A stretch of 64,000 nt of DNA from Trypanosoma brucei (Eukaryota), in contig CP000069.1 of assembly GCA_000002445.1 (NCBI GenBank), positions 576,001 to 640,000 of the forward strand. The letters run 5' to 3'. The notes below the pieces were generated by a model. That model saw nothing but the letters and a program-made list of their open reading frames with translations. It searched no databases and had not been told where the DNA came from. This document shows, piece by piece, positions 1 to 64,000 of this stretch; the stretch's first letter is position 1, and each line of letters begins with the position of its first letter. Position numbers and translations under genes: made by a program.

Positions 1-789
1 AACACGTGCTGAGGCGCCCAAAACGACACGAGACACTTCCTCCGAATCAGTATCCCGTGGGATCTTTAATGGTGGAACCGATATAATCGTCACTCGCGAA
101 TCGTTATTGTAGCACACTGAAATGTGTGCAGCGTTATGTGATAGTTTCAGAGAGCTAACAGTTTCTAGCATGGGAAAGCTTTCACATGCAATTTCCACCA
201 CCTGCTGTTGGTACCTCCGCCGACGCGAAATGGAGTAGCACTCGCCCCTCTTCAGGGTCACTAGTAGTACAAAAACACTTCTACGGTAGCCCACGGCCAC
301 GGCCCACTCCATGTTTGAAACGATTACGGCGTCAAGCGCCACCACGGGCCCACCGCCAGGATCTAAAGCTACAACTTCTGTCGATTCGAATTGTCCGCGC
401 TCTACAGAGCTGGAATTGGGGTCCCCTTCAACACACGTTAAGTAACCACCGGCAAGCGTCACGTGGCCATCGATGTAGCCGAAAACCAGCGCACCGCTGT
501 TAGCAAAGACGGCACTAATCTTGGTTGACACTCCCGCAGGGCTGTTGGGTGGGGACGGATATTCGACAGGTACAATCAGCTTCGGTAATGCGAAAGTACT
601 CAAAACTTCCACTGGAACCTGAATTTGAGGTGGAGCTTCGTTGGCGAGTCGGATATCACATGTTTTGGTAATCTCGCGTATATGGCGTTGGGGTGCTGTT
701 GCGTAGTCCAACGCGTCGTTAACGCAACGCATCACAATCTTCGTGAAGAAGCGCAAAGGTTGTACCGTATCATCGTAAAGGTACTGCAT
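1..789 (-). CDS. Partial CDS (N-terminal 263 codons; C-terminus runs off the window start); conserved-hypothetical-type protein, function unknown
   Basis: Translated by hand. The minus-strand frame is stop-free from nt 789 down to nt 1 (MQYLYDDTVQPLRFFTKIVMRCVNDALDYATAPQRH...GALVFGYIDGHVTLAGGYLTCVEGD...). The first in-frame ATG is at 789..787 and an in-frame stop (tta on plus) sits upstream at 841-843. It is absent from the ORF track because it has no stop inside the window. Orientation matches all other genes. Confidence 0.5.
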   Translation of the reverse strand, partial: MQYLYDDTVQPLRFFTKIVMRCVNDALDYATAPQRHIREITKTCDIRLANEAPPQIQVPVEVLSTFALPKLIVPVEYPSPPNSPAGVSTKISAVFANSGALVFGYIDGHVTLAGGYLTCVEGDPNSSSVERGQFESTEVVALDPGGGPVVALDAVIVSNMEWAVAVGYRRSVFVLLVTLKRGECYSISRRRRYQQQVVEIACESFPMLETVSSLKLSHNAAHISVCYNNDSRVTIISVPPLKIPRDTDSEEVSRVVLGASARV

Positions 790-1315
790 GTTATTAGCTA
801 GAAATGTGATAATACAATATTTTGCGTCTTCGTTTTCGGGTTATACGACTCGCAGTATGCAAAGAAGAGAGAAAGAGATATATGTATATTTGCTGCACAG
901 CCAAGCACCAACAACGACATGGAAGAAAGGGTAATATCTGTCCTTAGGGCACTTGCCAATGAAGATACAACAAATTATATTAAATACGTAGTAACGCGTG
1001 CAGATAGCAACATGATTATCTTTCGTGCTTCGCCACCCACCCCTTCCAAAGGATGGGAAAAATAGTTTATTCATTCTCAAGAAAAGGGGCTGATGATGAA
1101 CCACATGGATGAAAGGAGAAAATACTTTAAAATCTCCTTTTCTTGTGAATTTAAACTACCATTTCCCCCTACTATTATCTTCCTCCCCTGGTGATTTCAA
1201 ACAGCAGATAATTTATTTATTTTTTTTAAGCACACGGAACCGTAGGCGGTGTTACAACCTCCCGATTTTTTACTTCGCTGCCTTTTCCATGCTGGTGACG
1301 CTGGCACCCTTTAGC

Positions 1316-4300
1316 TCACCAATCACTATCACTGCTATCAAATGTGGGCAATTTTCGCTGGGGTACCTTCTTTGCAGGAGGCCCCTGAGCCGGCGGCTTC
1401 GCTTCCCCCCGGCGGATTTCGGCACTGTTCCCTTCACGCGACGAACCCGAAGACTCATTTCCAGCAGCACTACCCCCACTAATAACAGGGGGGTTGATGA
1501 CCTCAGCGGATCTCTGTAGGCTTTCATCGGTAATTGGTGGGGGTCCATCCGAGTCGCTATCTTCTTGCAGTGCTTCAGCGGCAATCGGCGGGGGTCCATC
1601 AAGTTCCGGTGATTCGTTAGGATTGTCAGCAACAACTGGCGGAGGCCCATCAAAATCATCGTTGTCAAACGGCGGAGGCCCATCAAGTTCCGGTGATTCG
1701 TTAGGATTGTCAGCAACAACCGGCGGAGGCCCATCAAGATCATCGTTGTCAAACGGCGGAGGCCCATCAAGTTCCGGTGATTCGTTAGGATTGTCAGCAA
1801 CAACCGGCGGAGGCCCATCAAAATCATCTTTGTCAATCGGCGGAGGCCCATCAAAATCATCGTTATCAATCGGTGGGGGTCCATCAAGATCATCGTTATC
1901 AATCGGCGGGGGTCCATCAAGTTCCGGTGGACTGTGTGAAGCTTCCAACGGGGCAGGAGGAGGCACACAACCACCTGTAGAAGAACTATGAGGTTCATAA
2001 AATTCAACTGGTGGTGGACCCTCGTCATCGGCGGATAATTGGGGGTCACCGGCTCCGGCACCCAACGTAGTAACAGCAGGTGGGGAGGAAATCACTTCGC
2101 CGTCATTCGGTGCGTCTTTTGGCAGTCCATCTGTTGGTACCTCCTCTCCCTCTTGAACGCCGTCTGTATCCGGAGCAGGTCGGAGTGATGGTATGTATTC
2201 AGCAAACATGTCAATTACAATTTGAAGAGTGGTTTCCTCCTCTGATACAATGCAGGCACGCATTTCACCCTCTCCCAACACGAGTGAGCGCTGTTCTGCC
2301 GCTATGGCAGCGATCCGTGTCACCAAACTCTTTTCATTTTCATAATCAAATAATAGCCCACTAAGTTCTGCACATTCCTCGGAGTCAATGGCATTGCGCA
2401 CGCCACTCTCCGTTGCAATTAAGTCATTTTGATCAGCGATGTGAACACTAGTTGTCGCATCCATAACGATAGAATGGAATTCGGCCTCTTCCTTCAGCAA
2501 AAGCACAGCGTACCCCCTGGCGCATTCACGGCGCAGCAATTGTCTTTCCTCCAACTCTGCAGACCATCTCGCTTCAAGGGCACTCAAATCTTCAGCGAAC
2601 TTTTCTAGCAACGTAGAAGCCAGGCGTTCTGCTTCGACGAAAAGCTGCTGCCGCTGCTCTGCCTCGCCCTTAAACATCAATGTAACTCTGTTGAAAAAGT
2701 CCTCCATTTGCATAACGATATCAAAACGGCCTTGCCTCTCTCGTGTGTTGAACTCACAAAGAGCTTCACCATCTCGCTCAATCATCAAAGCATACACAGC
2801 TTTAGCAGTCGACTCATAGCCCGTCTGTAGTGGCAACAGCCATCCGTTATATAACTCTTCCAAACTCTTTTTGTAGAGCATCAGCGTCGCTTCCTCGATC
2901 CACTGGAAGCGCCGCCGAGTTGCCGAAGCCAGTTCTGCAAGGTATTCCCGCTCCTGAAAGCTAAAATTAAGCGGTCTCCTCTTTCTTAGGTCTTCCAAAA
3001 GCGCCAACAAGTCGCTGACCTTAACCGGCCGCCGCAGTCGGTGGGCGAGAGCAGCAAAAGCAGCCATGATTTTGTCCCGACCACCTTGCAGCCTACCACG
3101 TGCGTTGCTAACCAACATTTCTAGTCGCCCGCGCCTGAAGTTCTCCTCGTGTAGCTGAGCGTTGAGACGTGCCGCCCTCGCGCCAGTGGTGCGCACCGTC
3201 ATTATACCGTCCTCAGCAGCCTGTCGAAGGTCCGCGCGACAGATATTGAGCTCCGCAAGAAGACGCTGTGCCTCCAGCGCGAGCTCCTGCTGCCTGTGCT
3301 CTGCTGCACTCCCTCGACTTTCCGCCTTTCCAATAGAGCGACCCTCTGCTTGACCGCGCCTGAAATTTTCCTCTGACGTGCGGGCACGATCCGCCATAAA
3401 CTTCGCCTCACGCGTTTGCAACTCCGTGATGAATTCTGTGCGCAACTGTTGCACCTCCATTGCGCGTCGTTGCCGCTCATCCTCAACAACCTGCGCATGC
3501 TGCGTCCGCTGCATGTCCGCCGCGCGCCGAACATCTTCAAGTTGGCCATTCTTCACGTGAAGTTCAGTTTTTGCCCTTGACAGCTGCTCTTGAAGTGTGG
3601 CTATAGTGGCCTCCAATGCCTTACGACGGGACCTTTCCTCTGACAGCGCATCTTGCAGATTATTAAGGGCACTAGCGGCTCTGTTTGTTTCTTCCGTGTT
3701 TAAGGAAGAAGTGCTACGCAAGTCTCGCAACTCTGTTTCGGATACCTGGAGAAGTTGCTTCACCGTCTGCAGATGTCGTTGAGCATCGTCCCGCTCCATT
3801 GCCGCCTGGTTAATTTGCTGCTGTACCTGCATGATAGCTCGCTCTCCCTCCAGTCTCACATCAGAAGCTGTTCGGGTGCACTTGTTCTTCTCGTCCAGCA
3901 GCTCCTGGGAGGCGAGGACCGCGCTGTCTACGCGCCGCTGCATTTCTTGATTACGGCGATCCAGCTCCCGTATTAATCCATCCCTTTGAGAGATAGAGTC
4001 GGCAACTCGGTCACTTTCCATGACGAGTTGCTGAACCGCTTCCAAAAGCGCTGCGTTTGTCAGCCTTGATGGCTTTGGTCTATTGATGGCGCGCCGCCAT
4101 TCGGCTGCTGTGGCCTCACTGATACTGCGGACGGTACGAGAATTTTCCACCGCCCCGTTAAGAAGCAGACCCAATCTCTGAAGGATTTCCATGTGTCCCT
4201 CTGGTACGCCAGCACCGGGCTCCACTGCAGAACTGCGTTGGGCAGATAATGCTCCCGGGGCCTCAACAACCCCCGCCCCACTGAAAGGCACGACAGCTGC

Positions 4301-5146
4301 CACGACATTACCACCCGAGCTACCTTCACTAGTTGGGACGATCAGAGCTCCGCTTCCTTCTTCGGCAACCGCTAAATCATCACCAACAGTCATCACCGTA
4401 GGTACACCGTCACTTTCCATGTTGAAAGTTTCGTCCTGAAGTATGTTTATCAACTGCACGACGAAAGCGGCACCATCGGCACCATACATGTTTCGGCGCC
4501 CATGCGGCAAGGCGGCAGCAGGCACCACAATGACGCGAGTGGAGCCCTCTCCCATACCGATCACTCCGCTTTCGAAGCCGTAGGCATCTGGAAAGTCACC
4601 CTGTAGGAGCGCTGCCGTGGACGCAACGGGTCTGAAGCAATACAACTCCTCCCCATTTGACTCCAGTAAGTCGCCCAGAAGTGGGAGCTCTGCACCACGA
4701 ACAGCATAAGCCGTATAATGAACACGCGCACGGTTATGCTGTTGGAGTCGAATGTCGACGCCGACAGGCATGAAGTCACTGGTATGTGCGGAATGTGTGG
4801 GTCGCCCTGCCAGCGCGTAGGTGGCTATTCCCAGAGCCGCGAGGAATGCCTTCTGTTTCTCTCCACTGAGAAACGCACACTTCCAATATTTTCCGGCCCC
4901 ATCGCGAAAACTTGCGTACATGCCGGTGTTCAACTGGAATTGTACGCTTTGCTCCAAACTTGAAGATATTGATGCCACACACAACGTTTCACGGCGGTCG
5001 TTGTAACACACAATACTGTACCTTGGCCGCCCTGCCGAGGTTGCTGCTGCAACAATGGCACACGCACAATTGCCACGTTCTATAGCCGTTCCATCAACCA
5101 CTTCAAATAGAGAAATCGGTGCGGCAATCAGTACCTTCTGCTGCAT
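1316..5146 (-). CDS. Large protein with an FKBP-like PPIase-fold domain near the N-terminus, a long central coiled-coil, and a C-terminal acidic Pro-rich tandem repeat (DGPPP[I/F/V]DNDD[L/F] / VVADNPNESPEL)
   Basis: The 1290-aa track ORF starts at a TTG (5188). The first ATG is at 5146 (MQQKVLIAAP...). The segment VHYTAYAV...GFESGVIGMGEGSTRVIVVPAAALPHG...ADGAAFVVQLINI aligns with the FKBP12 core (VHYTG...GWEEGV.QMSVGQRAKL.I.P.YAYG...ATLVFDVELL). There are about 450 aa of heptad-rich Q/E/R/L sequence and C-terminal repeats. Confidence 0.75.
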   Translation of the reverse strand: MQQKVLIAAPISLFEVVDGTAIERGNCACAIVAAATSAGRPRYSIVCYNDRRETLCVASISSSLEQSVQFQLNTGMYASFRDGAGKYWKCAFLSGEKQKAFLAALGIATYALAGRPTHSAHTSDFMPVGVDIRLQQHNRARVHYTAYAVRGAELPLLGDLLESNGEELYCFRPVASTAALLQGDFPDAYGFESGVIGMGEGSTRVIVVPAAALPHGRRNMYGADGAAFVVQLINILQDETFNMESDGVPTVMTVGDDLAVAEEGSGALIVPTSEGSSGGNVVAAVVPFSGAGVVEAPGALSAQRSSAVEPGAGVPEGHMEILQRLGLLLNGAVENSRTVRSISEATAAEWRRAINRPKPSRLTNAALLEAVQQLVMESDRVADSISQRDGLIRELDRRNQEMQRRVDSAVLASQELLDEKNKCTRTASDVRLEGERAIMQVQQQINQAAMERDDAQRHLQTVKQLLQVSETELRDLRSTSSLNTEETNRAASALNNLQDALSEERSRRKALEATIATLQEQLSRAKTELHVKNGQLEDVRRAADMQRTQHAQVVEDERQRRAMEVQQLRTEFITELQTREAKFMADRARTSEENFRRGQAEGRSIGKAESRGSAAEHRQQELALEAQRLLAELNICRADLRQAAEDGIMTVRTTGARAARLNAQLHEENFRRGRLEMLVSNARGRLQGGRDKIMAAFAALAHRLRRPVKVSDLLALLEDLRKRRPLNFSFQEREYLAELASATRRRFQWIEEATLMLYKKSLEELYNGWLLPLQTGYESTAKAVYALMIERDGEALCEFNTRERQGRFDIVMQMEDFFNRVTLMFKGEAEQRQQLFVEAERLASTLLEKFAEDLSALEARWSAELEERQLLRRECARGYAVLLLKEEAEFHSIVMDATTSVHIADQNDLIATESGVRNAIDSEECAELSGLLFDYENEKSLVTRIAAIAAEQRSLVLGEGEMRACIVSEEETTLQIVIDMFAEYIPSLRPAPDTDGVQEGEEVPTDGLPKDAPNDGEVISSPPAVTTLGAGAGDPQLSADDEGPPPVEFYEPHSSSTGGCVPPPAPLEASHSPPELDGPPPIDNDDLDGPPPIDNDDFDGPPPIDKDDFDGPPPVVADNPNESPELDGPPPFDNDDLDGPPPVVADNPNESPELDGPPPFDNDDFDGPPPVVADNPNESPELDGPPPIAAEALQEDSDSDGPPPITDESLQRSAEVINPPVISGGSAAGNESSGSSREGNSAEIRRGEAKPPAQGPPAKKVPQRKLPTFDSSDSDW
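1560..1990. repeat. In-frame tandem repeat inside the CDS (33-bp DGPPPxDNDDx units nested in ~84-bp units, at least 3 long copies)
   Basis: The motif ggcggaggcccatcaa(g/a)(a/t)tcatcgttgtcaa(a/t)cggcggaggcccatcaagttccggtgattcgttaggattgtcagcaacaaccggcggaggccc repeats directly. It explains the spurious overlapping ORFs 1270..2061(-) and 1494..1991(+). Confidence 0.9.
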
Positions 5147-6170
5147 CACATTCAGCAGCAAAGGTTTTTTGTGGGTAACGTAAAGCAAGAAAATGAAAAA
5201 GTTACTAAGTTGTGTGTATATATATTTATTTATAACTGAATGGACGTTTCCGTTAGAGGATAGACCTTCCTTCTCTCTTTATCCTTCCTTGAGGAAAGGC
5301 AACAACTACTTTGCACAAAAGAAGAAAGTGTTTATGCGACGCCGTAGGCGCTAAGTTAGAGGCGCATACTGACTACTCAAGCAAGAATCGTATGACCGCT
5401 TAATTAAGACCGGGCGTGCACAGCGAGAAGGAATCGCAACCTTCTTCGTTGTTTTTATTTATTACTATGATCACCTCACTCATTCAACGCTTGCCCGTCA
5501 CCACCCCTATTCCGCGCCACTACCATTAACACACAAAACAATCCCAATGTCATTTCCATAACGGCAATATGGAAGCAAAAATGAGAGAAAATTGGAACAT
5601 AAGGAAGAGTTAAAAAACAAGAGATAAGTGACATCAAAGGAAAGAAGGAGGAAAAAAAGGAGTAAACTTCCACACCTTTTTTTCACACTTCACTTACCAT
5701 ATCCTCAACCTTTCCCCCTCTTCACTTGCAAAGCATACAGATGTTGTATTTGTTATTATTTTTTTAAATATATATCCTTTTAAACGCCGTCTCGCATCGT
5801 TATCAATCCGCACATATTCGGCAAGCACACATTCCCCATGGGCATATCAACAAAAGGACTCTTTAAAAAAACAAAAAAAAATATGTGCAATGAGATAAGT
5901 ATATGAGATGTTAGAATCAATGTCCATTATTATATTGTAAAGGCCAAGTGTGGAGGATGGAGGACTTTTTAAAAAAAAAAAGAAAATTGAAAAGCGGCCT
6001 CTCCTCCAAAACGAAACAAAGGGAATAATTTCTGTGAACGACCGAACTCGACGCGAACACCCACTTCAACAAACTCATCCCTCCATGCTCAACTCACACG
6101 TTAAGGCGCACATAAATTTTCAACATATTGCAAACAGCAGCAAAACAGAAAACTTCCTTGTCTTCCATCC

Positions 6171-7646
6171 TCAGCCCAAGTGAGTTGCGCTTGTGCGTCT
6201 GCGTGGCCGATAAAAGGTGCGAACGGTGATGCACGACAGCACCGACGAAAAAAGGGATAATGTCAACGAACCAACCACCATAACTCTCACTAACGAATCA
6301 TCCTCACAATTCTGTCCCAAGTGAAGCTGAAGAGACAACTTGGACTTGAGCACCTCTATCTGCTTCATGACGTCCTGTAATTTGTCACGGTTTTCGTTAT
6401 TACTCCGCTTGAAGTCCTTCACTTGCATCCCTAACCACTGCAACGTGATCTCCCTTTGTGCGGCTTTCAACTCCATATCCTTGTGGCGCGAATTCAAGTC
6501 TACTACCTCCTGCTGAAGCGTTTTTATCTGTTTACTCATTTGGGCAAGCATGAGTAATACCGAACTGCTGGTGTGTGGTTTGGAAAGAGCGGTAATTTTG
6601 TTTGATAGCGCGACACGAGATACGCAGAAACTGAGTAGGTGGATCACATATAGATTCCGTTCGTGTGGAAGACATGTTCGGGACGCATTTTCTGGTGGAA
6701 GAACGGTGGAACAGTAACGCTGGGCAATGGTATCTAAATACATGCTATTGAAGGTGGTGCCATTACACTTCTTGGTTTTACTTCCATCATCCTTGCAGCC
6801 ATTTAAGTCCACACAGAGATTGCCTTCATAATTTGAGTGCTTGAGTAGACCACCTCCTGGGGAGCGACTGTTGGTCTCGTGATGATCCTCAACAGTACTA
6901 ATAACAGCAGCAGTTACGCCAGCACCACTGGTACCGTAATCTATGCCAATGGCAGTGTGTTTGTCATCCTGAGGAGGGGACACAATTATTAGTGGCTCAG
7001 TTAACGGAGTGGGTGGAATAGAATGTTCCTGTTCCTGCTCGTGTTGTTGTTGTTCCTCTACGCTAACAGTGTAATCCTCCGTAAGAGTTTCAAGTACATC
7101 CACACCGAATACCTTGAAGGTGGTGAGCGCGCACCATGAATGTTCTCCGTATGAAGTTGCCCATAAGAAGCGCAGGAACCGCACAGGTTGCTGATTTGCC
7201 ACATCGAAATGTTGAGTGCCCCGCCACGGATCCGCTTTGAAGTGTCCCAGCACTCGCCATTCATTAGTTGGGTACCTGCTACTTCCAAGCACAGTAAAAT
7301 TTTTTACCCTGGAGCTGAAATGCTCTTGGCTCACAAGTGTCATGATGCGAACCTCGATACCACGTATAAGTTGCACGGTGAAGTATTTCCGCTGTGTATT
7401 GCAGGGACACAGCATATACTTCTCATTATCTTCATTGAGAACTGAAGATGCATCAAGGCATTCTGGACTAAAATCAGTCAACGTAGCACCCAAGTATGCC
7501 GATGCATAATTTGTTGTGAATCCTTTGCTCCGTTCGTGTGGCTTCTCATCACGCCACCCGGGTTCCGACGGTCTGAAAAAAGTCGATGCATACGCGGCAG
7601 CAACCACAACAACAAAAGCCGCCGCAGGTAAGTAGTACCGTTTCAT
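6171..7646 (-). CDS. SUN-domain (Sad1/UNC-84, SLP1/SUCO-like) membrane protein with an N-terminal signal/anchor, a coiled-coil and a C-terminal transmembrane segment
   Basis: The start is ATG. The SUN-domain signature is TNYASAYLGATL...CPCNTQRKYFTVQLIRGIEVRIMTLVSQEHFSSRVKNFTVLGSSRYPTNEWRVLGHF...WCALTTFKVFG. The N-terminus is hydrophobic (AAAFVVVVAAAYA) and the C-terminus has a TM stretch (VMVVGSLTLSLFSSVLSCITV). Confidence 0.75.
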   Translation of the reverse strand: MKRYYLPAAAFVVVVAAAYASTFFRPSEPGWRDEKPHERSKGFTTNYASAYLGATLTDFSPECLDASSVLNEDNEKYMLCPCNTQRKYFTVQLIRGIEVRIMTLVSQEHFSSRVKNFTVLGSSRYPTNEWRVLGHFKADPWRGTQHFDVANQQPVRFLRFLWATSYGEHSWCALTTFKVFGVDVLETLTEDYTVSVEEQQQHEQEQEHSIPPTPLTEPLIIVSPPQDDKHTAIGIDYGTSGAGVTAAVISTVEDHHETNSRSPGGGLLKHSNYEGNLCVDLNGCKDDGSKTKKCNGTTFNSMYLDTIAQRYCSTVLPPENASRTCLPHERNLYVIHLLSFCVSRVALSNKITALSKPHTSSSVLLMLAQMSKQIKTLQQEVVDLNSRHKDMELKAAQREITLQWLGMQVKDFKRSNNENRDKLQDVMKQIEVLKSKLSLQLHLGQNCEDDSLVRVMVVGSLTLSLFSSVLSCITVRTFYRPRRRTSATHLG

Positions 7647-8160
7647 GATAAATAAATGTGTCTACACGTATGTTTATTATATATCTCGCTTTAACAAAAA
7701 GAAAAAAAAGAAAATGTGTTATCCTACGGTATCCCTTGCGGCCTATCCAATGTGCCCCCTTCTGCTATTGAGGGAATAAAAACACATCAAAAGCAAAGGG
7801 GAGAAAAAAAAAAGGTCGAAAAGGAGGGAAACCAGATTGCCGTAAAGAAACCATGAGCGGAAGGTGATTACCTCCACACTCCACTCCGTATGCAACAGCG
7901 GTACCAAACATTTTCACCAGAGGGACAAACTTGCGTTGTTACGCACTCAACTATGCGAATGAGTTAAAGAACTTACTCAAACCGAGACCACAGCAACATG
8001 ATCTGCAAGGTGGAAGATATCGCCTTTTTTTTTCCTCCCATATCCCCACAACTTCTCTTTAATACTTTTTTTTTTAATAACGGTCGCACAACTAAAACAC
8101 TGCTTGGTCCTGTGTGTTGAAGTTGCAGCAAAACGTTACTACAATGCAAAAAAAAAAATG

Positions 8161-10266
8161 CTACGAAGAACCTCCAAAGAGTTCCTCAAATTCCCTGTCA
8201 ATCTCCATTCCAACATCACGGGTATCACCGGCAGCTGTGGCTGATAAATCCACAGTCGCCGTATCTGTTGGTACTGCAGTTGTAGTCAACAAAAATGTTT
8301 CGGACCCACCACCAGTTATCAAGGGAGAAGAGTTCGTCGTCTCCCCCAAATTTTCGACCTTCGGCTCCTGCTTGTAAGAGGGTCCCTTGTAAGCCGCAAC
8401 ACTCGTGATAAGATCAAATTCATCGTCGCTGCCGGTATCATCACCTCCTAAAGAGAAAGCGTTCTGGCGAGGAGCGGAGTCTTTGAACTCCTTGACTGAT
8501 TCAGCTTTTGCAGATGTCAAATATGCGGGTTGCGACTGGCAGCTCTTCACCAACTGCGCTGGTAACGACGCCGCCGTACCGGATTCTCCAAAAGTTGCCG
8601 TCGTATTTATGGTTTCGACACCACCTCTTGGCTTCAGTCGCTCACTAACACGTTTGAACAACCCCATTCCCCATGTTTTAACAGCTTCAACCTGTTCCTT
8701 CGCTTTGTTGCTAATTTCCTCAGCCTTTCGCCGCGCCTCAGTTCCATCAAAGTCCACACGAGGCACGAGTTTCGCGAGAACATTGTTTCGAAATGTGCCC
8801 GAGCCACTCAACAACACGGTGGTTTCACCGTTAGCAGTTGTCTTCACCATCGTGATTTCATTAGTTTTCATCAATGAAATGACAGTGCGAAAGCGGCCGC
8901 TACTCACATATGGGAGCCCGCCATGAACCAAACGGAGCGTTACTACATTCAATAAATTGATCTCCTCTGTTATTTGCCGCCCAGTGCCAAACACACAGAG
9001 GTGCCCTCCGCGTGTCGTCGAGAGTGTTAACACCAGTTTGTTGATCTTTTCCGTATCGAAGCCAATATCGTCTCCTGCATGAACTGCAGCGGGCAATCGG
9101 GCGGCATCGAAACTAACGCGAGCCCGGCAATCCACAATGGTGTAGTTTATGGGCGGGCATTCAGAAGGTTCAGATGTTGTAGTCGTAAATGATTCTAGAT
9201 AGTCACCGCGCTCTAATGGAAGGGCCGCAAATGACGAGTAATACTCTGCAAGTGCTTGCGGTGTCTTTTGGATGCTACTTGGCTGCCCTCTACCAAAATT
9301 ACCAGGGTACAGCAGTGTTCTAATCACGTGCCGTGTGACACGCGGTGTATTTCGCCGCACAACATCTGCATTTTGCACCAACGCACCTCCAGAAGAAAGT
9401 GGTACAAGAGCCGCCGACACACAACCATGAGGCTGAAAACTGACGTTGTTATCACCAGACACGGGCAGTTGAAAGATAATTGACTCCATTGCCATCTCCA
9501 GTTCCTTCTTCGTGTTCAGATTCAGGAAGCGTTTACGGCAGGAAATTAGATATGCCAGTATAAAATACACTGTGTATGTAGCATCACCTGTTACTAACAG
9601 CCAATCCCACACCTGCACAGCCGATTCAGAATTACCGCCCATTACAAAGAGACGCCGCGCCCAACGGAAAATATAAGCACCGATATCAATCAGATGCTGC
9701 CCAAGATGAAGAGACAACTGGGGATCGTGGTACTGAAGTAGAAGACGGAATAATGCTATAAGTGCGTCACCATACAGGGAGGAAGATTCAGGTGCCACAA
9801 ACTCTTTACAAAACGCTTCTAACAGAAAGAAAAACATGCTCAGCGTCTCCGACTCAGAGGGCAAATCTGCAGCGGCAACAACAGAAGCTAATGCTGTGGC
9901 AATGGGTGCAATTCGCTGATCAAACGCACACTTTGTTTCATTCGTGAAATGGTACATGAAACCCTGCAACTCGGCATCTTCCCACCTCTTGTTTTTGCTT
10001 CCCAACGTTTCCTTCAACTGCACAAGAGTGGAGTGTTGAATATTATCCGCAGCAGACGCGTACTTGGCAAACGATATTGTCCCATATTTCCTCTGCTTGT
10101 GTAATAGAAGCCCACAATACAAATTGTAACGCCGTCGTGCAGACAAAACATTTGACATTTGTTGGACTCGCATGCACGCCTCCCGGAGTGACTCCGTTGT
10201 CACATATTGCGACTCACATCCTACCTTGTCCAGCAGTTCAAAAAGTTTCTCAGTTGCTCCACTCAT
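8161..10266 (-). CDS. TBC-domain (Rab-GAP-like, probably non-catalytic) plus rhodanese-like domain protein; TBC1D23-like architecture
   Basis: The start is ATG. The TBC C-terminal half reads LLLQYHDPQLSLHLGQHLIDIGAYIFRWARRLFVMGGNSESAVQVWDWLLVTGDATYTVYFILAYL. A rhodanese-like block follows (INYTIVDCRARVSFDAARLPAAVHAG). I did not see Arg/Gln catalytic fingers. Confidence 0.7.
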   Translation of the reverse strand: MSGATEKLFELLDKVGCESQYVTTESLREACMRVQQMSNVLSARRRYNLYCGLLLHKQRKYGTISFAKYASAADNIQHSTLVQLKETLGSKNKRWEDAELQGFMYHFTNETKCAFDQRIAPIATALASVVAAADLPSESETLSMFFFLLEAFCKEFVAPESSSLYGDALIALFRLLLQYHDPQLSLHLGQHLIDIGAYIFRWARRLFVMGGNSESAVQVWDWLLVTGDATYTVYFILAYLISCRKRFLNLNTKKELEMAMESIIFQLPVSGDNNVSFQPHGCVSAALVPLSSGGALVQNADVVRRNTPRVTRHVIRTLLYPGNFGRGQPSSIQKTPQALAEYYSSFAALPLERGDYLESFTTTTSEPSECPPINYTIVDCRARVSFDAARLPAAVHAGDDIGFDTEKINKLVLTLSTTRGGHLCVFGTGRQITEEINLLNVVTLRLVHGGLPYVSSGRFRTVISLMKTNEITMVKTTANGETTVLLSGSGTFRNNVLAKLVPRVDFDGTEARRKAEEISNKAKEQVEAVKTWGMGLFKRVSERLKPRGGVETINTTATFGESGTAASLPAQLVKSCQSQPAYLTSAKAESVKEFKDSAPRQNAFSLGGDDTGSDDEFDLITSVAAYKGPSYKQEPKVENLGETTNSSPLITGGGSETFLLTTTAVPTDTATVDLSATAAGDTRDVGMEIDREFEELFGGSS

Positions 10267-11943
10267 CGTAAACTACAACAAGAAATAAATTATTATTATT
10301 ATTTTTTTTCCCCCACCCTTCCTTTCTCACCCAAAGAAATACAAAAGAAAAAAAGGGAATAAATTTGATTAAAAAACAAAACAGGAGAGAGAGAGAGAGG
10401 GAGGGGGAAAAAAAAGGTTTGTCTCCCGCGTATGTCCAATAGATTAGAGAAGTAGTTGATGAAAGGAATAAAAAGAATATGCCTTTTTTACTTCCACGTA
10501 CTTCCTATCGATTTCCTTCCCTTAAAAGTTGAAACATGTCCGGACGATGTATGACTCACATTCCTCATTCGCGTTAAATGCAAAATAAAAAGAAAAACGG
10601 GGTAATAACTCAATTACAGAGGACAGTCAATGCCTTACCTACCACACTACACCAAAAAAAGAAAAAAGCGAAAATCTGTCAGGAAAATAAAAAAAACGAA
10701 TTGGTCTTGTAATTTATGTGCAGTAACAGACCCGTTCACGCACATACATACATATACAAAAAAAAAGGAAATGAAAAAACTTTTTAAGTCGAGTAAGACT
10801 TAGCTACGACACCCTTTTTTTTTCTATGTAAATATTAAAGAGGAAAACATATAATAATTTATTGGTAGGGTTCCACGATTCCTTTCGCAGCCTCCGGCAG
10901 AAAAAAAGAAAAGGAAAGAACGAGACCATAAAAATAGGAAAGAAAACAATATTAATTCACCAAACTAGTGAAAAAGAAAGAAGGTACGAGGAAGGTAGGC
11001 TGTAGATACAATCTTTGTGGGGCACTTTTTCAACCAATCAATCAACCACTGGCGGAAGCAAAAAAAAAAACAAAAAGGAGTTGTGCATATACGTGTATTG
11101 GTACTTCTTGTGTTCGTGTTGTTGTTTTTTTTTTTGCGACACCGGTTGGATGAGGCGCACATAATCACGCTGTCACACTCCACAACTTCGCGCAGAATTA
11201 ATGAAGAAAGTTATGGAGGTACGCTTCTTCTCCCCTCTTCCCTTCTCAGTACACACACGCAGAGAAACGCACAGCGCGTGTTTCATGAGACTTTGGATAA
11301 AATAATACAGAAGGTAAAAGAAAAGAAAGAAAACAGTAAGGAGCCACTACCACCCGACATCAAATTCAACATATTCGAAAACACGGCAACGACTCAAAGC
11401 GTTAAAAAGATATATATATATATGAGATGTGGCGAACAGAGGAGTAGAGAAGGAAAGATAACCAAAGAAAATCATAAACACAAACGGGCGCACAGGGCAG
11501 TGCAGAGAGATATGCGGCCTACAATCACAGCCACCATCTTTCTCACTCACACGTGCCCCTTTTCGCTTCGTCTGTGTTTTCGCGCAGCTTCACCTTTTAT
11601 TGTTATTATTTTTTTTTCTTTTTTCATTCGTGCTCTCAAGATCCATCACTCTTGACTTTGGTGGAAATAACTCGGCACGTCACGTGCATCTTAAATGTCG
11701 CATGTAAGAGGAGGGGGGGGGGAAACGAAAGCAAAAAAGAAAATTTATGAATGAGCAACAAACCCACTCTTTTATCATGATACAAGAATAGTAACGATAT
11801 ATTTATATGTGACTTTGTTTCTCAAGAGAGTGCCGTTCTCTCGTTCTCTTGTCTTGTCTTGTTTTATCTTTGCTTTATTTATTTATTTATTCCCATTAAG
11901 AAAATATCTAGAGAGCACTGCTGTTAAACTCACTGTCCACGCA

Positions 11944-13851
11944 TTACGACGAGCCGCTCCCCAGAGGGTGTGCGACAGGATGAAACATAGTTCTCTTGTC
12001 TTGTATGAAACTACTAACCGCATCATGTGGTGGATTAGCACAAACAGGCCGGCATGTAACGGAGGATCCGCTTCCCAAGTGACACTGCAGAGTAGAAGGA
12101 GCCGCAGGTGATGCCACTTCCGTATTTTCAACTGTTTCAGATACCGGCGGTTGCCCAGCTGGAGTGCGCTCCCATAGGACTTTGCGTTCTGGAGAATGAC
12201 TGGTCGTCCTCGGTACATACGCGAAAACGCGACAACACGTTTCAAGCTTCTCACGGGTACGAGAAACAAGTTGCTCGACTTTGCATCCTGGCGAGGCGAA
12301 CCCTGCGGAAATTCCCCTCAGTTGTGGGAGAAGTGCGAGTTTTATATCGGAATCCTCATGGGCGCTGAGAGGGTTTTCCGCCGTTCGGGAACACCAGCGG
12401 TTCACCATAGCGCGCTGCGTGGCGTAGTATTGCTGCACGAAGGGATTAAGCACTCTATGTGGATGAAGCACCTCTTCACCTACCGTCATCTCCTCTACAA
12501 TTGATGAAACAAGCTCCTGTTCTCTCTGCGCATCGGCCTCCGGAATGTCGCATTCCATTTCCATCTCTTGTAGAGTGGGAAAGCGCAGACAGCGGATCTC
12601 TTCCATGAAAGGTAATCTGGACATGAAAAGTACATCTTCGTCACCTGTCGTTAACGGCACGCAGAGGAACATGTTGGGGTTTCCATCAGTCGATCGGACA
12701 TAACGCACCACCAAGGCTGAATCTTGAGCTGCCAGTGCCTTTACAATGCTTCGGAACGCCCTCGTCCCAACGGGGTCATCATCTAGCGGTGCTATCATGT
12801 ACGATGTATCGACCACCAGCACATGAACAGGAACCTGGTTTTGTGGAATGCAAGCAACAGCATCAATACCCCGTGACCCGCGTATCTTTGTAGCTTCAGA
12901 GAGGCGATTGCTGCTGGAGGCTGTCGGTTTGTTTACGGGAGTCTCCAGACACGTTTGCTGACTGTCCTCTTCCCCGCCTTCTAATCGGAGAGTTTCTTCG
13001 TCAAACAGCTGCGAGTGAGCTGCCTTTCTACTCCCTGGCACTCGTTCAGTCGGTGCTGGTGTCCGATTTGCTGGTACATGCATTCGTCTCACTTTACCGA
13101 GCACGTTCGTAGCTAAGCGCACTTCACCGATTGTGAATACCGTCTTTTGTGCAAGGCTGCGTACTTTTCGGCACACCAACTGCGCAGCGCTCACCAGGGC
13201 ATCACGTAATGTTATTACTCGACTGTCGTTACCCAAAGCCTTACACAAGGTGTACAGTACAGTTTCATTATCAACCTTCACACGGTTACTAGTGAGTGAT
13301 GGGGCTGATGCACCGGGAAGCAGGGAACCTTCACCTGTCACTTGGGAGAAATCAATCCCCACAACAATAAGTGTCACCCCCCGCGCTCGCAGAGCGTTCA
13401 GCACATCGCGGAAGACGCTCTTCCTGACCACCTCAGCATGCGCATCCGTTAAGAGATACAAAACCTCCCTGAATTGCTTTCTTCGTTTCTTCAAGTTAAA
13501 CACCTCTACACATAGAGTAAGAGTTTCAATGAAATTTGCACTGGATCCCACACCCTGTTGCTCCTCCCGGTCACGCAGGATTCGGTGCAGTATTGTGATG
13601 AACTCAACAGATGGTGGAGCCGGCAAACATGGGGCGGAAAGCTGAGCTGCGCTCCCACAAGTACTAACACTCGTTGATGTGCCCCCGCTGTAGCTTCTGC
13701 AACCACCAGCCACAACTAAAGCGACCTCATCATATGAAGAAGGGCACATGGTCTTCAGTACGGAAAGGCGACAGAACTCCACGGCCTGCGCAAGTGAAGA
13801 AATCGAGCAGTTTACGTCTAGGGCGAAAATAGTTGAGGTACGGAAAGCCAT
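11944..13851 (-). CDS. KU80: Ku70/Ku80-family DNA-end-binding protein (probably Ku80)
   Basis: The track start at 13896 is GTG. The first ATG is at 13851 (MAFRTSTIFALDVNC..., a vWA-like N-terminus). The Ku beta-barrel/core resemblance is ALVVRYVRSTDGNPNMFLCVPLTTGDEDVLFMSRLPFMEEIRCLRFP (cf. Ku A(L)xxRYVxR..P.L..L.P...LPFAED.R..FP). The Ku80 assignment rests on recalled T. brucei chr6 synteny and is weaker than the family call. Confidence 0.6.
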   Translation of the reverse strand: MAFRTSTIFALDVNCSISSLAQAVEFCRLSVLKTMCPSSYDEVALVVAGGCRSYSGGTSTSVSTCGSAAQLSAPCLPAPPSVEFITILHRILRDREEQQGVGSSANFIETLTLCVEVFNLKKRRKQFREVLYLLTDAHAEVVRKSVFRDVLNALRARGVTLIVVGIDFSQVTGEGSLLPGASAPSLTSNRVKVDNETVLYTLCKALGNDSRVITLRDALVSAAQLVCRKVRSLAQKTVFTIGEVRLATNVLGKVRRMHVPANRTPAPTERVPGSRKAAHSQLFDEETLRLEGGEEDSQQTCLETPVNKPTASSSNRLSEATKIRGSRGIDAVACIPQNQVPVHVLVVDTSYMIAPLDDDPVGTRAFRSIVKALAAQDSALVVRYVRSTDGNPNMFLCVPLTTGDEDVLFMSRLPFMEEIRCLRFPTLQEMEMECDIPEADAQREQELVSSIVEEMTVGEEVLHPHRVLNPFVQQYYATQRAMVNRWCSRTAENPLSAHEDSDIKLALLPQLRGISAGFASPGCKVEQLVSRTREKLETCCRVFAYVPRTTSHSPERKVLWERTPAGQPPVSETVENTEVASPAAPSTLQCHLGSGSSVTCRPVCANPPHDAVSSFIQDKRTMFHPVAHPLGSGSS

Positions 13852-14573
13852 ATTGGAAGGTTTACCGTTATATAATCTTTTCGTTCTTACACACACACAC
13901 TTTCTTTTTTTCTTGGTAGTTTTATTATACTTTCTTTCAGTCCCCTACGCGAGCAGCAATCAGCGGTTCCCTGTGGTGTAAACTGTTGTGTACCTTTCCA
14001 GATTGATACCAGATGTCACCGTGTAAAGGTAATAATAAATGAGCACAAGCAAGCAAACAGAGGAAGAAGAAGGAAGAAAGCGTGAAAAATTGTTTGAAGA
14101 GATAAAAACGCTTTTTTTCTTTTAAAATGTGCAGGTGTATTTTCAGAAAGAGCAGCGGATTACTTTAAAGATTGGACGAAACCCGTCACCGGATCAAAAC
14201 ATATCGTAGATTGCTCATCTATCCGACATAAATATGTAAATAATTAAACAAATACATATACGAATATATATATATATATATAACGCAATGAAAAGAGTGT
14301 TGAGGGGTTGGAAGTCGGAATATTTACTGGCATATTGAAGCGCTGCTGGCTGGCAGAAGACGTAAAAGCGAATCGAAGAAAAGGCACGAAGGATGAGAAA
14401 AAGAGAAGTGTGTATTGTGGGGGTAGAAACATTTCAAGTTTATCCTTACGCTCCACGCACACATTTTTATGATTCTTATTGCTTCTTCACAAAACCCCCA
14501 CTATACGTACGAAACGAGAGAGAAGGTAAAAGAAAAAAGGGGGAAACGGGCGCCATTAAAACTTCTCTCAACA

Positions 14574-16460
14574 TTACGCTTTCAGTTTCTCAAGATGGTT
14601 AGCGAGAGACGTCTTCTCTGCATGTAACAACCGAATGGCCTTACTAGCCATCATTTGATATACAATTAACTCCACTCGCTCCTCATTAAGCACACGCAGC
14701 TGCCGGTTCGCCTTGTCAAGTTGCTCCTGCAGATACGCATCGCCTACATTGATTGACTGCGACAAGCCACTGGAAGGGGTCCCCCTTCTCGGTGAATCCA
14801 ACGACAATGGAAGGGCATCCTCACATGCTGCACTGGGCTGGAAACTGATATAATCGGTGCCCTTCAGCTTCGCGTTATCAATAGAAAGTTCAGTCACGCG
14901 CTGCGTTAGTTCTTTGTTCTCCATTATATGTTTCAGCGATTCCGCACGGAGTTTCTGCGCCAAGACGTTCACCTTGTTCTTCTCTAGAGCAAGAAATTGT
15001 GCAAGTTCCACACGCTCCTTATCAGTGCGCTTCAAGTCGGCATCAAGCTTCTCTATAGCACGCCTCATTTTCATTGTCAAAGATCGCCAGTCATTAGCAT
15101 CATCACCGCCCATCGCAACTGCTGCTGCTGCTGCACCAGACGCAGTGGAAGTGCCACTAACAGGTCCGGTACCGCCCAGCTGCGAACTCTCGCGCCGTAA
15201 CATATCGTTCTCAGATGTGAGAATCTTGATCCGTTCCTCAAGTACACGAATACGATCCTCGTAAGCTGTCCGCTCTTCCGACAAGGCGGTCTCCAGCGTC
15301 CTGTCATTCTTTGAGTCGAGATCGGCAAGCAATTGGTAATAGAGAGCTTTGTAGTCCAGAATCTCATGTCGCTTGGCATCCTGTTTAATCTGAATTGCCC
15401 TCTGACCAAACATAATAGCGCCCAAAGTCTCCTCAGTAGAATCATCGCAGGGGCTACAGTTTACAACAATGGACGTGTTGCCGTTACCAAGCAAAGAGTA
15501 TTGCAAAATACGAGTGAGTTTCGACTCGCGGAACGGGGCGTGCTGAGACCCACTTTCAGTCAACGCCGCAACAACCTTCCCCAGCACGAGCAGACTCCCG
15601 TTAATATGCGTTGCCTCATCCAGCGTTTTTCCTTCAGCATTGGTTCGGCTGGCACGCTCGCTTCCCGCTAAGTCACAAACGACGAGACGACCTTGTAGTG
15701 CTATTACTGGTTCATTGTTAGCCTTAGCACTGCTCAGATCCACCGTCTTCACCTTAGCAGACCGTGTGAGGTTGAAATTAAACACGGTGTGGGAACGGGA
15801 GCTGGTATTGTTCATTTTGGTGCTGGTCATCTCCTTACGGTCCATTCCCTCATAAAAGTACTTGAGACAATCTTCATAGCTTTCCACTTTCCTTTCGATC
15901 GACGCGCCAGACGCCTCCGTAACTAGCACCACATCACCGCGACCCTCAGGGCCAAGTTGAATTCGTACACGCCCTCCTTGGGGATCTAACAGATCCGTCA
16001 GCATTTCATTATACAATTGAACATAACTTACGGTGCAAGAGTAGTCGTATTCCGTATCAGCCTGGAAACGATCCCATATATCACGAAGACTCTGCTGTAG
16101 CACACCAGGTTTCTCTGGGTCATTATTACTGATGGTAAATGTTTTACCGGAACCTGTTTGACCGTAGACAAAAAGCACGCCATGCTGACCATCAAATGCA
16201 GCATCCACAGCCCCACGTGCAACCTCATTGTAAATCGTCTGTTGTGTGCATTCCGGATCGAAGACACGATTAAAAAGAAACGACTTTGTTCCTTTGCGCG
16301 CAGAACCTCCTCTTGTTATTGTAACGCGCTGCGGGTCAGAAGGATCACACACAAGATTATTGAAAGTTCCTCCCTTTAACTCACGCGGGACGGGCGGCCT
16401 CACTCGAAGAAAAACCGAAATGTTCTTCGGAGCTGCCTTGCCGCTGAGTGGTTTTGCCAT
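14574..16460 (-). CDS. Kinesin, N-terminal motor domain with C-terminal coiled-coil
   Basis: The start is ATG. P-loop GQTGSGKTFT, switch I SSRSHTVF and switch II VVCDLAGSE are present. The neck and coiled-coil tail follow (LEERIKILTSENDMLRRE...). Confidence 0.9.
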   Translation of the reverse strand: MAKPLSGKAAPKNISVFLRVRPPVPRELKGGTFNNLVCDPSDPQRVTITRGGSARKGTKSFLFNRVFDPECTQQTIYNEVARGAVDAAFDGQHGVLFVYGQTGSGKTFTISNNDPEKPGVLQQSLRDIWDRFQADTEYDYSCTVSYVQLYNEMLTDLLDPQGGRVRIQLGPEGRGDVVLVTEASGASIERKVESYEDCLKYFYEGMDRKEMTSTKMNNTSSRSHTVFNFNLTRSAKVKTVDLSSAKANNEPVIALQGRLVVCDLAGSERASRTNAEGKTLDEATHINGSLLVLGKVVAALTESGSQHAPFRESKLTRILQYSLLGNGNTSIVVNCSPCDDSTEETLGAIMFGQRAIQIKQDAKRHEILDYKALYYQLLADLDSKNDRTLETALSEERTAYEDRIRVLEERIKILTSENDMLRRESSQLGGTGPVSGTSTASGAAAAAVAMGGDDANDWRSLTMKMRRAIEKLDADLKRTDKERVELAQFLALEKNKVNVLAQKLRAESLKHIMENKELTQRVTELSIDNAKLKGTDYISFQPSAACEDALPLSLDSPRRGTPSSGLSQSINVGDAYLQEQLDKANRQLRVLNEERVELIVYQMMASKAIRLLHAEKTSLANHLEKLKA

Positions 16461-18330
16461 AATGGTGATATCCTGTTGCCTTTTCTATCTCCTTCCCCCC
16501 CCTCAATTCTTATGCACAATATACCGAGCAACTGAACGACTAAATGGATCCCAGTTTTTCTTCTTTAAAGCGGAGGAAAGTCAACTCCCTTCCTGTATGA
16601 TCCACCCTAGCAATTGAATTCTCACAAATTTTAAAGCTGAAGAAAAGCAACGACGTATATATGTATATTGACCTGTGTTTGTGCTTACGTAAATGCCTAA
16701 AAACAGATCAAGGCGCCACCTGTAACTCACCTAATACTGTTTGGTCTCCGATACTTTTCTGTCTTGTTTTTTTTTCCCCACTGCTGATGTTGCTCTATCT
16801 TACCTTCTGTATTTCTACCGACAGTACACACGGCAATATTTCGATATATGTATGTATATATGTATATATGTACTCGCCTGTGTTTGTACCTATTCGTATA
16901 TTCCGTTTAACTCCCTTTGCTTTGCCTTTTTTTTCTTTTCTTCTACACTTTGCTTCCCCCTTTTCTTTACTCTATTTCAATTAACCTTTGCGTACAACTT
17001 TTGCTTGTCCACCACCTTTGGTTTGGTACACTACAAATATATGTATACAAATATACGAAGTAGCGCTTGATATATATTTATATATTTATATATGTGTTTA
17101 ATGAGCAGCTAGTTTATAACGACGGTATTTACACGTGATGCAATTCGTATTCGTTTCTCCTCGCGCCTTTCCTTTCCTTTTTTTTCTCCCCCCTTCCCCC
17201 CACCCCGCAGGAAAGAAAAATTTCTCCCTTTACGAGTTATATATGTGTTTGTATTTGTATTATTTTCCCTGTTTTACTTTGTTCAATTTCGGCTTAGTGG
17301 AAGGGAGCGCCTTACGTTAGACGCTGTACCCCAGTAATAAAATAAAACAAAGAAAAACAAGTGCGAATATTAAATAATAATAATAATAGTAGTAGTAGTA
17401 AACTTAAAGGGGGAAAAGAAAAAAAGAGACAATGCTGAACGCTTAACCTTTGAAAGGATACGAAGCACCAAAAATGTAACAATACGAGAGAGAGAGAGGG
17501 AGGGAGAGAAAGAAAGAAAGAAAAACAAAAAAAAAAAATAAATAAGGAAAGGAAGGAAGGAAGGAACATGGAGTGAAGTGCAGGTAACATTTAAAGGCGT
17601 ACGAGAAAACAGAAAGATAACAACAAAGTAACGATAGAAGCGACAATATTAAACATCTCTACAAACATGTGGATGCGTACGTTTACACTCTTATATATTA
17701 TATATTATATATCATATATAATATAAACACCTCGACAGACACAGTTGCAGCAACACCACATCCCGCCAATGAAAACTTTATTTTTATTTTTTTCAGTGAA
17801 GAGAGGAATGAAAAAAAAGAAAGGGAAAGAGCCTGCCCCAAAAAAAAAAAAAGTACAAAAGCATCACAAGCATAATACGACAAAAACAAAAACACGTGAA
17901 CACAAGCTTTTAGAACAACCTCTTAATGTTATTCATAAAGGTGAGGAAAAGAAAAGGTTGCCGTACACAAGTGAAAAAGTGAACCACATAAGTATTTTGC
18001 ATGTGTGATGATATTTTTAAAAACCTACGCAAGCATCTATAAAAATTTTCACAAGAAAAATAAAAAAAGAAAAAAAAAAGGCACCTTTGCAACTGCATTA
18101 CTTCACGACAGTTTGGCACTCAAAATGTGTATGGACAGGAGTAAGAAGAAAGGAAAGGTAAAACAAGCGACGCGTAATAAGTTCTCCATCTAAAATAACG
18201 ATTTGATAACAGAAGAAAAAAAAAATGAAAATCACGTTAGACAAAAATACATGTAGCAAAACACCACCACTACCACCATCATCAACAGCGTCAACAGTAC
18301 AAGGCCAAACAACATAACAACAACAACAAC

Positions 18331-18332
<2 letters not shown>

Positions 18333-18373
<41 letters not shown>
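18333..18373. repeat. (CA)n microsatellite preceded by (CAA)n, about 65 bp downstream of the MAPK stop (in its 3'UTR)
   Basis: Direct reading: caacaacaacaacaac then (ca)x20. Confidence 0.9.
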
Positions 18374-18380
<7 letters not shown>

Positions 18381-18438
18381 AACATACATACATGTATAGA
18401 TATGCGTATGAACACATGTACATGCATTTACCGCAGCA

Positions 18439-19674
18439 TTACCGTCTCGAAGCACTGAAATCTGCAATCTCTGCTTTCATCACTGCCCGAAGCACAGGTT
18501 CAGTGAACTCAGCACTATCGAAATTCCAGTGAAATCGATTGCTTGGCTGTATCTCTAAACCCTCATCCTCACATTTCTTCCGTATATCTCGCAACCAAGG
18601 GTGCGTCACAGCCTCCGCCGCCGTCATGCGTTCCTTTGGGTTGTACAACAACAACTTGAGGAGAAAATCTTTAAATAACGCATACTCCTTTTCAGCAGCC
18701 GCGGCAATATCCGCTTCGGAAGCAGCACTACCGCCATCCTTCGCATTACCATGAGTTGTTGTACCTTCCATTTCATAATCATCCTCCGTTCCGTAACTAA
18801 ATGCAGTTAAGTACGCCTGTTTCAGTGTTGGATGAACGCCCTCCAGTCCTAATGGTTTCCTCTTGGGTAATGAACGCAAATAAGCCAACGCTTCAGGTGA
18901 GCGTATGTGCTGCAAGTCCTGCTCAACTTGTGGCAAACCCAACGCATCCACTAAAAGGTTTAGTTGGTGGATGTAATCCCGACCTGGAAAAAGAGGACAC
19001 CGCAATACAATTTCCGCTACAAGACATGCTACGCCCCACATGTCTACCGCTCCATCACAGTCATCACCAACCAAAAGCAGTTCAGGCGGCCGGTACCACC
19101 GCGTAACGACGTACGATGTCACATTTACACCGACACCTCGCGCCAGCCCGAAGTCGCACACCTTCACAACACAATCCGAGTCTGTCAATATATTCGCTGG
19201 TTTCAAATCACGGTGAATAATGTCCGCGCTGTGCATGTACTGTAGCGCACACAACAGCTGATACGTCAAATATTGACAATGAATACTCATCAATTGTACG
19301 TTAGGGGATTTAACCACCGTTTGCAAATCCGATGACATGAGCTCTGTTACCACATAAACATCAGAAAAGTCCTCACTCACTGGGCGAAAGACATCCCTCA
19401 TCGAAATGATATTCGGATGTTTCAGGAATCTCAAAAGCTTCACCTCACGCAGCGTACGTTTGCCATCCACAACATCCGCAAACACGTTGCCAATTTTCTT
19501 AATAGCAACCTTATCGCCCGTTTCCGTGTCAATGGCACTACATACAATTCCATATGCACCGCGGCCAACGACATTATTCACTTCATAACGCCGTGGTACC
19601 TCCACCTTCCACTGGGTATTAAAAGTGTACGTCACTCGACCGTCTGCATCGGGACTGGACACATGCGTCAACAT
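18439..19674 (-). CDS. Mitogen-activated protein kinase (CMGC/MAPK family) with a C-terminal extension
   Basis: The start is ATG. The kinase motifs are GRGAYGIVCSA, AIKK, HRDLKPANIL, DFGLAR, a T-S-Y activation loop and TRWYRPPE. Confidence 0.9.
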   Translation of the reverse strand: MLTHVSSPDADGRVTYTFNTQWKVEVPRRYEVNNVVGRGAYGIVCSAIDTETGDKVAIKKIGNVFADVVDGKRTLREVKLLRFLKHPNIISMRDVFRPVSEDFSDVYVVTELMSSDLQTVVKSPNVQLMSIHCQYLTYQLLCALQYMHSADIIHRDLKPANILTDSDCVVKVCDFGLARGVGVNVTSYVVTRWYRPPELLLVGDDCDGAVDMWGVACLVAEIVLRCPLFPGRDYIHQLNLLVDALGLPQVEQDLQHIRSPEALAYLRSLPKRKPLGLEGVHPTLKQAYLTAFSYGTEDDYEMEGTTTHGNAKDGGSAASEADIAAAAEKEYALFKDFLLKLLLYNPKERMTAAEAVTHPWLRDIRKKCEDEGLEIQPSNRFHWNFDSAEFTEPVLRAVMKAEIADFSASRR

Positions 19675-20796
19675 TCCCTCAACCTAATGGATTATTTATT
19701 TTAACAACGTTACACTACACACAAACACACAAACACACACAAACACAACACAGATACACACAGAAATAAATAAATAAAAATATATATATTTGTGTAATTA
19801 TGTGTGCAGCAATAAATTCCAACTCGCTACTGTGAGCCAAATAAAAACGAGTGCTGACAGTACTACTGAAGCCTCCTTAACGCTCAATTCCACCTCTTTG
19901 GGGCTGCCTTTTTTTTTTTTAAATCACGCGGCTAAGCCAAAAAAAAAAGGAAAAAAGGGATGCGGGAAACAAAAGAAATTGCAAGAAAAAAAAAACACTG
20001 ACCCTTTTCCTTTTTTTTTTGAACCTGCCGCTGACGTTCCTGATATCTTCTTGTTTATCACTCGCTAAATCGCTCACCTTCTGTTTGCGGAGATGTGCGG
20101 ATGATTATGTTTTCGTTTATTAATTGTACCTCCCTATTCGATATGTTTTCTTTAATTAATTTTTTTCCTCCCCTTTCCCTTACCTAAATGTATTCACCAA
20201 AGAAATTTTCAAAAGAAAAAAATAATAAAAGGAACAACAACAAAAACAACAAAATGGAGTGAAGGAAACATTCAGTACATTTTATCAATCTTTTTGATCA
20301 TATATATATATATATATATATTATTTATTTATTTTTTTGAATTTCTCACACGATCCCAAGAAACAATCCAACACATACACACACACACACACACAGAGAG
20401 AGGATTGCGAATGGAGAAATAAACATGAAAGCAAACTAAAACCCACCCTTTTAAAATTAATCAAATATATCAGGCATCTTAACATGTTTCATACGCTTTT
20501 GTCACACATGTCACTGAAACACAAGTGTCTGCATATGAATTTATTTTTCTATTTTATTTATTTTTATTTTTTTGGAAGAGGGAGGAAAATGGGATCTTTT
20601 ATTTTTTTTTTTTATTATTTAATTAAAAGCCTGTAAATGGAGATGTGAAAGACACATAAGTGTTAATAGCATTGAGAGTACAAACAAGAAATACAACAAA
20701 AACCCTCATGCGTAGATGTTTATTTACCTAAACGTACGTACATATGCATATGTGTAAGCATTCATAATTATGTTACTGCTCTCCAGCTTTTTTTAA

Positions 20797-20827
<31 letters not shown>

Positions 20828-21486
20828 TGCATATACAACAGCAGAAACGAATCATTTTAAATTCCTTTCGACACATCATTCATTCATTTATCCTTGACGA
20901 CTACAGTCACAACAAAACAATATCAAATTCAACATCATCAAAATGTTTCGTTAGCACTTCCCCGTCTTCCTCCAGTCCTTTTCCTTCTTCTTTTTTACAT
21001 ACCTTCATATTTTAAAATAAATGAACCTTTACTCTTCTTCTTTGTTTTTTTTCTTTGTCCCCCCCCCCTATTCCTACATTAAATGCTCATATCGAAACTG
21101 TTTCAAATCCTTTTTAATACTGCCACGTGTTTATGTCGATACTTTTTAAAAAAAATTTAAAAAATTCTTCAAATGGAATTATTTGGTACCGCTTCTCTTT
21201 TTGCCTCGCTTCATTGACTCATAAGAATGTAAATGTCTAAACATACTAAATATTGTATACATATATAAATAAATAAATAAATAAATATATATATATATAT
21301 ATAAATATTCTGTGTGTCTGTTCGGTGTCTATATTAAATGCTATGGGTGAAAGAAAGCAAGAAAAAGATAGAGGAAAGAGAAGAGAACAGAATACATTAT
21401 CCTCGTAGCGAAAGAATTTTTAGAAAAAAAAAACAACATCAAAAAAAAATAAATAAATATAATTAAGTAAATAGAGCAAACACATA

Positions 21487-21488
<2 letters not shown>

Positions 21489-21528
<40 letters not shown>

Positions 21529-21534
21529 GTGTGT
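21489..21534. repeat. (AT)23 microsatellite
   Basis: Direct reading. Confidence 0.9.
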
Positions 21535-23790
21535 GTAGATAATTATTTATATCATATTTATAGATGTAAATACGAGTATGCATATGCGCATATATATATA
21601 TATATATTTGTTTCTTTTTTATTTTAATATTTATTTATTTGTGTGTATCTGTGTTGTGTGTTGGTGGAAGGAGGGGAGGGGAAAAATGCGGCCTAAAGAA
21701 GAAACAGCAGGGATTTTGTATTTAACAGTTATACGCACCCGCATGGAATTTGGTGTCAATTTCAATAATGAGACAGAGAAGAAGGAAAGAAAAATAAGGA
21801 AGGGGTGAAAATAAAAAAAAGAAAAAAAAGAAAAGAAGGGAAAGAGACAAGGCGGAGTGGAACGAGAGGAAGAAAAAAAAAGGAGGAAAAAAAAGCAACA
21901 AACTATTATTTGAGAAACAGAAAAAAAAAAAAGAGAGTCGAAGCAGTCAACTTTTAAAAACCTCAGTCCCGCCGCCACCATTTACCCATTTACTTCACTC
22001 TCCTTTACCGCCAAATCTACACACTTTCCCTCTTGCAGGGAATTTATGTTTTGTTTTCGTTTATCCTTTTCTTCTTTCTTTTTTTTTCTTCTTGTTTTTT
22101 CCCCCGTTATATAATTAGCAATAACAAAAGTAATAATTTTTTTTAATTTTTACTTGTTATTACTTTTTATTTTTTGTTTACTTTCCTTCCCTGCTTCCCT
22201 TAGCACACAAGCATCCATATATATATATATATATATATAAACAAAAAAACAAAAAAACAAAATACATACGCACGCAAACATATACAAAAATGTTGGTACG
22301 TACACATATACAACTCACACCATCCGTTATTTTAGGCGGAGTCAAACAAAACAAAACAAAAATAGTAGCAACTGTGACAATAACAAAACGAAAAAAAAAA
22401 ACAACAACAGGAAGCGAAACCTGAGACACGAATAGAGACAGAGTAGCAAAGGCAATAACAATAACAATAACAACAATAATAATAAAAGGCTGTAATAACG
22501 CCAACACTGACAAAAATCATAATATATATATATATATATATATATAGATGTATGCATTGTATATTAGTAAAGATTGTTGTGGAAGCAGCAACTATAGTAA
22601 AAAAAAAAAGAAAAGCGTACACACGAAACGCAAAGTAATTGCTGTTGCCCTAATAATAATAAGTAATAGTAACAATATTGGAAGTTATGGGAAAGAGCAA
22701 GCGAGCGAGTAAAGGGACGGAGAGGTGCGAGTTTTGTAAACACACACACAAAAAAAATTAAAACAAAGAAGAGAAAATCAGACGGCAAAAATAACTGGAT
22801 CTTCAGCGATGCACATGATTTGACATTGGTATAGCGATGTCTCCACTTAGTTCAGTTTACGTTTGCAAGCTTACATCTCTTTCTCTCTCTCTCTTCCTCT
22901 TTTTTTAAAAAAAAAAATTATCGTCATTATTATTATTATTATTTTTTTTATTACTGGACGTGACACAACTATTCTTTTTGTTTTCTCCCCATCCTCTCTT
23001 TCTATCTTTTACCAAATTGAACCATCACATGCCCCATTTATATTTTTCACTTTCTTTCACTTCTTATTTACTCACTACCGTTACGTAATGGAAAAGTCTC
23101 TGCCGATGGATTTGCACCAAAAGTGATTAAATTCAAAGAGGAAGAGAGAAAAATAAGAATAAAAAGTGAAATAAAATGAAAGAGGCTTATAAAACTAAAT
23201 AAATACATATTTATTCATATATAAGTAAAAATATAAATAAATAAATAAATGATATTCTTTCTATTTTTCAAGTTTAAATAGAACCCTCTCCCTTCTTCTC
23301 CCCATCTCATGTCTTCTCTTCGCTGCATCTCATCCCGCACTTCACACACACAACATATACAAACACACATATAAATACATGAAAATACCAATATATAAAT
23401 ATATAAATATATAGATATATATAGATATATATAGATATATTTATATATACACGAATTTATATAAACCCCAACCCATTCTCCAACTTTCTCCCCTCTTTTA
23501 ACTACTGCCACCACTGTTCTCATATGCCTCTATATTTTATTTTATTTTATTTTTTAGTTGCTGTTTTCGCTTCTTGTGAAGAAAAGAAAACACATGAAAC
23601 ATAAATAAATAAAAATAAAATAAAAAAGAAGTTTGTTGCCGCTTGATCTCTTTCTCTCTCTCTCTCCCCTCCCCTTCCGCTCCACCGCGCGTTTACGCGT
23701 GAGCAAAACATGTGCACTTGTCCATTTGCCTCTACGCATTGCTAAACAAAACAAAGCATTTAAATTGCAAAATAAAACACAAAAAACAAA

Positions 23791-23852
23791 ACACACACAC
23801 ACACACACACAAACACAAACACACAAACAAACAAACAAACAAACAAACAAAC
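23791..23852. repeat. Compound microsatellite (AC)10 ... (CAAA)7
   Basis: Direct reading. Confidence 0.9.
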
Positions 23853-26261
23853 AGACGCACAATTGTACCTACAAATCATCAACACCAACAGAAATAGTAA
23901 CAACACTGACACCGACAACAACAACAACAACAACAACAACAACAGGGATGATCATAACGGTAAAGAAACATAAACCAGAAAGAAAACAAAACAAAAAGGA
24001 AGAAGGGGACAAACAACAAATGTGTGAGCCTTGAACATGTTACTCTCTTCCTTATTCACGGGTGGTACAATGTCTTGTTTCTCTTTTTTTTTCTTTTTTA
24101 TTTGCGATTTTTTTTTTAAAAATAAATTTCATTTTATTTACGTGCGATGCTGAGGTTGCCGCTTGCTGCCATCTGCTTAAGTTGCGGTTTAATTATTTTT
24201 CCATACTCTCAGTATCCCTCAAACACACACAATCACACAAATACAGATGATTGTCCTTTTTCCTCTTTTAATTTCCCAAATAAATTACTCTATACAATAC
24301 ATAAATACAAATAAAAATAATATGAATGTTTGAACTTTTCTTTAATTTTGTCTTTTGTAATAAAAATATATATATTTTTTCACCCCCTCCCCCTCTGCTT
24401 TATTTCTTGTCCACTTGATCTCTGTTTATGCATTACTGTTATCAATATTATTTATTCATTTACTTATTTATTTTTCTTGCTTGTAAGTAGTATTTGACAT
24501 TGCTATCACTTACTTACTACATCTATTTGCTCTTTTACTCTTTTACCTTTCACTCTTTCTTTTCTTTCTTTTCTTTTCTTTTCTTTGCTTTGCTTATAAT
24601 TTATTTGTTTTGTTTTAGTGCCCTCCTCTCTCTCTCTCTCTCTCCTTTTTTTAATTTTTTTCTCTTTTTTTTTCGGTCATTAACTTCTTCCTTTTCTTTT
24701 GCCTTAGCATTTTTTTCCCTCCCGCTTTATTATTAGATATATTACATTTATCTCTTGACTTTCATCCATTTGCTCACTTCACCCACTTGTTTATTTTCTC
24801 TCCCTTTCTTTTGTTGGTTTTGTTGGTTCCCATTTTATTCGAATCCACACTCCATTCCATTCCATTCCATTTCTCTTTCCTTTCCCTCCTTTTTTTTTCT
24901 CCTTTTTATTATTATTATTTTAAAATTATTCTTCCTTTCCATCTCATACAAAATACGTCACTTTTCCTCCCCGTCCCAACAACAACAAAAAAAGAAAAAA
25001 AAAAGCACACCTCCGATGAATATATATATATATATATATTTATTTATTTTTATTTATTTATTTATTTATTTTTATTTATTTATAAATATATATATGAAAT
25101 AAAACAAATCAAACAAAAAAAGAATGAACCATGAGAAACATGAAAAATAAAAAATCAAAAGAAAAGATATCATACGCTCCTCTTACTTTCCTCCAAATAT
25201 TTTTTCCTCTCCCGTTGAATAGTGATGTTTTATACTTTTCTTAAAGATAAAAGCGTTAATTCCCTTTTCCTTTTTTCCTTTTTTCTTTCGTTTTTTTTTT
25301 AAATCTCATGTCTTCTCGCCTCCATTCCTTTTTTTCATTTTGTTTGTTTCAATTTTATTCTTTCCTCATCTTGTCATTTATATTTCATATTTCTCTCTCC
25401 TCTTTTTTTTTTGTTTTTACCCCCACACGAATATTCACCACCGACACTTTTATGAGGGAGGGAAAAAAAAAAAGAAAACTCAACTTACAATGAAAGAAAA
25501 TTCCTCACATTGGTTTTTCTTTTTTTTTTTATTTTTTTTTTGGTACATGAGAAATATAAAAGAAAACGATCAGCATCGCCGCCGTGACTCATGTTAAAAA
25601 AAAAGGAAGTAAAAAAAAAAAAGGAAGTGAAAAAAAAAAAGGAGAAAAAAAATGAAAAAATGAGTTCGGCGGAACGAGGACCAATCAGCGAGGAACACAT
25701 ATTCATTATTATGGAATAATTTAGTTTGGTACACACACGAAAAGTAAATAATAAACAAATAACACAAGAAGAAAGAAAAAAAAGAAAAATGAGAACAATA
25801 TTTAAGAAATGGGTATGGATAATTATGGTCACAAAGAAAGCATAAAATATTGAAATGGTATTTTTTTTTTCAAAAAAAAAAAAGCAAGAAAAAAATTCTA
25901 AGGAGAAGCCACTGCTACAAGCAAAAAAAACAAAAGTAGCAATTACGGGAAACAAACAAACAAACAAACGAAAGTAACAAGGAGCATAAAAGAAGAGATG
26001 ATACAAACTCATCTCCACTCCACCCCCACAGAAGGAAGAAGAAGGGAAAATGGAAGAAGGGGAAAATGGAAATGGAAAATGGAACAAGCGGAAAAATAAC
26101 AACAACAACAACAACAACAACAACGCAAAGACACAAATAAGCAAGCACACGAAAGAAACAAAAAGGAAGGTATTAAATGGGACATGGCAGACGTATGGGG
26201 AGAGAGGGAAAGAAAGAAAGAAAGGTAAAGAGACAAAGGAGGAGAATACAGCGCAACTATT

Positions 26262-27410
26262 TTATTTGTTGCTTTGCTCTGCTAGCGACCTGAAAAAGGC
26301 GGCTTCATTGCCCGGGGCCGGACCCCAACCGAAAAAATTCTTTTCCGCTTCAATATCCGTCTCATCACTCATCTCAAAGGCAGTTTGCTCCAATGGTGAC
26401 TTTGTCGAAAGAGTTTTATTCTCGTGAGCCGTCAACAGTGCGTAACGGGCGGCGAGAGCATCTGCGTGAGTTACTTGTGCCATTTGTGCCATTGCCACAT
26501 AAGCTGTGCGAGAAAGATCATGCATGCGAGGATATGGGGCACCAGGAAGGAATGAATGCGCTCCATAAAGGCGGGCGGCGGAAGCGCCATCCGACAACCG
26601 TGCGATGAGGCACGAAACGTTATCTTTGCTTCCACGTCGTATGGCCTCATCACATACACGAGCTGCCGCGACGGCAAGGTCAGGGGATTTGGAAGCTTGT
26701 TCATTAACAAAAGCAGCAACCTCTTCATTTGAGAAATTCCCCTCAAATACACCGTCACAGGCGAGTATGATAATATCACCTTGCCGGCAGGCGTGGGTTG
26801 TAACGTCAGGAACAGCAACAACTTTATGTGACTTGTAGTCATCCAGCGCATCTCGGCGCTTGAAGGATGCATCACCGAAGGAGCGAGACACTGCGAGATC
26901 GCCATCAACACGTCCACTCACTACACAACCTCCACATGCCTCAATGCGCTGACGCTCTTCACCTGCTGTTGGTTTATGATCTTCCGTGACGAATACGAGG
27001 CGACCTCCACGCGCAATAATGGTGCGGGAATCACCTACGTTGCAAATGGTCACATTGTAATCACGTGTAACAATGCAAAAGGTCCCTGTGCTCCCACTAG
27101 CATCACTCTGATTCAGAATGAAGTCGCGATCAAGAGAAACACACACCTTTTCCAACTCCTCCTGCGTGTGTTTACCATTTAATGCCTTCACCTTTTGGGG
27201 AAGGTGGTCGGCAATATATTTACTGCAGCCACTACCATTGTGACCATCAAATATTCCAAGAAGACTCATTTCGCTCTCTACCAACATTACATGGGCGTCT
27301 TCCATGCTCACACGATAGCCGTTGACGCAAGCGGATGCAACTCCAATGTTGTAGTTTCCCGCCCTATCAACGACTTTACTTAAGACCGGTTTCGGTAACA
27401 TAACCCCCAT
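26262..27410 (-). CDS. Protein phosphatase 2C (PPM family)
   Basis: The motifs are MGVMLPKPVLSK...GYRVSMEDAH...GIFDGHNGSGCS...NVGDSRT...ACDGVFE...DN. The track ORF extends to an upstream ATG at 27722, but the extra 104 aa (FFFFFSLLFLHFLSFFLSFFFL...) is the translation of a poly-pyrimidine tract. PP2Cs characteristically begin MGxxLxxPxxxK, so I place the start at 27410 (alternative: 27722). Confidence 0.8.
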   Translation of the reverse strand: MGVMLPKPVLSKVVDRAGNYNIGVASACVNGYRVSMEDAHVMLVESEMSLLGIFDGHNGSGCSKYIADHLPQKVKALNGKHTQEELEKVCVSLDRDFILNQSDASGSTGTFCIVTRDYNVTICNVGDSRTIIARGGRLVFVTEDHKPTAGEERQRIEACGGCVVSGRVDGDLAVSRSFGDASFKRRDALDDYKSHKVVAVPDVTTHACRQGDIIILACDGVFEGNFSNEEVAAFVNEQASKSPDLAVAAARVCDEAIRRGSKDNVSCLIARLSDGASAARLYGAHSFLPGAPYPRMHDLSRTAYVAMAQMAQVTHADALAARYALLTAHENKTLSTKSPLEQTAFEMSDETDIEAEKNFFGWGPAPGNEAAFFRSLAEQSNK

Positions 27411-28124
27411 CTTTGACTGCGCAAAGAAGTACAACGACCGAAATCGAAACAGACAAAGCAAAGGAGCACAAATTCCTATTAGAACGAACACCGTGGTGGC
27501 GTTGATGGGAGCTTCATTGATTACAAGAAAAAAAAAAGAAAGAAAGAACGAAAGAAAATGGAGGAAAAGAAGAGAGAAAAAAAAGAAGAAAGAGGTGATA
27601 CGCAGCAAATGCAACAAACAAACAAACAAACAAACAACTAGCATATGTGAAAACGCACACTGAAGCGCGAGAACCACAGCGTTCTCCTCGTTTTCCAACC
27701 AGCACCCCTTCAACTGTGCCATGCAATTAGTTTAAGTACGTGCAGCTATGAATCAACCTCCTTTTGGTAGCCCGCTCAATCCAACACGAAGTCATATACC
27801 AACGGCAACAGTAAAGTGTACAGAAAACACAAACCTCACAACCAAACGGGGTAAATATATAAATATATATAAAGGTATTTTCTAACAACAGCGGTATATC
27901 AAACTCCCTCACACACATACGTGCAAGCATGCGTCATACTTTTTTTTTTTTAAAGACCCTTTCCCCATCTCTTCCGCACACTATTCTCATCGTATTTGCT
28001 TTCATATTTTCCTTCATTACATGCGCTTTCCACTCAAGCACACATTACCTCAGACACACTTATTACCGCATTGAAGCAAATTTCCCATAAATTCATGTGA
28101 TGGACTAAAGGGAAGATGAAATCT

Positions 28125-28158
<34 letters not shown>

Positions 28159-29393
28159 TTATTTATTTATTTATTTATTTATATTCGCAGACAAGTGAAA
28201 TCATGCATAAATACAAAATATATATATACACAAAGAAAGCGCGAAAAACAACAACAACAACAACACAAATGACAGGAAGTGCACCCCTTTAAGCAGACAC
28301 GCTCATAGACAGGCAGATACGCACGTGCACTTTGGGGGTAGGGTTGGAGTTAGGGAGATGAACGTTAGGATTACGAACAGAGAACCAAATTAAGAGGAGG
28401 AGAAAAATAAGAAAAAAAAAGACCAGAAGTAAAAATAGAAAAGTAAAAATGAGTTTATTTCAAACCCTCCTTTCAAAACCCCGCACTCTGCCGTGTGCAC
28501 ATACCCGAATGTGGCTACGTTGCGGCGACTAGATTTAGAAATGCATATATCAATATATGCAGTGGGAGACCAAAGGAGTAGGATGAAAGGGCAAAAAAAA
28601 AAAAGACAATAAATAAAGAAAAAGAAACCGGTAACTGACACAAAAACAAAAGAACAAGAGCACATATTCACTCTCAAACTATCTTCTGCCTCACCGGTTT
28701 AAGATAATAACACTGATATTTATCCTTCAATCTCTCCTCACTTGCTTGCATTGCACACATTCACATGTGGTTTAAACCTAATACTCCACATATGGAGTCT
28801 TGAACATGTGTACATGTGCGGTCAAGCGGTGGGAAACTGTGAGGAGCAATCACCAACGAGCGTTAGATACCTTTTTTTCTTCTATTTTTTTTTTAAATGC
28901 TTTTCTGCGTACCCTTTCAAAGGTATGAGTTCACTCATATAAATATAAATATATATACAGGTATATATGCATGTATACGTGCTCTTTTTGTTCGCTGACT
29001 TGCATCGAAGTTGTCGCTATAGCGCCAAGCATGAGGATGACGAAACTATCGAACCGCTATTCAAACATATGGCGGGTCAAACGGTGCAAAACAACGACTA
29101 CGACAAACACCATTTATGAGAGGAGCTTTCACCTCAAATCACTCGGTCCGATTGGGAACGGAGGAAAAAAAAAAGTGAAACAAGGCGTTGAGGCACGAAA
29201 CCACCTACACGTGCAGATATACGCGGACAACCTTTTCTCCCCCAAGAAGATACGGAACTAGCGGGGGGGGGCGAAGAGGTAAATAAGCACGGCGGTTTCT
29301 TGCATTCAGTTAGCGAAGCACAAGAGCAAAATAATGGGGGAGGGGGAAAGGAGGACACCAAAGTCCAAACATACGCTACTTCAAACTTATTTA

Positions 29394-30635
29394 TCAATCT
29401 TTTCTCTCTAACAGCAAATCATTTGGATCATAAAACCATGGTTTTGTAACCCTGACAGGTGCTAGGGATGCAGATAGCGGACGGCTGGGAGCTTCATCTA
29501 TTGGTTCCTCCTCATCCCCTGATCCCTCGAGACCGTGCACCTCATCGCTGGTTGAAGAATTTCCCCCATCATCAACACTGACATCACCACTACCGCCAAC
29601 ACCACTATTATTATCATTATCATCACCGTCTCTCTCAGGTGATGACGAAACATCGCCTGAATCCACTCGTGGAATATATTCCCTGGGCACACGATTCGTT
29701 GCATCTTGCATTAAGTGTGCTACCGGGCGTCCATTTTCCCGCTTGAGAACGAGGTAGAGCGAGAAGAAACCTTTAATAGTGTTTCTCACATCTTCGCCGC
29801 GTTCATCATTATGTCCTCCATCCACTAAATGATGTAAACATGGACCCATAAAGTAGTTACTCACATCAATTGAATTCCGTGGGAAGACGAAATCATCCTC
29901 CCTGCCGTGAAATATGAACGCAGGAACGGTGCACTCCGAAGCGTACTTTAACGTATCCAAATCATCAATATTAAAAGCCGCACGCGCGGCGATGCGTTTG
30001 CGCATGCGATTCACAATTTTGTTTATGAGTGAACTAGGAAATCGCTTGGAGCCGTGCTGCTTCACCAAATCATTTACAAGACTCCGCAGCGTAGAAAAGG
30101 GCGAGTCGCAAACGATACATTTGATGGAGTTATCTTTTGATGCATACATGATGGAGGTGACGGCTCCCATACTACGGCCCCAGAGCCCAATGCCATCCAC
30201 TTCCTCCTGATCCTCAAGGTAGTCCACAACCGCGGCGAGATCCTGTCGTTCATAGAAACCAAGTGATATGTATTCCCCATCCGATAATCCACTACCCGCT
30301 GCATCAAAGCAAAACAAACTGTACCCTTCCTTAAGCAGAAAGAGTGCCTCTAATGCGTCGTAACGTGAACCACAGTTGCCATGAATATAGACAATACACG
30401 GTTGTTTTTCATTACTTAAGGTACGAAACCATGAACATTGCAAGGTTAGCCCCCGCATGTTCTCTATCGTTAGGTCCGTGCGTTTGTACCGCTGAGGATC
30501 ATCGGCGTCAAGGCGGAAAATCGTTGGACCCAAATCTGTTCGAGGATCATATACTGCTCGCTGTGGGCGTATAATAAGATCGCAAATACTGTTAAAAATA
30601 CCTTTTCCCGACACTAGGTAACGTATCGTATTCAT
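29394..30635 (-). CDS. Alpha/beta-hydrolase fold protein (serine hydrolase; BEM46/ABHD-like) with an acidic, Ser/Asp-rich C-terminal tail
   Basis: The start is ATG. The nucleophile elbow is GLWGRSMGA. Downstream are candidate catalytic Asp and His (FHGREDDFV...GGHND). The low-complexity tail is DDNDNNSGVGGSGDVSVDDGGNSS. Confidence 0.75.
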   Translation of the reverse strand: MNTIRYLVSGKGIFNSICDLIIRPQRAVYDPRTDLGPTIFRLDADDPQRYKRTDLTIENMRGLTLQCSWFRTLSNEKQPCIVYIHGNCGSRYDALEALFLLKEGYSLFCFDAAGSGLSDGEYISLGFYERQDLAAVVDYLEDQEEVDGIGLWGRSMGAVTSIMYASKDNSIKCIVCDSPFSTLRSLVNDLVKQHGSKRFPSSLINKIVNRMRKRIAARAAFNIDDLDTLKYASECTVPAFIFHGREDDFVFPRNSIDVSNYFMGPCLHHLVDGGHNDERGEDVRNTIKGFFSLYLVLKRENGRPVAHLMQDATNRVPREYIPRVDSGDVSSSPERDGDDNDNNSGVGGSGDVSVDDGGNSSTSDEVHGLEGSGDEEEPIDEAPSRPLSASLAPVRVTKPWFYDPNDLLLERKD

Positions 30636-31177
30636 AGCAGATGCTATTCTAGCTTAACTTGTTTTGCCCCTCTTTTCCTTGAAATTTACCCCTTTAGTGT
30701 ACGGTAACCGCTAATTTTTAAGGGTGTAGATTCTAAGGAAAAGTATGTTGGGCCTGATAATGTTGTCCACGTCCTCTCCCTTCGCCCAACGCCAAAACAA
30801 AAGAAAGGAAAAGAGAGAAAACTAATGTCAGGATGCAGGAAGAAGCGTAAGCACGGTTTGGTTTTCTTGAATTTGCCTACAGAAAAGGGAAAAAGGAAAT
30901 ATGAGGGGGGAGGCAGAGGACTAGGCAGGGCAAATGTGTGAAACTTGAGGCCAAATACCACAAAAAGAAATTAGAAAACAAATACACATAGAGAAAAGTA
31001 AAACAAGAACAGATTTTGAATTAAGTGAAGGTTTCCTTCCCCTTTTTCCAGCATTCCCCTCTTTTGTTAATAGATTGAACATGGTTACAGGAACGAATTA
31101 GCATGAGCGAGTTATAAAGAACGAAATAAAGAGAGCAATAATGTTGCTCGATTGCGGAAAGTAACACTTTCCCTCAC

Positions 31178-31780
31178 TCATAATCGGACATACGTCACCC
31201 ACGATGTGAAGAAGTTCCTCACAGGTGACAATCTAAACATCAGCCAGCGCAACACTCTTTCCAGTGTAGGCGTGGTGGAAGCGTATGCATTTATCACGCC
31301 AACAGCAGCTCCTACAATCACCTGATCAGTGGAATGATAAGAGTTGTACACACGGCCACATGCAACAACTGTAGCTGATACTAGGAAGAATAGCCACATG
31401 CCCCATGAAACGGGTATATGGTTCGCGCTCGCTTTGCGCAACAGCCATGTAATGAAGAAAAACATAAACTGTGAGTGATTGCTCGGCATGCCATAATTAC
31501 TCGACGAGCTCATTGGTACCATTATGTACATGCTACTTATCGGCCGCGGGCCCTTAATGAAAGCCTTCAGGAAAGTGTTCAGTGCCGTGTTCTGGCACAA
31601 CCCAACGAGTAGCAGCAGCGCGGCATCTCTTTGATGAGAAGTCGAGGAACTTGCGAGCCCCGCAATGAATATGACAATAATAGAAGGGAGCAAAGAGGAT
31701 AAAGCAAACACAAAGCTTATGGTGTCCCCTGCATCGTAGACCACCGTACTAGCTGCCCAAGTAATCCAGTTGGCGTGCAT
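31178..31780 (-). CDS. PAP2-superfamily phosphatase, dolichyldiphosphatase (DOLPP1/CWH8)-like
   Basis: The PAP2 motifs are KAFIKGPRP (KxxxxxxRP), YGMPSNHSQF (PSGH) and CGRVYNSYHSTDQV (SRxxxxxHxxxD). It is collinear with human DOLPP1. The track start at 31990 is GTG and the only ATG in the 5' part is at 31780 (MHANWITWAAS...). Confidence 0.75.
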   Translation of the reverse strand: MHANWITWAASTVVYDAGDTISFVFALSSLLPSIIVIFIAGLASSSTSHQRDAALLLLVGLCQNTALNTFLKAFIKGPRPISSMYIMVPMSSSSNYGMPSNHSQFMFFFITWLLRKASANHIPVSWGMWLFFLVSATVVACGRVYNSYHSTDQVIVGAAVGVINAYASTTPTLERVLRWLMFRLSPVRNFFTSWVTYVRL

Positions 31781-32228
31781 CGCTTTTCTCGGAGGCAACG
31801 AGCAACAAGCAGTGTAGAGGTTAAATCTAACGAGACGATGTAAAGGTGTAAAGAAGAGAAACGATTCGACTACAATATGTTTCACCCTTCGGCAAATGCG
31901 GAGGGCTTGCTGTTGTTTTCGTTTTACTAAAAGAGAGCATAACAAAAAGAGAAGGAGGGAGAAGTGGAGAGAGCTATCGTCTGAAGCCACGCAAAGTCAA
32001 ACTACCAACAGCGGAAGGTGCACGAACCCCGGTACTCAAAAACGTGGCGGAGCAAAGAACAGTAAATGAGTGGGGATGAGACGCTACAGAGGGGGCATTT
32101 CATTAATCCGTCACCCCCTCACAACAGCGTGCACAATATTCCGCATTTGTGCCGTTTTGCCTTTTCCCCTTCGGTGTTACTGTCGTTTCACCCTTTTCAC
32201 GACTTACCTTCCTTCATACGCAGTACTG

Positions 32229-33557
32229 TTATTGTTGCCTATTCATCTCAAAAACATCATCCTCTTCACCACGTTCCTTCTCTTCCATGGCGCCGGGGAT
32301 GTTGCGGTGCCAATACTTCACCTCTGAAGAACAAGAAGCGAGCAAGTTACCAAGTGGACTCCATGCAATGGCATTGATCGGGTTGGCGACATCGCGGAAT
32401 CGGTCGTGCGCGCTCTCCACCAATGCCGCGTTGTGAATCACCACGAGCACGCCGTCCTGCCGTGCAGTCCCCTCACAGCCGTCAACCATCCAGTACATGA
32501 TGCTTCCATCCGCACCTGCACTTACAAAAAGGTCCGGCACATGTGGGTGCCACTCCACTCGTTCCACTGACTTGGAGTGGGCTTCGTAGGAGGCTACTTC
32601 CTGTACCATTCGAATATCCCAGAGTTTTAAAGTACAGTCCTTGGAAGCAGAAAGCAACATGGTTCCGCTGGGATTCCAACGCACACAATTAACAGACTGA
32701 GCGTGTCCCTGCAGCGCCGCAATGCTGCCACGAGATGCCGTACGCGGGTCCCATAACCTACAGTCGCGATCCTGGCTTCCAGTCAAAATTAGTGAGTGAT
32801 AAGGGTGCCAGTCCACACTTACAACATCGCCACCATGCCCCTCTAACTTCATCTCCTCCCGTGCCTGTTGAGGGTTTGTACCCACGGCGTTGGTGTCCCA
32901 CACACGAGCTGAACCATCTTGCCCGCAGCTACAGAATTTCCCCTCCAGTGGGGCCCACGTCAACTCCCGAACAGCCCTGTGATGCGAATTGAACTCCGCC
33001 ACCAGAACAAAGTTGGAGAGCCACAGCTTCACCATACCGGCATCATCACCGCTAATGATCAAATCACTATTGTTTCCCCATGTAATAGCTCGACATGGGC
33101 GGTGATCCTCATGTGCCACGGTTTTGACCTCCACACCAAAAGAATGACCGTTGAACAGCAAAAACTCACCGCGTCCAGTGGAGCACAGCAAACGTCGGCC
33201 ATTCGGCGCCCATTTTAGATTCAAGAGCCCCTGGCGCGAGAGGCCGCCGCGGCTATCGGGGTGATATGAAGTGCTGACCCATTGAGTGCAGAGTGCTGTG
33301 CTGGGATTAAAGGGGGTCCGAAAAGCAGGCAGCATATCCTTAGAACAGTATGGATGCGGGTCGACATGATAACCGTACGGTGTGTTGCGATGCTGCAGCC
33401 GCGTTGTCACATACTGGATGGCTGAGGAGTAAAAATCAACGGAACGCTGACCATGGGTTTTCCTTCGCGGTACATAGTCATCATACTCCTGTCCACGGAA
33501 TTTTTGACGAGGTTGCTGCTGCGTTCGGGTGGTACTGCGCTCCGTCTCAAACTCCAT
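32229..33557 (-). CDS. PFS2: WD40-repeat subunit of the cleavage/polyadenylation machinery (PFS2 / WDR33 homologue)
   Basis: The start is ATG. It is collinear with WDR33: an N-terminal R..VDFYSSAIQYV..R block, then WD repeats (GEFLLFNGHSFG..., VKLWLSNF..., ARVWD..., CRLWDPRT..., LKLWDIRM..., GSIMYWMV). The family is high confidence; the specific PFS2 identity is moderate. Confidence 0.75.
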   Translation of the reverse strand: MEFETERSTTRTQQQPRQKFRGQEYDDYVPRRKTHGQRSVDFYSSAIQYVTTRLQHRNTPYGYHVDPHPYCSKDMLPAFRTPFNPSTALCTQWVSTSYHPDSRGGLSRQGLLNLKWAPNGRRLLCSTGRGEFLLFNGHSFGVEVKTVAHEDHRPCRAITWGNNSDLIISGDDAGMVKLWLSNFVLVAEFNSHHRAVRELTWAPLEGKFCSCGQDGSARVWDTNAVGTNPQQAREEMKLEGHGGDVVSVDWHPYHSLILTGSQDRDCRLWDPRTASRGSIAALQGHAQSVNCVRWNPSGTMLLSASKDCTLKLWDIRMVQEVASYEAHSKSVERVEWHPHVPDLFVSAGADGSIMYWMVDGCEGTARQDGVLVVIHNAALVESAHDRFRDVANPINAIAWSPLGNLLASCSSEVKYWHRNIPGAMEEKERGEEDDVFEMNRQQ

Positions 33558-33899
33558 CGCCCAGATCGTGAACTACGAAATCAAGGAAGACGCGATTCCC
33601 TCCCCCTTTCTCCAAATCCAACACCAGCGCTAGCCTTGCTGCCGGTTCTCCTCTGTGTCCAGTAGTATGTAACATTACAAAATGTGTGTTTAGGTTAATT
33701 TAGGGGAAAAGTAAACAAGCGGGTGGGTGCGGAGACCAATAAAACAGAAGGGAATAGGGTCAGTAGCAAGCAGCTTCCTTCAAAGGAACATAAGTAAAAC
33801 CAACAAGAATGATGCCGATAACGGTAAACAACTGCAATGCAACAACAAGTAACGAACTCTCGGCGTGTCCAACAAGTACAAACTTGTCACGATTGCTGC

Positions 33900-34934
33900 T
33901 CAGCAGGATGCCAGCAGCGCATGGCAGGTTGAACGCTGGACTGAAACTGTTGACCCTGGAAACACTTGCACCGCCTCGCCGTCCAGCATCATTACCGCGC
34001 CAGACCTTCCGCCAGCACCTTCACGAGCAGCATGGAGGGTAAACTCCAACCCTGTTACATCAACTGACTCACCAACACCATCTTCATTAAGAACTACACC
34101 TTCTATGGCCTCACGACTTAAAAGATGCCAAAGGCGCATCCGCGTTGCTTCATGGGTAGCATGCGTGACACACATCGATCCCCGCTTAAATGTAGCATTT
34201 GGAGTAAGTGTGTAGTGGCGGTGTTGAAAAGGCATCTGCGAGGCTAACAGCATCTTCATTGGACTCTGAATAAGAACGTGTGACCTTCCCAGGGCTCCTG
34301 GTGCATCCTTCTTTCCTTTTCCTCCTCTTGTACAGCATGTCAGGGTAGCGCTACACGAAATTGTCTCATTGCGCATTGCTGTATAAAACGCCCCCAACCT
34401 GTACTTCCCCCGAACCATTGGAAGCGAAATGTAATTGTCCCCAACAGCATCTAACTCATGCAGTCGCTTAACGCACATTGCATAAGTACCGACAGCGAGG
34501 TAGGAGGCCACATACCGAGTGAGCGCGCCATTAATCCGTACCTCCCAGAGGGGCACCTGCTCCACGCGACCAAGCACGAAGGCAGAAACGGAACGTTCCG
34601 CAGAGAAAATACCCAGAGAAGCTGCAACTGAGTTTTGCAACCCACACGGCACCAGGACTATGGGAGCAGCGGCCAGTGGATGATTTGGAGTTGCCGCCAG
34701 TACATTGACAACAGAGCTTAGTGTGCCATCACCACCACACACAATGATGGCATCAGTACCACCCGCATGGCGTTCCATGGCGCAGATAATATCTTTCTCG
34801 GGCACACACACGTCGTGGTGCACAATTCCTGCGTTATCAAGGTACTGTCGCAAAGCACTTGCGAAAACAGAAAGACCCTCGCGAGCTCCACTTCGGGTGT
34901 TAACGATAGCCAGGCAGCGTTTGAAACGGCTCAT
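33900..34934 (-). CDS. Lipid kinase with a diacylglycerol-kinase catalytic (DAGKc) domain (sphingosine/ceramide/acylglycerol-kinase-like)
   Basis: The start is ATG. The block IVNTRSGAREG...IIVCGGDGTLSSVVNVL is the DAGKc nucleotide-binding signature. The size (344 aa) suggests a minimal YegS/LCB5-type enzyme. Confidence 0.7.
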   Translation of the reverse strand: MSRFKRCLAIVNTRSGAREGLSVFASALRQYLDNAGIVHHDVCVPEKDIICAMERHAGGTDAIIVCGGDGTLSSVVNVLAATPNHPLAAAPIVLVPCGLQNSVAASLGIFSAERSVSAFVLGRVEQVPLWEVRINGALTRYVASYLAVGTYAMCVKRLHELDAVGDNYISLPMVRGKYRLGAFYTAMRNETISCSATLTCCTRGGKGKKDAPGALGRSHVLIQSPMKMLLASQMPFQHRHYTLTPNATFKRGSMCVTHATHEATRMRLWHLLSREAIEGVVLNEDGVGESVDVTGLEFTLHAAREGAGGRSGAVMMLDGEAVQVFPGSTVSVQRSTCHALLASC

Positions 34935-35675
34935 CAGCTAAATCAAGTCGTTTACGGCAACTTCTCCGAAGCTGCTATTCACCCAAACGTTTATTTTCCT
35001 CTTTCTTACTCCTCGGTTATGCTGACTGCGTGCGTGAGTTGCGGCTCCTCGTTCCCTCTCTACCTTACGAAGGCGGAAGAAAACGATATCTCTTCCTTGT
35101 TTTTTATGAATTCAAACTTTTAGCTTCTGCTCGTTCCCGCGTTTGTGTCCCTAACAACCCCTACACCATGAGGAACGTCCTTCTCGCCCGACCCCACGTA
35201 GTGAGCAAAAATATATGATGAAACGAATGAACCGCTTGAGTTTTGAAACACTTTCACCGCAGTAGCACTACAAATTATCATTTCAGCGAAGCCCCCACAC
35301 GGAAGAGTGAGGCACTCGCACAGGATCAACTGTGAAACAGAATCTCCCTCTTTTTCCCTTGTATTCACGAGAAAGAGGGGGCTCCGACAAAAGATTAACT
35401 GCACCCCAACCTTACACAAACCATGCTAACCAATATATATATACAAAAAAAACGTGCAACTACTCATTACGGCTAATGCCTTCCCTCTTCGCACGCCCTC
35501 CCGTGGACACCGAGACCCACTGTTCGAGAACGTACACATGTACGCGCATCTATATGTATATATATGGTAGTAACATGCAAACTACCAACCTGTCAGTAAT
35601 GCACTGACCATCTGCACAGGAAGGTGAGCGGTCAGTACCAACCATACTTGGATCTTCTGCTTCACCCTGATGGAT

Positions 35676-37256
35676 CTAGTAACGGTCCCGCCTCTTCCTC
35701 ACCCTAAGCCTTTTCATGTAGTCGAAAGACCCCAAACATACAAACAATAAAATGATGAAAACATTACTAAAAAGTAACACTGAATAGCCTTTCCCCTTTC
35801 CCCCAGCGTGATCTGATCGGACCTCCTTCGAGTTGCCGCGCGCACCTCCGTCCCCTTTTCCCTTACCGCTGCTCTCCACATTCCGCCCAACATTTGCATC
35901 CTTCGACGCAGGGTCGACTTCATTCAAATCATCGTTGCTTTCCATGAGCCCCACTGCTTTGGGATCCCATAGGTACCTTTGCTTCAGAAAACCCGTCACA
36001 TGTGCCTCAATAAAATTTCCGGCACCATCATAGCACTCGGTGCACGCCTCCAGTGTGGGAAACTGTCGCTTCGGTACTAGCGGGTCCGCACCATCCTTTA
36101 CGTTGGCCAGTCGCGCATTCACATTATTGTGCGCACGCCACAGTTGCAGTACAGGGTCTTCGTTGGGGCTGAAGTTAAACTGGATGAAGTGGTCCCGACA
36201 CTCCTTGCACGAGAAGAAATAACGTATATAATTCTGTATCACCTCAAGGACATTCCTATCCGCCGGTGTGTTTACTGTTAGTGCGTGCAAAAGGAGCCAC
36301 ATCCCACATGGGAAACCGCGGTACTGCGGAGATGAACCCCGGCATGTCCGCCACCGGACGTTACGTGGCGAGCCATCAAACGGAATACCGGACTTCACCA
36401 CAGCATCTTGCCATGATGCGACTGTGAATGGTCTTTCCGCGGTAATAGATTCAAGGGCGCTAACAACACCGTCAGCCCCTATAGAAGGAAGCGAGTCTTT
36501 CACAAGCAACACAAAATCTTCAAGTGCAGTTAGCCGCTCGCGTGGTTCCGTACCTACCAGAGAAACATCATAGTGCATTGCGGAGAAGAAAGCGCCGGCA
36601 ATATCTGTGGCATATAGTTCTGTTGTCTCAACAAACCTCCCTGATTCATCCGTAGAAGAAACAGAACGCTTCACCAACTCCTCTTTGGATGTATAAAGTT
36701 TGAAATGCATGTCTATGCATCGCTCCTTTAAGGAATCATCTACCACCATGTGTTTGTTAACTAGCCGTCGCACTTCCGACTCCAGTTCATCAACTTCCAA
36801 GTGACTGTTTTCAAATGCAACATGCTCTAATGAGGAGGTGCCGCACTCCTCGTTGCTCCTGCATGAGTCACGTGGGTAAAAGAAAAATAATCGTGGAACA
36901 AAGTTGATGTCATACTTACGGCACAGATCCACTTCACTAGCGCAATTCACAGCAGCTGCTGTGGCGATCTGAAGTGCATCCTTTCCATGCTCCACCTTCA
37001 ACCCTCCAGCAAATTTGGAGAAAGTTGAAGCGTACCGTCGGCAAGCGCCGCAGCCATCGTTATAAAAAAGAACAATCCAAGGACAGAGAGGCGCAACACG
37101 ATGAACACGAGAAAAATCATCACCCGATAGATCCACTACCGACGAATCTAAATGAAATAGACCCGGACGAGGACTGCCCGTGGCTACTTGGGCGACTGAT
37201 TTAGAAAGACAACAGCATAACAAACCTGCAAAGACTACAAATGATCGAGAGAACAT
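35676..37256 (-). CDS. QSOX: Quiescin-sulfhydryl oxidase (QSOX): thioredoxin domain plus Erv/ALR FAD domain, secreted or membrane-anchored
   Basis: The track start at 37268 is TTG. The first ATG is at 37256, giving a signal-peptide-like N-terminus (MFSRSFVVFAGLLCCCLSKSVAQ). The Trx CxxC is CGACRRY. The Erv motifs are CGMWLLLHALTV and CKECRDHF. A C-terminal TM segment reads VLLFSNVFIILLFVCLGSF. Confidence 0.85.
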   Translation of the reverse strand: MFSRSFVVFAGLLCCCLSKSVAQVATGSPRPGLFHLDSSVVDLSGDDFSRVHRVAPLCPWIVLFYNDGCGACRRYASTFSKFAGGLKVEHGKDALQIATAAAVNCASEVDLCRKYDINFVPRLFFFYPRDSCRSNEECGTSSLEHVAFENSHLEVDELESEVRRLVNKHMVVDDSLKERCIDMHFKLYTSKEELVKRSVSSTDESGRFVETTELYATDIAGAFFSAMHYDVSLVGTEPRERLTALEDFVLLVKDSLPSIGADGVVSALESITAERPFTVASWQDAVVKSGIPFDGSPRNVRWRTCRGSSPQYRGFPCGMWLLLHALTVNTPADRNVLEVIQNYIRYFFSCKECRDHFIQFNFSPNEDPVLQLWRAHNNVNARLANVKDGADPLVPKRQFPTLEACTECYDGAGNFIEAHVTGFLKQRYLWDPKAVGLMESNDDLNEVDPASKDANVGRNVESSGKGKGDGGARGNSKEVRSDHAGGKGKGYSVLLFSNVFIILLFVCLGSFDYMKRLRVRKRRDRY

Positions 37257-37402
37257 TCTCCACGACAACAGAAAAACAAAGGGAAGAACAAATTGTTTCT
37301 ACTACAAGGAAAAAAAATATTTAAAAAAAGTGAGAAAACATTATTCAAAATTGTAAAAATATATATATTAAAAGAAAAAAAAATTAAAAAAACTTTTCAC
37401 CA

Positions 37403-40400
37403 TCATCATGCTCATTATATAATGCAAAGAAAGGGGGAAGATATCAGTCCCGTGCTTATGATAGGTAGCTTAGTGCACGGATGCCTAATTCATTTGAAAA
37501 TAATACAAATGCCTCGATTGTTAGCATCATCTGCACATACACTCAAATATATATATACACACACACACAAACCATCAGAATGTTATGGATGTAAAGTTGC
37601 ATCTAACCTCAATGGGTATCCTGTGGAGCGGCATCGATAAGTACAGTCGCCAAGGGACCTTTAATAATGAGGTGTAAATGTATTCACTCCACTCTCCCAC
37701 AGGCAAGTCCGTCACATGGACAATCAGCGTGTCCCGCAACGGTGCAACCCGCGGTACACAGTAAACAATAACAAACGTCGACGCGTACACCTCAGCGTTT
37801 CCTCTCATCAACAACATGATCAGGTGTATAATTAAATAACAACATCATTGGCGCCGCAATTCAGTTTCAATAAGTGTCGATAAAGTTGCAACCGCAAATT
37901 CATCACGATCACGCACAGTGTAAATGGTCATATGAAGGAAGACTAGATAGAAAAAGGGAATTGAGATAAATCACACACACGAAGATGGAGCCCACAATAA
38001 CTATATGAGCTCTCGCGGGTCCGATTGAGGCCGTCACAGCACCAAAGAGTTACCGCCGCCGCCTCACCCACGGGGCTCGCTCAGATAAGATAACACACGC
38101 ACACACATATATATTTATATATATGTAACTGGGTATGCAGGTGATAATAGCAGAAACAGATATGGTGGTGGTTTTTCTCAACTCTCGGGTAGCACAGGTG
38201 CAGACGCAGTGATTGACGTAAGCAAAACGCCTGTGTTTTCGCTAGCCTTCAGCGTACTATGGCAAAAAAAAAAAGCAATCATCATTCGCCTCCAAGGTAG
38301 TGTATAGCATAAACATGGCACGGGTAAAGTGACTATTGGAGAAACAAAAGAAAAGTAAGTGAATAAAAGCGAGGGAGGGGGGAATATAGTAGAGTCAGTG
38401 AATCCTTGTATGAAGGCATCGTCGCAGTTCTTCTGTCATTGCATTTTTCAGATACCACAGGAATTGCACGTATGATCATCATGCTCATTATATAATGCAA
38501 AGAGAGGGGGAAGATATCAGTCCCGTGCTTATGATAGGTAGCTTAGTGCACGGATGCCTAATTCATTTGAAAATCATACAAATGCCTCGATTGTTAGCAT
38601 CATCTGCACATACACTCAAATATATATATATACACACACACAAACCATCAGAATGTTATGGATGTAAAGTTGCATCTAACCTCAATGGGTATCCTGTGGA
38701 GCGGCATCGATAAGTACAGTCGCCAAGGGACCTTTAATAATGAGGTGTAAATGTATTCACTCCACTCTCCCACAGGCAAGTCCGTCACATGGACAATCAG
38801 CGTGTCCCGCAACGGTGCAACCCGCGGTACACAGTAAACAATAACAAACGTCGACGCGTACACCTCAGCGTTTCCTCTCATCAACAACATGATCAGGTGT
38901 ATAATTAAATAACAACATCATTGGCGCCGCAATTCAGTTTCAATAAGTGTCGATAAAGTTGCAACCGCAAATTCATCACGATCACGCACAGTGTAAATGG
39001 TCATGTGAAGGAAGACTAGATAGAAAAAGGGAATTGAGATAAATCACACACACGAAGATGGAGCCCACAATAACTATATGAGCTCTCGCGGGTCCGATTG
39101 AGGCCGTCACAGCACCAAAGAGTTACCGCCGCCGCCTCACCCACGGGGCTCGCTCAGATAAGATAACACACGCACACACATATATATTTATATATATGTA
39201 ATTGGGTATGCAGGTGATAATAGCAGAAACAGATATGGTGGTGGTTTTTCTCAACTCTCGGGTAGCACAGGTGCAAACGCAGTGATTGACGTAAGCAAAA
39301 CGCCTGTGTTTTCGCTAGCCTTCAGCGTACTATGGCAGAAAAAAAAAGCAATCATCATTCGCCTCCAAGGTAGTGTATAGCATAAACATGGCACGGGTAA
39401 AGTGACTATTGAAGAAACAAAAGAAAAGTAAGTGAATAAAAGCGAGGGAGGGGGGAATATAGTAGAGTCAGTAAATCCTTGTATGAAGGCATCGTCGCAG
39501 TTCTTCTGTCATTGCATTTTTCAGATACCACAGGAATTGCACGTATGATCATCATGCTCATTATATAATGCAAAGAGAGGGGGAAGATATCAGTCCCGTG
39601 CTTATGATAGGTAGCTTAGTGCACGGATGCCTAATTCATTTGAAAATCATACAAATGCCTCGATTGTTAGCATCATCTGCACATACACTCAAATATATAT
39701 ATACACACACACACAAACCATCAGAATGTTATGGATGTAAAGTTGCATCTAACCTCAATGGGTATCCTGTGGAGCGGCATCGATAAGTACAGTCGCCAAG
39801 GGACCTTTAATAATGAGGTGTAAATGTATTCACTCCACTCTCCCACAGGCAAGTCCGTCACATGGACAATCAGCGTGTCCCGCAACGGTGCAACCCGCGG
39901 TACACAGTAAACAATAACAAACGTCGACGCGTACACCTCAGCGTTTCCTCTCATCAACAACATGATCAGGTGTATAATTAAATAACAACATCATTGGCGC
40001 CGCAATTCAGTTTCAATAAGTGTCGATAAAGTTGCAACCGCAAATTCATCACGATCACGCACAGTGTAAATGGTCATGTGAAGGAAGACTAGATAGAAAA
40101 AGGGAATTGAGATAAATCACACACACGAAGATGGAGCCCACAATAACTATATGAGCTCTCGCGGGTCCGATTGAGGCCGTCACAGCACCAAAGAGTTACC
40201 GCCGCCGCCTCACCCACGGGGCTCGCTCAGATAAGATAACACACGCACACACATATATATTTATATATATGTAATTGGGTATGCAGGTGATAATAGCAGA
40301 AACAGATATGGTGGTGGTTTTTCTCAACTCTCGGGTAGCACAGGTGCAGACGCAGTGATTGACGTAAGCAAAACGCCTGTGTTTTCGCTAGCCTTCAGCG

Positions 40401-43153
40401 TACTATGGCAGAAAAAAAAAGCAATCATCATTCGCCTCCAAGGTAGTGTATAGCATAAACATGGCACGGGTAAAGTGACTATTGAAGAAACAAAAGAAAA
40501 GTAAGTGAATAAAAGCGAGGGAGGGGGGAATATAGTAGAGTCAGTAAATCCTTGTATGAAGGCATCGTCGCAGTTCTTCTGTCATTGCATTTTTCAGATA
40601 CCACAGGAATTGCACGTATGATCATCATGCTCATTATATAATGCAAAGAAAGGGGGAAGATATCAGTCCCGTGCTTATGATAGGTAGCTTAGTGCACGGA
40701 TGCCTAATTCATTTGAAAATCATACAAATGCCTCGATTGTTAGCATCATCTGCACATACACTCAAATATATATACACACACACACAAACCATCAGAATGT
40801 TATGGATGTAAAGTTGCATCTAACCTCAATGGGTATCCTGTGGAGCGGCATCGATAAGTACAGTCGCCAAGGGACCTTTAATAATGAGGTGTAAATGTAT
40901 TCACTCCACTCTTCCACAGGCAAGTCCGTCACATGGACAATCAGCGTGTCCCGCAACGGTGCAACCCGCGGTACACAGTAAACAATAACAAACGTCGACG
41001 CGTACACCTCAGCGTTTCCTCTCATCAACAACATGATCAGGTGTATAATTAAATAACAACATCATTGGCGCCGCAATTCAGTTTCAATAAGTGTCGATAA
41101 AGTTGCAACCGCAAATTCATCACGATCACGCACAGTGTAAATGGTCATATGAAGGAAGAATAGATAGAAAAAGGGAATTGAGATATATCACACACACGAA
41201 GATGGAGCCCACAATAACTATATGAGCTCTCGCGGGTCCGATTGAGGCCGTCACAGCACCAAAGAGTTACCGCCGCCGCCTCACCCACGGGGCTCGCTCA
41301 GATAAGATAACACACGCACACACATATATATTTATATATATGTAACTGGGTATGCAGGTGATAATAGCAGAAACAGATATGGTGGTGGTTTTTCTCAACT
41401 CTCGGGTAGCACAGGTGCAGACGCAGTGATTGACGTAAGCAAAACGCCTGTGTTTTCGCTAGCCTTCAGCGTACTATGGCAGAAAAAAAAAGCAATCATC
41501 ATTCGCCTCCAAGGTAGTGTATAGCATAAACATGGCACGGGTAAAGTGACTATTGGAGAAACAAAAGAAAAGTAAGTGAATAAAAGCGAGGGAGGGGGGA
41601 ATATAGTAGAGTCAGTAAATCCTTGTATGAAGGCATCGTCGCAGTTCTTCTGTCATTGCATTTTTCAGATACCACAGGAATTGCACGTATGATCATCATG
41701 CTCATTATATAATGCAAAGAAAGGGGGAAGATATCAGTCCCGTGCTTATGATAGGTAGCTTAGTGCACGGATGCCTAATTCATTTGAAAATCATACAAAT
41801 GCCTCGATTGTTAGCATCATCTGCACATACACTCAAATATATATACACACACACACAAACCATCAGAATGTTATGGATGTAAAGTTGCATCTAACCTCAA
41901 TGGGTATCCTGTGGAGCGGCATCGATAAGTACAGTCGCCAAGGGACCTTTAATAATGAGGTGTAAATGTATTCACTCCACTCTCCCACAGGCAAGTCCGT
42001 CACATGGACAATCAGCGTGTCCCGCAACGGTGCAACCCGCGGTACACAGTAAACAATAACAAACGTCGACGCGTACACCTCAGCGTTTCCTCTCATCAAC
42101 AACATGATCAGGTGTATAATTAAATAACAACATCATTGGCGCCGCAATTCAGTTTCAATAAGTGTCGATAAAGTTGCAACCGCAAATTCATCACGATCAC
42201 GCACAGTGTAAATGGTCATATGAAGGAAGAATAGATAGAAAAAGGGAATTGAGATATATCACACACACGAAGATGGAGCCCACAATAACTATATGAGCTC
42301 TCGCGGGTCCGATTGAGGCCGTCACAGCACCAAAGAGTTACCGCCGCCGCCTCACCCACGGGGCTCGCTCAGATAAGATAACACACGCACACACATATAT
42401 ATTTATATATATGTAACTGGGTATGCAGGTGATAATAGCAGAAACAGATATGGTGGTGGTTTTTCTCAACTCTCGGGTAGCACAGGTGCAGACGCAGTGA
42501 TTGACGTAAGCAAAACGCCTGTGTTTTCGCTAGCCTTCAGCGTACTATGGCAGAAAAAAAAAAGCAATCATCATTCGCCTCCAAGGTAGTGTATAGCATA
42601 AACATGGCACGGGTAAAGTGACTATTGGAGAAACAAAAGAAAAGTAAGTGAATAAAAGCGAGGGAGGGGGGAATATAGTAGAGTCAGTGAATCCTTGTAT
42701 GAAGGCATCGTCGCAGTTCTTCTGTCATTGCATTTTTCAGATACCACAGGAATTGCACGTATGATCATCATGCTCATTATATAATGCAAAGAAAGGGGGA
42801 AGATATCAGTCCCGTGCTTATGATAGGTAGCTTAGTGCACGGATGCCTAATTCATTTGAAAATCATACAAATGCCTCGATTGTTAGCATCATCTGCACAT
42901 ACACTCAAATATATATATACACACACACACAAACCATCAGAATGTTATGGATGTAAAGTTGCATCTAACCTCAATGGGTATCCTGTGGAGCGGCATCGAT
43001 AAGTACAGTCGCCAAGGAACCTTTAATAATGAGGTGTAAATGTATTCACTCCACTCTCCCACAGGCAAGTCCGTCACATGGACAATCAGCGTGTCCCGCA
43101 ACGGTGCAACCCGCGGTACACAGTAAACAATAACAAACGTCGACGCGTACATT
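37403..43153. repeat. Head-to-tail tandem array: about 5.4 copies of a 1,073-bp (1,071-1,074) unit with over 99% identity between copies; non-coding; candidate snoRNA gene cluster
   Basis: Identical landmarks recur at a 1073-bp period (track ORFs 37575/38648/39721/40792/41863/42937 on the minus strand and 38495/39568/42784 on the plus strand). The first copy is 5'-truncated at about 37403 and the last ends mid-unit at about 43153. Each unit has an internal (TA)n/(CA)n and a GC-rich block (gagctctcgcgggtccgattgaggccgtcacagcacc...). Confidence 0.95.
38388..38492 (-). ncRNA. Candidate C/D-box snoRNA, one per repeat unit (homologous positions about 39460..39565, 40530..40636, 41603..41709 and 42677..42783); the copy in unit 1 is truncated
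   Basis: On the minus strand the C box ATGATGA is the reverse complement of plus 38476-38482. A CTGA D' box lies 24 nt downstream (38451..38448) and a CTGA D box a further about 50 nt (38398..38395). A short GAG/CTC terminal stem flanks the C and D boxes. The length of about 100 nt and the strand match the polycistron. Three further perfect minus-strand UGAUGA boxes per unit (plus about 38874, 38964 and 39352) have CUGA 35-80 nt downstream. This is a prediction only. Confidence 0.3.
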
Positions 43154-43566
43154 CCTTTTTTTGTGTTCTACACGTTTTTTTAAGGCATGTCATTAAAACT
43201 TTTTTTCTTGTTGTAAATTTCAGTAACTATGTACTTTTTCTTCTTATTCTGTTGTCTTTCCTCATGGTGTTTTTTTAGGTTTGTTAACTTAGTTGTTGTA
43301 AAGGCATTCCTTGTTTTGTGCTCCTTTATTTATTACTTCATTTGTTTATTTTAAAATGCTTGTTCAAGTGGTGGAGAAAAGGTTTGTTATGAGCTCTTCT
43401 GCCTTTGGGTTGGTGGGTGCTTGTTATTTCTTCCAATGTTGTGTTTTAATATCTCCGATTATTATTGTAACGATAAAGCACCCATTTTTCACCAACGCGT
43501 TGATTCATGCGCTGTCGCGGTTTTGTAAAATTAGTCAGTGATGGACGATGCTTGGCTGAATTGTTC

Positions 43567-44391
43567 CTATGCTACAACGTCTGATTCGTCGGCACCCATA
43601 GATGTTACATCGGAGGAAAGTTGCTCTAATTCTGTCACCTTGTCCTCGACGAAACTATGAACACATTCATCCAACTGCTGGTGGAGTTCGCGTGATGCGG
43701 TCTCATCGATTCCTGATTCCTGAAGAGCTCTCGACGCTTGTGTGCGGACCTGCTTTACTTTGTTTTTGAAAGACGACACGACAAGTTGTATTTCTTCCAC
43801 CGCTTTCTGTCGCCGTGCTGTCGTTATAGGTGGCATTGTGATTTTTATCTTCTGTTGCTCCTTGGAGACCTGCAGGGTCCCGTCAAACCGTGTAACTCTC
43901 TGTAAAATAGGCGAGGCAAAGCTTACATTTTGTGGCACTACTTCCATTGTAGCGGCGCCCGTCTTCAAAACCTGGGCCACTTTAGTGAGAAGCACTTTGC
44001 GCCCCCCGCCCACATCCACATCCAACTGTTCCAAACATTTTGCCATATTCAACACCTTCATGGCGCTCACGTTCGCCCGCTCAAAGTGGTGTTGAAAAAC
44101 TTGCTCCAATTCCTCCGGCACGTCTTCGCTGACGACTGTCTCAGCTTCTTGCAGTAAGTTCTCCTTTTCCGCCTTTTGCTCCCGTGACTTTCCCGACCGT
44201 CGCTCCGATCGTTCCTCGAACGTAAGCCGTCGAGACTCTCCACGGTCACCGCGCCGCACATCCTTCAAGCGTTGAATTGTGGAATTGAAGGGAAACGATC
44301 CAACGAGTCGCAAGGCGGTGAGTTGCTGGTGGTGCCGTGCAATATTCCACCACCGTATCGAGCCGGCTGCAGCTAGCAGCATCCGACGCAT
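43567..44391 (-). CDS. Mitochondrial ribosome recycling factor (RRF/Frr family)
   Basis: The C-terminal two-thirds aligns with bacterial RRF: VGGGRKVLL...KIKITMPPITTARRQKAVEEIQLVVSSFKNKVKQVRTQASRAL versus ...[39 protein letters not shown]. The track ORF reaches an upstream ATG at 44595, but those 68 aa look non-protein-like. An internal ATG at 44391 gives an MRRMLLAAAGSIRWWNIARHH presequence typical of kinetoplastid mitochondrial import. The alternative start is 44595. Confidence 0.75.
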   Translation of the reverse strand: MRRMLLAAAGSIRWWNIARHHQQLTALRLVGSFPFNSTIQRLKDVRRGDRGESRRLTFEERSERRSGKSREQKAEKENLLQEAETVVSEDVPEELEQVFQHHFERANVSAMKVLNMAKCLEQLDVDVGGGRKVLLTKVAQVLKTGAATMEVVPQNVSFASPILQRVTRFDGTLQVSKEQQKIKITMPPITTARRQKAVEEIQLVVSSFKNKVKQVRTQASRALQESGIDETASRELHQQLDECVHSFVEDKVTELEQLSSDVTSMGADESDVVA

Positions 44392-45754
44392 GCTTACTGC
44401 GCTGGAGTCACCACACAAGGACGGTATATTAAAAAGGCAAAGGGGGAATAAATTGGAAGACTTGTGTGAAAAGTGCAGTAAATACGTTCCTGCTCCTATC
44501 CATATAGACCACACGATAGACAATGAAGTAGAAGTGTCTGTCGTGTGATCTATATGGCGCTGACTTCCTCGAAGCCCATACACACAACTAAACATTTACG
44601 CCATTCTTAATGTTACCTCTTTCGCATCGCAAAGTGTTAGTCGCGCACTGGGTGTGTTGTGGTCCACTGTGTTTTTTTTTTCTCTCTACAACCCGCCGGA
44701 AAAACTGTGGCTCTGCTTGCGATTATATCTCGCTCGCGCTTCCACAAGCATAGCCCAAGTATGTACCTTACTTGGCCCACGCACGTACATACAAATAAAT
44801 TAATATATAAATATATATATATGTGTGTGTGGGAGACGTTCCTCTTTGATTTGTTTTTTTTTCCTTGTTCCATAGCTCTCTCATCTCCACATATTTTCAC
44901 CCTCCCCTCCGCTGCCCTGTCACGTTCCTCCCACGAGAACCAAAAGGGACGTAAATGCTAACATCTCTACAGTTGTGCAAACGACCCTTGTTATTTCCGA
45001 GTGGAGTGATGTGTGCGGCAGTGGCAGAATGCGAAAGGAGAGTAAAGGAAAATGAGTATCAGTCAAGTACGATAATTACGCCTTTGTCTCGGGTTCATTT
45101 TTTTTTAAAAAAAAGTTAAATTTCTTTCTTTTTTCCCCTGGTGAAGACTCTTTTTCATTCCTTCTACCCATCCCATTGATCCTGGCGTTTATACTTGTTG
45201 ACGACCTGCTTCATGATTTCCCATATTAGTAATTTTTATTCACGTTCCTTTTGTTGTTACGATTGTGCTTTTCCTCCCCTTTTCTGTCCACTTTCCCTTC
45301 CCTTCCCATAAGCCTCACATGCAAACTCTCACAACGTTAACTTTCCCGTACTGCCTCAGTTTGTGCGCGCGAGTTGAAAAGTGGATGTAAAGAATGAGAA
45401 ACGGGTGAAAAACAGAGGGAGAACACTAATGCACGTTTCTCCAACGCTTCTCCTTTACCCCTCTCAACACACGGTTACACCACAAATTCTCGCAAAGCGT
45501 CAAAAAGATGAAAAAGACGCAACTTCACAAACGCACCAATTACGCCCTCGTCAGACGTCGTGACACAGTGAAAGACAGACTGCCGCTGGGGTCCTATCTA
45601 CTCCCTCGAGACGCTTTACGACATGCACGGGCGCGGCTATGTTGTATGAACGAAGCACCTGAGAAGACGGGAAGCATAAAAACCACTAACCAAAATAAAT
45701 GAGTGATGGTGTTGGCCGCCTCCTCCACAAGTAACAAAACGCACGCCCTCACGC

Positions 45755-47038
45755 TCACCAAAGCCGACGATTGCCTCTATTTTTCTTCTCCTTCACAGCC
45801 AAGGCCGCCGCATTCGTGGCGGCCCTCTCCTGTGCGACGGAATGTGGAATGTAAGGAACCTGAAATGCATCCCCTAGAAACTTGTGCAGCAGCTCACTGA
45901 TGTCGCTCATCAGCTCTGAAGTCTGCTCTGTGACCCATACTTCCAACATGAAAGCAGCCGCTCGCACCTTCAGGGCAATACCGTTGACACTGTTGCGCAC
46001 TGACCTTGACCAGGACTCCCCAACAGTGCGGCAAAGAAGATGCAACCAAGCATCGTCAACCACTTGAGGCCTTACCTTCGCCCTCACAATACCGCCATCA
46101 CGATTCCTCAGATCTTCCCACTTTGGATTGATACCATCGCGGAAGAGGTACAACGTCCCAGCGCACATACGTGTTGGCTCCGGAATATTGTTGAAGACTT
46201 TCCAGAAGGAAGAGATGCAGTCCATACGAAAAACGAGCGTGGGGTCATAAGTACTTTCCCTCGTGCTGTCGGGCCCACCAACTGGAAGGTAGAAGAGACA
46301 CCAGGGGTCACCAAATCTCATATCACCAGAGTCGGGAGTGAGGGTAAAAGGCGAGGGTTTCGTCATGTTGGAGCGGTTCAGCGTGCGGCGCGGCAAAAAA
46401 GCCGGCGCCGAGGCTTTCAATGAGCTGCACCTGCTAATTTCTAATACCTCCTCATCCGTTTTGTCGACACTGATCTCCGCCACAATAGGCGTTGACCCGG
46501 CCTTGGGAACTGGCGATGTTGCCGACCGCACGCCATTACTTTTCGTACATGTAGTAACCCAACTGGAGGTAGAGGGAGAACCGCTTTGCTGTTTCCGCTG
46601 CAACTCCTTCTCTACCGCAAGGTCTGCAGTTGATGTTGGCAGTGGCATAAGTGAGCCGGCCGCTGCACCCCGTGGTACGTAACTTACTGCATTAGGGCTC
46701 ATGTGAAATGCCGCCGAAGGCGCATGCACGGGACTCATTCGAGTGGGTATTACATGAGTTGAAACGGGGCTACGTGTAGGCGGGGGCACCACTGTTTGCT
46801 GTTGCTGCCCTTGTGGGGGACACGACGGAGATTGAGGAGTTGTCGCCTGTGCAGAAAACCCACTATGTGTTGTGATGGTGTTAGTGGATGTCATGGAAGT
46901 TGTGAACCCAGTCTTGGGGGTAGGCAACGTAGCGCGAGCCGGTAGAGTAGTCGGTGTGGGTGCAGTTACAGCCACCGCCGACGATCTTTTCTGCCATGAC
47001 GGAGTGTACTCCACCGCATCAGCACGTAAATTTTGCAT
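45755..47038 (-). CDS. EIF4E4: Cap-binding translation initiation factor eIF4E family with a long N-terminal extension bearing a PAM2-like PABP-binding motif; EIF4E4-like
   Basis: The track start at 47044 is GTG. The ATG at 47038 gives 427 aa. The eIF4E core is at the C-terminus (WCLFYLP...FRDGINPKWEDLRNRDGGIVRAKVR...LLCRTVGESW...IALKVRAAAFMLEVWV). The N-terminus MQNLRADAVEYTPSW fits the PAM2 consensus LxxxAxEFxP. The Pro/Thr/Ser-rich linker is typical of kinetoplastid EIF4E3/4. The paralogue assignment comes from recalled length and synteny with AspRS. Confidence 0.7.
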   Translation of the reverse strand: MQNLRADAVEYTPSWQKRSSAVAVTAPTPTTLPARATLPTPKTGFTTSMTSTNTITTHSGFSAQATTPQSPSCPPQGQQQQTVVPPPTRSPVSTHVIPTRMSPVHAPSAAFHMSPNAVSYVPRGAAAGSLMPLPTSTADLAVEKELQRKQQSGSPSTSSWVTTCTKSNGVRSATSPVPKAGSTPIVAEISVDKTDEEVLEISRCSSLKASAPAFLPRRTLNRSNMTKPSPFTLTPDSGDMRFGDPWCLFYLPVGGPDSTRESTYDPTLVFRMDCISSFWKVFNNIPEPTRMCAGTLYLFRDGINPKWEDLRNRDGGIVRAKVRPQVVDDAWLHLLCRTVGESWSRSVRNSVNGIALKVRAAAFMLEVWVTEQTSELMSDISELLHKFLGDAFQVPYIPHSVAQERAATNAAALAVKEKKNRGNRRLW

Positions 47039-47139
47039 CAACACTGCCGATCAGATGAAGGTCACTACCAGCCTCCTCACCGGTACTAGTATACGACGGC
47101 TTAGTTCGTTCCTACGTAAACAAACGTACGGCACGCCAC

Positions 47140-47142
<3 letters not shown>

Positions 47143-47172
<30 letters not shown>
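47143..47172. repeat. (TA)15 microsatellite about 100 bp upstream of the EIF4E4-like start
   Basis: Direct reading. Confidence 0.9.
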
Positions 47173-47179
<7 letters not shown>

Positions 47180-47937
47180 GTTTTGTTTACAACTCCACAC
47201 AGTATATCCGTCGCGCTCACCTTTTACTTGCCTGGCGTACACGCCACTTTGTTTAACCTTTTTTATTTATTCTCGTTTACCTCTTCTAAGAGACACACAC
47301 AATACCTCCCGTATACTGGAGTTGCTGATGTGACCCTTAAAACAGTTCGTGATACAATTACCACAGTTAATATTATTTACTTCGTATTCTTATTATTGCT
47401 TTCGTTTCCTCCGCTTATACACACGAGTGCCCCTTGGTAGTTTCGTTTCGTTCACGTGGGCTACTTGAAATTCTTCAAACGAAACAAAAAGAAAGAGGAG
47501 GATAATACCAGTATAATCTGCCTAACCACCCCTTTACTTGGTCAGTTTAATGCTATTACACAGCCTCCCACGCTGACCCTTCACGGTAATGAGATAAAAA
47601 TGTAATAAGAAAAAGAGAAAGTGGGGCAAAGAAAAAAAATAGTTCAACGCTGCAGCAGTTCCACAGGGCGGTCCGGAGAAAATGAGCGATCGCACCATCG
47701 ATAACAGGGGGAAAATAGTTCATATATATATAGACACGGGGATAGGATGAAGGTGTTCATCACTACCATCGCTCTCCTCTTTTCAAAGACCTAATCGGTA
47801 ATTATTAATTAATGCTTTCCCATCTGTTACGGACAAACAATCGTACCATCCGTCAAAATAACAACACCAGAGAGAAGGAAAAAAACAAGGCACAAACACG
47901 AAACTCGGATAATTTCTTTCCTCTGCCCTTCACTTCA

Positions 47938-49620
47938 CTACGGTGTCACACGCTGCGGGTCGCGCGGGAAGAGCGACGTCAGACGTACGTTGTGTAAACC
48001 AAGGTACAACATTACCACGCGCTCGAGTCCAACACCAAATCCACCATGCGGCCATGCCCCAAGTCTGAAGGAGTCCACGTAGTCGCTGACAGGTCCAAGA
48101 TCCACTTGCAGCGACTGGGCGCGTTGGAGCAGCAAGGAGGCATCGTGAATACGCTGTGCACCACTTGATATCTCCTCGCCTCGGATAAACATGTCAAACG
48201 AGTTGGTGAAACGCTCATCATTGGGGCACGGCATCGTGTAGAAGGGCCGCGCAGCCGATGGAAACCGGTCCGAAATGAAGAAGTCCACTCCGTAGCGCTC
48301 CTTGACCAACTTGCCAAGGAGTTTTTCGTTGGTGGTGTTTATGTCATCAGTTGGGTCCAGCTTAGTTTCCAGTACGGTATTTAGAAGCGCAACACAGTCC
48401 GGATAATTAATGCGAAGCATGCGAAGGTTGCTATTGCGAACACGCGCCTTGTACGTGTCGGTTGGCTCCGTGTCCTCTTCAATGGCACCGACACCTAACT
48501 CTTTCATGCGTTCTGCTGACATCTGCCACACAAGTGGTTCGAACGGGTACTGCCGCTTGATGGCCTCCAACTCCGCGTTGTGTCCTGATAGGCGCTCAAA
48601 CATGTGACAGAAGAGCTCTTCAGCCAAGTCAAGCACTTCGTAATAGTGCTCATTGATCCGCATCTCCACGTCAAGTCCCACAAACTCCGTCAGGTGGCGG
48701 TGGGTGTTGCTGTTCTCTGCACGGAACACGGGCCCCACCTCAAAAACTCGCTTCAAGTCACCCTGGAGCGCAATCTGTTTATAAAGTTGCGGAGACTGCG
48801 CCAAATATGCGTCACGGTTGAAGTACCCCAGCTTGAATACGTTGGCACCACCCTCGCTCGCTGTCGCAATGATCTTTGGGGAATGAATCTCCACAAATTC
48901 GCTATCAATGAGAAACTGACGGAAGTACTGCCCCACCCGAGATTGGATTCTGAATATGGCATTGGATGCGGGGGAACGGAGGTCCAACCAGCGGCACGCA
49001 AGGCGCGTATCGAAGTTGATCTTAATGCCTTCCTCATCCTCACGGCGGGAAGCGTCAGCGAGTGTAAACGGAAGCACGCGCAGCGCCTCACTCACTACAT
49101 GAATGCGATTGATCCTTAATTCGATGTCCTGTTGCGAGGTGGACGTAATAGGTTGAGCTGCGATACATACGGTTCCTTCTACATCAACAACAGACTCGCA
49201 CGGCAGTTGACCGATAAAATCCACCATCTCCTTCGGTACCTCCTCCGACACGGCAGCCATAGCCTGAAGGGAGTGGACTCCATCGCGCAGCACAGTGAAT
49301 GCAAGCTTCCCCTTCTTCCGTGTTGTGTCAACGCGGGCACGAATAGTGACCACACGGTCGGCGTCATCCTTCGACAAGACGGCAATATCGGTGAATTTCC
49401 TTGATCCATATGTTTTGGATTGCACCAGCGGCGCGGCTCCAAAAACGTCAGCGAACCTAAGCAGAAGTGCTGCCTTCTCCGCCGCTTTAGCAGCTTCTTC
49501 AGCTAGGCGCGCTGCCTTTCGGGCTTCTTTCTCGTTTTGCTTCTTGTTAGTGCTTTTAGGCGCATTTGCTGTGGTTGCTTCATTGGCGCCCGTGTTGTCT
49601 GATTGAGCGGGGTCCGACAT
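47938..49620 (-). CDS. Aspartyl-tRNA synthetase, cytosolic type (class IIb)
   Basis: The track start at 49641 is TTG. The first ATG is at 49620 (MSDPAQSDNTG..., a Lys/Ala-rich N-terminal extension). The anticodon-binding OB fold is present. Class II motifs are FRAENSNTHRHLTEFVGLDVEM (motif 2) and GGFGVGLERVVMLYLGLHNVRLTSLFPRDPQRVTP (motif 3). Confidence 0.95.
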   Translation of the reverse strand: MSDPAQSDNTGANEATTANAPKSTNKKQNEKEARKAARLAEEAAKAAEKAALLLRFADVFGAAPLVQSKTYGSRKFTDIAVLSKDDADRVVTIRARVDTTRKKGKLAFTVLRDGVHSLQAMAAVSEEVPKEMVDFIGQLPCESVVDVEGTVCIAAQPITSTSQQDIELRINRIHVVSEALRVLPFTLADASRREDEEGIKINFDTRLACRWLDLRSPASNAIFRIQSRVGQYFRQFLIDSEFVEIHSPKIIATASEGGANVFKLGYFNRDAYLAQSPQLYKQIALQGDLKRVFEVGPVFRAENSNTHRHLTEFVGLDVEMRINEHYYEVLDLAEELFCHMFERLSGHNAELEAIKRQYPFEPLVWQMSAERMKELGVGAIEEDTEPTDTYKARVRNSNLRMLRINYPDCVALLNTVLETKLDPTDDINTTNEKLLGKLVKERYGVDFFISDRFPSAARPFYTMPCPNDERFTNSFDMFIRGEEISSGAQRIHDASLLLQRAQSLQVDLGPVSDYVDSFRLGAWPHGGFGVGLERVVMLYLGLHNVRLTSLFPRDPQRVTP

Positions 49621-50224
49621 CTGTGAGTAAAAATTCTCCAATTACAGGCGCTACCTTCAGGTATAAGAGCACACTAATCAACTGTAAGAAACAAAGTGTG
49701 CATGGGCAAACAAAGAGAAAGGGAATGGAGAGGTAATCCTGGTCTATTTAATGCACATTTAAGCCATCTGTATAAAAGATGCAAGGAGAGTAAAATACAA
49801 TGTGGAACAGAAAACCAACCAGCTGCTCGGTGTGACCGCATAAATATACCTATATATTGGCATACTCGTGAACTTCTCAGGTATGTGACAAAAATAAAAA
49901 AAATCACCAAATAATGGGTGGCAATACGTTTTCAATCCCAGGGGAGCCCTTGCGGACCGACATCGCATACGACGGTCCGCCTGCTCCTAGCCGATGCATC
50001 AATGAATGTCACAAAACAGAAGGGTTGTCTGTACTCCCGGAGGCGAAATTGCGTTGCCACATTTTAAAGCTATCCTGCTCGAGTGGCGAGCACACATCCT
50101 ACCAGGGTAGCGACCCGTGCACTACAAACCCATTTGCTATTGATGGAACACATTTTAGACATCACAGTAGATCTCTTCGTGAATCCATGATACTCAACAG
50201 CACTTCGTAGCAACAATGCCATTC

Positions 50225-52033
50225 TTATCGACGACGATGGTGCGCACGCGACTGGGACTGCATAACCCCTTCGTACTTCAGCTTCGGCCACATCTTTTCA
50301 ATTTCCTTATCATCTAGACTGTCAGCAGAGTCCCTGTGACCACCACCACCACCACCAGCCTGCACGGAGTCCTTCGAACATATAGCGCGCTCCAACTCCA
50401 ACTCTGTTTGCAAGCGCTTCAGTACCATCTTCCCATCACTATTCCTCTCCTCCAGAATCAGCCACTCAGATAGGGAATTCACAACGTGGGGCAACCCCAT
50501 GCGCTTTACATGCTCACGGTGAAAATCTGACAACTTGGGTAGAAGCTCATCTTCAGTGATACCTTCCTGAGGAATATACTGGTACAGTTCGAAGGCAATG
50601 TCCAGCGGTTGGCGATCGGAAGCACGTCGAATCCGAACTTTTTGGGGATCCTTTTCGGTGGGATCGTCCACCACAAAGTAGGACGGATACGAAGCAAGCC
50701 AGGCAACTACCTTTTTCGGTAGGGAATATCGCATATCAGGCCTAACAAGTTCGAGAACCTCCACAAGATTGAGTGTGCGGTTTGAAGGAAATTTATCAAA
50801 GAGCTCATTTATCACCTGTATGTGCGTGTACTCATATTGAACCTTCATCGCGGTTTGCGGGGCCGCTCTTGCGGAGGTGTCACTACCATTCCCTCTAGCG
50901 GCACCATCAGAACTGCCTTCGGTGATGACTTCTTTCTTGTCATCACCATTCCCCTCCGACGACAGTGATGTCGGATCCTTCTTATGATGAGGAATCCACT
51001 TCGCCACCTGTAACATATCTTGTGAAAGTGACAGTGACTTCCCATGAGCCCGCAGGAAACCTGCAAAGCTCTTAAACTCACGCTTAATCAGCTTTTTTTG
51101 GTCTCGTGTGAGCTGCTCATATAGGGAGGTGATATTCACCCACTGTGGAATGTCACTACAGCACACCTGCTCCTGCACCATCTTGGCAACATCCGGTATG
51201 GGTGAGTTATCGAGCGTGTAATCGTTAAGAGCCAGAGGCGCCAAATGTGGAGGGCGACGGCGGATCATTCCCTCAATGACCTGAAAATGCTCTGGGAACT
51301 TCGATGCGATCGCAACTAACCCACCTTGACAATCGAAATAAGGATGAAACAGCACATCCTCAGGAACGCTCTCCTCAACTTGGTCAATAAGCGTAAATTC
51401 ACTTGGCACAAGGGCCTTTAATCGTTCCAACACCGGCACTCGTTCCTCCAAGCGCACGTGCACGGCTGGGGGGGCCGCTGCTGGTTTCAACGCAACGCTC
51501 CCATTAGATTGCTCAATAGAGTCGAGAGACACAATGTACTCAGGTAGAGCAACATAGTTGATCACGTCCCCTACGTCTGTCATCACGAACTTCTCATCCG
51601 CTGCCCCACGACGTGGATGGTTTAAATCATCACGCAACTTCACATCTGCACGTACGCCATCGATAACGCGAACATCGAAAAAGAAACGGTACCGCTTAAT
51701 AAAAGACAAGAAACGGCCACGGCCGATAAAATATTTCCTACTGTCTTCCGAGAGTATGGCCGCCACACAATGTACGGGAACGTAAAACGTCGGAATGTAT
51801 TCAATGAACGTCAAGAGAACTTCTTGGGGTGATTTCCACGGCAACGCGGCGTGTGTCGACGCAACGGCTCCGGGCAACGGTGGAGGCGGGGGGAGTTTCG
51901 TTGCGGAACCCAATCGAGTCGGAGTTCCGCGGACATTCGGTAGAGGTGGGGGGACCCGGCTGGCCGCACCGCGCCGCTGCAATTCTCTCGATGCACATGT
52001 AAGAAAACTGCAGCTCCATAAGCACCGCCGCAT
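50225..52033 (-). CDS. Conserved hypothetical protein with a mitochondrial-presequence-like N-terminus, a Pro-rich linker and four to five repeated ~70-aa helical modules (possibly a winged-helix/OST-HTH-like RNA-binding fold)
   Basis: The track start at 52042 is TTG. The ATG at 52033 gives MRRCLWSCSFLTCASRELQRRGAASR. The repeated modules begin LLTFIEYIPTFYVPVHCVAAIL..., VLFHPYFDCQGGLVAIASKFPEHF..., VNITSLYEQLTRDQKKLIKREFKSFAGFL..., LNLVEVLELVRPDMRYSLPKKVVAWLASYPSYF... and IAFELYQYIPQEGITEDELLPKLSDFHREHVKRMGL.... A Gly6 stretch sits near the C-terminus. Confidence 0.65.
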   Translation of the reverse strand: MRRCLWSCSFLTCASRELQRRGAASRVPPPLPNVRGTPTRLGSATKLPPPPPLPGAVASTHAALPWKSPQEVLLTFIEYIPTFYVPVHCVAAILSEDSRKYFIGRGRFLSFIKRYRFFFDVRVIDGVRADVKLRDDLNHPRRGAADEKFVMTDVGDVINYVALPEYIVSLDSIEQSNGSVALKPAAAPPAVHVRLEERVPVLERLKALVPSEFTLIDQVEESVPEDVLFHPYFDCQGGLVAIASKFPEHFQVIEGMIRRRPPHLAPLALNDYTLDNSPIPDVAKMVQEQVCCSDIPQWVNITSLYEQLTRDQKKLIKREFKSFAGFLRAHGKSLSLSQDMLQVAKWIPHHKKDPTSLSSEGNGDDKKEVITEGSSDGAARGNGSDTSARAAPQTAMKVQYEYTHIQVINELFDKFPSNRTLNLVEVLELVRPDMRYSLPKKVVAWLASYPSYFVVDDPTEKDPQKVRIRRASDRQPLDIAFELYQYIPQEGITEDELLPKLSDFHREHVKRMGLPHVVNSLSEWLILEERNSDGKMVLKRLQTELELERAICSKDSVQAGGGGGGHRDSADSLDDKEIEKMWPKLKYEGVMQSQSRAHHRRR

Positions 52034-52081
52034 GGGTGACAACTGTCACTGCGCTCTTAAACTATTATATTACTCCCAGGG

Positions 52082-52108
52082 GTGTGTGTGTGTGTGTGTG
52101 TGTGTGTG
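52082..52108. repeat. (GT)13 on the plus strand, i.e. (AC)13 on the mRNA strand, about 50 nt upstream of the ATG at 52033
   Basis: Direct reading. Confidence 0.9.
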
Positions 52109-52715
52109 GAAATGAAGATGACTGCAGCGCGTCCTCCACCACCCAACAACCCCTATATTCCTTCTTAATTCTTTTCTGCAGACGCCAGCCACTGCCGCCG
52201 CAGAGTGGGTTCACTAACTCTTCCTTTCTTTTTGCGATAATGAATCCCGCGTAGTAGGTGAAAGGGAGGAGGAGGAGGGGGCAAAAGACACGTAGAGAAA
52301 ACATACAGGAGTGCCAATAAACAAACAAGGGAAAAGTTGAGCAATACACAATGAAATGAGGTGTTGGGATAGCGGAAAAAAAATTACTGTTTAAATTAAT
52401 TCGCAGACACGTATATGATTCCTTAACTTTCAACCTTTCATAGCCGCCCTTGCGACTGCTACTGCTTACTCACACGTTTCTGGAACTCCTTCACAGAACG
52501 TGTCCTCGCATGTTTCGCGCCCACATCAAATAATTAATTATTCGGTCGGATGTGAGCAAACCCCTAACGCTTAGACTGCCGGTCAATCACAAGTGATCAC
52601 GCAGCTGTTCAGAGAAAGACTAAAGGGAAAACGAACCACCAATCCGCGGGTGGCCAAAGTTAGTCGTCCAAGCTGTGCGACAGCACGAGGAGATCTTTAA
52701 CTACGTGTTTGCTCC

Positions 52716-54143
52716 TCAACTGTTCCCTCCTTTCGCCATAACTGGGGATGCATGCAGCTCTCGGCGAACCTCAGGTGTTATGAGGTAGTGGAAATGCTTT
52801 GAGCACACCTGCAGTAGCAGAGCGACCTGCTCAGCGGTAAAGTCTCCCTTATATCGTTGTGAGAATGAGAGCAGAGTTTGGTGCCAAAGTACTGGCAATT
52901 TCTCCTCCTTACTGTGGGATTGTATGAAGCGGTGGAAGTATGCTACAAGGGCGTCAATAGCTTGGTATGGCATCGCCATCTTCTTGTCGATCAGTACACG
53001 CAGCAGAACCGAGCGAGGACCCGAGAATGGCTGTTGCGCCAACTTGACAATAGTCACGGCTGTGGGAACTGGCGGCAAATGCATACGCTGCAGCACACTG
53101 GCAACGACCAGGGCCTCCTTCAGCGTACACTCATCGTCAGCTGCAAGTGGGAGAATAAATCCCTTATAAAATGCCACTGGTTTAAACAGCGCCTTCCTTA
53201 TTGCCATGTACAGCGCCGGGTGAAGCTTCTTCTCCGCAGACATGTGCTCGTGCACAACGGGTAGGAGCACAGCTGCGTAAAACCGCTGTGCCATGCGCTC
53301 GTTAAGGTTCGCAGCGAATATGCGTGTGGCCTGGTACGTGGCGTGAGGCGACCATTCGTGTGGTTTCGTTAACATGAGCAACTGCTCCCAATTCTTTATG
53401 TTCGGCAACACCTTGAACGCCTTCGGCACCTTCCCCGAGGTGTAATTCTTCAGGATAGTACCAATAGCAGTGTACACACGCGCAACACGTGGGTCGACAC
53501 GACTCTCTCCTGTTTCACCCATTCCCTCACACCCGTCACCTGAAGGGGAAGAGGCGGCTACCTTTCGGGCGTCTTCGCGTTCCTTTATCTTCTCCATAAT
53601 CATGTCAGCAAGGTTACGACTTTGCACATGGGATTGAGGTTGAAACTTCTGTAGCAACCGTGCCTCCTCATCGTCAATGTCGTACATGTCAACACCCATG
53701 TCAATCTCTGACGGAATTTCTGACACAACCGACTCCGCCTCATCGTATTCAATAACAATTGGTTCTTCGCTCTCATCTTCGTTTTCATAGAACCTAGCGC
53801 CGGCGTCCTCCCCATCTTCCTCGTTTTGTAGATTAACTATGGTAGGGTCGTTGTTGCAGTCGTCTCCATCGCTACTTTCTTCACCGTGAAGCCCACCACC
53901 GTCTTCCTGTTCCTCCGCAGCAATTGCCTCGATTTGCTGGCGTGCGGTTTTGAGAATTTTACTGGCCACTCGCCCTGGCAGAACAATTCCACCCTCCAAG
54001 TCAACATCTACATCATCTGAAGCTCCCGACGCTTTGCTTTCCACCGCTCCTCGCTTGGCGCTGGCAAACCGGTCGGCGTGCAGGTCTTCGCCTAGGGGAT
54101 TTGTGCGGGTGCCGATGCGTCGTTTCTTTTCGCGTCCCGGCAT
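52716..54143 (-). CDS. ENP1: Bystin (ENP1 homologue), a pre-40S ribosome biogenesis factor
   Basis: The start is ATG. The conserved bystin C-terminal domain reads KNWEQLLMLTKPHEWSPHATYQATRIFAANLNERMAQRFYAAVLLPVV...ALYMAIRKALFKPVAFYKGFILPLA...TLKEALVVASVL...LPVLWHQTLLSFSQRY. The N-terminal region is acidic. Confidence 0.85.
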   Translation of the reverse strand: MPGREKKRRIGTRTNPLGEDLHADRFASAKRGAVESKASGASDDVDVDLEGGIVLPGRVASKILKTARQQIEAIAAEEQEDGGGLHGEESSDGDDCNNDPTIVNLQNEEDGEDAGARFYENEDESEEPIVIEYDEAESVVSEIPSEIDMGVDMYDIDDEEARLLQKFQPQSHVQSRNLADMIMEKIKEREDARKVAASSPSGDGCEGMGETGESRVDPRVARVYTAIGTILKNYTSGKVPKAFKVLPNIKNWEQLLMLTKPHEWSPHATYQATRIFAANLNERMAQRFYAAVLLPVVHEHMSAEKKLHPALYMAIRKALFKPVAFYKGFILPLAADDECTLKEALVVASVLQRMHLPPVPTAVTIVKLAQQPFSGPRSVLLRVLIDKKMAMPYQAIDALVAYFHRFIQSHSKEEKLPVLWHQTLLSFSQRYKGDFTAEQVALLLQVCSKHFHYLITPEVRRELHASPVMAKGGNS

Positions 54144-54980
54144 AAATGGTGATTAGAAATTCCCTAATTTCCCAATACGCGCGTTCCCCATTCCCCGCAG
54201 GAGGTGAGTTTGTTGAAAAGAATAGAGGTGAAAGGCAGAACAAGGTGGTAGCGTTAAATATGGAGCGGTGAGTCAAAAAAAAAATCATCAGTAAGGCAAG
54301 CAGGAGCGAAGGTAAGGACTTAAGGAGATACCAAAGACAGAATTTCCCCAGCAAACAAGTCATGAAGTGAGGCTAGAGAATAGTAAGCGCGAACAAGAGT
54401 GTCATTACCTTCTGCCACACTCAACTTCCAGTGCCATTTACTCCACCTGACTGCGGTTTAGCATAGGTTGCACTTCTGCCTTCCGCCGCCCCTGGTGACG
54501 ATACCAATTTATTCGTCTTCGTCAAGGTAAGGCCGCACCTTGTTACTAGGTAAACAACGAACACGAGCACACGTGGGAAATTAAAACGTCGTCGCGTGAA
54601 CATCTGTGGGGGGTGGGGAATGGAAGGAACCTTCAGAGCGAGAAGAAAGAGGGTAAATTAAAAATGAAAACACCAAAATAAACGAGTGGTGATGGGAAGA
54701 CCACTTGTTAGGGGAGAAACCTACATGATCCTCCCATTAACGTTAGCAGGGGGAGAAATTTGGCCTCCGTAAACTCATCACAAAACAACGGCATTCCACC
54801 TCACTCCCAGCGCGCCCCGCTAACACTGCCGTTGTATGAGTGCGTGCACGAACATTCACACAGTGTTATCATACGTATATTACATGTATATACGCTTATT
54901 TGTGCGAGTCAGCGCATTTGTCAATGCTTTCGGCTACATTTTGGCATTTGGGCCTGGACTTAAAGCAGAGCATCAACCCT

Positions 54981-56501
54981 TTAGGGCGTCTTTTCCAAAC
55001 GCGGGGGAATCCTGGCGGATTCCTTCGCCTTTCCATTGCGATAACAAAGTAACCCCTCTGAGCGACGTAGAAGATCTGTCTGCACCCGGCGCAGCCGCTG
55101 CTCCTTTGCAGCCATCTCCGCGTCGCGTTCCTCAAGTATTTTCATCCATGATGAAACCTTACGGGTTAGACTCTCAACCTCACCAATGCGCCCCTGCAGC
55201 ATACTATCGCGCTCCTTATGAGCTTCCAGTTCACTCCTGTACTTCCCCTCACGCTTCAGCAAAGCCGACTCCTGTTCCTCCAAGCGGCTCTCTAGTGCGG
55301 TCAACACCTTCCGCCTTTCACCAACTTCACGTTGCCGACTTTCTAATTCACTGAGGCGTTGCTGAAGAAGACGTTCCTTCCCAGAAACACTTGCCTTTCT
55401 TTCGTACACGCGTTGAAATAGCCCTTTGGTGTTCTCACATTCCAAGAGCAAATGCTGGATTTGATCAACAATGACAGTTGCGTCATTGTCACGGAGGTCA
55501 GAAATCGATGGCTCACCGGACTTCTTATTCCGCAGAGCCCGTTCCTTCTCAATTAGCTGGTCACGGGCCTCTGCCAGTTGTCGTCCCTTCTGTTCCTGTG
55601 GGAGCGACCGCGGAAAGTGGTCAAAGTCTATTGTGCTGAGCAACTTTCGAAGGGACTGCTCAAAGAATAACATCTTGTACAGTGTTGACTCCAATGTGGT
55701 AAAGACCGCCGCCCCCGGGGGTGGCGTCGGTAGCGGCGCCTGTGCTGAGACGGCTTCCAGAAGTTCTTGACTGTCCCCACGGATGACCACTGACCCCTTC
55801 TGCGATCGCGAGTAGGACCTGATTTCTTCATCTTGCGAGTCCTCACCTTCGTATGACTTTACGTAATAAGTGGTCCAGCTTCCCGAATGTGAAGCAGCGA
55901 GCTCAGCGGCGTTTTCTCCGCGTGACAAGGTATGCGCTAAGGTGGGAGACTGCCTCCCATCGTTTTGGAGTGTATCTCCCGCCGATCCCTCCATTCCCTC
56001 TGAGAAGGCCTGCTCGCTCGCACAAGCCTCCTCATAATAATCCTCAGACTCGCTGAAGCTCAACGTGGAATCATGGTCCTCTCCGGTAATTTCTGAGGTC
56101 ATCGTCACACTCCGCGATGCGAGATCCCGTTGATGACCATCTTTTGGTGGGGAGGGTGGAGGAGGAGGTGCCGCTCGCCGATCGCCACGCCGCGAATCAC
56201 CGCCCACCACACGAGACGATTCAAAATCAGCCGCATTCCCCCGCTCCACATGGTACGGATGATCAGTCTTGCTTTTCCTAATGGTATGTAACGAACTATT
56301 CACGCCATTATGGCCGACCCTGATTCTTGAAGAGGACGGCGGCGACGCGGATTCCCCACCGTTAAAGGAAGTGCCTTCTTCATTGTTAGCAGTCCCAGCG
56401 ACGACACCCATGGCCTCCACTATTGTGGCGTTGTACATCTCGAGACGCTCACGCAACAGTTGAATGCGTTGCGCTGAGGATAAAACCTCCTCCTTCGTCA
56501 T
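54981..56501 (-). CDS. Hypothetical protein: an N-terminal Ser/Gly/Pro-rich disordered half and a C-terminal coiled-coil half
   Basis: The start is ATG. The heptad-rich C-terminal part begins LRKLLSTIDF...LIEKERALRNKKSGEP...RLLQQRLSELESRQREVGERRKVLTALESRLEEQESALLKREGKYRSELEAHKERDSMLQGRIGEVESLTRKV. I recognise no enzymatic motif. Confidence 0.65.
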   Translation of the reverse strand: MTKEEVLSSAQRIQLLRERLEMYNATIVEAMGVVAGTANNEEGTSFNGGESASPPSSSRIRVGHNGVNSSLHTIRKSKTDHPYHVERGNAADFESSRVVGGDSRRGDRRAAPPPPPSPPKDGHQRDLASRSVTMTSEITGEDHDSTLSFSESEDYYEEACASEQAFSEGMEGSAGDTLQNDGRQSPTLAHTLSRGENAAELAASHSGSWTTYYVKSYEGEDSQDEEIRSYSRSQKGSVVIRGDSQELLEAVSAQAPLPTPPPGAAVFTTLESTLYKMLFFEQSLRKLLSTIDFDHFPRSLPQEQKGRQLAEARDQLIEKERALRNKKSGEPSISDLRDNDATVIVDQIQHLLLECENTKGLFQRVYERKASVSGKERLLQQRLSELESRQREVGERRKVLTALESRLEEQESALLKREGKYRSELEAHKERDSMLQGRIGEVESLTRKVSSWMKILEERDAEMAAKEQRLRRVQTDLLRRSEGLLCYRNGKAKESARIPPRLEKTP

Positions 56502-57192
56502 TTCCTATATTCACCAGTTAGGGTCCCGCCACTTTCCTCTCTCTGTTTCCCTCTTTTTCTTTCTATATGCACGTACGGAAGGGTTTTCTGTGCACTTCCT
56601 CTTTCTATAGATGTATGTATGTATATATCTGTATATTCGCACCAACCAACAAAGTGCTTGATGTTGATATTCCTTTTTATCTATGTTTGTTCGCAAGATT
56701 AGCCTGATGCACCTGCTAAACCTTCTTTCCCCCTTTTTTCTTCCCTTGTGAATATGTGGAGGAGAAAGCCTCAGAGTAAGGAAGAAACTGGGAAAATGTT
56801 CCCCCGTGTATTGCGCTATCAACTTCCTACTTTTTATACTTCTCGTTATTTTTCGTTTCTCGATTCTGGTGTCAGAGACGAAGAAGTTGATCTCTCTGGT
56901 GCTGCGTACTTCTTTACTCTTTCTACCCACGAAACGGTAACAGGATTAGGTACTGCAAAAATAGGAAAATAGGACGGGAGGAAAGCAAGCAAGGAAAAAA
57001 AAATAAGATTTACGTGGAACGTTTTTCTTCATCGTAGGGAATTATTGGCAGGGTGTACAAACAAAAAAAGAAAAAGAAAAACCAACTGAGATACATCTTC
57101 CACAAGTCTTCTCCTTCCTCTCTGTATCAAAACAAAGCAGCCAACATCGTTCAATCACCGGCCTCGAAGTGACCATATGCATTCTGTCCATT

Positions 57193-57194
<2 letters not shown>

Positions 57195-57238
<44 letters not shown>
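57195..57238. repeat. (CA)22 microsatellite in the 2.7-kb gene-free interval 56502..59175
   Basis: Direct reading. Confidence 0.9.
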
Positions 57239-57243
<5 letters not shown>

Positions 57244-59175
57244 TGAAGAAAGGAAAAAAGTAATATAGTCGAATGAGTGTGTGTGTACAGTTGAATACAA
57301 TAAAAGGGATTATAAGGGAGGAAAGGCACAAAGAGGGGGAGAGGAGAACCACCAGTGCAGCAAAATGACGGCAATAACACAAACGTACGCAGTCTCATGG
57401 CAATTTATCGGAAGACAACACACGAAAAAAAAACTAACTAAAAAAAAAAGCAAACGAAGTACATGCAAATCTGGCGCACTACCGGCCGCTCAGCTGTTCA
57501 TATATAACGAAATGAAAGAAAGGACCCAAAGAAAGAGTCAGGGTAGAGAACCCTACCTGGAACGATGCATTACACAACATAGGGAGGAAACAACAATTAA
57601 CAATAGCATTAGTGACCACAGTAACAATAAGGATATATATATATATATATGTATATGTAATGCTTCTTCCTTATTACTGAGTTCACTCACTCACTCACAT
57701 CGGTGCCGCGGTATCCCAACTCAAATAAGCCTCTCACGTTATGGCGTATGGATATAAAGGTAATGAACAAATGAAGTGAAATAAGAGGGTACTGGAGGGG
57801 GGACTACAACAGTTATATATATCGTGTACGTCAGCGAATCTAATAAGAGAAATGAAGAAAAAGAAGTTTCAACAAAAAATGAAGGAAAAAAGGTGAAGAC
57901 GACGATTGCGGGGGAGGGGAAACCCCAGTGCCTCGCAGTCTTCATACCTTCATTTCCATGAAATTTTCAGCAGAAACCTCACCCAATTCTTCATTTCTTT
58001 CAATCTCCACTTTTCTCCTTTTCCAACCTGCAGGCTGCAACACAGAAAACATTACATACAACATTGGAACTTGTGAGCATCCTCTAAAACACACAAAAGC
58101 TTTGGGACCCCCAAAACCGAAACAACAGAAAAAAAAACATTCTTTAGATGGTAGAGGAGGTGCCAGCCTATGTGAGCGTCTATTTTCCGTGTTCCCTCCT
58201 TTCCACTTTACAGTTCATATAGTTTGCTTTGTTTTGGCTCTGTTAATTACCCTTTGCTTCTTCCTTCGTATCAGCGTCATTTTCGTGAGCGAAAGAAAAG
58301 CACCATGTCACTGGAGAAAGTGAAAGCAAGGAAAAGGAATGGCTATGCGTCAATACCGAATGAGTTATTTGTGAAGTAAATAAAGAAACCATCGACATGA
58401 AAAACAAAAAAAAACACACAAAGAAAGAGCGAGAGATGACAATCCAAAGAATTCGCTGAAAGACAACGAATAAGGTTACTCACCATGTTGTTTCTATTCC
58501 CAATACCGCAACACACCACGCCCGTAACACGCGGATGGTTCCCCTTACGAATCTGTTGCACATGTATTGTGGGATGAGGGGCAACCTCGCATGCACACGC
58601 AAGGGGAAATCGGTATTTGGGGGGGGAGGGGGATAATAAGCAAACATGTCAACAGAAATACAAAAAGTGGATATCATGCACGATCATCAGAGGTGTGGAA
58701 CGGTCATTTGTTACTTGCATTTGTTCTACAAAACTCGTCAGGCTGCAAGACGACTCCGTGACAAAGTTGTGTTTACGCTCATGTTCCTCACCGTCGTCCC
58801 TCTTTCCTTCATCCTCTTTAATTTTTTCCTTTTTTTAAAAAAAAGAGGGATCTCTTCACCTCTTATATTATCGGTGGCACCTCTAACCTGAGGGATCACT
58901 TGTTTACCGAATATTGTTCAACATTTCCTTTCCTTCTCTTCCTCTCTGTGAAGCGAGAGCCCTCCAGTCCGCAAGAGTCCCTCTAGTCGGACTCACTTGT
59001 CTTTCATTGCAACTTCTCCCACTGATGTGATAGTTTTTATTTCCACCCCCAACCCCCTCTCCCCGTTTCCCTCTCCGGTCAGCTCTCCTCTCCGTTTCCC
59101 AATTTCATTTCGTCCCTCTCTAATTGTGTGCAACTAAACTATAAAAATAACCGAAACAATGGAAACATAAAACCC

Positions 59176-60348
59176 TCAGTCCGCCCGACTTGTTTTTTCC
59201 TCAGCAATACGTCGACCCACTTCAAACAACTCTTTCTTGGTTGTTATCTTCTTTACGGATATGTGATGTTGCTTCACATAGAGCAGAAGTTCCTCCTTTG
59301 AAAGTTCACGATAAGCTTCACTGCTGGACCTCCCGCGGATGACAGCACCCACATCTCGAGTTTGGGGAAGTTCAGGGGAATTCGTCATATCCACTGATCG
59401 GCTGCAGCTGCTTCCCCGCGATGGCGCCCGTGGGGCCGGAGAGAACTGCAGCGTTACTTGTGATGGCAGTTCCGATGAAAAAGCTGGTCCTCCAGCTAAC
59501 TGAGTTGACATATAGGCCTCCGCCAACCCCCCCTCTTCCCCAGCATTACCTTCGGGATTGCTTTCTTCCTCCTCGTAAATATGTGGCACACGTGGTGGTG
59601 GTGTTAATGTTTCCAAGTTAGCCCCATCCTTGAAGGTAACAGACTTTCGTAATCGACTTGGAGTGGATTCATTCATGGAGGCCCTACCCACTGAAGGCCG
59701 CTGCAACGGGCATGGGGAAGAATGTGGAGTCGACGCGGCGGAAGCTCCACCATCAGCGTCCTCAGAGAGCATACGTTCCTTCATATCTGGTGATGTCCTT
59801 GCTTTTGCCACTACGTTGGAAACTCTTCCGAGTAATTTCTCGAGCCACTTCCCGCTTTCCCTGGTCTCATTCGCCACGGATTCGTCTCTTTGGGTTTGCT
59901 CGGGCGTCGGAGGAGGTGCTTTCAGCACTGTGCCACTGAGGCGTGCGGAACCACGCGAAGTGACACCACCTTCCATTTTATCTGGACTGGACGGCTTTTT
60001 CGGTGACATGCTCGAACGTCTTGAAGAGCTACCCATGCCGTCCTGCAAGGTCTGGCTGTTGCGCTCGCTCTCTTTTATCGTCTTATCGAGGAGCGTTGAG
60101 GCCCGTTCTAGTGCAGCATCGCACCGCTTGGTGAGCTGCTGTGAAAGGTGGACCTCCATTTCGTCGTTACATTCCGTGGGACTCTCCCCTCGCAACCTTT
60201 TCCCACACTCTCTGAAAATTGAGCCAAATGCAAAATTCGCTTTACCGCCGTGAGCGGACTTCACTGACTCAGCCTGTGACAGCTCACTCGTGTCACTGTG
60301 GTTGCGGGCACGGCGCTGACTCGACGCGGTAGGCCTCCGGTAGGACAT
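59176..60348 (-). CDS. Ser-rich, largely disordered protein with a canonical RVxF PP1-docking motif (RKSVTF) and a short helical C-terminal domain (SAP/HeH-like); candidate PP1 regulatory/targeting subunit
   Basis: The start is ATG. The motif is ...PSRLRKSVTFKDG... ([KR][KR][VI]x[FW]). About 60% of the length is S/T/P/G/R-rich. The C-terminal helix-rich segment is ELSKEELLLYVKQHHISVKKITTKKELFEVGRRIAE. Confidence 0.6.
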   Translation of the reverse strand: MSYRRPTASSQRRARNHSDTSELSQAESVKSAHGGKANFAFGSIFRECGKRLRGESPTECNDEMEVHLSQQLTKRCDAALERASTLLDKTIKESERNSQTLQDGMGSSSRRSSMSPKKPSSPDKMEGGVTSRGSARLSGTVLKAPPPTPEQTQRDESVANETRESGKWLEKLLGRVSNVVAKARTSPDMKERMLSEDADGGASAASTPHSSPCPLQRPSVGRASMNESTPSRLRKSVTFKDGANLETLTPPPRVPHIYEEEESNPEGNAGEEGGLAEAYMSTQLAGGPAFSSELPSQVTLQFSPAPRAPSRGSSCSRSVDMTNSPELPQTRDVGAVIRGRSSSEAYRELSKEELLLYVKQHHISVKKITTKKELFEVGRRIAEEKTSRAD

Positions 60349-61055
60349 GGCAATTTTATTTTATTTTTTTCTTGGTTCCTTCAATCTCTACAGTGTGCTA
60401 TTTGAAAAAGTAATAAAACGAGGATGAACGAATGGTAGAAGAAAAAGAATGATAATTAAAAAAAAAAATACGGCCCGCTGAAACGGCACAGAAAGCGTCT
60501 GCGAAGGAAAGACATGTGCTACAAAGGCGATACAGCATGCTAGTAATAACAACGCCTTTGCATTGCTTATTCAGTTATTCACGACACCCGTAATGTTCCC
60601 CCTCCTTTACCATTAATCAGCGTGGTTTCTGGGCGGCAATACTTCTTCGCCCTTCTACAATGAAGAAGTAAAATATTACTTGAACCCTCATGTATCTCTG
60701 CCCTCTCAGGTTGTACCACCATTTTCTTCTTTGTGATACATATCTTCCCACTTTGTCCTCCTCCACAAATACATTCCCGTGACATCGACCACCATATACC
60801 CCTGCCTCCTCAACCCAACATATCAAAAAATATATATATGTACCCCCATGCACACGCACAAAACACTACATAAAAGTTAACATAGAGAGGAAGAAACCGT
60901 AAAAATATGTCAAACAAATCACAGCGAAATTCCCCTACATACAGTCGTAACACACCAACCGTTGCATCATCGTGGATATCCGTGCACCACTTTAACACCG
61001 CTTCGAATGCACACGGATATCCACGATGATGCAACCTCGCCATTCCATGCATAAG

Positions 61056-62057
61056 TCAGCCACTTTTATCACTCGGCCGTCCCTCCCCACGTCTTGTGCC
61101 CGACGCGGTTCCAGCAGGGTCCCTGCCGAAACGTACAACAATAATACAGAAGAACATGAACAGGATGTAAAGCAATACCAGACACACAACAAAGACCTGC
61201 AGGTAGTGTGGTAGGATGTAATACAATGCTAGGAAGGCAGGGGGGATGAAAATCGTAAATGAAACCATATTTCGAATCTTGCTAAAAAGAGTGGAACCCG
61301 GCAGAAGTGCAACCCCCGCGTACGCGAGGGAAACAAATACGTACTCATCGTATGCCGAAAGAAGGAAATGCGTAATGATAAGCGACATGACAAAGTAATT
61401 AGTCGTCAGCATACGAACCGCTTGGAACGCCATAAATAGACTAGGTGCAGCAATCATGGAGATTAGGTAAAGCACTTTGTGAAGGAACGGAATAGTGCGA
61501 GCGGTTTCAAAGGCCTCCTTATGTTCCTTCATATTAGCAGTCAGTACCTCTGACTGCGAGGCACTAACTCCGATGAGCATGTCGTAAAGTTCGTTGTCGA
61601 ACAAACAGATATACAGCATCGAAATGCGAGGGAAAACAAGAGTTGTAGATCCTATCACGAAGACACGAAATGGTTCCTGTTTGAAGTATGACCAAAACTC
61701 TGCTGATGTTGATACCCCCTCTCCGCACATGCATGAACCCTTAAGAAGTTTCAAATGCGCTGAAAACTTAACGACATGAATTGAATTCTCTATGGGAAAG
61801 TGCTCTTCGAAATCCGCCGGCGTCAATTCCAGCAGAGTAGGGCCGTCTATGAGATGTTTACGGATATACCCGCTGTACTCTGGATATCCTAATGTGTTAT
61901 TCATCCAGTACTCAACATCCACAACATTCCATGAACTCACCGGCTTATTTATAGGTGAAGGACGAATCACAACAGCCTCTTCTGATGATTGAACAGGTAA
62001 CGCTTGGCGGAGCATGAGCACCAACATCAACACATTCACACCACTGCGAGTGCTCAT
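61056..62057 (-). CDS. SAM (sterile-alpha-motif) domain protein fused to a polytopic (about 5-6 TM) membrane domain
   Basis: The track start at 62114 is TTG. The first ATG is at 62057 (MSTRSGVNVLMLVLML..., signal-anchor-like). The SAM-like block is WNVVDVEYWMNNTLGYPEYSGYIRKHLIDGPTLLELTPADFEEHFPIENSIHVVKFSAHLKLL. Multiple hydrophobic helices follow (LYLISMIAAPSLFMAF, YFVMSLIITHFLL, VFVSLAYAGVALL, FTIFIPPAFLALYYIL, VFVVCLVLLYILFMFFCIIVV). I did not see SMS (HYT/CGD) motifs. Confidence 0.6.
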   Translation of the reverse strand: MSTRSGVNVLMLVLMLRQALPVQSSEEAVVIRPSPINKPVSSWNVVDVEYWMNNTLGYPEYSGYIRKHLIDGPTLLELTPADFEEHFPIENSIHVVKFSAHLKLLKGSCMCGEGVSTSAEFWSYFKQEPFRVFVIGSTTLVFPRISMLYICLFDNELYDMLIGVSASQSEVLTANMKEHKEAFETARTIPFLHKVLYLISMIAAPSLFMAFQAVRMLTTNYFVMSLIITHFLLSAYDEYVFVSLAYAGVALLPGSTLFSKIRNMVSFTIFIPPAFLALYYILPHYLQVFVVCLVLLYILFMFFCIIVVRFGRDPAGTASGTRRGEGRPSDKSG

Positions 62058-62687
62058 GGTCGGTGTTACTAATGTGAGGCAACAACAAAAGTGCTTGCGG
62101 TAGAAACCCCACAATTCAATAGAAGAAAGAGGAAAACAAACACACGAAACGAATATATTATATTTATTTATTTATATTTACTGTAAAAAGACGCCTGTAA
62201 ACCCTTCGACCTCCTCCTATCTCAACAAAGGGACTTCCTCCTCACGAGCACGGCGGAGAGCGACTAAAACAAGGAATAAAACTAAAAAGAAAATGAGGAA
62301 AAATCGCAGGCAAAAATAGGGTCTGCTTGTAAACAGAGTAAAATAAAAATGCTACGAGGAAACAACAGCATATCGGTGGGGAAGAAGTAACATCAGGCCC
62401 TTTCACCACGCCCTTCAGTTCCACAACATGATTTAATAGTGATAAACAGGGAACTCGAGGAGGAGGAGGAGGAGGAAGAAGAAGAAAAAAGAAAAAAGAA
62501 TACCCTGTTAAAAAAATTTACAAATTCCACCCATACATCGTAAGAATGACCGCAAGTGGGTAAAAGCTAGGTCACTTGTACAGTTTGCACATAAATAAAA
62601 AGGAGGAGCCGTCAAATCCAACTACGTGCGTGACACTATATGTTATTTGTCAGCTCATTCTCATCCATTTTTACTTCACTCCCGCTC

Positions 62688-63998
62688 TCAAGCAACTGGC
62701 GCCGCGCCTTTCGCTCCAGCCCGACGACGACCAGTCCGGTTAATCAATGAAGATTCGGAATTGTTGTTTTTGGGGGCTGAGCCAATAGACAACTCAAGGG
62801 TAAGCACCATTTCTAATGAACTAAGTTCGTCTACCCGTTTCTCCTCGATATTTGAGAGAAGTCTCAATTCATCTAAATCGTCCTCTAAGCGCCTTGTCTC
62901 TGTTGGGAAACGATCGGACGCGTTCATCCGATCAGATGTTGACTTTTTGGAACGCCGCCGAAATGAACCAGAATTTGCCGCGACCAGCGGTGAAGATGAT
63001 TGGGGCGCCTGTGATGCACTCACGAGGAGTTGCAAAGAATTGGTGAGGTTCTTGCGAAGTTCGCGTGCATGAACCCGCTTCTCCGCCAGTGCTGCCTCGC
63101 TAAGTATAATGGGTACCTTCACAGATAGGGCTCGCGGTGGTGGCCCCGTGCTGAGAAGCAGAGAAGAACAGTCAGCGACGAAGGTGCCCATTTCGTAGGT
63201 CAGCGTCACGCTGTTACCGCTAGCAAATTGTACATCATCACGAACCTCGAGTGTGATAGCTAGCGCTTGCGCTAGCAAGTCCGAAAGTTTAGCGCTGGTC
63301 GGTATGTTAGCCCTTGCTGTATGGTTCAGTTCCGCCACGTTGTCAATTGCGTTTGGTGAAGGTTGCAACGTCCTTCTCGAGGCAGTGGTTGCTCGGCCGC
63401 TGGGGGCAGCAGGCAATATTGGTATATTCTCACACTTCAAAATTGCACCTTCCTCCCCGCCCCAGGAACCCTTCAAGGAAAAATGAGTGGCAAACTCGTA
63501 CGATATTCCGACGGCGGCGGGTTTAGCCTTCCTTTTTCCCTTCCTAGCCTTTGGTTCCGGCCGCTCTATCAACGACCGATCGTCGCGTGGTAACAGAGTG
63601 TGAAACAGGTTGGAAACTCCCTCCAACTTTACCACTGTGACGGCAATCGGCACCCCGGTCGAGACCAGGAACGACAATTCGCGCGGCGTGGCGACACATG
63701 AATGATAAGTCGACGCCCCATCTTCAACAGACGGCGCTTTCCTGGGAGACGCACTTAGTGCATTGTTCGCGCAGGGGAGGGTAACGCCGTCAAGCTTTCG
63801 CAGCCGGGGGCAACCCCTCGTTATATTTTCCTTGTAGTTGTCCAGAAGTGCAATGGGACAACCAGTAAACGTCACATCGTCCAATGTCGGATGATTACGC
63901 AATGAATCAATGGCGAGAACCAAATCGAATACGGTGTTGCGTGTTAGATCAAGCACACGGAGCGAAGGCATTTCATTGATGAAGTCAAGGCCGTCCAT
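62688..63998 (-). CDS. Leucine-rich-repeat protein (N-terminal LRRs, a C-terminal Ser/Arg-rich region); the start abuts the window edge
   Basis: The ATG at 63998 is 2 nt from the window end. LRR-like N-terminal segments read LRVLDLTRNTVFDLVLAIDSLRNHPTLDDVTFTGCPIALL and ITRGCPRLRKLDGVTL. The true start could lie upstream outside the window. Confidence 0.6.
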   Translation of the reverse strand: MDGLDFINEMPSLRVLDLTRNTVFDLVLAIDSLRNHPTLDDVTFTGCPIALLDNYKENITRGCPRLRKLDGVTLPCANNALSASPRKAPSVEDGASTYHSCVATPRELSFLVSTGVPIAVTVVKLEGVSNLFHTLLPRDDRSLIERPEPKARKGKRKAKPAAVGISYEFATHFSLKGSWGGEEGAILKCENIPILPAAPSGRATTASRRTLQPSPNAIDNVAELNHTARANIPTSAKLSDLLAQALAITLEVRDDVQFASGNSVTLTYEMGTFVADCSSLLLSTGPPPRALSVKVPIILSEAALAEKRVHARELRKNLTNSLQLLVSASQAPQSSSPLVAANSGSFRRRSKKSTSDRMNASDRFPTETRRLEDDLDELRLLSNIEEKRVDELSSLEMVLTLELSIGSAPKNNNSESSLINRTGRRRAGAKGAAPVA

Positions 63999-64000
63999 CG

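What the first reader, a model, noticed from the sequence alone, without database searches (positions are those of the whole stretch)
37403..43153. 5.75-kb near-perfect tandem array (5.4 x 1,073 bp) between QSOX and the mitochondrial RRF gene: candidate multi-snoRNA cluster
This is the only high-copy, high-identity repeat in the window.
- **Structure.** Copies differ by a handful of SNPs and (TA)n/(CA)n length changes. Unit 4 has ctcttccacagg where the others have ctctcccacagg. Units 4 and 5 share gaagaatag and gatatatcac and are 1071 bp. This points to concerted evolution, with units 4 and 5 as the most recent duplicates. The array is truncated at both ends.
- **snoRNA signatures.** There are perfect UGAUGA C boxes only on the minus (transcribed) strand, four per unit, and none on the plus strand. 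Each has CUGA D/D' boxes at snoRNA-like spacings downstream. The best candidate has C, D' and D at +0, about 28 and about 85 nt, with a GAG/CTC terminal stem.
- **Alternatives.** Kinetoplastid snoRNAs are known to lie in tandemly reiterated clusters inside Pol II polycistrons, which fits. I found no match to the spliced-leader exon, 5S rRNA or tRNA features. The conserved 72-aa (+) and 80-aa (-) ORFs overlap each other and are probably conserved only because the DNA is. If the array is not a snoRNA cluster, it is an unexplained repeated non-coding element inside a transcription unit and would be more interesting.
Basis: partly seen in the sequence, partly recalled or inferred. Interest (0 to 1): 0.7.

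Follow-up and report, generated by a model that had tools for sequence, protein, structure and literature searches.

The report
Known trypanosome snoRNA gene cluster TB6Cs1
The 5.75-kb tandem repeat is the already described Trypanosoma brucei TB6Cs1 cluster, about 5.4 copies of a unit encoding seven small nucleolar RNAs that guide ribosomal RNA methylation and pseudouridylation, so it is real but ordinary.

Summary
Window 37402-43151 is a head-to-tail array of 5.36 units of 1071-1073 bp. The five full units differ at only 15 alignment columns. The interpretation as a snoRNA cluster is correct, and the cluster is already known.

- **Rfam hits.** There are 17 hits above gathering score, all on the minus strand: TB6Cs1H1, TB6Cs1H3 and TB6Cs1H4.
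- **Published primer.** A TB6Cs1H3 primer matches the array.
- **Unit content.** Each unit carries seven genes in the order C1-H1-H2-C2-H3-H4-C3, three box C/D and four single-hairpin AGA-box H/ACA-like. That gives 38 gene copies in all.
- **C/D targets.** On kinetoplastid-like LSU rDNA from metagenomes, one guide of each C/D RNA pairs over 11-12 bp. The fifth-nucleotide rule places the target exactly at the published sites LSUβ Cm1264 (C1), Am400 (C2) and Am545 (C3).
- **H/ACA targets.** The H2 pocket fits the A-loop U, the yeast snR10 site named in the literature. The H1 pocket also finds a site. H3 and H4 stayed unresolved.
- **Conservation.** Only the seven genes are conserved in T. vivax and T. 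cruzi. The spacers are not.
Two of the four UGAUGA motifs per unit are not genes. C3 uses a variant UGAUGC box, and the H/ACA-like genes were missed.

Novelty: none. Interest: low.

The parts
37402..43151 (-). Tandem array of 5.36 units of 1071-1073 bp: the TB6Cs1 snoRNA cluster
   Evidence: repeat structure; Rfam
42681..42775 (-). TB6Cs1C1 box C/D snoRNA, copy 1 (C box UGAUGA, D' CUGA, D CUGA, GAG/CUC ends). The D' guide AUUCCUGUGGUA targets LSUβ C1264
   Evidence: guide plus D' box is exact in L. major
41609..41703 (-). TB6Cs1C1 copy 2
40538..40632 (-). TB6Cs1C1 copy 3
39465..39559 (-). TB6Cs1C1 copy 4
38392..38486 (-).
37402..37413 (-). Truncated sixth C1 copy. Only GAGCAUGAUGAU remains, and it marks the 3' edge of the array
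42471..42536 (-). TB6Cs1H1 H/ACA-like snoRNA copy 1
   Evidence: RF01546, 86.5 bits
41400..41465 (-). TB6Cs1H1 copy 2
40329..40394 (-). TB6Cs1H1 copy 3
39256..39321 (-). TB6Cs1H1 copy 4 (one SNP, 81.9 bits)
38183..38248 (-). TB6Cs1H1 copy 5
42295..42370 (-). TB6Cs1H2 H/ACA-like snoRNA copy 1. It has no Rfam model. It is a single hairpin with an AGA box, and its pocket GUGGGUG/CAAUC fits LSU GAUUG-UU-CACCCAC
41224..41299 (-). TB6Cs1H2 copy 2
40153..40228 (-). TB6Cs1H2 copy 3
39080..39155 (-). TB6Cs1H2 copy 4
38007..38082 (-). TB6Cs1H2 copy 5
42103..42201 (-). TB6Cs1C2 box C/D snoRNA copy 1 (C UGAUGA, D' CUGA, C' UGAUGU, D CUGA). The D guide UUUAAUUAUACA targets LSUβ A400
41032..41130 (-). TB6Cs1C2 copy 2
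39961..40059 (-). TB6Cs1C2 copy 3
38888..38986 (-). TB6Cs1C2 copy 4
37815..37913 (-). TB6Cs1C2 copy 5
43055..43117 (-). TB6Cs1H3 H/ACA-like snoRNA copy 1
   Evidence: RF01547, 83.9 bits
41981..42043 (-). TB6Cs1H3 copy 2
40910..40972 (-). TB6Cs1H3 copy 3. It carries a G-to-A variant next to the AGA box and is the only copy that matches the published primer exactly
39839..39901 (-). TB6Cs1H3 copy 4
38766..38828 (-). TB6Cs1H3 copy 5
37693..37755 (-). TB6Cs1H3 copy 6
42964..43036 (-). TB6Cs1H4 H/ACA-like snoRNA copy 1 (89.9 bits)
   Evidence: RF01548
41890..41962 (-). TB6Cs1H4 copy 2
40819..40891 (-). TB6Cs1H4 copy 3
39748..39820 (-). TB6Cs1H4 copy 4
38675..38747 (-). TB6Cs1H4 copy 5
37602..37674 (-). 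TB6Cs1H4 copy 6
42803..42897 (-). TB6Cs1C3 box C/D snoRNA copy 1 (variant C box UGAUGC, variant D' AUGA, D CUGA, internal hairpin CCGUGC/GCACGG). The D' guide CGAGGCAUUUG targets LSUβ A545
41731..41825 (-). TB6Cs1C3 copy 2
40660..40754 (-). TB6Cs1C3 copy 3
39587..39681 (-). TB6Cs1C3 copy 4
38514..38608 (-). TB6Cs1C3 copy 5
37441..37535 (-). TB6Cs1C3 copy 6
43567..44595 (-). Upstream neighbour in the same transcription direction: ribosome recycling factor gene
   Evidence: PF01765
35676..37268 (-). Downstream neighbour: quiescin sulfhydryl oxidase gene. These are mechanical ORF limits and the true start is probably further in
   Evidence: PF22220, PF04777, PF00085

Best explanation
The array is the TB6Cs1 snoRNA gene cluster of Trypanosoma brucei chromosome 6.

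**Content.** Each 1.07-kb unit encodes seven small nucleolar RNAs on the minus strand, in the order C1, H1, H2, C2, H3, H4, C3.

**Expression (inferred from established trypanosomatid biology and from gene orientation, not shown here).** The genes have no promoters of their own. RNA polymerase II reads through the array as part of the long minus-strand polycistron that runs from the recycling-factor gene to the QSOX gene. Nucleases then cut the individual snoRNAs out of the spacer RNA.

**Box C/D RNAs (shown here by sequence complementarity).** C1, C2 and C3 pair through a 11-12-nt guide next to a D or D' box with large-subunit rRNA. By the usual rule, methylation falls on the nucleotide opposite the fifth guide position. 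That gives LSUβ C1264 (C1), A400 (C2) and A545 (C3). Published RNAi and cross-linking work also implicates C3 in rRNA processing downstream of LSUβ.

**H/ACA-like RNAs.** H1-H4 are single hairpins with an internal pocket and a 3' AGA box, and they direct pseudouridylation. The H2 pocket fits the A-loop uridine of LSU rRNA 14 nt from AGA, and the H1 pocket fits ACAGGU-U-N-GUUUU. The targets of H3 and H4 were not resolved here.

**Why it is repeated (inferred).** Tandem reiteration with near-identical units supplies gene dosage in an organism with little control of transcription initiation at individual genes.
For: **Identity**
- Rfam gives 17 minus-strand hits at 82-94 bits, against gathering scores of 40-60, to TB6Cs1H1, H3 and H4. 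There are no other hits in the 64 kb.
- The published TB6Cs1H3 antisense primer CACTCTTCCACAGGCAAGTC matches the plus strand at 40907-40926 exactly. It matches the five other units with one mismatch.
- The literature names TB6Cs1 C1-C3 and H1-H4, cites Liang et al. 2005 for H1-H4, shows reads over the cluster, and reports all seven as expressed.

**C/D targets**
- 51 LSU contigs were fetched with a T. brucei LSUβ 582-603 sequence that contains no guide target. About 14 of them match other published T. brucei LSUβ primers with 0-2 mismatches.
- One contig, L042, is confirmed as a eukaryotic SSU-5.8S-LSU unit.
- An unconstrained fifth-nucleotide scan of six contigs gave three clear results. C1 D' pairs over 12 bp with UACCACAGGGAU. 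C2 D pairs over 12 Watson-Crick bp with the target at position 400 in 6 of 6 contigs. C3 D' pairs over 11 Watson-Crick bp with the target at position 545 in 5 of 6.
- Anchoring on the published primer LSUβ 1236-1255 puts the C1 target at C1264.
- These are exactly the published sites and bases: Cm1264, Am400 and Am544/545.

**H/ACA-like genes**
- H2 pairs over 5+7 Watson-Crick bp with GAUUG-UU-CACCCAC, 14 nt from AGA. This agrees with the published statement that H2 guides the yeast snR10 site at the tip of the peptidyl transferase centre.
- H1 pairs over 6+5 bp.
- Hairpins are conserved with compensatory changes in H1, H3 and H4.

**Conservation and context**
- Only the seven genes are conserved in T. 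vivax and T. cruzi.
- The RRF-cluster-QSOX synteny is kept in T. b. gambiense and L. major.
- All flanking genes lie on the minus strand.
Against: Nothing contradicts the identification. There are limits.
- The rRNA used is from uncultured bodonid-like kinetoplastids, not from T. brucei itself. T. brucei numbering was carried over from published primer positions.
- Shuffled-guide controls are only moderate: 10, 4 and 21 of 200 shuffles reach the observed duplex score. The weight therefore rests on the coincidence of positions with published sites.
- The second guide of each C/D RNA (C1 D, C2 D', C3 D) found no target.
- The pockets of H3 and H4 gave nothing above decoy level.
- H2 shows no double compensatory change across three species.
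- The mature 5' and 3' ends, Pol II read-through and processing were not tested here.
- The copy number of 5.36 is that of this assembly and may be collapsed or variable. T. b. gambiense shows about four units, with Ns in the array.
Confidence: 0.97

Rival explanations
1. The array is a C/D-only cluster with four box C/D snoRNAs per unit, one per perfect UGAUGA motif.
For: There are four perfect UGAUGA motifs per unit, on the minus strand only, each followed by a CUGA.
Against: - In the unit 39559-38487, the UGAUGA at 39357 has its CUGA after 30 nt and runs straight into H1. The one at 38883 has its CUGA after 13 nt and lies 10 nt after the D box of C2. Both are too short for a C/D RNA.
- Neither is conserved in T. 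vivax or T. cruzi.
- Neither has rRNA complementarity above shuffles.
- Rfam and structure analysis show four H/ACA-like genes per unit.
- The third C/D gene uses UGAUGC.
Confidence: 0.02
2. The array is a non-coding satellite or degenerate mobile element that merely contains snoRNA-like motifs by chance.
For: The units are highly identical, the spacers carry microsatellites, and the ends are truncated.
Against: - Covariance-model scores are 82-94 bits with E-values down to 1e-20.
- Conservation across species is confined to the gene intervals while the spacers diverge.
- Guide targets coincide with three published methylation sites.
- Expression is published for all seven RNAs.
Confidence: 0.005
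3. The repeat encodes small proteins, the 72-aa (+) and 80-aa (-) ORFs.
For: The ORFs recur in the units.
Against: - The plus-strand ORF is cut to 56 aa by a 2-bp microsatellite indel in the two 1071-bp units.
- The 80-aa ORF starts inside a UGAUGA motif and lies over the H3 and H4 genes.
- The ORFs recur only because the DNA is repeated.
Confidence: 0.005

Closest known systems
TB6Cs1 snoRNA cluster of Trypanosoma brucei (attributed to Liang et al. 2005, RNA 11:619; reads over the cluster in Michaeli et al. 2012, PMC3273796, Fig. 3A; Rfam RF01546, RF01547, RF01548)
   Same: It is the same locus. It has the same seven RNAs (C1-C3, H1-H4), the same published primer sequence and the same predicted rRNA targets. 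It is repeated in tandem inside a polycistron.
   Different: No difference of kind. This copy shows 5.36 units and a handful of SNPs between units. One of these is a G/A variant next to the AGA box of H3, and a single unit carries the published primer's version.
Syntenic snoRNA clusters between RRF and QSOX in other trypanosomatids (T. vivax L008, T. cruzi L003/L007, T. grayi L006, L. major L005)
   Same: They occupy the same position downstream of the recycling-factor gene. Orthologues of H1, H2, C2 (its 3' part), H3, H4 and C3, plus the start of C1 at the contig end, are found in T. vivax. H1, H2 and C3 are found in T. cruzi. C1 is found in L. major, with its D' guide and box identical over 17 nt.
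   Different: Gene content and unit length differ. L. major has a 458-464-bp unit with a C1 orthologue plus another C/D RNA. T. cruzi, T. grayi and T. theileri have a GP63 gene between RRF and QSOX, or directly after RRF where QSOX is not in the fetched locus.
Yeast snR10 (H/ACA) and snR13 (C/D)
   Same: H2 is aimed at the same A-loop uridine as snR10, as stated in PMC4855143. C3 is aimed at the A in CAAAUGCCUCG. From my own recollection, this corresponds to yeast 25S Am2281, which snR13 guides.
   Different: Yeast H/ACA RNAs have two hairpins with H and ACA boxes, whereas the trypanosome RNAs have one hairpin with AGA. The yeast genes are mostly independently transcribed or lie in introns, not in tandem arrays.

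Membership tests
Rfam TB6Cs1H1 / TB6Cs1H3 / TB6Cs1H4 (RF01546-RF01548) | Covariance-model score at or above the curated gathering score over the full model | tested here: met
   17 full-length hits at 81.9-93.9 bits, against gathering scores of 40, 40 and 60
TB6Cs1 cluster (locus identity) | Contains the published set C1, C2, C3, H1, H2, H3, H4 and matches published sequence | tested here: met
   Seven conserved genes per unit. The published H3 primer matches exactly at 40907-40926. Predicted targets equal the published C1, C2, C3 and H2 targets
Box C/D snoRNA | C box (RUGAUGA) near the 5' end and D box (CUGA) near the 3' end, with short complementary termini | tested here: met
   C1 has AUGAUGA...CUGA with GAG/CUC ends. 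C2 has GUGAUGA...CUGA with CGUGA/UCAUG ends. C3 has the variant AUGAUGC, invariant in three species, and a CUGA D box
Box C/D snoRNA | A guide of at least 10 nt directly upstream of D or D', complementary to rRNA, with a known 2'-O-methylated nucleotide opposite guide position 5 | tested here: met
   C1 D' gives 12 bp and C1264. C2 D gives 12 bp and A400. C3 D' gives 11 bp and A545, on kinetoplastid-like LSU rDNA. The published Nm sites are Cm1264, Am400 and Am544/545. The second guide of each RNA found no target
Box C/D snoRNA | Accumulates as a stable RNA of about 70-100 nt bound by fibrillarin/NOP56/NOP58/Snu13 | not testable with these tools
   Published RPKM values exist for C1, C2 and C3 in small-RNP libraries. 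No reads were analysed here
Trypanosomatid single-hairpin H/ACA-like snoRNA | A single hairpin with an internal loop, followed by an AGA box near the 3' end | tested here: met
   Folds and consensus structures of H1-H4 all end in AGA. Compensatory pairs are seen in H1, H3 and H4. The exact 3' end, expected 3 nt after AGA, was not testable
Trypanosomatid single-hairpin H/ACA-like snoRNA | Bipartite pocket complementary to rRNA around an unpaired U that lies 14-16 nt upstream of the AGA box | tested here: inconclusive
   Met for H2 (5+7 Watson-Crick bp, 14 nt from AGA) and H1 (6+5 bp, 14 nt). H3 and H4 gave nothing above decoy level on bodonid-like rDNA
Tandemly reiterated snoRNA cluster inside a Pol II polycistron (trypanosomatid arrangement) | Head-to-tail repeated units on the same strand as the flanking protein-coding genes | tested here: met
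   5.36 units. All snoRNA genes are on the minus strand, as are all but two overlapped ORFs of at least 200 aa
Tandemly reiterated snoRNA cluster inside a Pol II polycistron (trypanosomatid arrangement) | Transcribed by read-through and released by nucleolytic processing, with no promoter of its own | not testable with these tools
   Rests on established knowledge of trypanosomatid snoRNA expression. No transcription data are available here

The most novel reading that the evidence does not exclude
The guide elements that found no target in mature rRNA may act on other RNAs, such as pre-rRNA spacers. These are the C1 D guide, the C2 D' guide, and the conserved C3 hairpin loop AGCUACCUA next to its D box. 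C1 is among the most abundant snoRNAs (97th percentile) yet has no published processing role in the papers read here. For C3, an ITS6 interaction is already published, so only the C1 and C2 part would be new.
Probability: 0.2. Interest if true: 0.3.

Novelty: already known. Interest (0 to 1): 0.08.

Why it matters
The finding matters only as annotation. It shows that the one high-copy repeat in the window is a described snoRNA cluster, and it gives coordinates for all 38 gene copies. That includes H2 and the three C/D genes, which Rfam does not cover. It also shows that counting perfect UGAUGA/CUGA boxes both over-calls and under-calls trypanosome snoRNAs. Here it gave two false boxes per unit, missed one variant-box gene, and missed all the H/ACA-like genes.

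Tried and rejected
- **Tandem Repeats Finder** found nothing because its longest period is 500. The repeat finder was used instead.
- **A permissive Rfam search** of the array added no C/D family. Rfam has no models for TB6Cs1C1-C3 or H2.
- **The founding paper and the Leishmania paper** (PMC1370750, PMC1828925) are not held. The supplements of PMC3273796 are not held as text, and those of PMC9283944 do not mention TB6Cs1.
- **The first metagenome scan** required the predicted C2 and C3 targets 120-148 nt apart, with the C2 target written as the full reverse complement of the guide. It found nothing. Kinetoplastid LSU has C, not G, opposite guide position 1.
- **E. coli rRNA** was considered as a stand-in target and dropped, because the relevant segments differ between bacteria and eukaryotes.
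- **A generic pocket scan** for H1, H3 and H4 gave scores at decoy level. Using pockets taken from consensus structures recovered a site for H1 only.
- **L. major and T. theileri** gave no Rfam hit at gathering score. L. major also gave none in the permissive search. Its C1 orthologue was found by guide-motif search instead.
- **The serial order in a published table** (C1, H1, H2, C2, C3, H3, H4) differs from the genomic order found here (C1, H1, H2, C2, H3, H4, C3). Names were assigned by target, not by that list.

Full report
**1. The observation**

- The repeat finder shows six in-register copies with start-to-start spacings of 1073, 1073, 1071, 1071 and 1072-1074 bp.
- Local alignment of the flanks against a unit puts the edges at 43151 and 37402. 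That is 5750 bp, or 5.36 units.
- The five complete units differ at only 15 alignment columns, with 2-12 differences per pair.
- Tandem Repeats Finder returned nothing only because its longest period is 500.

- The CTCTTCCACAGG variant occurs in a single unit.
- GAAGAATAG and GATATATCAC are confined to the two 1071-bp units.
- TGATGA occurs 21 times on the minus strand and never on the plus strand. CTGA occurs 53 times against 0.
- The 72-aa and 80-aa ORFs exist.
- The neighbours are a quiescin sulfhydryl oxidase and a ribosome recycling factor, both on the minus strand.

**2. What it is**

A scan of the whole window against Rfam gave 17 matches above gathering score. All lie inside the array, all on the minus strand, and all are full length:
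- six copies of TB6Cs1H4 (90-94 bits, gathering score 60);
- six copies of TB6Cs1H3 (82.5-84 bits, gathering score 40);
- five copies of TB6Cs1H1 (82-86.5 bits, gathering score 40).

A permissive search added nothing, and there are no tRNAs. The array is therefore the TB6Cs1 snoRNA cluster of Trypanosoma brucei.

The literature held here treats this cluster as known.
- Michaeli et al. 2012 (PMC3273796) show the reads over "the TB6Cs1 snoRNA cluster" in their Figure 3A. They also report that RNAi of TB6Cs1C3 disturbs rRNA processing downstream of LSUβ.
- PMC9283944 lists TB6Cs1C1, C2 and C3 as guides for LSUβ Cm1264, Am400 and Am544/545.
- PMC4855143 lists TB6Cs1H1-H4 with read counts and cites Liang et al. 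2005 for them. Its primer for TB6Cs1H3 matches the plus strand at 40907-40926 exactly, and the other five units with one mismatch.
- PMC6411936 Table S2 gives expression values for all seven RNAs.

**3. Anatomy of one unit**

Rfam has no model for H2 or for the three C/D RNAs, so I located them independently.

*Conservation.* I fetched the regions downstream of the recycling-factor gene in other trypanosomatids and compared one unit with them by BLAST. Only discrete blocks are conserved.
- H1 is conserved in T. vivax, T. cruzi and T. grayi.
- A 74-nt block at 39155-39082 is conserved in T. vivax and T. cruzi.
- The 3' part of a C/D candidate at 38926-38893 is conserved in T. vivax.
- H3, H4 and a C/D candidate ending at 38515 are conserved in T. 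vivax. The C/D candidate is also conserved in T. cruzi.
- The spacers are not conserved.

*H2.* The 74-nt block folds into a single hairpin with an internal loop and an AGA box. Its loop strands are invariant in three species. It is H2.

*Gene order.* On the minus strand the order is C1, H1, H2, C2, H3, H4, C3. Coordinates for all 38 copies came from motif matching and Rfam.

*C3.* Its C box is UGAUGC and its D' box is AUGA. Both are invariant in T. brucei, T. vivax and T. cruzi. So are a 16-nt D' guide and an internal hairpin, CCGUGC/GCACGG.

*C1.* Its D' guide plus box, AUUCCUGUGGUAUCUGA, recurs exactly three times, 458 bp apart, between the recycling-factor and QSOX genes of Leishmania major.

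**4. Do the guides fit rRNA?**

No T. brucei rRNA is available to the tools, so I worked from published primers.
- Primer positions in PMC6411936 Table S1 give short T. brucei LSUβ sequences with coordinates.
- I scanned metagenome contigs for LSUβ 582-603, a segment that contains no guide target, and obtained 51 contigs.
- About 14 of them also match other T. brucei LSUβ primers with 0-2 mismatches, so they are kinetoplastid-like.
- One contig, L042, was confirmed as a eukaryotic SSU-5.8S-LSU unit.

I then scanned six whole contigs for the longest duplex obeying the fifth-nucleotide rule.

| Guide | Duplex | Target |
|---|---|---|
| C1 D' | 12 bp, one G·U, with UACCACAGGGAU | second C of UACCAC |
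| C2 D | 12 Watson-Crick bp with UGUAUAAUUAAA | position 400 in 6 of 6 contigs |
| C3 D' | 11 Watson-Crick bp with CAAAUGCCUCG | position 545 in 5 of 6 contigs |

With the primer anchor LSUβ 1236-1255 = AUCAUACCAGAGGUGUCAGA, followed by A(A/U)AAUUACCAC, the C1 target is C1264. These three positions and bases are exactly those published for C1, C2 and C3.

The shuffled-guide controls are only moderate: 10, 4 and 21 of 200 shuffles reach the observed score. The decisive point is the coincidence with three published sites. The other guide of each RNA, and the two extra UGAUGA motifs, found nothing above shuffles.

For the H/ACA-like RNAs the results were as follows.
- The H2 pocket pairs over 5+7 Watson-Crick bp with GAUUG-UU-CACCCAC, with the U 14 nt from AGA. 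This is the A-loop site. PMC4855143 says TB6Cs1H2 guides the site that snR10 guides in yeast.
- The H1 pocket pairs over 6+5 bp with ACAGGU-UG-GUUUU, downstream of the H2 site. That order agrees with the order of rows in the published table.
- H3 and H4 were not resolved on this foreign rDNA.

**5. How it works**

*Shown here:* seven snoRNA genes per unit, all on the strand of the surrounding genes; guide-target fits for C1, C2, C3, H1 and H2.

*From the literature read here:* all seven RNAs accumulate. C1 and C3 are among the most abundant snoRNAs, while H1 from the same unit is far rarer in the same libraries. C3 depletion affects rRNA processing.

*Inferred from established trypanosomatid biology:* the array is transcribed by read-through as part of the polycistron, and the snoRNAs are excised. 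Reiteration provides dosage. The different steady-state levels must be set after transcription.

**6.

The cluster call and the best candidate (C1) were right. Three details were not.
- Two of the four UGAUGA motifs per unit are not genes. In the unit 39559-38487 they sit at 39357 and 38883.
- C3 was missed because of its variant boxes.
- More than half of the genes are H/ACA-like.

The ORFs are by-products. The plus-strand ORF is frameshifted in two units, and the 80-aa ORF overlies H3 and H4.

**7. Novelty and score**

This is an already described locus with curated Rfam families. Nothing in its structure departs from what is known of trypanosomatid snoRNA clusters. The residual open points are the orphan guides and the H3 and H4 sites. 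They reflect the limits of the data available here, not anomalies. Interest is low.

Noticed in passing
L006 7499-7685 and 10732-10918 (T. grayi); L007 12069-14195 (T. cruzi); L004 11033-13360 (T. theileri): In T. grayi, T. cruzi and T. theileri a GP63 (Peptidase_M8) gene follows the RRF gene, where T. brucei has only snoRNA units before QSOX. In T. grayi a 187-nt segment containing H1 is duplicated on both sides of the GP63 gene, 3233 bp apart.
   Followed up: partly
L005 11688-13139 (L. major): There is a tandem array of three 458-464-bp units between RRF and QSOX. Each unit has a C1 orthologue with an exact D' guide and a second C/D-like RNA (about 11946-12040). Rfam gives no hit there.
   Followed up: partly
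window 40907-40926: The published TB6Cs1H3 primer matches only this one unit exactly. The other five copies carry G instead of A two bases before the AGA box, so the published sequence corresponds to the minority variant of this assembly.
   Followed up: yes
window 38514-38608 (and the other C3 copies): C3 has an internal hairpin, CCGUGC/GCACGG, enclosing a loop whose core AGCUACCUA is invariant in T. brucei, T. vivax and T. cruzi. The segment directly upstream of its D box found no match in mature rRNA. A published ITS6 interaction may involve this part.
   Followed up: partly
window 19700-25500: This is a stretch of about 5.8 kb with no ORF of 200 aa or more. It is rich in (TA)n, (CA)n and AAAT-type microsatellites and sits inside an otherwise gene-dense minus-strand polycistron.
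   Followed up: no
window 1582-1920: An 84-nt direct repeat (three copies at 94-100% identity plus degenerate ones) lies inside the 1290-aa minus-strand ORF 1316-5188. It implies a 28-aa protein repeat.
   Followed up: no
window 1-64000: All but two ORFs of at least 200 aa lie on the minus strand, and the two plus-strand ORFs overlap or adjoin longer minus-strand ORFs. The window therefore appears to lie within one directional gene cluster with no strand switch.
   Followed up: partly
L001 11485-15337 (T. b. gambiense): The same cluster has only four H3/H4 and three H1 copies. The spacing is irregular (about 1100, 1498 and 1101 bp) and there are Ns in the array, so copy number differs between assemblies or is collapsed.
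   Followed up: no
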